Source: Telmatocola sphagniphila (GTDB lineage Bacteria; Planctomycetota; Planctomycetia; Gemmatales; Gemmataceae). From it: DNA of 32,000 bases. Positions 1 to 32,000 of the stretch are shown here, one piece after another (the stretch's first letter is position 1; each line of letters begins with the position of its first letter). Made by a program: the position numbers and the translations under genes. The notes below the pieces were generated by a model. It saw only the letters and a program-made list of their open reading frames with translations, made no database searches and was not told the origin of the DNA. The stretch covers positions 6,090,001 to 6,122,000 of the forward strand of contig NZ_CP074694.1 in NCBI RefSeq assembly GCF_018398935.1. The letters run 5' to 3'.

Positions 1-881
1 TTTGGAATGCCCCATTTATCGAACCACTTGCGAGCCATGCTCTGAGATTCCCGGTCGCCATCGCCATAGATGAAGGCCATGCTGACCTTATCCTTGATGA
101 TTTCACGAGCGACGTTATCCGCCTGGATGGCGTTATTGACGACGGTGAGGGTGCCCCCGGGTCCGTTACGATAGGAGAGCCAGACACCGGCAACGAGATC
201 CTTGCTACCATAGTGGTTGTAAGGTGCGATATCGAAGGTGTTCTTGGGGTAAATGGCGATGCGTTTAAATTCCGTTCCCATCCAGGCCATGCCCAGTCCG
301 CAGGAATCGCGATCGCCGATCACGCTGATGCGTCCCGAGTTGCACTCGCCCGCATCGTTCCGGTTATCGATGAATTTGCGAGCCGCGGCAATGTCATTCA
401 CCAGATAGGGATAAATGGCGGAATTGAATTTGGTCGCATCAATCGATTTCAATCCCAGAGGATTGGTCATCTGTGAGACGCCGGCCAGTTTGTTCCAGGG
501 GAAGGAGTAGACATCGACGTAGCGTTTGGGTTCTTCGAAAGTCTTGATGCTCTTGCTTTTGCCATGGCCCCGGAAATCGAAGGCTAATACGGAAAATCCT
601 TCGGCCTGCAGCGCTTCCGCCAGGGTGTTCCATTCCCCCTTGGCAACTTCCCCTTTGAAGTTGGGAAGCAGCATCACCGCATCCGAGTTCTTGCCCTTAT
701 TGCCTCGATACCAGTTCCCGAAAAGTCGGAGCCCATCCACGGTCAGGAACGAGACATCCTCGTATTTGGGTTTGGAGTTGGTGCCGTCTTTCGTTTGCGC
801 TTGAAGAACTTGCGAATCCAAACAAGTAAACATGCCCAAAAACAGGGCCAACAGGACTGGTTTTTTGAAACCGAATCGCAT
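1..881 (-). CDS. Exported alpha/beta-hydrolase-fold protein, N-terminal 293 codons (gene continues past the window start)
   Basis: Absent from the ORF track because it runs off the edge. Hand translation of the reverse strand from the ATG (complement of 879-881) to position 1 is stop-free. It begins MRFGFKKPVLLALFLGMFTCLDSQVLQAQTKDG (signal-peptide-like) and continues ...AVMLLPNFKGEVAKGEW...GFSVLAFDFRGHGKSKS..., which is alpha/beta-hydrolase-like. GGAG lies 9 nt upstream of the ATG. The nucleophile elbow is not canonical (IGDRDSCGLG), so the enzymatic class is uncertain. Confidence 0.6.
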   Translation of the reverse strand, partial: MRFGFKKPVLLALFLGMFTCLDSQVLQAQTKDGTNSKPKYEDVSFLTVDGLRLFGNWYRGNKGKNSDAVMLLPNFKGEVAKGEWNTLAEALQAEGFSVLAFDFRGHGKSKSIKTFEEPKRYVDVYSFPWNKLAGVSQMTNPLGLKSIDATKFNSAIYPYLVNDIAAARKFIDNRNDAGECNSGRISVIGDRDSCGLGMAWMGTEFKRIAIYPKNTFDIAPYNHYGSKDLVAGVWLSYRNGPGGTLTVVNNAIQADNVAREIIKDKVSMAFIYGDGDRESQSMARKWFDKWGIP

Positions 882-1275
882 GGAGAGAACTCCGGCGGTG
901 TGGCAGGAAACAGATATTGTTATTTCTATTCTAACCAACCATTGCGGATTTGAGATCGTTTGTCTGAAGAATATCTTGGAAGTTTCTGGCAGAAGTGTGA
1001 AATTGAAGGGCGCGGACAAAGCGTTGGAAACCTATAGCGGATCGCATCGAAATTGTCAGTTATTTCGCTTTTAAATTCTCAATTGTTGGAAATTGCGCTT
1101 GACAGGTCTTTACAAACAGGCGAGAACATATCTAGATAAAAAAACAGCTACCCGAACCGTTGTACCACCTCTCCCATGGCCAGTCAGTCCGGATAGCAAG
1201 TTTTTTCAAGTTGAAATACTTATTGCACCTGGTGTGCCAAACTAATATTTCAACACCCCAAATCCACCTCTCCAT

Positions 1276-1320
1276 AGCCGTAAGTAGTGGCACTAAAACT
1301 ACTTACGGCTTAATTTTTTT
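1276..1320 (+). terminator. Rho-independent terminator with no annotated gene upstream (orphan)
   Basis: Perfect 13-bp stem: agccgtaagtagt (1276-1288) pairs with actacttacggct (1298-1310). The loop is 9 nt and is followed by TAATTTTTTT (1311-1320). The U-tract exists only in the + orientation. Confidence 0.6.
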
Positions 1321-1633
1321 CTTCCTAAGCCGCTTAAGATTCTTTCTTCTTCATCAAATTCTGACTTACTACTGCCTACGGACTGGGCAAGAGCTGCCCT
1401 GCAAAGCATCATTTGTGAGCGAGCCATGAGAGGCGCACCAGTCTCGTCCTCCTCCTTTAGAATATTCCCCACAATTAACAATCTCAGTCGATTTCCTGGT
1501 CTGAAGAGCGAAGTGAACGCCGCCGACTAGAGCCGGTTAGGGCCGTTACAATAGGAACGTACCAACCAGCAGGCCCGACAGAGTTTACCGGACCGCTAAA
1601 TACGACAGATTTCGTTGAGTTAGGTCATACAAT

Positions 1634-1663
1634 TTGTCATAATTGCCTTTTGCGGAATATTTT
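1634..1663 (+). promoter_or_regulatory. Candidate sigma70-type promoter for the ParA-WD40 gene
   Basis: TTGTCA (1634-1639), an 18-nt spacer, then TATTTT (1658-1663), about 50 nt upstream of the GTG start at 1712. Motif match by eye only. Confidence 0.25.
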
Positions 1664-1711
1664 TTTGAAACTGCACGAGATTCGGTGTTCCTCGGATAAA
1701 CAGAGTACGCT

Positions 1712-4700
1712 GTGCGGAAATTGTTGATTGCGAGCCAAAAGGGGGGTGTCGGCAAGACAACCGCGGCCATTAATTTGGGTGCCGCAACCGCCCTCTCTGG
1801 TGGGAAAGTACTGCTCGTCGATGCTGATCCATTGGCTTCGATTCAACATGCGCTAGCGCTGAGTCCGCATGATAGGGCCGAACGTTTGCATTCCATCGGA
1901 GCCGAAAGCGAGGCCCCGATCTGGCGGAACATCGTTCCCGGTCTGGATGTCAGCACTCCTTATGGAGATCCAAATTCTCCTTACCATACTCTCTTCGAAT
2001 ATCTCAAGCTTTTGCGAACTCCCCCCTTTCAGGGGTACGATTGGATTCTCATCGATATCACCCCCACAATTGGCTCGGTTCAACTCCGCCAATTGATCGA
2101 AAATGTCGATGATCTGATGCTGGTGATTCGCGCGGAACCGATGGCGTTCCGGGCCGTTCCCACCTTTTTGACCATCGTTCGGGCGGTGCAGGATACCGGC
2201 GTGGACGTGAATGTCTGCGGCATTGTACTCACTTTGCCGCCGGGTGAACCGCTGGGCGGCTCCTGGGAAACGGAACTTCGTCGCTGCTTCAACCGCTCTC
2301 TCCTGCCCCATGCCATTCCGTTCGATCCCGAAGTGGGCCGAGCCAGTGTGCTGGGCAAGCCAGTGCTGGTGGTGAATCCGCAAACTCCTGCCTCGACGCA
2401 ATATGCGGCTCTGGCACAGACCCTCGGTTTGATCGCTTCCGAACAGGATGTGGTCGATCTTTTCTCCCATATACCTGTAACCGGGATCGGTTTGAGTCAG
2501 GTTTCCAGGATCAAACCGGTCATTGCCGCCCCCAGCCAGATCACGAGTGCGGAAGTGCGGGCTTTGCTGGGAGCGCCCGTCGATCAGATTTATCAATCTC
2601 TATCTGGTACAATGGATCGCCCGGCCGGCAAGATGCCCGTGTACGATGACCACCTCCCGAAGGGCTCTTCTCTCGAAGGCCTGCAGGACACTGCCCGCTT
2701 ACCGAAAATTGAAATGCATATTCCCGCCGGAGCGACTTCTGAGACCGTGCAGAGGAAGGATATTACTGTGAAGAATTCTGATACCAACGGGGTGACCGAG
2801 AAAAATCCCGGTAGTCGGGGGCATATCGGCGATGTGACGTTCATTGCCTTTTCTCCCGATGGTCGATCGCTGGCAACCGCCAGCTGGGATAAGACTGTCA
2901 AACTTTGGGATGTCGCCAGCGGCGCAGAACTCCAGACACTGCGCGGCCACACCGGCGTGGTGAGTTCTGTCGCATTCTCGCACAGTGGGGAATTGATCGC
3001 TTCCGCCAGTTGGGATAAGACCGTCCGGCTCTGGAACATCAAAACCGGCCAGCAGGTTTCACTGTGCAAAGGGCACTCCGGCGTCGTTACCTCAGTCGTG
3101 TTTGCCAGCCAGGATGAAATGATCGCCAGCGGCGGCTGGGACAAGAGCGTTCGGCTCTGGCAATTGAACGGTCAAGCCGTAGCCGTGCTGCAGGGACACC
3201 AGCGGATGGTGACTTGCGTCGCCGTCAGTTCCGATAACCAGCTGACGGCCTCCGGCAGCTGGGACAAAACTTTGCGACTGTGGCCGCGCGTCGGCGGTAC
3301 ACCGGTTGTCTTGAAAGGACATACCGGTGACGTGACCTGTGTGGCCTTCTCGCCCGATGCTCAATGGATCGCCTCGGGAAGTCTCGATCATACAGTTCGC
3401 CTCTGGGATCTCGATCGCAATAAAGAGCTGTATGTGCTACGCGGCCATACCGGGGAAGTGACCGCAATTTCCTTCTCGCCGGATGGAAAATACCTCGCCT
3501 CGACCAGTTGGGATCGCACGATTCGCATCTGGGATGTGGCCAGCGGATCACTGCGCTACACGATGCAGGGTCACGAAGGCGTCATCACCGGGGTGGCATT
3601 TGCTCCGGACGGAAATCGACTCGCCTCGTGCAGCCTGGACCGCACGGCACGAATCTGGGATGTCACGCAAGGCAAGATGCTCTCCTCTCTAGCCATACAA
3701 ACCAGCAATGAAGCCAAGTCGACCCAAGCCACGAATGTGCCTCGGGAAACACCGGCCCCCATACCTTCGATTCTTACGGACACCAAAGGCGTAATCGATC
3801 TTCCTCCCATCGAGCAGCCGCCGCTGCCAGCTAAGCCGACTGCCCCGACGCCTCCACCCAGTAAAATTTCGAAGTTGACGCCCCCGGGCCTTCCGAGGCC
3901 GAATGGTCGTCCTGCACCGGTGCCCCTGTCGGAACAGCCCAAGCCGGATGAAATTGTAGAGACCTGGGCCGCCCCTCCGTCGACTCCTCTCCTGTCCGAT
4001 ATCATGGGGCCGAGCGTGCTGAAATCTTCGATTCAGCCTCCGAAGATCGAAATTCCCAAGCCGCCGCCGCTACCCGATTTCTTCCCCGAGAAGAAACCAG
4101 TACTGCAGCAACCGGCCACGGTGGTCGAGCCGAGAACGAGTTCGTTACCCGCTCTGCCGCCTTTGCCCACACCAATTAAAACCGTTCGGCCGACTGCGAA
4201 AGCGGTGGCTTATAACGCGGTGGCCATCACTCTCGACGATCACACGGCCTTGGCCGCCCGTGACGATGGCAGGATCGATATTTGGAATCCGACTACCGGG
4301 GCTCGTCTGGGGAGTCTGGTCGGCCATGTCGGTTCGGTGCACGCCATCACCTGTCTGATTGATCTAAAGCACGCGGTCAGCGCGGGCGAAGATGGCACGG
4401 TTCGAATCTGGAATCTCCGATCTTTTAAAGAAGACGCCTTGCTGCAAGCGCATACTGCCGCTGTGCTGGCGTTGGCAGTGTCGCCGACGGAGAATCGCCT
4501 GGCCTCGGCCAGTAGTGACAAAACGGTGGTGATTTGGGATTTGACCACCCGGGAAAATCTGCTGAAAATCGACAATCCGCAGAGTGCGGTGACGGCACTG
4601 GCCTATTCGCCGGATGGTCGACAACTGGCTTTCGCCGGTTTGGATGGCGTGTTGACTCTGGCCGACAGCGCAAGCGGTAAAATTCTCCGGCAATGGAACG

Positions 4701-6634
4701 CCCATGATCGGGAAATTCATGCCTTGGCCTTTTCCATCGATGGACAATCGCTCGCCAGTGGGGCAGAAGATGGCATTGTCAAAATCTGGGATGCGGTCAC
4801 CGGGGAGGAATGGTTCGCCTTAACCGGCCACGATCGACCGATTTCCGCGATCCAATTTTCCAGCGAAGGGTCGATGATCGCTACGGGTGGCTGGGATGGC
4901 CGGATTATTCTCTGGAATTCCCTCATCGGCCATCAGATTCGGGTGCTCGGCCGACATCGCGCCGAAGTGACCGGTTTGACTTTTCACAACGGCGGCAAGC
5001 AACTTCTCAGTTCCAGCTGGGATCGAACGATTCGTAACTGGGATCCGCTCAACGGCGGCCAGATTCTGGAAATTTCCGATGAAAAAATATCGACATTCAA
5101 GCTCGATTTGCCACCCGTGCCCGAATTCAAGCTACCGCCTTTGCCGAAAACAATCGAACAGGAGACGCCCGATTTCAATTCGACCGACAAAGACAATCAG
5201 CCGACGGACGTCCTACCAATCGCTGGCGTCTTAGCGCCCTCGCCTGAGGAACCCTTGGAAGCCACCGAACCGATGGAAGCTCCGGTTGCAGAAATTGTGC
5301 CGGAAGCCATAGCGGAACACGTACCCGCCCCCGTTGCCAAGGAGGTGACCTCGACGGCCGTTGCGGAACTGATTGGTGAATCGGCCCCTCTGGCCGATCG
5401 CGTCAACGATAGCGATCCCTCGATGGCCATCCCGGCCTTGCCGCTCCCGGAGGCTCGATTGATCGCCGATGAGTTCTCCGCTTCCAAAGTCCATTCGATC
5501 AAGCGAATTCGTCCCCTGGAAATTCCCAAGGCTCCGGCCACTCAGGAAGCCATTGAATTGATGAAGGAAATTCCAGCGCAAAGGTCCGCCGATGCCGAGG
5601 AAATTCCGCTGTCCCAATTGCCGGACGATTCGATACTGAAGATGGGCGAACCGGTCGATGAAGAGGGAGTCGAACTGCACGCGCTGCCGCCCGCCGCACC
5701 GTCGAAAACCTTGGTGAAGGTCGAAAAACAATTGCTGGCGAGCGCCGGAGCCGATAATGCGACCACTCTCTGGGATTTGGCCGATGGCTCGACGCACGCC
5801 ACTTTGAATGGCCATACTCGAGACGTGATGGCGGTCGCCTTTTCCTCCGATGCCCGCTGGTTGCTGACCGGTTCCGCGGATGAATCGATGCGGCTGTGGG
5901 ATGTGGCCACCAGTTCTCTGCGCTACACTTTCGAAGGGCATTTCGGCGAAATCAATGCGGTGGCTTTCAGCCGCGATGGCCGAACGCTGGCCTCTGGCAG
6001 TTGGGACATGAGCATCCGGCTCTGGGATCTTCCTACCGGCTCCTGCATAGGAAGTCTTCTCAATCACCGGGGGGCGATCTCCTGTGTGATCTTCAGCCCG
6101 GATGGTAAGTGCCTGGCTTCCGGCAGTTGGGACAAAACCGTCAAGATTTGGGATTTGCTGGCCGGTCGGGAATTGTACACTCTGCGCGGGCACGAAAAAG
6201 TCGTCACTTGCGTCTCCTTCAGTCGGGATGGCCGTTTCCTCGCGACCGGCAGTTGGGATAACACGGTGCGAATCTGGGATCTGGAAGGGGGCGGAGCCGA
6301 GTTCGCGTGTCTGAAAGGTCACACTTCAACCGTCAGTGGAGTGGTGTTTCTGCCGGACGGTCGCCGGGCGGTATCTTCCAGTTGGGACAAGAATGTTATC
6401 CTCTGGAATATCGAGGATGGTACGATTATTAAGACCATGACCGGGCACGAAGATTCGATCCGTTCGCTTTCAATGTCGAGCGATGGAACGACCCTGGCCA
6501 CCGCGGCTTGGGACGGCTCCATTGGGCTTTGGGATCTTTCTCGCGGGGAAGAACGGCTATTCCTCACGGCCCCAGGTCGCAAGGTGCATGCGGTTGCTTT
6601 CGCACCGTGTGTGATCGAGACGATACAGAGTTGA
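1712..6634 (+). CDS. ParA/MinD-family P-loop ATPase fused to three 7-bladed WD40 beta-propellers (1,640 aa)
   Basis: GTG start. An in-frame TAA at 1697-1699 excludes a longer N-terminus. The N-terminal ~245 aa carry the deviant Walker A SQKGGVGKTT, then VLLVDADP and WILIDITP (ParA/Soj/MinD signature). There are 21 WD40 units (GH...[LI]W[DN]) in three blocks of seven, separated by Pro-rich/acidic linkers. The ORF is a continuous 4,923 nt. Confidence 0.9.
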   Translation: MRKLLIASQKGGVGKTTAAINLGAATALSGGKVLLVDADPLASIQHALALSPHDRAERLHSIGAESEAPIWRNIVPGLDVSTPYGDPNSPYHTLFEYLKLLRTPPFQGYDWILIDITPTIGSVQLRQLIENVDDLMLVIRAEPMAFRAVPTFLTIVRAVQDTGVDVNVCGIVLTLPPGEPLGGSWETELRRCFNRSLLPHAIPFDPEVGRASVLGKPVLVVNPQTPASTQYAALAQTLGLIASEQDVVDLFSHIPVTGIGLSQVSRIKPVIAAPSQITSAEVRALLGAPVDQIYQSLSGTMDRPAGKMPVYDDHLPKGSSLEGLQDTARLPKIEMHIPAGATSETVQRKDITVKNSDTNGVTEKNPGSRGHIGDVTFIAFSPDGRSLATASWDKTVKLWDVASGAELQTLRGHTGVVSSVAFSHSGELIASASWDKTVRLWNIKTGQQVSLCKGHSGVVTSVVFASQDEMIASGGWDKSVRLWQLNGQAVAVLQGHQRMVTCVAVSSDNQLTASGSWDKTLRLWPRVGGTPVVLKGHTGDVTCVAFSPDAQWIASGSLDHTVRLWDLDRNKELYVLRGHTGEVTAISFSPDGKYLASTSWDRTIRIWDVASGSLRYTMQGHEGVITGVAFAPDGNRLASCSLDRTARIWDVTQGKMLSSLAIQTSNEAKSTQATNVPRETPAPIPSILTDTKGVIDLPPIEQPPLPAKPTAPTPPPSKISKLTPPGLPRPNGRPAPVPLSEQPKPDEIVETWAAPPSTPLLSDIMGPSVLKSSIQPPKIEIPKPPPLPDFFPEKKPVLQQPATVVEPRTSSLPALPPLPTPIKTVRPTAKAVAYNAVAITLDDHTALAARDDGRIDIWNPTTGARLGSLVGHVGSVHAITCLIDLKHAVSAGEDGTVRIWNLRSFKEDALLQAHTAAVLALAVSPTENRLASASSDKTVVIWDLTTRENLLKIDNPQSAVTALAYSPDGRQLAFAGLDGVLTLADSASGKILRQWNAHDREIHALAFSIDGQSLASGAEDGIVKIWDAVTGEEWFALTGHDRPISAIQFSSEGSMIATGGWDGRIILWNSLIGHQIRVLGRHRAEVTGLTFHNGGKQLLSSSWDRTIRNWDPLNGGQILEISDEKISTFKLDLPPVPEFKLPPLPKTIEQETPDFNSTDKDNQPTDVLPIAGVLAPSPEEPLEATEPMEAPVAEIVPEAIAEHVPAPVAKEVTSTAVAELIGESAPLADRVNDSDPSMAIPALPLPEARLIADEFSASKVHSIKRIRPLEIPKAPATQEAIELMKEIPAQRSADAEEIPLSQLPDDSILKMGEPVDEEGVELHALPPAAPSKTLVKVEKQLLASAGADNATTLWDLADGSTHATLNGHTRDVMAVAFSSDARWLLTGSADESMRLWDVATSSLRYTFEGHFGEINAVAFSRDGRTLASGSWDMSIRLWDLPTGSCIGSLLNHRGAISCVIFSPDGKCLASGSWDKTVKIWDLLAGRELYTLRGHEKVVTCVSFSRDGRFLATGSWDNTVRIWDLEGGGAEFACLKGHTSTVSGVVFLPDGRRAVSSSWDKNVILWNIEDGTIIKTMTGHEDSIRSLSMSSDGTTLATAAWDGSIGLWDLSRGEERLFLTAPGRKVHAVAFAPCVIETIQS
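2819..3664 (+). repeat. WD40 propeller 1 (7 blades, intragenic protein repeats)
   Basis: Seven consecutive units: GHIGDV..LWDV, GHTGVV..LWNI, GHSGVV..LWQL, GHQRMV..LWP, GHTGDV..LWDL, GHTGEV..IWDV, GHEGVI..IWDV. Confidence 0.85.
4202..5047 (+). repeat. WD40 propeller 2 (7 more divergent blades)
   Basis: Unit endings are IWNP, IWNL, IWDL, (LADS), IWDA, LWNS and NWDP. Unit openers include GHVGSV, AHTAAV, AHDREI, GHDRPI and RHRAEV. Confidence 0.75.
5732..6631 (+). repeat. WD40 propeller 3 (7 blades plus closing strand)
   Basis: Units: ..TTLWDL, GHTRDV..LWDV, GHFGEI..LWDL, NHRGAI..IWDL, GHEKVV..IWDL, GHTSTV..LWNI, GHEDSI..LWDL. A terminal KVHAVAFAP strand follows. Confidence 0.85.
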
Positions 6635-6704
6635 GCGAGTCAGAATCGACTGCGAACCAAAGATTGATATTGATGGTTATGAAATAGATTTTCGAGAGAA
6701 GTTC

Positions 6705-6728
6705 GAAGCGGAAGGACTCTTCCGCTTC
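6705..6728. terminator. Hairpin between convergent genes (possible bidirectional terminator)
   Basis: 10-bp perfect stem: gaagcggaag (6705-6714) pairs with cttccgcttc (6719-6728), loop gact. It lies between the stop of the + gene (6634) and the stop of the - gene (6750). There is no clear U-tract on either side, hence the low confidence. Confidence 0.35.
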
Positions 6729-6749
6729 TGAAAGTGCTTGGAGCTTAAA

Positions 6750-7034
6750 CTAGTTCCCTGCTACTTCCTTTGGCATTACCGGTATCACTTCGATGGAATT
6801 TTTGTCCCCGGCCGCCAGCGCACTGGCTTTGCTCGGAGGGGCACAGCAGGCCGGAATTGCTTCGCTGTCGCAGCAGGAAATCGAGATCGCTTGCGTTTCG
6901 GTACAAGCCGCCGGAGCCGTCTTTTTGCAGCAACTCGGGCCGAGATCCGATTCGCATATCATCGATTCATAGATGAAATAGCCGGTCACCAGCAAGCCAA
7001 GACCCGTCGCACCACCCAGAATGATTTTGAACAT
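6750..7034 (-). CDS. Small membrane-anchored cysteine-rich protein (94 aa), function unknown
   Basis: ATG at 7034 with AGAGG about 8 nt upstream. The N-terminal hydrophobic helix is FKIILGGATGLGLLVTGYFIY. The soluble tail has 8 Cys, including three CC doublets (SCCKKTAPAAC...SCCDSEAIPACC). Codon usage resembles the neighbouring genes. It lies last in the mutase/methyltransferase gene string. Confidence 0.55.
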   Translation of the reverse strand: MFKIILGGATGLGLLVTGYFIYESMICESDLGPSCCKKTAPAACTETQAISISCCDSEAIPACCAPPSKASALAAGDKNSIEVIPVMPKEVAGN

Positions 7035-7126
7035 CGTACTACCTCTGAAGTTACCAACTCTGCCTTATTGTTGTCCGAATATTGGTGGAAGTCAATCGCG
7101 ATCAATTTTTTCAAAGAAATAGCAAC

Positions 7127-7795
7127 TCAATCATTTACAAAAATGAGAGCGAACCCGTCATACCCTTTTTCGCCTACGGTTTGCATCGCGGTGGCGCTCA
7201 CCCGTTTTTCCTGTCGGATCAATTCATTCAATGCACGCACCCCTTGCACGCTGGGATCGGAGCTGACCGGATCGATCACTTCGCCGGCCCGGACCACATT
7301 ATCGACAATAATGAGAGTGCCGGGGTGAGAAAGCTTCAGAGCCCACTTAAAGTAAGCGGGGTTGCTCGGTTTATCGGCATCGATGAAAATCAGATCGAAC
7401 GGAGTCGGATCTTCCTCATAGATTTCGGCCAGCGATGTTTCCGCTATCCCCTCACGCAGCTCGATGCGATCCGAGAACCCGACGAGTTGAAAATTCTCGC
7501 GAGCCACGGCGGCGTGGTGCGGATCCGCTTCGAGAGTAATCAGTTTTCCGTATTCGGGAAGTGCGCGGGCCATCCAGACGGCGCTGTAGCCACCCAGGGT
7601 GCCGATTTCCAGAACCCGGCGGGCATTAAGCATGCGTAGGAACAGATTCAGCATCTTACCTTGGTTCGGTGTGACGCTGATGGGAGGGAGGCCGGCGTTG
7701 GCGCTGCGGGCCAGCACCTCTTCCATCTGGGAATCTTTACCAAGGAGTGTGTCGCATAAGTAGCGATCGACGGACGTCCAGACTTCCGAGGTCAT
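7127..7795 (-). CDS. Class I SAM-dependent O-methyltransferase (family 3, caffeoyl-CoA OMT / YrrM-like)
   Basis: 222 aa. Motif I is RVLEIGTLGGYSAVWMA, followed by LITLEADP and FDLIFIDADK, as is typical of family-3 OMTs. AGGAG lies 9 nt upstream of the ATG at 7795. Confidence 0.8.
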   Translation of the reverse strand: MTSEVWTSVDRYLCDTLLGKDSQMEEVLARSANAGLPPISVTPNQGKMLNLFLRMLNARRVLEIGTLGGYSAVWMARALPEYGKLITLEADPHHAAVARENFQLVGFSDRIELREGIAETSLAEIYEEDPTPFDLIFIDADKPSNPAYFKWALKLSHPGTLIIVDNVVRAGEVIDPVSSDPSVQGVRALNELIRQEKRVSATAMQTVGEKGYDGFALIFVND

Positions 7796-7821
7796 TTGCG
7801 GTACTCCTGCCTGAAGATTAT

Positions 7822-9177
7822 TTACTTACCCAGAGATTTCGCCGCATCCCGGCATAACTGCTCGGCCTGTTCCGCCGTCGGGGCTTCCGCGATTGCTCGA
7901 ACGACCGGTTCGGTATTACTCGGTCGAACGTGCAACCAGCGGTCTGGCCAGTCGAGCCGGAGGCCGTCCAGTTTGTCGACCCGAGCTTCGGGCCAGCGGG
8001 ATTCTAGGGCAGTCAGAGCGGCTTGCAATTTTTCGGGAACCACGGCGTATTTGGTTTTTAACATCGCGTATTTGGGCAGCGAATCGACGGCCTGGCTAAG
8101 GGTTTGCCCCGTTTTCGCCAGGTACTCGAGAATGAAAGCCATGCCGACATAAGGATCCCGAACCCAGCCGACGCGCGGATCGATGACGCCGCCGTTACCT
8201 TCGCCGCCGATGACCGCCTGATGCTTGCGAATGCCGTTGACGACATTCGCTTCCCCGACGGCCGAGCGATAGCAGATCTGTCCAAATTGCTTGGCCAGGT
8301 CTTCATTCATTTTCGAAGTGGACATATTGATCACCACCGGACCCGCTTTTTGCATCAGCCGGTGCCGGACTGCCAGTGCCAAGGTGGCTTCTTCGGAAAC
8401 GCATTGACCCCGTTCGTCGATCAGCGCCAGGCGGTCGGCATCCGGATCGAGGACGAAGCCGAGAGCGGCTTTACTACTCGGAACTTGAGGTCCGATCTCC
8501 CCCAGATGCGCTGGGATAGGTTCCGGCTCGTGGGCAAAATGTCCGTTCGGTTCGCAACCGATTTCGATGATTTCACATCGCAGTTGCTGAAGTAAAAGTC
8601 GAGCGAGTTCGCCTCCCGCCCCGCCGTTGGCGTCGACCAGCACTCGAAAGTGAGCCGAGTGGATCAAATCCAGGTCCACGAGTTTCAGAACGGTTTGAGC
8701 ATGGAGAGCCAGCGGCTCCCGGCTGCTCTCATAGGAGCCGATTTTGTCCCAGCTGGCATATCGCGCGTTACCCGTCTCAAAAAGCTGGCGAACTTCGCGG
8801 CCTTGTTCCGGAGAGAGCACGGCCCCATCGGCATCGAACATTTTCAGGCCGTTCCAGGGAGAGGGATTATGACTGGCGGTGATTTGAATGGCGCCCATGG
8901 CGTTAAAGTGCCGCACGGCCAGCCCGCAAGTCGGGGTGCTGGCGATACCGATATCAATTACCCGGCAGCCGGTGGAACGCAAACCGGCCACCACGGCCTG
9001 CAGCAGCATGTCCCCGCTGGGCCGACTATCCCGCGAGACCAGAATCAAGCCGCCCTGCAGGTAAGTTCCGAGCGCCACGGCAAACCGGCACGCTTCTGAC
9101 GGAAATAGGTTCTGGCCGATTAGTCCGCGAATGCCGGAAACGCTGACTATCAGACCTGCTGGGAAATTATTACTCAT
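7822..9177 (-). CDS. Alpha-D-phosphohexomutase (phosphoglucosamine mutase / phosphomannomutase family)
   Basis: Catalytic-Ser loop ITASHNPSPWNGLK, metal loop FVLDPDADRL and sugar loop GGEGNGG. The ORF track starts at a TTG (9180), and the adjacent ATG at 9177 is the likelier start. Substrate (GlcN-6-P versus Man/Glc-6-P) cannot be decided by eye. Confidence 0.85.
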   Translation of the reverse strand: MSNNFPAGLIVSVSGIRGLIGQNLFPSEACRFAVALGTYLQGGLILVSRDSRPSGDMLLQAVVAGLRSTGCRVIDIGIASTPTCGLAVRHFNAMGAIQITASHNPSPWNGLKMFDADGAVLSPEQGREVRQLFETGNARYASWDKIGSYESSREPLALHAQTVLKLVDLDLIHSAHFRVLVDANGGAGGELARLLLQQLRCEIIEIGCEPNGHFAHEPEPIPAHLGEIGPQVPSSKAALGFVLDPDADRLALIDERGQCVSEEATLALAVRHRLMQKAGPVVINMSTSKMNEDLAKQFGQICYRSAVGEANVVNGIRKHQAVIGGEGNGGVIDPRVGWVRDPYVGMAFILEYLAKTGQTLSQAVDSLPKYAMLKTKYAVVPEKLQAALTALESRWPEARVDKLDGLRLDWPDRWLHVRPSNTEPVVRAIAEAPTAEQAEQLCRDAAKSLGK

Positions 9178-9284
9178 CAAGAAGTTATAGGAGTTCCGAG
9201 ATTGAAACGAGTACGGGCAAATTCGAAAGCAGATTGACCGACCATTCGCTTGAGCAAGTGAGAATCTGTTGTAATCTTTAGATC

Positions 9285-10916
9285 ATGGCCAAGAAACACA
9301 AGACGAAGCCCGCACCGACGCCGGTGGCGACTTCCACACCAGTACACCTGCCGGCTGTAGCCAGTTCCACCCGCCCGTCTTACTGGTTCTCCTGGATCCA
9401 GGTGTTTGCCATCGACGCTCGCTCGCTGGGTCTATTCCGCATCATCTTGGGGCTACTTCTACTGGCCGATCTGGTGTTGCGCGCTGTCGATCTTGAGGCT
9501 TTCTATTCCGATGAAGGGGTTATGCCCCGGCTGACGCGAATTGCCAATTACGAGTTGAACGATACGACCGGATTGAAATATCTGCTCTCGCTTCACATGG
9601 TGTCCGGGCAGAACTGGTGGCAGATTCTGTTGTTCAGCATCTTCGGACTTTTCAGTTTTTCGTTGATGATCGGTTATCGAACCCGGCTGTCCGCCCTCGT
9701 CAGTTACGTAATGCTCTGTTCACTGCAATCGCGCAACCCCATTATCCTCGATGGCGGCGATGTCTACATTCGCGTTATGTTGTTCTGGGGGCTGTTCCTG
9801 CCGATGAACATGCGCTTCAGCGTGGATCGATGGCTTCGTCCCGAACCGGAACCCCCTCTTGGTGTCCTGAATCTCGCGACCTTCGCCATGCTGACGCAAG
9901 TGGGATATGTCTATGCCATGGGCGCGGTGTTGAAGAACGATGCGGTCTGGACGCGCGACTACACGGCCATGTACTACGCCATGTCGCTCGAATGTTTCTC
10001 CACCTGGCTGGGAAAATGGCTGGTTCATCAACTGGTGCTGACCAAATTTCTCACGTTCGTCACGTGGTGGCTCGAACTCGTGGGGCCGATCCTGCTCTTA
10101 TTGCCCTTCTGGAATCGCTATCTGCGGATCGCCGTGATCCTCGGTTTCTGGGGCTTCCACATGAGCACGGAGGAGACGCTGCACCTGAGTATTTTCCCTT
10201 TCATTGGCTGCATGGCCTGGATTCCCTTCATTCCGGCCTGCGTCTGGGATGCGAAAAGCTGGCCGGGGAAGTATCTGGTGCCGTTTTTCGGGGCGTTGGT
10301 CCAACCTATACAAGTGCAGATTGAGGCGATAATTCGCGCGTTCCGGCCCTATTTTCGGAAGCCCGAAGCGCCGTATTTCGAAATGGGAAGAGTTGCGAAG
10401 ATCTTTGTGGGGATCACGTGGATTTACGTTCTTTTGTGGAATCTTCGGGAGATCCCCAAAATCGGCCAGTCGGTGATGCCGCTTTCGTGGAATGTCGTCG
10501 GCCGCTTACTGCACGTCGATCAGAATTGGGACATGTTTGCACCGAAGCCTACTACCGACGATGGCTGGTATGTGATGAAGGCAATTCTTCTGGATGGTAC
10601 GGAAGTCAATCTCTGGGATCTCGACCAGCCCGTCACGCTGCAAAAGCCGGAATCGGTTCAGGCCACTTACATTAACCGGCGCTGGCGAAAGTATCTGTTG
10701 AATATTTACCAGGGAAGATTCGACCAGTTTCGCCAGCCGTTTGCCTTATGGCTGGCGGTTCGCTGGGAGAATGCGCATCCCGATCGGGGACCGGAGAAGC
10801 GCATCAAGACGATTCAAATCGATTTCATGCTCGATGAGGTGTTGCCGCCCGGTGTCTCTCGACCGGCACCGCGGCTGGTGAATCAGATTACGATGGAAAA
10901 CAAGCAACTCAAATGA
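9285..10916 (+). CDS. HTTM-domain (vitamin-K-dependent gamma-carboxylase-like) polytopic membrane protein
   Basis: 543 aa. The N-terminal motif IDARSLGLFRIILGLLLLADL is followed by multiple TM segments and ...SRNPIILDGGDVYIRVMLFWGLFLPMNMRFSVD. This parallels the HTTM/VKGC pattern (D..SLA.FR...G ... N..Y.. ... SVD). A C-terminal ~200-aa soluble-looking domain follows. Confidence 0.7.
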   Translation: MAKKHKTKPAPTPVATSTPVHLPAVASSTRPSYWFSWIQVFAIDARSLGLFRIILGLLLLADLVLRAVDLEAFYSDEGVMPRLTRIANYELNDTTGLKYLLSLHMVSGQNWWQILLFSIFGLFSFSLMIGYRTRLSALVSYVMLCSLQSRNPIILDGGDVYIRVMLFWGLFLPMNMRFSVDRWLRPEPEPPLGVLNLATFAMLTQVGYVYAMGAVLKNDAVWTRDYTAMYYAMSLECFSTWLGKWLVHQLVLTKFLTFVTWWLELVGPILLLLPFWNRYLRIAVILGFWGFHMSTEETLHLSIFPFIGCMAWIPFIPACVWDAKSWPGKYLVPFFGALVQPIQVQIEAIIRAFRPYFRKPEAPYFEMGRVAKIFVGITWIYVLLWNLREIPKIGQSVMPLSWNVVGRLLHVDQNWDMFAPKPTTDDGWYVMKAILLDGTEVNLWDLDQPVTLQKPESVQATYINRRWRKYLLNIYQGRFDQFRQPFALWLAVRWENAHPDRGPEKRIKTIQIDFMLDEVLPPGVSRPAPRLVNQITMENKQLK

Positions 10917-11598
10917 GTTTGCGATCCTGAAGAAAATTCAGGATCGCCGCTACGCTTTCTTCGATCGTCAGTTTGGAATTGTCGATTGTCAGTTCCGGCT
11001 TGAGCGGAGCTTCATAGGGATCGTCGACCCCGGTGAAACCCATTCCCTTTCCAGCCGCCACAGCTTCACGAGCCTGCTTGTAGAGTCCTTTCGGATCGCG
11101 CTGTTCGCACGTGCCGATGGGGGTATCGACGAAGATTTCGATGAAGGGAATCGCCCCGGACTTGTTCTGCTCGTGAATGGCTCGCGCGGCGTCCCGATCC
11201 TTGCGATAGGGACTGATGAAACTGGTCAGACAGATCAGACCCGAATCGGCGAAAAGCTTGGAAACCTCACCGATTCGTCGGATGTTCTCTTCGCGATCCT
11301 CGGCGGAAAATGCCAGACCGAAGCGCTTGGCGGAAGTTTCAGAATACTTGCGGGTATCCATCAGGATTTTCGGACCGGCGTTCAGCCCGAAGCGGATGTT
11401 ATCGCCATCCAGAACGTAGGCCGGATGGCCGCGCTGAATCAGAACTTGTTCCAGGGCGACGGCAATCGTACTTTTGCCGGAACCCGAAAGGCCGGTGAAC
11501 CAAAGCGTGGCCCCGGTCTGCTTGAGAAGCTTGGCTCGTTCTTCGCGAGTGACGGTACCCGAATGCCAGGTGATCTGCGTAGACTTAATGTCGCTCAT
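10909..11598 (-). CDS. cysC: Adenylyl-sulfate (APS) kinase
   Basis: MSDIKSTQITWHSGTVTREERAKLLKQTGATLWFTGLSGSGKSTIAVALEQVL...YVLDGDNIRFGLN aligns end to end with the canonical CysC pattern. I place the start at ATG 11598. The track's longer TTG start (11640) would sit inside the upstream terminator. Confidence 0.9.
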   Translation of the reverse strand: MSDIKSTQITWHSGTVTREERAKLLKQTGATLWFTGLSGSGKSTIAVALEQVLIQRGHPAYVLDGDNIRFGLNAGPKILMDTRKYSETSAKRFGLAFSAEDREENIRRIGEVSKLFADSGLICLTSFISPYRKDRDAARAIHEQNKSGAIPFIEIFVDTPIGTCEQRDPKGLYKQAREAVAAGKGMGFTGVDDPYEAPLKPELTIDNSKLTIEESVAAILNFLQDRKLI

Positions 11599-11632
11599 AT
11601 CCTGCCGTGTTCCTATTCGATTTATCCCAGGC

Positions 11633-11671
11633 GGAAACAAAAATAGGCACTGTCCTCAAAGGAAGAGTGCC
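11633..11671 (-). terminator. Rho-independent terminator after the 654/665-aa exported protein gene
   Basis: On the - strand, GGCACU..UCC-UUUGA-GGA..AGUGCC (complement of 11646-11671) is followed by UAUUUUUGUUU (complement of 11633-11645). It sits 9 nt after the TAG at 11680-11682. Confidence 0.6.
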
Positions 11672-11679
11672 AATTTAGC

Positions 11680-13641
11680 CTATTTGGTAGGAAGCAGCAG
11701 AGAAGGTGCATCGCCAAGTTTCACTTCGATCCGGCAATCGGGGAGTTCTCCCGCTACGGGTGGCTGGCTGCCGCCGGTGGGCCGGATTCGAATACCAAAC
11801 GTTCCTTCGCCGGGCAGAGTGATGCGCAATCCCTGGCCCAGACCGGCCTCATTTCGCAACGGTTTCCAGGTAGTCCCTTCGTCCGAAGTGATCCAGAAGT
11901 CGGCTCGCGAGTCGCCGCGCACATCCGAGGTATAGTCCAGCGTGCAATTCCTCGAAGTCACTTTCAAAAGGGGAATGGTCTGCTTGAGCTGCATTTTTTC
12001 GGGAATGCGCCCCATCTTGGGGGATGCGGAAGCGGAGGTCTGATCTACAGGTAGCATTCGAGCTTCGCGCGAATTATCGCCGGGCTTGGGAAGTTCGAAA
12101 TCCTTTTCTGGCAGTTTCGGGAGTTCCTGGGTCATACTGGGTATGGCCACTGGAAGCGCGCTCGGAATCGATTTGGGTATTTCCGGGAGTTTAAGATCGA
12201 CCTCGCCGACTTTTCCAGGTTGGGTCGGGGAAGACGATGTTTTAGCGTCCGAGGGGGAGTCTGGCAGCACCGGCGGTCCTGCGATCGCATCCCCCTTCAG
12301 GTCCGGGAGATTCTGAGGAATCTCGATACCCAACTTCGGCTGAGGTTTCGTTAATGCAGGTGTAACGGGCTTCTCGTGCACATCGAGTGCGGGCAGTTTC
12401 GGCAGATCTTCCACCGTGGACTTGATTTCCAGTTTGGCGGTTTGAACCGGAGGAAGCTTGGGAAGGTCATTGTCTGCCGTCACGGCCGTCTTCGGCAAAG
12501 CCGGGGTCTCGATTTTCACATCCGGTGTCGACGGCATACTCGGTAGTTTTGGAAGATCATTACCTTCCAAAACGGGCGACTTTGGAAGAGGGGACGCATC
12601 CAGCTTCACAGCTGGCGTCGAGTTCATCGCTGGCAGCTTGGGAAGATCGTTTTCTCCCGACGCGGTCATCTTGGGTAACAACGCCGGCTCGATCTGGATC
12701 TGGTCTGGTTTGGGTAGCGGTATGTCAGAAAGTGTGGATGCCGCGGCTTTGGGTTTCGTCTCGCCGCTGGACATCTGATTGGAAAGCTCGGCGGTCAAAG
12801 GCATTTCGGGCATAATAGCCGGTTGCGGCATCAACTTGGGCCAGGCCGGTTGCTGCACCTCATTCACTTCGAAACTGACCGTTTTGATTTCGCTGTTACG
12901 GACCGTCAGCGTAGGTTCCGACGGGCGCGGCAGAGTCAATGATTGCGTGTCGAAAGCCGTTCGAGTGATCGATTTGGAGGTGCTTGTCTCCGCTGAAATT
13001 TTATCGCCGACGCGAATCTCTTTTTCGGTCTCGTTCCCCGCTCGATCCCGCACTTTCATGCGAATTGCACCCGCCAGGATACCAGGATGAGGAACGGTAA
13101 AAAGTTGAGGCGAGTCGGCAGTGGCATTTTCGAGATTTTTCCAGGATCCGTCTGCAGCCTTATAGCTGAGTTTCAAGCTGGCATAGTCCGGGTTGGCATC
13201 GACGATGCTTGCCTGCAGACAAATATCGCCATTGGCCGCGTGAATCGGTGTGAGCCGAACCTCCGGCGGCACCGTATCGACAACTACCAACCGTTGAGGG
13301 ACTGCCCGCGCTAACGAGCTCGGATAGTTTTTGCCGTTGCGATCCACGAGAACGAACAGAAAGGCGTACGATCCGTCTTGCGGAGCGCGATATTCGAAGG
13401 CTTTCTGATCGGCCGAGGCCGTACCGACGCACTGCCAGTCGTCATTTTGGAACTTCGCATAGAGTTTCACTTCCGCGATATTCCTGCGGACCGCCTCCTC
13501 CATGACAATGGGTAGGCGCAGATTCGGATTCTTGACGTAGATAGGCGCCATCTGGGCATAGGCGGGAGAAACGGCAAAACCGCTCCCCACCAGAAGAGCG
13601 GCGGCAGCTCGCGGCCAGAGCGAGCGGAATAGTGGTTGCAT
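11680..13641 (-). CDS. Exported protein: two N-terminal Ig-like/beta-sandwich-type domains, Pro/Lys-rich [DE]LPKLP repeat region, C-terminal beta-rich domain; function unknown
   Basis: Signal peptide MQPLFRSLWPRAAAALLVGSGFAVSPAYA|Q. ATG 13641 is preferred (AGAGGG 8 nt upstream), though the ORF could extend to 13677. DxAGN-type endings (KVRDRAGNETEKEIRV) suggest bacterial Ig-like folds. The central low-complexity part is roughly 300 aa. I recognise no enzymatic motif. Confidence 0.8.
   Translation of the reverse strand: MQPLFRSLWPRAAAALLVGSGFAVSPAYAQMAPIYVKNPNLRLPIVMEEAVRRNIAEVKLYAKFQNDDWQCVGTASADQKAFEYRAPQDGSYAFLFVLVDRNGKNYPSSLARAVPQRLVVVDTVPPEVRLTPIHAANGDICLQASIVDANPDYASLKLSYKAADGSWKNLENATADSPQLFTVPHPGILAGAIRMKVRDRAGNETEKEIRVGDKISAETSTSKSITRTAFDTQSLTLPRPSEPTLTVRNSEIKTVSFEVNEVQQPAWPKLMPQPAIMPEMPLTAELSNQMSSGETKPKAAASTLSDIPLPKPDQIQIEPALLPKMTASGENDLPKLPAMNSTPAVKLDASPLPKSPVLEGNDLPKLPSMPSTPDVKIETPALPKTAVTADNDLPKLPPVQTAKLEIKSTVEDLPKLPALDVHEKPVTPALTKPQPKLGIEIPQNLPDLKGDAIAGPPVLPDSPSDAKTSSSPTQPGKVGEVDLKLPEIPKSIPSALPVAIPSMTQELPKLPEKDFELPKPGDNSREARMLPVDQTSASASPKMGRIPEKMQLKQTIPLLKVTSRNCTLDYTSDVRGDSRADFWITSDEGTTWKPLRNEAGLGQGLRITLPGEGTFGIRIRPTGGSQPPVAGELPDCRIEVKLGDAPSLLLPTK
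12331..12654 (-). repeat. Degenerate tandem ~30-aa (about 90-100 nt) repeats, consensus NDLPKLP-x-M-x-STP-x-VK...LPK
   Basis: Four successive copies start at ENDLPKLPA, GNDLPKLPS, DNDLPKLPP and VEDLPKLPA. At the DNA level the copies are visible as cttgggaagatcgtt, ttttggaagatcatt, cttgggaaggtcatt and tttcggcagatcttc on the + strand. Confidence 0.7.
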
Positions 13642-13708
13642 AATTGGGACCCTCTTTCGCGGCAATCCTTGCGGCAACTAGGGGTTTCATCAGCCCCGAA
13701 TCGTTCGG

Positions 13709-15259
13709 TTAATATTTTCCAGCAACGCGGAACTCCAGCGGTCGCCTTAACGTTCGTCCCGTCGGAATATCGGTTACATAAATCCAGAGGGTGTAGACAC
13801 CAGGGTGGATATTCCGGGGGACAATCACCCGATTCACAAAATACATATCTCGCGGCAGACTGCGGTATTCGCGAATAAACTCGGTGAATACCTCGCCCGG
13901 GGAATCGGCATCCGTGCTGACAACTTTGTCGGCGGCATCGCGCAGTTCCCAGTGGCTGCTGAGTCGAACGTAATAGCCATTTTCCGGAGCCTCATAACTC
14001 CGGTTACCAGTCAGTTTGCGTATTTCCGTCGAGAAGTTTCGGATCTCGATGTACACATCCACATAAGTGTTGGGTTGGAAGGCCGGTCGAAGATCCTTGA
14101 TGTAGTTGCCGTATCGGCTCGCTTTCTCCACGTAGCAGATGCGGCCGGCCGTAAAAGCGGCTTTGGAACGCACCTGATCCGCGGCGATCTCCAATCGATC
14201 CAGGACTATGTTGGCTTCCTCGGCAGAGAGATTTCTCATTCCCACTTCACTGATGCGAAGAATGGGATGCATGAGATTCGAGAGCATCTCCTGCGTGCCC
14301 GAATCGTAATTCTTCAGAGCTTCAAACACCTCGGTGTTTCGGTTCTGCTGCATGCATCGAAGCGCCACAATCAAAGGGGAATCCATCGGCGATTGCGGCG
14401 CTTCGGGCACCGGAACGACAACCATCGGCGGCTTCTCCGAACGGACCTTTTCGAGATCGACTTTCGGAGGGGATACCGGCAGCTCCTCTTTCGGGGCGGG
14501 AATCGGTCGAACCGGTGGTTCGACCTGAGATACAGAGTGCGGAGGATCGACCTTCTTCTCCGGTGTCGGATTCTCCTCCTTCGGCAGTATCGGTTTCGTT
14601 TTGCCCAGGGGGAACGGATCACCCAGTTCGGCCGGGCTCCTCGTTTGATGATCCTTGATTTCCGGAGTCGGTTCCGTGGGCGTTACATCTCCGATCGGGA
14701 TGACCTTGTTAGTCGGTTTCTCTTCAATCTTCGGACTGGGGTTGCCAAGCTTGGAATTCAACACATCCCAGTCGGGAGCCACAACATTGGGTAGCGCCGG
14801 GAGCGATTCGTTCGGCAGAGTCGCCGGTAGTTCCTCGTTCGGTGCCGGAACTGGGAGCGGCTTCGGTGTATTCTCGACTACGGGCAGTTTCGGCAGCATC
14901 GGCGGTTGCTGATATTGCGTCTGCTCCACGGCGGCATCTGTTTTCGGTGCCGGGGCAGTCCTATCCGTTTCGGGCAGACTCGGCACTGCAGTTTGCTGAG
15001 TGATGCCCGGCATTCCCACAAACGGACCCGAAGCCGGAGTGGGCGTTGAACCATTGGGAATCGAACTGGTTTGCAGGGCCGTTGCCGGAGTCGTGGCGGC
15101 CGGCGTACTCACTTGAGCGGGCGTGGGGAGCTGAGTCGGTCGGATGCGATCCATCCCTCGCCCCGTTAAGTGAGGAGGGAGGTCGTTATCGACTGAAAGG
15201 CAGGCTGGCAGTGATAAAGCTGCGAGACTGATTCCGAAATACGCTATCCGCCGCGCCAT
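13709..15259 (-). CDS. Putative lipoprotein / exported protein with long Pro-rich spacer and C-terminal beta-sandwich-like domain; function unknown
   Basis: 516 aa. The N-terminus MARRIAYFGISLAALSLPAC has a lipobox-like LPAC. About 280 aa of P/T/E/K-rich sequence include MLPKLPVV and SLPALPNV. The ordered C-terminal ~220 aa end in GVYTLWIYVTDIPTGRTLRRPLEFRV. GAAGAGG lies 7 nt upstream of the ATG. Confidence 0.8.
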   Translation of the reverse strand: MARRIAYFGISLAALSLPACLSVDNDLPPHLTGRGMDRIRPTQLPTPAQVSTPAATTPATALQTSSIPNGSTPTPASGPFVGMPGITQQTAVPSLPETDRTAPAPKTDAAVEQTQYQQPPMLPKLPVVENTPKPLPVPAPNEELPATLPNESLPALPNVVAPDWDVLNSKLGNPSPKIEEKPTNKVIPIGDVTPTEPTPEIKDHQTRSPAELGDPFPLGKTKPILPKEENPTPEKKVDPPHSVSQVEPPVRPIPAPKEELPVSPPKVDLEKVRSEKPPMVVVPVPEAPQSPMDSPLIVALRCMQQNRNTEVFEALKNYDSGTQEMLSNLMHPILRISEVGMRNLSAEEANIVLDRLEIAADQVRSKAAFTAGRICYVEKASRYGNYIKDLRPAFQPNTYVDVYIEIRNFSTEIRKLTGNRSYEAPENGYYVRLSSHWELRDAADKVVSTDADSPGEVFTEFIREYRSLPRDMYFVNRVIVPRNIHPGVYTLWIYVTDIPTGRTLRRPLEFRVAGKY

Positions 15260-15304
15260 CCGTGACCTCTTCGTCAGGGTACGCCTGGTCCTATAAGAAG
15301 GTGG

Positions 15305-15332
15305 ACAATAGCAGAGGAGAGAGAGGTGTCAA
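15305..15332 (-). promoter_or_regulatory. Candidate sigma70-type promoter for the exported-protein gene pair
   Basis: On the - strand: TTGACA (complement of 15327-15332), a 16-nt spacer, then TATTGT (complement of 15305-15310), about 45 nt upstream of the ATG at 15259. It lies inside the 259-nt gap after the phosphatase gene. Confidence 0.4.
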
Positions 15333-15518
15333 GTTCGGTCGAAGCGAAGGAAATCTTCACTGGGAAATGGCAAAAACTGTCTGCAAGCAGCTCGGGAATC
15401 GAGCCGCAACTTACATAGCTTCCCCAGTTTGTCGGGGAGACTTCAAATCGGCGGTTGGGCGCGCTTTGGAGAGATATTCAGAAACCGGAATTTCAACCGA
15501 TTCGGGCAAGCTGGAGAA

Positions 15519-16301
15519 TCAGGAGAAGAGTTTGTCGAACCACGTCCGCGTCTGGGCCGGAATGATCGGCAGAGGCCGCCAGGGAAGATTGTTGATGATA
15601 ATGTTGCCGTGCAGACTGCAGACTCTATCCGCCACCCCCTGATTGGTCCAATGGGAGATACGATCGTAAGCCGAGCGAATCTTGGGAGGTCGTCGAACGG
15701 TGGAGTGTCCATCCGAAGCGACCAGATGAACGAGATTTCTTTGAAACCAGCTCTTGAGAATTTTCTCTTCCCGGCGTGCTTGCGGCATGGTGATACTGCC
15801 GGCATTCACCTGGATTATGCAGCCCATGTGAACCAGTTCTTCAACGAAGCCTTCATGGTAGAAGACATCCGGATAGCGTTCGGCATGGGCGATGATGGGA
15901 ACGATGTTCCGCTGTAAGAGCGTATCGGCAATCGGCCGGATGTCGAGCGAGATGTTCGCGGGGAGTTCCACCAGAAGAAATCGCCCGTGATCCCCAACCG
16001 TCAGATACTTTCCTTCGGTGAGCGATTCTTCGAAGTCGAGTTGAATCATGACTTCCGAGGAGGGGACGACATTCAGTGGAATCTGATTGACGGCGAGCTG
16101 CAGCTTCAATTCCGATACTGCCTGGCGAATCCGCTCGGGAGTATTATCGGGCCAACCCTCATTTTGATGTGCCAGGGCCGCGGCTGTTCCGGTTCCATCC
16201 GCCACCGCCAGTGCGCACATTTCCAAAGCGTCTTCGAGAGTTCGGGGGCCATCATCCAGACCCCAGAGCAGGTGAACGTGTAAATCGACGAAAGAGAGCA
16301 T
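15519..16301 (-). CDS. PHP-family protein-tyrosine phosphatase (CpsB/YwqE type)
   Basis: 260 aa. The N-terminal metal-binding motif is VDLHVHLLWGLDDGP. Later IIAHAERY and LVASDGHS match the CpsB/Cap8C pattern. Confidence 0.8.
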   Translation of the reverse strand: MLSFVDLHVHLLWGLDDGPRTLEDALEMCALAVADGTGTAAALAHQNEGWPDNTPERIRQAVSELKLQLAVNQIPLNVVPSSEVMIQLDFEESLTEGKYLTVGDHGRFLLVELPANISLDIRPIADTLLQRNIVPIIAHAERYPDVFYHEGFVEELVHMGCIIQVNAGSITMPQARREEKILKSWFQRNLVHLVASDGHSTVRRPPKIRSAYDRISHWTNQGVADRVCSLHGNIIINNLPWRPLPIIPAQTRTWFDKLFS

Positions 16302-16386
16302 TGGTAAACTTTCACCCGAGGGCGGAAAAGAGCCTCATCCTTAAGAAGTGAACCCGGGCGAGGTTCACGGGCATAGCCATCGCCTA

Positions 16387-18747
16387 TCAGCCCTTTTGGC
16401 GAAGCCTTCGACGGATACTACTGCTGGAGCTCGAGTTGTCGGACTCCGCCGGGGCGTCATCAGTGTATGCTTCGCGATAAGGCTCGCTGTAAGCGTAACC
16501 GTACGTGCCGTAGCCACCATCGCGGTAGCCGTAACCGTAACCATAGCCGTAACCGTAGCCGTATCCGTTACCGCCGCGGCTGGAATTGTTCACCACGACT
16601 CCCAGCAGATTGGCCCCGACACCTGCCAGCATTTCCCGGGCACGTTCGGCGGCCGGCCGACCGTTCTTGGAAATGGTCATCGTCAGGATCACGCCATCGA
16701 CGCGGGTCGAAACGATCGACGGATCACTCACGGCCAACAACGGCGGCGTATCGAGAATCACGATTTCGAAATCGTCGCGAATCTTCCTGAGCAGTTCCGT
16801 GAATTTCGGTGAGGTCAGAAGTTCAGAGGGGTTTTCCGGTCGCGGTCCGCAGGGGAGTAACCACAGGCCCGGTATTTCTTCGCATTCCTGAATGGCCGAG
16901 TAGAGTTCTACCTGATCCAGAAGAACGGAGACGATACCCACTTCGGACTTGCTCTTCTGATCGAGACCGAAGATTTTGTGAACTCGCGGTTTGCGGAAGT
17001 CGCAATCGATCAGAATGACTTTTTTGCCTGATTGAGCGACCGACACAGCCAGGTTGGCCGCCAGGGTCGATTTTCCATCCCCGGCGTTCGGGCTGGTGAT
17101 TTGAATAATCTGGTGGCCTTTTTCGCGAGTGTTGAAGTAGAGCGAGGTTCGCACACCTCGATAAGCTTCCGACTCCACCGATTTCGATTTGATGGCCGTG
17201 ATTAATTTTCCGTCGATCATATCGAACTTGGGATTATCTTCCTCGAGCGGTCGCAGTACCGGAATATGGCCGATGATCTGGGTGCCGAGTCGACGGCGAA
17301 TTTCATCCGGTGACTTGAAGCTGCGATCGGTCATTTCCGCAAGATAAGCCAGAGCACAACCGGCGATCAAACCGAGGAAACCGGCTATGGCCAGATACTG
17401 CATCGGCAGCGGAGCGACTTTCACGCCCATTTCCGGAGGAGTAATGAGTTTAGCTTCAGTTGTAGGACTATCCCGGTTCACAGAAATGGTGTCGATACGG
17501 TTTTCGAGAGTTTTAATTTCTCGGTCCAGCTGTTCCTGAGTGAGCATCAAAGATTTTTCTTCAATTGTCAGCTTGGAAAGTACGCTATGTACTAATTTAT
17601 CGGCGTTTATTTCTTTCTGAATTATTTTCAGTTTCTCTTTATCTTTAGCTAACTCCCCTTCGACATAAACGCGGTACCAGGATAAAGGATCCACGGAGAA
17701 GTTCAAATTATCCGTATCTTTGTTACGATCGTGAATAATCTGCTTTAAGGCTTTGATGCGGCGATCCACGGCCTGCACTTCGGGATGTTCCTTGCCCATG
17801 GCAGTGAGTTTTTCACTCAGGGTAAGTTGCAGAGCCAGAATCGATTCCTCGACGTTCTGAGCATTCTTGAGTTCGAAGGCTTTGTCTTTCAGATAAGGAT
17901 CGTCCTTCTTAAGCTGAGCCATCAGCTGCGCACGCTGCGTAGTGTCTTTGGGACTATTCTCGATCTGACGAATGGTGTAGTCATAATCGCTAATCTTAAG
18001 TACCAGATTCCGCTCCCGTTCCAGATCCAGGCCGATTTTCTGAGAGAGCTGCTCAAAGGTATAAGTGCTTGTTTCAGACAACTTAGTCCGACGGTTAATG
18101 AGCTCGCTGTCGATGGTCTTTTTTCGCTCTTTCTGATTATCCAAATTCCGTTTCAATTCCTTGTAAGCCTGATCGGTCAAACCGGTGATGCTTTCCTTGA
18201 GTGACTCGTTATAGCCTTCATAGACTTGGGCTAGTGCGGTTTGGGCATCGGAAGGATTGTGGGATCGAAAAGATAGGTTCAGAATATTGCTGACGGCTCC
18301 CGTGGTTGTGTCCCGATAGCGGGAAACCGTCAGGCCGTTGGCGACATAAGAGACATACTCCGCGGGCGGCTCTATCAGAGTACTCTTTTGCAGGTGATCG
18401 GCGGCACGGCGCTGAATCTCAGTCGATCGAACCAGGGCTTCCTGGCCCGCCATGAAGTCGATGATGAAGTTCTGCCGACTGTCGATAACGCTGCTATCCT
18501 GGGCCGCCGATTTGCGGTTGAAGACCATGATACGAGCGGAAGATTCGTACACCGGCCGTTTCTGGGTGTAGAAAATGAAACCGGCCACCATGCCCGCAAT
18601 AATGCCGAAAATGACCAGTGTCTTCCGTCGCCAGAGTACGCGCATCAGATCCGAACCGCCGCTGCTGGCATGCGGGGTGGGTGTGTGAGGCCCCTCCGGA
18701 GGGTGAAGCACAATTTTCTGTGAAGGATATTCGACTACTGCCGCCAC
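16387..18747 (-). CDS. Polysaccharide co-polymerase / bacterial tyrosine (BY) kinase, Wzc-like fused architecture
   Basis: 786 aa, GTG start with GAGGA 7 nt upstream. Order of elements: TM1 (LVIFGIIAGMVAGFIFY), a long coiled-coil-rich periplasmic part, TM2 (AIAGFLGLIAGCALAYL), then the kinase domain. The kinase has Walker A SPNAGDGKST, A' VILIDCDFRKP and B FEIVILDTPP. The Tyr-cluster tail is GNGYGYGYGYGYGYGYRDGGYGTYGYAYSEPYREAY. Confidence 0.9.
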   Translation of the reverse strand: MAAVVEYPSQKIVLHPPEGPHTPTPHASSGGSDLMRVLWRRKTLVIFGIIAGMVAGFIFYTQKRPVYESSARIMVFNRKSAAQDSSVIDSRQNFIIDFMAGQEALVRSTEIQRRAADHLQKSTLIEPPAEYVSYVANGLTVSRYRDTTTGAVSNILNLSFRSHNPSDAQTALAQVYEGYNESLKESITGLTDQAYKELKRNLDNQKERKKTIDSELINRRTKLSETSTYTFEQLSQKIGLDLERERNLVLKISDYDYTIRQIENSPKDTTQRAQLMAQLKKDDPYLKDKAFELKNAQNVEESILALQLTLSEKLTAMGKEHPEVQAVDRRIKALKQIIHDRNKDTDNLNFSVDPLSWYRVYVEGELAKDKEKLKIIQKEINADKLVHSVLSKLTIEEKSLMLTQEQLDREIKTLENRIDTISVNRDSPTTEAKLITPPEMGVKVAPLPMQYLAIAGFLGLIAGCALAYLAEMTDRSFKSPDEIRRRLGTQIIGHIPVLRPLEEDNPKFDMIDGKLITAIKSKSVESEAYRGVRTSLYFNTREKGHQIIQITSPNAGDGKSTLAANLAVSVAQSGKKVILIDCDFRKPRVHKIFGLDQKSKSEVGIVSVLLDQVELYSAIQECEEIPGLWLLPCGPRPENPSELLTSPKFTELLRKIRDDFEIVILDTPPLLAVSDPSIVSTRVDGVILTMTISKNGRPAAERAREMLAGVGANLLGVVVNNSSRGGNGYGYGYGYGYGYGYRDGGYGTYGYAYSEPYREAYTDDAPAESDNSSSSSSIRRRLRQKG
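16525..16572 (-). repeat. In-frame hexanucleotide microsatellite (GTARCC)x8 encoding the (GY)n tyrosine cluster
   Basis: The + strand reads gtagcc gtaacc gtaacc atagcc gtaacc gtagcc gtatcc gttacc. The reverse strand encodes GNGYGYGYGYGYGYGY. Confidence 0.85.
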
Positions 18748-18790
18748 GGGTAAATCCTCAAAAAGTTGGGCTGGATTCGAGACACCAGAA

Positions 18791-20344
18791 TCAAATGCCT
18801 ATTGTTTCTTCCTGAACATTGACGGCCACCGCTTCCTCGCCTAACTGGCGAGTGACTGTGGTCAAGCACCGTTCGGTATGCTCGACCATTCGGGCTAGTG
18901 TGGCCAATTTATCCCACATCGTTTCCGTGTCGGGCTGTCCCACTACGGTTAAGCGTCCGATGGCATGCCCCTCGTAGAACAGGGGGATTTCTGCTTTCCA
19001 GTCGCTCGGATTTTCCTGCTGACCGGCGGCCCGGTCCCACCGGGCGTGATAACTTTCGTGCAACGCCGGGGCATTGACGTCCAGCCACAGCTTCTGGAGA
19101 TTCATCGTGCGTGCGGCCGAAACCAGTTCCAGCCAGATATCATTCCAATCGGCCGTGCCTTGGAGCCGAACCTGGAGTTCGTTTTCGTGATTTTCCGATT
19201 TCACTTTCAAAATCGAAGTGACGATGGCTCGCACCCGGCTTTTCAGCAGATGAAGCTCCGCATGGCCGAACAACCGGGTCATGACCAGGGAGGCCGTAAC
19301 CGCCATCGCTGCAATCAGGGCAAACAGTTCGTTCTTCCAGTAGACCGAAGCCAGGACGCCCGAAGCGACGATCAGCATCATTCCGCCGACCAGGAGCAAA
19401 ATACTCTGCCGACTCAAACCGCTTTTCTGAAGGCAATGGTGCAGGTGTCCTCGGTCTGTGGTGTAGATACTTCGCCCGGTCAGTTTTCTTCGCAGGATCG
19501 CGGCGGTCGTATCGAAAATTGGCAGAATCAGTAGGGCTATTGGAATGCAGACGGTGGCAACCGCAGGTCCTTTGATACTTCCCTGAATGGCCATGGCTCC
19601 CAGGAAATAGCCGAGAACCATGCTCCCGCAGTCGCCTAAGTAGACAGTAGCCGGGGGAAGATTGTAACGAAGGAATCCAATTACCGAACCGGCCAGGATA
19701 CTTGCGATCACGGCCACATAAAGATTTCCGAGCATCAAGGACATGGTGACGAAGGTCAGGCAGTACATGAAGCTGATACTGCCCAGCAGGCCATCCATAC
19801 CATCGATGAGATTCAGGGCGTTGATGGCTCCCAGCATCCAGAAGAAGGTGAAGACTACCCCGGCCGTCATTCCCAGATCGATGGAGGTGCCCAGGAAGTT
19901 CAGTTCGGAGATCAGCATCTTTCCTGGAAAAACCAGAATCGAAATCGCCGCGATTTGACCGAGGAGTTTATGCCGGCCTCGCATGCCTCGCCAGTCGTCG
20001 AGCAGGCCGACGAGCCCGATTAATATCGAGCCAAGTACCAGGGAGAAGAGTCGGCCGGTCATCTGAAAATCGAAGTCCAGCCAGTTAGAAAGGGTCGATG
20101 CGAGTGCTATTCCCAATAGGGAAACCAGCAGAATCGCCAAACCACCCGCGCGCGGAATCGGCTTGGATTGGTGCTTGCGGCGACCGTCCGGGGCATCCAC
20201 TAGCCCAATTCGGTGCGCAGTATCGCGAATAATGGGTACCAAGATTAGCGAACAAACAGCACTGAAGCCGAAAAGTAGCAATAGTGCCAGCTTGGATTCA
20301 TCGGACACGGAAAAGCCCTTCGATGGAACGCCAATCGCTGTCAA
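18791..20344 (-). CDS. Polyprenyl-phosphate N-acetylhexosamine-1-phosphate transferase (GT4, MraY/WecA family) with ~155-aa C-terminal soluble extension
   Basis: Motifs: DAPDGRRKHQSKPIPRAGGLAI, LLDDWRGM (DD) and NALNLIDGMDGL. About 10-11 TM segments are followed by a non-membrane C-terminus (complement of ~18791-19260). The start is ambiguous: TTG 20344 (track) or GTG 20308, 12 codons downstream. Confidence 0.85.
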   Translation of the reverse strand: MTAIGVPSKGFSVSDESKLALLLLFGFSAVCSLILVPIIRDTAHRIGLVDAPDGRRKHQSKPIPRAGGLAILLVSLLGIALASTLSNWLDFDFQMTGRLFSLVLGSILIGLVGLLDDWRGMRGRHKLLGQIAAISILVFPGKMLISELNFLGTSIDLGMTAGVVFTFFWMLGAINALNLIDGMDGLLGSISFMYCLTFVTMSLMLGNLYVAVIASILAGSVIGFLRYNLPPATVYLGDCGSMVLGYFLGAMAIQGSIKGPAVATVCIPIALLILPIFDTTAAILRRKLTGRSIYTTDRGHLHHCLQKSGLSRQSILLLVGGMMLIVASGVLASVYWKNELFALIAAMAVTASLVMTRLFGHAELHLLKSRVRAIVTSILKVKSENHENELQVRLQGTADWNDIWLELVSAARTMNLQKLWLDVNAPALHESYHARWDRAAGQQENPSDWKAEIPLFYEGHAIGRLTVVGQPDTETMWDKLATLARMVEHTERCLTTVTRQLGEEAVAVNVQEETIGI

Positions 20345-20446
20345 TCAAGTACAGGGAGAGTAATAGTTGTGACGTAAGCGGGAGAGCAGAATTCGAGCCG
20401 TTGGGCCGATAATCGGAATCGGTAGCAACGCTCAACTTCCAACCAC

Positions 20447-20472
20447 CCAATAGAGGTACAACCAATAGAGGT
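20447..20472 (-). repeat. Two direct copies of an 11-nt element in the leader of the transferase gene
   Basis: On the + strand, ccaatagaggt occurs at 20447-20457 and again at 20462-20472, giving a 15-nt period. This lies ~105-130 nt upstream of the start codon. Confidence 0.6.
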
Positions 20473-20538
20473 GCCGTCCTGGCTAAATCAACGTAAGTCC
20501 CGGCCAAATACCATCCTAGCCCAGGTACAGTTCGTGAA

Positions 20539-20566
20539 ATTATACCCGGTCAGGTAAGCCTGTCCA
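20539..20566 (-). promoter_or_regulatory. Strong sigma70-consensus promoter candidate for the transferase/BY-kinase/phosphatase genes
   Basis: On the - strand: TGGACA (complement of 20561-20566), a 16-nt spacer, then a perfect TATAAT (complement of 20539-20544). This implies a ~190-nt 5' leader before the start at 20344. Confidence 0.45.
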
Positions 20567-20633
20567 AGAATTATAAGTGTAGAATTCTAAGGGGTGTTGA
20601 CGGTCTGGCGGAGAATCCGGTTTATTCAGACCA

Positions 20634-20669
20634 ATAAAAAAAGATATTCGGAGCGGTAAGCACCGCTCC
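20634..20669 (-). terminator. Rho-independent terminator downstream of csrA
   Basis: 8-bp GC-rich stem: ggagcggt (20650-20657) pairs with accgctcc (20662-20669), loop of 4 nt. On the - strand it is followed, after 7 nt, by UUUUUUU (complement of 20636-20642). It sits 31 nt after the csrA stop. Confidence 0.5.
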
Positions 20670-20699
20670 AGGTGTTAGATACAGCATTTAAACTCCGGT

Positions 20700-20963
20700 T
20701 TAATTGGAGGCTGCTTCGCCTTGGGGGATGATCGTCGTCTGGTTCAGGCGGACACTTGTATCCGAGGCACCTACCAGTTTCGGACTGACATTCATATCAA
20801 CGAAAGAGTGTCTTCGTTCATGCACTTCCGCGCGGTCCACAGAGACGGCTTCCGGCGCAGTGATTCCAACTCGTATGCGATCTCCCTTGATCGAAACGAT
20901 GGTGACTCGGATGTGATCGTCGATGATGATTTCTTCGCCAGGTTTGCGAGACAGAACTAACAT
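20700..20963 (-). CDS. csrA: Carbon storage regulator CsrA (RNA-binding translational regulator) with ~35-aa C-terminal extension
   Basis: MLVLSRKPGEEIIIDDHIRVTIVSIKGDRIRVGITAPEAVSVDRAEVHERR matches the CsrA/RsmA core almost position by position. AAGGAGG lies 7 nt upstream of ATG 20963. The track's 110-aa version merely extends upstream to an earlier in-frame start candidate at 21032. Confidence 0.9.
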   Translation of the reverse strand: MLVLSRKPGEEIIIDDHIRVTIVSIKGDRIRVGITAPEAVSVDRAEVHERRHSFVDMNVSPKLVGASDTSVRLNQTTIIPQGEAASN

Positions 20964-21329
20964 GACACCCTCCTTGGATGTATGGTGAGAAGATAAACTA
21001 GTTGCAAAGCTCCTATGCAAACAGTAGACCAAAATTTTGAACCACGAACCGGTGTTGGAAAAAAATCTTCCGTATTAATCTGGGTAATTTTTCAGCCGCA
21101 AAATACTACCCAATTTAACACCCAGGTGTTGGTTCTCATAAGTCTAGACGGCTAATCGTTACTTTTCGTTCACGATAACGCGAAAAAAAGCAACGACTTG
21201 CGCGGTTGTATAAGAAACAACCACTGGGTAATTCGTGCATGGGCTGGAAATCTTACTTCGATTTTGCAAGGCCGATTGTGGCTATTACAAACTCGCTCTT
21301 GATATTTTATACGAAACTTAGGGTTTTTC

Positions 21330-22262
21330 ATGCAACTGCGACCTTTAGGTAGAACCGGCCTCAATGTCTCCGCCCTGAGTCTCGGCGGGGCCGCGTTCGG
21401 GAACATCTATGGAAATCTCACCCTGGACCAGATCCGTCGGACGGTCGTCCGATCAATTGAATCCGGAATTAACCTTATCGATACTTCGCCCTATTATGGC
21501 CTGACAAAATCCGAGAGCAATCTCGGTGAAGTCCTGCAGCACGGCTGGCGCGAAAAAATTATTCTCTGCAGTAAAGCTGGGCGAAATGACCGCGCTGCTT
21601 TCGATTTCAGCCCCGAAGCCATGCGGCGTAGTGTCGAAGCATCGCTCAAACGTTTGAGAACGGACTACCTCGATATCCTGATCGCACATGACATTGAATT
21701 CACTGATAATTTTGAAAAGGTCTTTACGGAAACCCGCGACGTTCTGCACGCCTTGAAGAAAGAAGGCAAATGCCGATTCATCGGGATGTCTTGCTACCCG
21801 CTCAGTCTGCTGAAAAAGGTCATCGAGACCTGCCAGATCGATGTGATCATCACTTATTCCAATTTCTGTCTGCAAAACACTCGTTTGATCGATGAACTGC
21901 TCCCAACTCTGGAGAAGTTTGAAGTCGGTGTCCTGAACGCCAGCCCCCTTTCTATGGGTTTGCTGACCAATCAGGGGCCGCCTGAATGGCACCCGGCGTC
22001 TCCGGAAATTAAGGCCGCCTGTCGGAAAGCCGCGGAGCATTGCCGCAATCGCGGGAGCGATATTTCACTTTTGGGAATGCAGTTCTGTCTGGCCGAATCC
22101 CGGATATCCAGTGTTATTTCGGGGGCCTCAACCGAAGAAGAGATTCAAACCAACTTGCAGGCACTTTCTCAAAAGCCCGATCCGCAGCTTCTGGCCAAGG
22201 TATTGGAGATTTTGAAACCGGTGCATAATCAGACTTGGTTTGCGGGGAATTGGAAGACTTGA
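21330..22262 (+). CDS. Aldo/keto reductase family oxidoreductase
   Basis: 310 aa. MQLRPLGRTGLNVSALSLGGAAFGN...GINLIDTSPYYG is the canonical AKR N-terminus (the Tyr of the catalytic tetrad is in YYG). Confidence 0.85.
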   Translation: MQLRPLGRTGLNVSALSLGGAAFGNIYGNLTLDQIRRTVVRSIESGINLIDTSPYYGLTKSESNLGEVLQHGWREKIILCSKAGRNDRAAFDFSPEAMRRSVEASLKRLRTDYLDILIAHDIEFTDNFEKVFTETRDVLHALKKEGKCRFIGMSCYPLSLLKKVIETCQIDVIITYSNFCLQNTRLIDELLPTLEKFEVGVLNASPLSMGLLTNQGPPEWHPASPEIKAACRKAAEHCRNRGSDISLLGMQFCLAESRISSVISGASTEEEIQTNLQALSQKPDPQLLAKVLEILKPVHNQTWFAGNWKT

Positions 22263-22281
22263 TTCAAGCGGGCTTGATTTT

Positions 22282-23154
22282 TCAAACCGGCAGCACATCC
22301 ACACTCACAGTGACCGTGTGTTGCCCGCCGCCCATGATCACCCCTTTGATCGGGCTGACATCATCGTAATCGCGCCCCCAGGCCACCAAAATATGCTGGT
22401 CCGCGGGAATCAGATCGTTGGTTGGGTCGATTCCGATCCAATCATAACCCGGCACATAGACCGACAGCCAGGCGTGAGTGGCATCGGCCCCCACCAGTCG
22501 GGGTTTGCCGGGTGCCGGGATGGTCATCAGGTAGCCGCTGATATAGCGAGTGGCCAATCCGAGAGAACGCAGACAGCCCATCTCCAGCTGGGTGAAATCT
22601 TGACAGACACCCTTTCGCGTCCGCAGCACTTCCAAAAGCGGTGTACTGAGATTGGTCGAATGCGGATCGTACTCGAACTCGGTATGAATGCGATTTGTCA
22701 GATCCATCACCGCTTCGAGTAAGGGCCGACCGGGCGTGAAAGATATTCGTGCAAACGTGGCCAGTTCTTCATTCCGGCCCACATAAGGGGAATCGAAGGT
22801 GTACTGGAGCGCATCCAACGCGGCGGGATCCCGAGCCATCCGGATACGGGCCGCGGCCTCCTCCCAGGGGATCGTTCCAGCCGGGTCAGGGGTCGATCCC
22901 GTTAGCACTTCGGTCCTGTGTTCGGACAGGATCACCAGCTTCCTGTGCGGCTCCTGCAGCGTGAAGTGCGTTGTCAGATTACCGAAGAAATCGACCGACT
23001 CACTCATCACCGCGGGCTCGGGTTCCACGGTCAGCAGAAAATCGAGCGTATGCTGCAAAGCGCCGTTGCGGGGTTTCAGATGTACGAGATTATGACACAA
23101 CGAAACCGGATCGGAGTAATCGTAAATCGTCTTGTGGGATATCTGATAAATCAT
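22282..23154 (-). CDS. Transglutaminase-like cysteine peptidase/transamidase (Bact_transglu_N + transglutaminase core)
   Basis: 290 aa. The core motifs GVCQDF (Cys), THAWLSVY (His) and WIGIDPTN (Asp) are all intact. It begins 6 nt after the upstream gene ends. Confidence 0.85.
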   Translation of the reverse strand: MIYQISHKTIYDYSDPVSLCHNLVHLKPRNGALQHTLDFLLTVEPEPAVMSESVDFFGNLTTHFTLQEPHRKLVILSEHRTEVLTGSTPDPAGTIPWEEAAARIRMARDPAALDALQYTFDSPYVGRNEELATFARISFTPGRPLLEAVMDLTNRIHTEFEYDPHSTNLSTPLLEVLRTRKGVCQDFTQLEMGCLRSLGLATRYISGYLMTIPAPGKPRLVGADATHAWLSVYVPGYDWIGIDPTNDLIPADQHILVAWGRDYDDVSPIKGVIMGGGQHTVTVSVDVLPV

Positions 23155-23160
23155 GGCGTG

Positions 23161-25659
23161 TCAGACGGCCAGGTGCCGGGTGCGTTGCAGATGAATCAGG
23201 TAATGCTGGGTAATGGTATCGGATAATTTCCAGAGATCGGTTTCCAGCTTGCTCAATAATTCCGCCAGTCTGGTCCGGACTCCCTTCGAATCGACTTCCG
23301 ACAATTCGGAAATCTCCGCTAAACGCAAGGTCGTCACGCAGGAAAGCATCAACCGTTCTTCCGCGGAACGTCCCGGCGAGTTGGCCTCGCGTGGCAAGGC
23401 TTCCACATCCTCCATTAGAGATACTAATTGAAATGCCAGCGAACGAGGATTGCTTTCATCCGCTAAGAGCAAATCCAGCACAGGAGCAGCCTGCAGACTA
23501 CTGAGATACCTTCGCCGATAGGTCATCAAGCTATCGGCAATTTCCAGAACGGCTTCCAGGAGGTTCCCTTCGGCAGGACTCTGATGGATCAGCGTGCCGA
23601 ACAGGAGCCGCAGTAAGTGCAGCGAACGTTCGAGACGCCGGCCCATATCGAGGAAGCGCCAGCCTTGCGAGCGCGTCATACTTTCCATCGCCAGCCCGCC
23701 AAACGCCGCCAGAGTGCTGATATGTCGGTTGATCAAATCGAGAACTTCGCCGAGTTCGGTTTCCTCGTCGGGAAATTCGTTCAGACTGGTCAGCACCCGC
23801 CACATATCCGTGGAGACCCGATCGCGAATTGTCCCGGCCACTCGGTGAATCGAGTGGAGCAGGGAAGCGAGGCTGTCGATTTTGTTCGTGTCGAAAATCT
23901 CCCGGCGAATCTCCTTCTCGCCCCAGACAGTTGCAGGCTCAATTTTCAGGGCAATCGAAACACAAGGGATGCTGAGGACCCGGCCCAGAAATGGAACTTC
24001 GGGTGTATCCGCCGGATCGGTCTTCTCCGCCAAGCGGGTCATCAGTCCGCGCAAGAGGCGATACTTCCCATCGGCCCGCTCGGTATAGCGTCCCAGCCAG
24101 AACAAATTATCGGCGGCCCGGCTTGGAAGATCGCTACCGCCGCGAGTGAGTTCCACCGGACGAGCGGAGGAATGCAGGAGGCTGAAGTTGCTGACCGGAG
24201 CTTCGGATAAAAACCAGGTATCTTTGCTGCCACCCCCTTCCTGCATCGAAACTACCATCGAATCGGCATCGCGAGTGACGCGGGTCAAGCCCCCCGGCAT
24301 CATCGTGTAACCGTCCGCGGTATTGCACAGGTAGGTTCGCAGCACAATATGTCGTGGCTCGAGCTGATCCTGATTGAGGACGGGGGAGGTGGATAATCGC
24401 AACTGTTCCTGCGCTACATAATCCTGCGGATGTTGCCTCAAAGAGCGGATCAGAGCTTCCCGTTCGGAGGCGAGCAGGCGCTGCCCGAAGATGGGACGGC
24501 TCATTTTCTTGGGATGGACCGGCTTCAGAACCATGCTGGGCAGATGTTCCAGGACATGTTCCAGACTCTCCTTTTGGCCGCACCACCAGGCATTCACCGA
24601 GGGAAGTCGCAACTCCTCATTGAGCAGAAATCGACAGATGGCGGGTAAGAACGGCAGTAAAGCCGGAGTCTCCACCAGGCCGGAACCGAGAGCATTGGCA
24701 ATCGCGACGTTGCCTGAACGGACTACCTGTACCAGTCCCGGAATGCCCAGATAGGAATCGATGCGTAGTTCCAGCGGATCGCAGAAATCGTCATCCAGCC
24801 GCCGCAGGATCACGTCGACCGGCTGCAAGCCGCCGAGCACTTTCAGATAAACTCGATCGTCTCGGACCGTCAGGTCGTTTCCTTCCACCAGCGTGAAGCC
24901 GAGGTAGCGGGCTAGGTAGGCATGCTCGAAATAGGTTTCGTTGTGCGGCCCGGGAGTCAGTACCACGATTCGGGGATTGTCGCGATTGTGGGGGGCGAGA
25001 CTGCGTAGGGAGTCGCGAAGGCTTCGAAAGAAATGAGCCAGACGGTGAACCCGACAGTCGCGGAACGGTTCCACCAGCATGCGGGAGAGGACAATCCGGT
25101 TTTCCAGTGCATATCCCGCTCCGGAGGGGGCCTGGGTTCGATCACTCAATACGAAAAACTGACCATCGGGGCCACGACCCAGGTCGGCGGCGTAGATATG
25201 CAAGTAGTTGCCGCCCGGCACATGCAAGCCGTGGCAGGGACGCAGAAAGCCGGGATGGCCGAGAATCAACTCCGGGGGCAGTACGCCGGCGTGCAACAAC
25301 TTTTGCGGCCCGTAAAGATCGGCCAGTACCGAGTTGAGCAGTCGAGCTCTTTGAACCAATCCGTTTTCCAGAATCCGAGCTTCTTTCGCACTGATCAGAT
25401 GCGGGATGGGATCGAGCTCCCAGGGGCGATCCATGCCATTGGGATCGCCGTAGACGTTGTAGGTAACGCCGTTTTCTCGGATGATCTGCCGGGCTTCATT
25501 CCATTTACGTTTGAGTTCCGTAACTCCCAATCGATGGAAGCGCTGTTGCAGTGGATCCCAGGCCGCGCGAAAAGTTCCATCGGCCTCGATAGTTTCATCG
25601 AAGCAACCTTCGAGCGGTGCGTAGGCGAAGGAACTCATCGGTTGCATCGGAGACTGCAT
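23161..25659 (-). CDS. Fused circularly-permuted type-2 ATP-grasp + alpha-E domain protein
   Basis: 832 aa. The N-terminal ~500 aa carry ...RENGVTYNVYGDPNGMDRPWELDPIPHLISAKEARILENGLVQRARLLNSVLADLYGPQKLL..., the CP ATP-grasp family pattern. The C-terminal ~320 aa start near ADNLFWLGRYTERADG, the alpha-E hallmark. The ATG lies 8 nt after the upstream stop. Confidence 0.85.
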   Translation of the reverse strand: MQSPMQPMSSFAYAPLEGCFDETIEADGTFRAAWDPLQQRFHRLGVTELKRKWNEARQIIRENGVTYNVYGDPNGMDRPWELDPIPHLISAKEARILENGLVQRARLLNSVLADLYGPQKLLHAGVLPPELILGHPGFLRPCHGLHVPGGNYLHIYAADLGRGPDGQFFVLSDRTQAPSGAGYALENRIVLSRMLVEPFRDCRVHRLAHFFRSLRDSLRSLAPHNRDNPRIVVLTPGPHNETYFEHAYLARYLGFTLVEGNDLTVRDDRVYLKVLGGLQPVDVILRRLDDDFCDPLELRIDSYLGIPGLVQVVRSGNVAIANALGSGLVETPALLPFLPAICRFLLNEELRLPSVNAWWCGQKESLEHVLEHLPSMVLKPVHPKKMSRPIFGQRLLASEREALIRSLRQHPQDYVAQEQLRLSTSPVLNQDQLEPRHIVLRTYLCNTADGYTMMPGGLTRVTRDADSMVVSMQEGGGSKDTWFLSEAPVSNFSLLHSSARPVELTRGGSDLPSRAADNLFWLGRYTERADGKYRLLRGLMTRLAEKTDPADTPEVPFLGRVLSIPCVSIALKIEPATVWGEKEIRREIFDTNKIDSLASLLHSIHRVAGTIRDRVSTDMWRVLTSLNEFPDEETELGEVLDLINRHISTLAAFGGLAMESMTRSQGWRFLDMGRRLERSLHLLRLLFGTLIHQSPAEGNLLEAVLEIADSLMTYRRRYLSSLQAAPVLDLLLADESNPRSLAFQLVSLMEDVEALPREANSPGRSAEERLMLSCVTTLRLAEISELSEVDSKGVRTRLAELLSKLETDLWKLSDTITQHYLIHLQRTRHLAV

Positions 25660-25667
25660 GAGACTGC

Positions 25668-28600
25668 TTATTTACGGAGATCGAGTGTAAATGGCGATTC
25701 GCAGGTCTTCGTCTCAGGGGACAGGACAACCTTCCCGGCGGTATGCCCCTGAGCCAGGAATCGCGCGGCGCGCCGACCATCGGCCTCCAACGAATTTACC
25801 GGGGACGTTTCGAATGACCGGCCGCCCGGATGGCTGACGTGGTAAGTACAACCCGCGATGGCCCGATTGTTCCACGTATCGATGACATCGAAGACCAAGG
25901 GGGAATGAACGCCAATCGTCGGGTGCAGACACGAAGGCGGCTGCCAGGCTCGGTAGCGGATCCCGGCAACGTACTCGCCGTTCACCCCGGTCGGATGCAA
26001 CGGAACTGCCCGGCCATTGCAGGCGATGACATGACGGCGATCGATCAGGCCGTTCACTTTAACTTGCATCCGCTCCAAAGAAGAATCGACATAACGGGCT
26101 GTGCCCCCGGCTGAACTTTCCTCGCCCAGGACATGCCAGGGCTCAATCGCATGCCGTAATTCTAATGCAACCCCCGCACCGACGATTTCGCCCACCTGCG
26201 GAAAGCGGAATTCATAGTGTGGGTCGAACCATTCCGCCTTCAACGGCACGCCGGCATTCCGCAAGTCTTCGATCAAATCGCGAAAATCTTGTTGAACGAA
26301 ATACGGCAACATGAAGCGGTCGTGCAGTTCCGTACCCCAGCGAACCAGTTTCTGCTCGTAAGGTTTCTCCCAGAATCGAGCTACCAGGGAGCGCAATAGT
26401 AACTGCTGGACCAGACTCATGCGATAATGCGGAGGCATCTCGAAAGCCCGCAACTCCAGCAGCCCCAATCGTCCGGTGACGGAATCGGGAGAATAGAGCT
26501 TATCGATGCAGAACTCCGCCCGATGCGTATTTCCGGTAACGTCCACGAGCAGGTGACGGAAGATGCGATCGACCAGCCAGGGGGTCACGTGTGTGTTCCG
26601 CCGCACTTCGCCGAGAGCGATTTCCAGTTCGTAGAGGCTGTCGTTTCTCGCCTCATCGACACGGGGAGCCTGTGAAGTCGGGCCGACAAACATTCCCGAG
26701 AACAGATAGGAGAGCGAAGGATGATTGTGCCAGTAACTCACGAGGCTTCGGAGCAGGTGGGGCCGACGCAACAGTGGGCTATCGCTGGGCGTTGCCCCGC
26801 CGATGATGAAGTGATTGCCGCCCCCGGTGCCGGTATGCCGGCCATCCTGCATGAATTTTTCCGCACTCAAACGGCTCTGATGTGCTTCCTCATAAACCGT
26901 GTGCGTGATCGTACGCAACTCGCCCCAACTGCTGGCCGGTTGCACGTTGACTTCGATGACACCTGGATCGGGAGTGATGCTGAAGTGGCTGAGTCGGGCA
27001 TCGACCGGCGGCTTATAGCCTTCGATTTGCACCGGAATTTTGAGCTCTTCCGCCGTCCATTCAATGGCTTCGACCAGATCGAGATAGTCTTCCACGCTGC
27101 GTTGAGGCGGCATGAACACCATTAAGCGGCCTTGACGCGATTCCACACAAAGGGCGGAACGAATGATGCTCGAGTCCGATAGGGTACGAGCTCCATCGCG
27201 AAGGGGGCCACTATTCGAAATGCGACTGGCCTCCTGTCTGCGCTGCCGGGAGTCCTTGGTCGGTAGGGGAGGGCGGGGCAGGCCGGGGTCGGACTCGAAA
27301 AAGAGATCCCGATCTCCCTGCGCTTCCCACGGCAGGGAGTCCAGCGGCAGTCTATAGCCCATTGGCGAATCCCCGGGGATCAGAAACAGATGTTCCCGGC
27401 GCAGAAACCATTGGCCGCTCTTCCAGCGATCCTGGCCTTCCCATTCTTTTCGCAGGGGGAGGGCATAACCCACTGTCGAATTCAGGCCTTTTTCAAATAT
27501 CGCGGCGAGCCGTCGACGTTCTTCGGGGTCGTCGAGTTTATTCTTCAGGGGATCGACATTAATCGGTAACTGACGTTCTTTCCAGAGGTAGTACCAGGTG
27601 TCTTCGTAGCCCGGTAACGCGTGGTCCGGGTTGACGTGTAATCGATCCGCCAAGGTACGGATGAATTTACTCGATTCAACGGCGGTTACCCGATAATTGA
27701 AATTATCTTCGGCTATCAACTCGGGGTTGTGCCAGATGGGTTCCCCATCTTTTCGCCAGTAGCAACTAAAAGCCCAGCGCGGCAGCGATTCACCGGGATA
27801 CCATTTGCCTTGACCGAAATGCAGCAATCCATTTGGTGCGAATCGATCCCGGAGTCGTCGAAATAACACGCCCGCACGTTCGCGCTTGTGTTCGCCCAGT
27901 GCGGCGGTGTTCCACTCTTCGGCATCGCGATTGTCGATGGCGACGAAGGTCGGTTCGCCCCCCATCGTAAGCCGAACGTCCCCCGCATGCAGCAGTGTAT
28001 CGACCTTCTGTCCCAGCGCTTCAATCTCTTGCCATTGGGGGTCGGTATAAGGCAGCGTAACCCGGGGATCTTCGTGAATCCGGGTGACCGACATTTGGAC
28101 GTCGAAGTGAGTTTTGAGTTCATCTTCTCCTTCCCATTCCACAGCGCCGGTAATCGGGGCGGCCGACTGCGGATCGGCCGTGCAGGCCAGTGGAATGTGT
28201 CCCTCGCCACACAAAAGGCCGCTGGTCGGATCGAGGCCGATCCAGCCCGCGCCTGGAAGATAGACTTCGGCCCAGGCATGAAGATCGGTAAAGTCTTTCT
28301 CTGTTCCAGAAGGCCCATCGAGCGATTTGATATCGGCGGTTAACTGAATCAAATAGCCGGAGGCGAAACGGGCCGCCATCCCCAGACGGCGAACGACCTG
28401 CACCATCAGCCAGGCCGAATCACGGCAGGAACCGGTGGCTTTCTCCAGCGTTTCTTCGCAGCTTTGGATGCCGGGTTCGAGGCGGATGGTGTAACCGATC
28501 AGATTTTTCAGATGCTGATTGATCTCGACCAGATAGTCGATGGTCTTCGGATTGTCCCGTCTAAGTTCTTCCACGAGAGCGATCAGACGCGGTCCGGCGG

Positions 28601-28964
28601 GCAGCACTTCCAGATAAGGGATCAGTTCCTTGGCGGTGATCTCGTCGTACTCAAACGGAAATCGCTCCGCACTTGACTCGACGAAGAAATCGAAGGGATT
28701 GATCGGGTTCATCTCGGCGATCAGATCGACTTCGACGATCAACTCCCGGACGGGTTTGGGATAGACCACCCGTGCCAGGTAATTGCAATAAGGATCCTGC
28801 TGCCAGTTCAGGAAGTGGCCGTCGGGGCGGACTTTAAGCGAATAACTCAGGATGGGCGTTCGGCAATGCGGGGCTGGGCGCAGACGAATCACCTGCGGCA
28901 ACAAGGTCAGTTGCCGGTCGTAGATGTAAGAAGTTTTATGATTAAGCGCAACTCGAATAGACAT
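25668..28964 (-). CDS. Large transglutaminase-family protein (Bact_transglu_N + transglutaminase core + DUF2126-type C-terminal region)
   Basis: 1,098 aa. The N-terminus MSIRVALNHKTSYIYDRQLTLLPQVIRLRPAPHCRTPILSYSLKVRPDGHFLNWQQDPYCNYLARVVYP is the conserved opening of this family. The core GSCRDS / LHAWAEVY / WIGLDPTS is intact. Confidence 0.85.
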   Translation of the reverse strand: MSIRVALNHKTSYIYDRQLTLLPQVIRLRPAPHCRTPILSYSLKVRPDGHFLNWQQDPYCNYLARVVYPKPVRELIVEVDLIAEMNPINPFDFFVESSAERFPFEYDEITAKELIPYLEVLPAGPRLIALVEELRRDNPKTIDYLVEINQHLKNLIGYTIRLEPGIQSCEETLEKATGSCRDSAWLMVQVVRRLGMAARFASGYLIQLTADIKSLDGPSGTEKDFTDLHAWAEVYLPGAGWIGLDPTSGLLCGEGHIPLACTADPQSAAPITGAVEWEGEDELKTHFDVQMSVTRIHEDPRVTLPYTDPQWQEIEALGQKVDTLLHAGDVRLTMGGEPTFVAIDNRDAEEWNTAALGEHKRERAGVLFRRLRDRFAPNGLLHFGQGKWYPGESLPRWAFSCYWRKDGEPIWHNPELIAEDNFNYRVTAVESSKFIRTLADRLHVNPDHALPGYEDTWYYLWKERQLPINVDPLKNKLDDPEERRRLAAIFEKGLNSTVGYALPLRKEWEGQDRWKSGQWFLRREHLFLIPGDSPMGYRLPLDSLPWEAQGDRDLFFESDPGLPRPPLPTKDSRQRRQEASRISNSGPLRDGARTLSDSSIIRSALCVESRQGRLMVFMPPQRSVEDYLDLVEAIEWTAEELKIPVQIEGYKPPVDARLSHFSITPDPGVIEVNVQPASSWGELRTITHTVYEEAHQSRLSAEKFMQDGRHTGTGGGNHFIIGGATPSDSPLLRRPHLLRSLVSYWHNHPSLSYLFSGMFVGPTSQAPRVDEARNDSLYELEIALGEVRRNTHVTPWLVDRIFRHLLVDVTGNTHRAEFCIDKLYSPDSVTGRLGLLELRAFEMPPHYRMSLVQQLLLRSLVARFWEKPYEQKLVRWGTELHDRFMLPYFVQQDFRDLIEDLRNAGVPLKAEWFDPHYEFRFPQVGEIVGAGVALELRHAIEPWHVLGEESSAGGTARYVDSSLERMQVKVNGLIDRRHVIACNGRAVPLHPTGVNGEYVAGIRYRAWQPPSCLHPTIGVHSPLVFDVIDTWNNRAIAGCTYHVSHPGGRSFETSPVNSLEADGRRAARFLAQGHTAGKVVLSPETKTCESPFTLDLRK

Positions 28965-29212
28965 GCCCGATACCCGATTCAGCGAAACAAGGTCGTCGCG
29001 GAACGAGGAGAGTTTACCCGCGCTACAGCGATTGTATCAGAAACACTTGGGCAATAAGCGAACATCGGGGGGAATTGATGAAAGTAACACGTTGTACAAA
29101 TGGTACTTTCGGAAAGACCGGCCGTTCATCCTGGACCGGCTGAAATTTTACGCTTCATCTCATGTCCAGAGGCTAATTATGGACTAGCCCCCGGAAGTAG
29201 AGATTCTGAGCT

Positions 29213-31597
29213 TTACTTGGTCAGTGCAAAAGTGACTTTGTCGATTGTACCCGTAAAGGGGAAGGGAGATTTGTAATCCGGCGAGACCGGTGTAATCGAA
29301 TCTCGACCGATTTCAAAAGGCTCCAAGCCGTGACGGAATGTGGATCGTTTAATTTTGCTCTCGGCTGTCATTTTGCCATTAACAAACATCTTCATTGTAC
29401 CGCCAAGTTCCTTCGATCCCTCCGGCGTAAATTCGGTTTTCAGAACGATTTTTCCTTCGGGTATCGCATCGGAACCCGTTATGGTGATATCCGCGATTTC
29501 GAAGAAGCTGTAATGGAAGACCGGCTTACCCCCCTTGATGTAGAGCGACCAGCCGCAGGATTGTCCGCCAACACAAGCTATCACCCCTTCGGCACCTCCT
29601 TTGGGAATGGTCAATTCGGCAGTCAGTGAATGGGGTCTGGGGAAGAGCTGGGGGCCAATTGGCTCTGGCAGCCAGACATTATTACCGAAGTAGGTCCAGC
29701 TGGTTTTTGGTGGACCTGCCGCTCGCATACTGGGATCCATACGCTCGGAGAAGCGAGGATCGAGCGGAAGGACATTGTACTTCTTTATTTCAACGAGGAA
29801 TTGATCCTTCAACTCTTTGAGTTTCTCTGGCATGGCCGCCGCCAGATCCTTCGCCTGGCTGAAATCTTCCTCGATATTATAAAGTTCCCAAGGCGCATTC
29901 ACGAAGCCTTCGCCTCTCCCTGCGGTTTCCCAGGGAAGTCCGTATTGGCTGCAGGCCACCCACCCATTGTGATAGATCGCCCGATTGGTCGCGAGTTCGA
30001 AATACTGAGTCGTCCGATGGCCTTTTGCCTGAGCATCCTCGAAGGTGTAGACCATCGAGACCCCTTCAATCGGTTTTTGTTCGATGCCATTCACAAATTT
30101 CGGCTCCGGTATTTTGCAGGCTTCCAGAATAGTGGGCACGACATCGATGACATGATGGAACTGCGTGCGGGTTTCTCCCTTGGCTTTAATACCTTTTTGC
30201 CAGCTCACCACCATCGGATTTCGCGTTCCACCAAAGTGGGAAGCTACCTGTTTAGTCCACTTGAACGGAGCATTCATTGCCCAGGCCCAACCGACCGGAA
30301 CGTGAGGCTCACTTAAAGGGCCGCCAATCTCATCGAGTTTCTTAATCAGACTCGGCAATCCCAATTGAATTCCCATTAAGCTGGCGATTTCGCTGAAGGT
30401 TCCTTCGAGACCACCTTCGGCACTCGCGCCGTTGTCGCCGACGATGTACATGACCAGAGTATTTTCCAGTTCGCCGGATGCTTCCAGGCTATCCAACAGA
30501 CGACCGACCTGAAAATCGGTGAAGGCCATGTAGGCGGCATAGTTTTCCATGAGCCTCGTGTAAACCTTCTTGGCATCCGCGGGTTGTTCTTCCCAGGATG
30601 GTATGCTCTTGTGTCGAGGCGTGAGCAAAGTTCCCTTCGGGATAATGCCCATTTCCAACTGCTTGGCATGGATCAATTCGCGCTGTTTGTCCCAACCGTA
30701 ATCGAACTTGCCGACGAATTTATCCCGCCATTCTTTCGGTGCATGGTGAGGAGCATGAACGCCGGAAGTGCTGAAGTAGTTGAACCAGGGTTTGTCGGGA
30801 TCGGCGGCTCGAACATTGCGAATCCAGCCGATCGCTTCATCGGTCATATCAATGCTGAAGTGGTAACCCTGTTCCGGAGACTTCGGCTGGGGAACCCAGG
30901 TCGTGTTGCGATAAATCGTGGGATAATACTGGTGAGTTTCCCCTTGATTGAAGCCGTAGAAATAATCGAAACCCAAACCGGTGGGCCAGCGGTCGAATGG
31001 TCCCGCAGGGCTGATATCTGGCTCGGGTGTGTTATGCCATTTGCCGAACATACCCGTGGCATAGCCATTGTCTCGAAGTACCTGCGAAACCAGAGCGGTG
31101 CTCTTGGGCAGAATCCCCGTATAGCCGGGATATCCCGTTCCCATTTCAATGATCACGCCCGTGCCGCAGCTATGGTGATTTCGGCCGGCCAGCAAGGCGG
31201 CTCGAGTCGGACTGCAGAGTGCCGTGGTATGGAAGCGAGTGTATTTCAAGCCATTGTTCGCGAGTTTTTCCATAGCGGGAGTAGGGACGGGGCCACCGAA
31301 AGTGGAGCACATACCGAAACCGACGTCATCGAGCAGGATCAGCAAAACGTTGGGTGCACCCTTGGGGGCTTTCAGTGGTAGTGGAAAACTCGGCGTGGAA
31401 TCTTTGTAAGTCTCACCAATCTTCCCCTGAAAGGCCGGGTCTGGTTTCGGCAATTGCTTTCCATCGGATTGCTCCGAAGTGAAGGAGTTATTTTCATTGG
31501 CGAAGAGTTCACTCCATCGCCCCGTTGCGATGAACCATCCGAAAAAAAACGCCAGTGCCGATATGGCCACCATTGGAAGAAGTAATCTTCGATGCAT
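29213..31597 (-). CDS. Type-I (formylglycine-dependent) arylsulfatase
   Basis: 794 aa. N-terminal signal/anchor MHRRLLLPMVAISALAFFFGWFIA. NVLLILLDDVGFG and the FGly motif LCSPTRAALLAGR (CxPxR) are both present. GAGGA lies 8 nt upstream of the ATG. Confidence 0.9.
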   Translation of the reverse strand: MHRRLLLPMVAISALAFFFGWFIATGRWSELFANENNSFTSEQSDGKQLPKPDPAFQGKIGETYKDSTPSFPLPLKAPKGAPNVLLILLDDVGFGMCSTFGGPVPTPAMEKLANNGLKYTRFHTTALCSPTRAALLAGRNHHSCGTGVIIEMGTGYPGYTGILPKSTALVSQVLRDNGYATGMFGKWHNTPEPDISPAGPFDRWPTGLGFDYFYGFNQGETHQYYPTIYRNTTWVPQPKSPEQGYHFSIDMTDEAIGWIRNVRAADPDKPWFNYFSTSGVHAPHHAPKEWRDKFVGKFDYGWDKQRELIHAKQLEMGIIPKGTLLTPRHKSIPSWEEQPADAKKVYTRLMENYAAYMAFTDFQVGRLLDSLEASGELENTLVMYIVGDNGASAEGGLEGTFSEIASLMGIQLGLPSLIKKLDEIGGPLSEPHVPVGWAWAMNAPFKWTKQVASHFGGTRNPMVVSWQKGIKAKGETRTQFHHVIDVVPTILEACKIPEPKFVNGIEQKPIEGVSMVYTFEDAQAKGHRTTQYFELATNRAIYHNGWVACSQYGLPWETAGRGEGFVNAPWELYNIEEDFSQAKDLAAAMPEKLKELKDQFLVEIKKYNVLPLDPRFSERMDPSMRAAGPPKTSWTYFGNNVWLPEPIGPQLFPRPHSLTAELTIPKGGAEGVIACVGGQSCGWSLYIKGGKPVFHYSFFEIADITITGSDAIPEGKIVLKTEFTPEGSKELGGTMKMFVNGKMTAESKIKRSTFRHGLEPFEIGRDSITPVSPDYKSPFPFTGTIDKVTFALTK

Positions 31598-31830
31598 GGT
31601 ACGGTCCTCAATGTTTCGTTAACTGCGAATCACGACTTTACGGGGACAATGCGAGGACAACGTAACATAACAAATAAGTAAAAACACTCACTTTCGAGCA
31701 AGATTGCGAAATCCGTGAAATTGAGGATCTGGCATGGAATTATTGCGAATTTTGTATGAAGTGGCGAAGAAAGTCTGGCGAGATATTGAGAAATGCACGT
31801 TCAAGAAAGGACAGTTTACCGAAGCGAATT

Positions 31831-31872
31831 AACGAAAAGATCCAGCCCCCATCGATCGAAGGAAGCTGGATC
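31831..31872 (-). terminator. Rho-independent terminator after the truncated right-edge gene
   Basis: On the - strand, GAUCCAGCUUCC / GGGGGCUGGAUC form a 12-bp stem with two G-U pairs (complement of 31839-31872), loop UUCGAUCGAU. CUUUUCGUU follows. Pairing is worse in the + orientation (C-A mismatches). Confidence 0.45.
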
Positions 31873-31892
31873 CAGATAAAATTCGCTGGGTA

Positions 31893-32000
31893 TTATTCCT
31901 GGTCGTCCCAAATCGGATCGTCGTAACCCTTCTGGGTTCCCTGCATCAATTTTCGCATCTTGCGCTCCTCGGCCAACTCGTCGACTCCATTACCGCTCCG
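31893..32000 (-). CDS. C-terminal 35 codons of an unidentified protein (gene starts beyond the window end)
   Basis: The reverse-strand frame is open from the window edge to TAA (complement of 31893-31895): ...RSGNGVDELAEERKMRKLMQGTQKGYDDPIWDDQE*. A terminator hairpin follows. It is too short to identify. Confidence 0.4.
   Translation of the reverse strand, partial: RSGNGVDELAEERKMRKLMQGTQKGYDDPIWDDQE

Follow-up and report, generated by a model that had tools for sequence, protein, structure and literature searches.

Positions 1712 to 6634 of the window (the whole 32,000-nt stretch of Telmatocola sphagniphila DNA that we analysed) hold a single gene whose product covalently joins a ParA/Soj-like ATPase to three seven-bladed WD40 propellers. 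The gene is real and intact, and it is no assembly chimera. Judged by sequence, its product (the ParA-WD40 protein) is a member of a small family that is so far confined to Planctomycetota and mostly to Gemmatales. We propose that the protein acts as a dimerising, ATP-gated scaffold with a cargo or address module of its own, a reading to which we assign a probability of roughly one half.

Gene and domain architecture

The gene and its product contain the following features.

1615-1663, plus strand: overlapping sigma-70-like promoter matches (only 9/12 consensus matches; weak evidence)
1697-1699, plus strand: in-frame TAA, 12 nt upstream of the GTG, barring a longer N-terminus
1712-6634, plus strand: coding sequence, 1640 aa, GTG start and TGA stop (ORF call; equals QVL31935.1 / WP_213496410.1)
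1712-2461, plus strand: ParA/Soj-like deviant-Walker-A ATPase domain, aa 1-250 (Pfam AAA_31/CbiA; Soj 1wcv profile match; AlphaFold2)
1733-1762, plus strand: deviant Walker A SQKGGVGKTT, aa 8-17, with signature Lys10 and P-loop Lys15 (sequence, family alignment)
1808-1831, plus strand: Walker A'/switch I VLLVDADP, aa 33-40; D37, D39 and P40 invariant (family alignment)
2042-2065, plus strand: Walker B WILIDITP, aa 111-118; D115 invariant (family alignment)
2228-2344, plus strand: subfamily-specific region LTLPPGEPLGGSWETELRR ... IPFDPEVGRA, spanning both Soj arginine positions (alignment to Soj)
2447-2464, plus strand: DVVDLF motif, [DE]x[VI][DE][LI]F, right after the ATPase core (alignments)
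2462-2818, plus strand: spacer, 119 aa, predicted mostly disordered (pLDDT below 50 at aa 252-275 and 306-365)
2546-2608, plus strand: predicted helical hairpin SAEVRALLGAPVDQIYQSLSG in the spacer (AlphaFold2 helices 279-286 and 289-301, pLDDT about 70-75)
2819-3664, plus strand: propeller A, 7 blades, aa 370-651 (WD40 units, AlphaFold2, Foldseek)
3665-4201, plus strand: linker L1, 179 aa, 25% Pro, basic, pI 9.6 (no Pfam match; outside both structure models)
4202-5047, plus strand: propeller B, 7 blades, aa 831-1112, the most divergent (WD40 units, AlphaFold2)
5048-5731, plus strand: linker L2, 228 aa, 14% Pro, 19% Asp+Glu, pI 4.35, predicted disordered (no Pfam match; mostly pLDDT below 50)
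5732-6631, plus strand: propeller C, 7 blades and a closing strand, aa 1341-1640 (WD40 units, AlphaFold2)

An earlier note on this DNA had placed the start at the GTG and had denied a longer N-terminus; the upstream TAA agrees with both, and homologues begin at the same MRKLL... position in the alignment. The TGA stop occupies 6632-6634. The promoter-like matches lie in an 830-bp ORF-free intergenic region upstream of the gene. The same note had seen neither a signal peptide nor a TM segment, and we concur: the maximum Kyte-Doolittle 19-residue mean over the 1640 residues is 1.42, leaving no TM-like window, and there is no signal peptide because residue 2 already opens the first ParA strand. 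With neither a TM segment nor an effector domain, the protein is predicted to be cytoplasmic, propellers included.

The ATPase domain was classified by sequence-profile searches (Pfam and a PDB profile search). It scores above the Pfam cut-offs for AAA_31 (8.8e-19, 68.6 bits versus 27) and CbiA (1.5e-15, 57.7 bits versus 25.4). When the family profile was searched against the PDB, Soj and ParA proteins ranked first, with Thermus Soj 1wcv matched at full length (6e-38, aa 1-241). Together with the AlphaFold2 fold (pLDDT mostly above 90), these scores uphold the proposed placement of the N-terminal domain inside the ParA/Soj/MinD superfamily, where it is closest to chromosomal Soj. A Foldseek comparison of the aa 1-660 model with the PDB returned WD40 structures only, and no structural class for the ATPase domain. 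All three ParA motifs that had been reported (SQKGGVGKTT, VLLVDADP and WILIDITP) were located, at aa 8-17, 33-40 and 111-118, and the Walker A type is near-invariant across the family alignment. Some orthologues carry degenerate versions (SPTVGVGKTT, SPRAGVGKTT and GRRSGVGRTT), and ATP turnover is therefore apparently not universally required in the family.

Scores against curated NCBIfam models were far below their cut-offs: 66 bits versus 180 for ParA_partition (NF041546, with aa 6-64 alone matched), 35 versus 212.9 for minD_bact and 54 versus 157.85 for BcsQ (TIGR03371). NCBIfam holds no curated family for the ParA-WD40 protein, for its TM-anchored paralogues or for the small KGGxGR proteins described below.

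C-terminal to the ATPase, 21 WD40 units form three blocks of seven (PF00400, 5e-203) at exactly the coordinates first read from the sequence (2819-3664, 4202-5047 and 5732-6631). AlphaFold2 predicts 28-29 strands per block at pLDDT 90-99, in agreement with three closed seven-bladed propellers, and Foldseek superimposes propeller A on 7-bladed WD40 structures with TM scores up to 0.98. The intervening segments had been described as a spacer of about 120 aa and two Pro-rich/acidic linkers of 170-220 aa, and they measure 119, 179 and 228 aa. Orthologue linkers are mostly 12-26% Pro and about 70-600 aa long, and their sequence is not conserved. The alignment contains no linker island conserved at 45% or more, with the exceptions of the post-core motif and the spacer hairpin, the latter kept only in the subclade of the window protein. 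The DVVDLF-type motif is present in 10/10 aligned WD40-type orthologues and in 0/3 aligned TM-type paralogues (P0010, P0014 and P0017).

We assigned the hot-spot positions on the top faces of the propellers following PMC3419727. The predicted signature of propeller A (DTW VSW VTW MTW DTL ETW VTL) is near-invariant across orthologues, with 18 of 21 hot-spot columns invariant compared to 56 of 259 other columns (Fisher p = 5e-9). Eight orthologues match it at 21/21 positions, the remainder of the propeller being 48-58% identical, and unrelated WD40 proteins match it at 10/21 or fewer. The predicted top-face contact residues of propeller B are hypervariable among orthologues.

These opposite patterns bear on the suggestion that the protein is a STAND-like signalling NTPase built on a ParA core, in which the WD40 arrays would sense a ligand, the NTPase would switch and an output would follow, with conflict or defence roles conceivable. 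Its layout resembles the NTPases with WD40 sensors (nSTAND1, NACHT, NB-ARC) that dominate the WD40 match list, a list in keeping with the general observation that bacteria mostly attach large WD40 arrays to STAND NTPases or kinases. The variability of propeller B is that of a sensor array, but the near-invariance of propeller A is the opposite of what a diversifying sensor would display. Moreover, the 1640-aa protein contains no STAND (NACHT, NB-ARC or AAA16-type) NTPase or effector Pfam domain, and PADLOC reported no defence system: its only matches were one of the WD40 array to candidate HEAT-ARM_XIII, driven by the repeats, and one of the P-loop at 16-19 bits. ParA-type ATPases dimerise and do not build STAND-like oligomeric hubs (established knowledge; PMC11407121). 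With no effector, no STAND domain and no defence-system match, we set the suggestion aside as decidedly improbable.

Family and alternative C-terminal modules

The earlier note had called the protein an orphan, and this is no longer tenable. Independent Planctomycetota/Gemmatales assemblies encode intact fused orthologues 895-2088 aa long, including continuous fused ORFs of 2088 aa (locus L008), 1682 aa (L012), 1515 aa (L009), at least 1475 aa (L023), at least 1367 aa (L016) and 895 aa (L024). ParA and WD40 Pfam domains are found together in proteins P0125, P0133, P0134, P0136, P0141, P0145, P0155 and P0216. Family members have been deposited under generic names ('AAA family ATPase', 'WD40 repeat protein/BcsQ'). 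Our searches of the literature on ParA/WD40 fusions and on ParA/MinD proteins of Gemmataceae found the architecture described nowhere, and the remark that it matches no characterised protein therefore stands.

The ATPase subfamily to which the protein belongs (membership threshold E ≤ 1e-30) comprises 115 clusters at 50% identity, 74 of them with C-terminal TM helices and 11 with WD40 repeats; like the fused proteins, it is so far recorded from Planctomycetota alone, chiefly Gemmatales. Its members share a layout of ATPase core, Pro-rich tether and then either one or two TM helices, as in the majority, or WD40 propellers. The subfamily motifs RAEPMA[FY]R and LTLPxGE..GG.WE.ELR are both present in the window protein. 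Since most of the subfamily is membrane-anchored, the propellers appear to be one of two alternative C-terminal 'address' modules.

A fusion of this kind could conceivably be an artefact, whether a misassembly, a frameshift-made fusion or a decaying product of domain shuffling. WD40 modules are much shuffled in this lineage, and the ATPase and the propellers lie in different frames in relatives L001-L003, L007, L010 and L013. Housekeeping genes are broken too in at least some of these frame-split assemblies (SRP54 in L001, a PALP-domain gene in L002), which indicates indel errors. In T. sphagniphila itself, NCBI annotates the identical 1640-aa protein on the 6.59-Mb contig of a finished genome, where it is labelled 'AAA family ATPase' (QVL31935.1 / WP_213496410.1), and six independent assemblies contain continuous fused ORFs. 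Tandem Repeats Finder detected no DNA-level tandem repeats in the gene, ruling out a recent amplification or a repeat-collapse artefact, and extreme purifying selection acts on the contact face of propeller A. Consequently, the artefact explanation is essentially refuted, and the single covalent gene first read from the sequence is confirmed by the matching NCBI product, the independent fused ORFs and the lack of repeats. Gemmataceae habitually fuse WD40 arrays to other signalling domains, which makes a ParA-WD40 fusion somewhat less surprising; given such promiscuity, the process served can hardly be read from the fusion itself.

Matrix determinants, neighbourhood and proposed mechanism

In alignments to Soj, E179 (or G178) and E207 of the window protein occupy the positions of the DNA-binding arginines R189 and R218 of B. 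subtilis Soj. The number R218 for the E207 column follows the B. subtilis Soj sequence. Published work names R189 and R218 of B. subtilis Soj and R195 of C. crescentus as conserved arginines for non-specific DNA binding, and states that mutation of R189 or R218 reduces or abolishes DNA binding. The 1640-aa protein also contains no MinD-type amphipathic C-terminal helix or TM segment; the ATPase core is followed not by a MinD-type helix but by the acidic DVVDLF motif and the disordered spacer. Because the Soj arginines and a membrane helix are both missing, a classical gradient-on-matrix mechanism is unlikely. The loss of both arginines may nevertheless be compatible with another DNA- or membrane-binding surface.

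These differences weigh on the reading of the protein as a positioning ATPase that works on a matrix in the conventional ParA/Soj or MinD way, in which the propellers would merely replace a separate cargo adaptor. Chromosomal Soj and ParA are its closest solved relatives over their full length, all ATPase motifs are intact, and the mostly membrane-anchored subfamily implies a link to a surface. However, both Soj arginine positions are acidic or Gly, no MinD-like helix or TM segment is present, and the scores for the ParA_partition, MinD and BcsQ models stay far under the cut-offs. Neither parB nor minCDE lies nearby, and a covalent cargo adaptor is incompatible with the release-and-rebind cycle of gradient models. 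We therefore regard matrix-based positioning as unlikely. The earlier proposal of a self-contained positioning or scaffolding machine is favoured in its second half: the positioning part is weakened by the lack of matrix determinants, and the scaffold stands at even odds.

According to the scaffold model, the ATPase core would form an ATP-sandwich dimer, as other ParA/MinD ATPases do. Dimerisation would not load the protein onto the nucleoid or a membrane, the needed residues and helix being missing, and would instead join two three-propeller arms, raising the valency of docking sites from 3 to 6. The protein would then be an ATP-gated scaffold or tether whose cargo or address adaptor is built in, with no separate partner of the ParB, MinE or McdB type. 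Propeller A would bind the same conserved ligand throughout the family, and propeller B either ligands that differ between lineages or no ligand at all. Hydrolysis of ATP, which a partner or an internal motif might stimulate, would reset the monomer.

In a bolder version of the scaffold, which we offer tentatively and consider unlikely, the family would represent a third way for ParA/MinD ATPases to operate, with a switch that uses neither a nucleoid nor a membrane matrix and stays leashed by a long Pro-rich tether to its address module (a membrane anchor in most members, propellers in ParA-WD40). The WD40 branch would be a multivalent, ATP-gated cytoplasmic scaffold (3 to 6 propellers upon dimerisation), and the frozen Trp/Thr face of propeller A would read a single conserved ligand. 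That ligand might even lie within the protein, in an internal motif or in the Pro-rich linkers, and a mesh or condensate could then form. Such an assembly could organise a Gemmatales-specific structure; the Gemmatales are known for heavily invaginated membranes.

We found no conserved gene neighbourhood around the window copy that points to a cargo. The upstream gene is divergent, and the flanks are occupied by divergent and convergent genes. Pfam searches returned no ParB, MinC/E or DNA-binding domain in the gene or its neighbours, as had been noted before for ParB-like partners and DNA-binding domains. When 15 window genes were sought beside the relatives, none was found except for one weak transglutaminase match, and Rfam and tRNA scans of the window gave no matches.

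Three leads from the neighbourhood were dropped. The upstream gene that is cut off at the window edge has no counterpart in related loci; its product is secreted and resembles alpha/beta-hydrolases. A divergent gene of about 450 aa, which recurs upstream in L001, L002, L007 and L013 and at a greater distance in L009 and L011, was rejected as a partner because its product has a signal peptide and an outer-membrane-barrel-like C-terminus. A BcsQ-like role with the neighbouring polysaccharide locus was discarded on account of the sub-threshold score and unconserved synteny; none of the genes of that locus belongs to the bcs set, and relatives do not keep them in synteny.

Some relatives have a distinctive neighbourhood. 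In L003, L009, L010, L011 and L024, the ParA-WD40 gene ends a same-strand cluster that encodes a Ser/Thr kinase, one V4R and one V4R-like protein, a PF00502 globin and a small SHKGGTGRTT ATPase, with an uncharacterised protein of about 300 aa in four of the five loci and a bilin reductase in L003. BBAG/V4R clusters have been described in non-photosynthetic bacteria, including Planctomycetes (PMC10151467). ParA-WD40 might accordingly serve a bilin-sensor or Ser/Thr-kinase pathway, assembling or localising the BBAG globin, which is phycobiliprotein-like, and V4R proteins as a complex, with the small KGGxGR-variant ParA-like protein as partner. We consider this improbable as a family-wide role: adjacency is no evidence of interaction, the neighbourhood is absent around the window gene and around those closest to it (L001, L002, L007, L008 and L013), and in Telmatocola the small KGGxGR gene adjoins a TM-anchored paralogue instead of the ParA-WD40 gene.

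The spatial organisation of bacterial cells depends mainly on ParA/MinD ATPases, and in all described systems the ATPase is separate from its cargo adaptor and needs a nucleoid or membrane matrix (PMC11407121). If the scaffold model is true, a subfamily with a hard-wired adaptor (propellers or anchor) and lost matrix determinants would extend this paradigm and show how specificity can be built in cis. The finding can be tested directly: T. sphagniphila is a cultured type strain, and mutagenesis and pull-downs have an obvious starting point in the contact face of propeller A. The BBAG/V4R link of some members could offer a first functional hook for the enigmatic bilin clusters.

Comparison with known systems

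Chromosomal ParA/Soj proteins (Thermus thermophilus Soj, 1WCV/2BEJ; Helicobacter pylori Soj, 6IUB) are the best match over the 240-residue core and share the deviant Walker A with its signature lysine, the DxD of switch I and the Walker B motif. ParA-WD40 differs in having Glu or Gly for the arginines, in its lack of parB/parS context and in a 1390-residue C-terminal extension with three propellers. MinD, FlhG (FleN) and BcsQ belong to the same superfamily, with the same expected ATP-sandwich dimer switch, and position protein complexes rather than DNA. The IPxDxxVxRAS..GxPV stretch of ParA-WD40 resembles the corresponding stretch of MinD. Unlike these proteins, ParA-WD40 is without an amphipathic membrane helix, scores far below the family cut-offs and has no minC/minE, flagellar or bcs genes nearby.

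The TM-anchored paralogues (P0017 from a Gemmataceae MAG, 470 aa; P0068 from Telmatocola, 361 aa) have ATPase cores 37-46% identical to that of ParA-WD40, with the same subfamily motifs and Pro-rich tether, but end in one or two TM helices instead of propellers; they are likewise uncharacterised. The STAND NTPase-WD40, Ser/Thr-kinase-WD40 and ECF-sigma-WD40 proteins of Gemmataceae and cyanobacteria resemble ParA-WD40 in placing an N-terminal nucleotide or signalling domain before a multi-propeller array, and their WD40 repeats are 40-53% identical to those of the window protein. In contrast, the N-terminus of ParA-WD40 is a SIMIBI-class ParA fold, with no effector and no TM segment.

The ParA/MinD cycle in general has been reviewed (PMC11407121). 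In the two-component positioning systems ParA-ParB, McdA-McdB and ParC/PpfA-TlpT, the adaptor is encoded separately and, besides recognising cargo, stimulates the ATPase (PMC11407121). These systems and ParA-WD40 are alike in coupling a ParA-type ATPase to a cargo-recognition element, whereas the presumed cargo modules of ParA-WD40 are covalently attached.

An intact gene and a family-wide fusion

The ParA-WD40 gene is a single unbroken ORF of 1640 codons (1712..6634, plus strand) that begins with GTG and ends with a TGA stop at 6632-6634. Because an in-frame TAA lies at 1697-1699, a longer N-terminus is impossible, and homologues share the start MRKLL..., so the GTG start and upstream stop claimed in the earlier note both hold. 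Over its full length the protein matches QVL31935.1 / WP_213496410.1 / UniProt A0A8E6B4C2 with 100% identity; this entry, named 'AAA family ATPase', comes from Telmatocola sphagniphila (Gemmataceae, Planctomycetota) and is recorded on a 6,592,641-bp contig. That the fusion is an artefact such as an assembly chimera is very improbable, given this identical annotated protein, the absence of DNA-level tandem repeats from the gene, and the continuous fused ORFs found in other assemblies when one genome per species was scanned, followed by tblastn and ORF tracing.

Continuous ParA-WD40 ORFs at loci of relatives
L008 (Zavarzinella), 2088 aa
L012, 1682 aa
L009, 1515 aa
L023, at least 1475 aa
L016, at least 1367 aa
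L024 (Fimbriiglobus), 895 aa

Many MAGs labelled Planctomycetota or Gemmatales share the module order (ParA, propeller A, a middle propeller in many loci, and a C-like last propeller), and ParA and WD40 Pfam domains also occur together in eight other database proteins. At L001-L003, L007, L010 and L013, all from long-read-type metagenome assemblies, the modules lie in different frames. We read these frame changes as indel errors, because unrelated genes are also broken in at least two of the assemblies (a split SRP54 in L001 and a fragmented PALP-domain gene in L002). This accounts for an initial protein search yielding no more than short 'ParA' matches, and the fusion is under-counted in protein databases, where it appears as short 'ParA' fragments.

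The ATPase core, its subfamily and its linkers

The three motifs on which the earlier note based a ParA/MinD-type N-terminal domain are all present (SQKGGVGKTT, aa 8-17; VLLVDADP, aa 33-40; WILIDITP, aa 111-118), with key residues invariant or nearly so in the family. Pfam bears out this assignment by placing aa 1-218 in AAA_31/CbiA, as do sequence and family-profile searches, in which chromosomal Soj/ParA proteins are the nearest solved structures and match along the entire core (profile scores: Thermus Soj, 6e-38; a ParA, 3e-26; H. pylori Soj, 5e-23), followed by FleN (5e-18) and MinD (~1e-15). AlphaFold2 models covering aa 1-660 and aa 820-1640 include the alpha/beta ATPase domain at high confidence (pLDDT mostly >90). 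The domain reaches the cut-off of no curated NCBIfam family (ParA_partition, 66 bits versus 180; archaeal MinD, 61 versus 202; BcsQ, 54 versus 158). The protein has all the sequence-testable defining features of the ParA/MinD superfamily, and lacks those tested for partition ParA, MinD and BcsQ. The tested features of STAND-WD40 proteins and of known defence systems are likewise missing, which makes a STAND-like signalling NTPase a quite unlikely explanation.

When 1.84 billion representatives were searched exhaustively with HMMER, the ATPase domain matched only 115 clusters at E<=1e-30 compared to 19,899 at E<=1e-3, which shows that the subfamily, as delimited by sequence, is small and sharply bounded. 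WD40 repeats occur in 11 of the 115 clusters; 74 instead have hydrophobic C-terminal segments, in the order ParA core, Pro-rich linker and one or two TM helices, and 30 are short or fragmentary. This TM-type is the dominant form of the subfamily (linker roughly 100-200 aa; e.g. L004, L006, L015, L017-L021, L025) and is predicted to be a membrane-tethered ParA-like ATPase typical of Gemmataceae; Telmatocola itself also encodes a TM-anchored paralogue of 361 aa (P0068). In a rough and only indicative NJ tree, the window protein falls in the main WD40 clade beside the TM clade, and a second small WD40 group forms a deeper branch.

DNA binding by Soj reportedly rests on conserved arginines (Hester and Lutkenhaus, 2007). 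In a profile alignment to Thermus Soj and a pairwise alignment to what we take to be the B. subtilis Soj sequence, R189 lines up with E179 (or G178) in the window protein and R218 (a numbering we presume correct) with E207; aligned TM-type members also lack arginine at both. Substitutions at B. subtilis R189 or C. crescentus R195 weaken DNA binding or eliminate it (PMC10711552). ParA dimers attach to nucleoid DNA via a positively charged C-terminal interface, and MinD is held to the membrane by an amphipathic helix (PMC11407121). No such helix follows the ATPase core here; an acidic motif and a disordered spacer stand there instead. Because the Soj arginines and the post-core helix are absent, a classical gradient on nucleoid or membrane seems unlikely, and with it the earlier note's 'self-contained positioning machine' in that form. 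The missing Soj- and MinD-type determinants also argue against the protein being a classical matrix-based positioning ATPase, a rather unlikely explanation; a different DNA- or membrane-binding surface is possible.

Directly after the core, the motif [DE]x[VI][DE][LI]F, sometimes repeated, occurs in 10 of 10 aligned WD40-type orthologues (DVVDLF, aa 246-251, in the window protein) and in none of 3 aligned TM-type proteins (P0010, P0014, P0017). A predicted helical hairpin (aa 279-299) is kept only in the window's subclade. The spacer before propeller A measures 119 aa, the linker between propellers A and B 179 aa (25% Pro, basic) and that between B and C 228 aa (Pro-rich, acidic), close to the ~120-aa spacer and two 170-220-aa Pro-rich/acidic linkers described earlier. 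Where the AlphaFold2 models cover these segments, they are predicted to be mostly disordered (pLDDT <50), and the protein has no TM-like segment, as had been claimed. Among orthologues the composition of the linkers is maintained (mostly 12-26% Pro), whereas sequence and length vary (about 70 to 600 aa), a pattern typical of entropic tethers.

The frozen contact face of propeller A

By inspection, the sequence contains exactly 7+7+7 GH...WD units, at aa 370-651, 831-1112 and 1341-1640, reproducing the earlier count of 21 in three blocks of seven. The proposed structure-prediction check gave the same picture, with three propellers of 28-29 strands each (pLDDT 90-99, AlphaFold2); propeller A matches solved seven-bladed WD40 structures with a TM-score of up to 0.98.

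We compared ten full-length orthologues at the top-face contact positions of WD40 blades, R1-2, R1 and D-1, according to a published rule (PMC3419727). These positions are normally hypervariable in bacterial WD40 arrays. In propeller A, where they read DTW VSW VTW MTW DTL ETW VTL, 18 of 21 contact columns are invariant versus 56 of 259 others (Fisher p=5e-9). The signature is identical (21/21) in eight orthologues in which the rest of propeller A is only 48-58% identical, reaches 19-20/21 in a further three, falls to 15-16/21 in distant members, and exceeds 10/21 in no unrelated WD40 protein of the compared set. Because the contact positions are near-invariant while the rest drifts, we conclude that propeller A probably recognises a single specific ligand that the whole family has in common. 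In propeller B, 0 of 21 contact columns are invariant and the hot spots are less conserved than the scaffold; propeller C is intermediate, and its ETW/ATW/MTW/ASW/SRW-like signature recurs in many members. The propellers do not appear to be generic 'sticky' platforms.

Some orthologues (P0145, P0155 and P0004/P0005/P0008) have a degenerate Walker A from which either the signature lysine or that of the P-loop is missing (SPTVGVGKTT, GRRSGVGRTT, SPRAGVGKTT). Because the propeller A signature persists beside it (21/21 in P0145, 16/21 in P0155), this pattern suggests that ATP turnover may be dispensable in part of the family.

Gene neighbourhoods and a putative mechanism

The window gene stands alone as a transcription unit. 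Upstream, an unusually long (~830 bp), ORF-free, lower-GC (~0.48) region at 882-1711, with no Rfam or tRNA match, separates it from a divergent gene, cut off by the window's left end, whose product is a secreted alpha/beta-hydrolase-like protein; the next credible gene downstream is a convergent O-methyltransferase. No ParB, MinC/E or DNA-binding domain lies nearby, as the earlier note had stated. The adjacent exopolysaccharide-type locus (7127-20344, minus strand) is not kept beside relatives.

Exopolysaccharide-type locus and further genes of the window
7127-7795, minus, O-methyltransferase
7822-9180, minus, phosphogluco/mannomutase
9285-10916, 11680-13677 and 13709-15259, minus, large ORFs without Pfam match
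10909-11640, minus, APS kinase
15519-16301, minus, CpsB/CapC phosphatase
16387-18747, minus, Wzz + BY-kinase
18791-20344, minus, GT4 glycosyltransferase
22282-28964, minus, cluster of three: transglutaminase-like protein; circularly permuted ATP-grasp + Alpha-E protein; transglutaminase + DUF2126 amidoligase-like protein
29213-31597, large sulfatase, after that cluster

The window's closest relatives keep a divergent gene of ~420-460 aa upstream of ParA-WD40 that is absent from the window (minus strand; L001 6710-9865, L002 7996-9429, L007 7195-8451, L013 8358-9743). Its product, which matches no Pfam family, is predicted to be secreted, with an outer-membrane-barrel-like C-terminus (...DMIWRY).

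At L003 (5541-9962), L009 (6070-10630), L010, L011 and L024, ParA-WD40 stands at the end of a conserved cluster, all on one strand, that encodes a Ser/Thr kinase, a V4R protein, a phycobiliprotein-like globin (PF00502), another V4R-like protein and a small ParA-like ATPase whose P-loop reads KGGTGRTT; four of the five also hold a ~300-aa protein without assigned role, and L003 alone a ferredoxin-dependent bilin reductase. These clusters match the BBAG/V4R clusters of Rockwell et al. 2023 (PMC10151467), whose description does not include these ATPases; the present clusters are extended by two ParA-like ATPases. The small ATPase (215-227 aa; SHKGGTGRTT, with arginine in place of the P-loop lysine) does not reach the cut-off of the NCBIfam KGGVGR-variant model.

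Small KGGxGR ATPase
L009, 9980-10630
L012, 9276-9938
L003, 9315-9962
L006, 7278-7961

Its gene lies directly upstream of ParA-WD40 in these clusters and, in Telmatocola, upstream of P0068 instead; it could encode a heterodimer partner. That ParA-WD40 is a component of a bilin/kinase pathway, as the clusters might suggest, is unlikely, and would be compatible with a scaffold.

We favor, with a probability of about 0.5, an ATP-gated, dimerising, multivalent scaffold or tether with a built-in adaptor. ATP would drive a sandwich dimer of the ATPase core, as found in all solved family members (PMC11407121). Dimerisation would couple two three-propeller arms on long flexible tethers, and hydrolysis would reset the scaffold.

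Neither a ParA-WD40 protein nor its planctomycetal subfamily is described in the searchable literature, and database names are only generic, in keeping with the earlier remark that the architecture was not recognised from any characterised protein. It is not an isolated oddity: the family is conserved, and the fusion fits a lineage habit, because fusions of WD40 arrays to kinases and to ECF sigma factors are common in Gemmataceae. As a conserved family open to experiment, ParA-WD40 departs from the scheme of an ATPase, a matrix and a separate adaptor.
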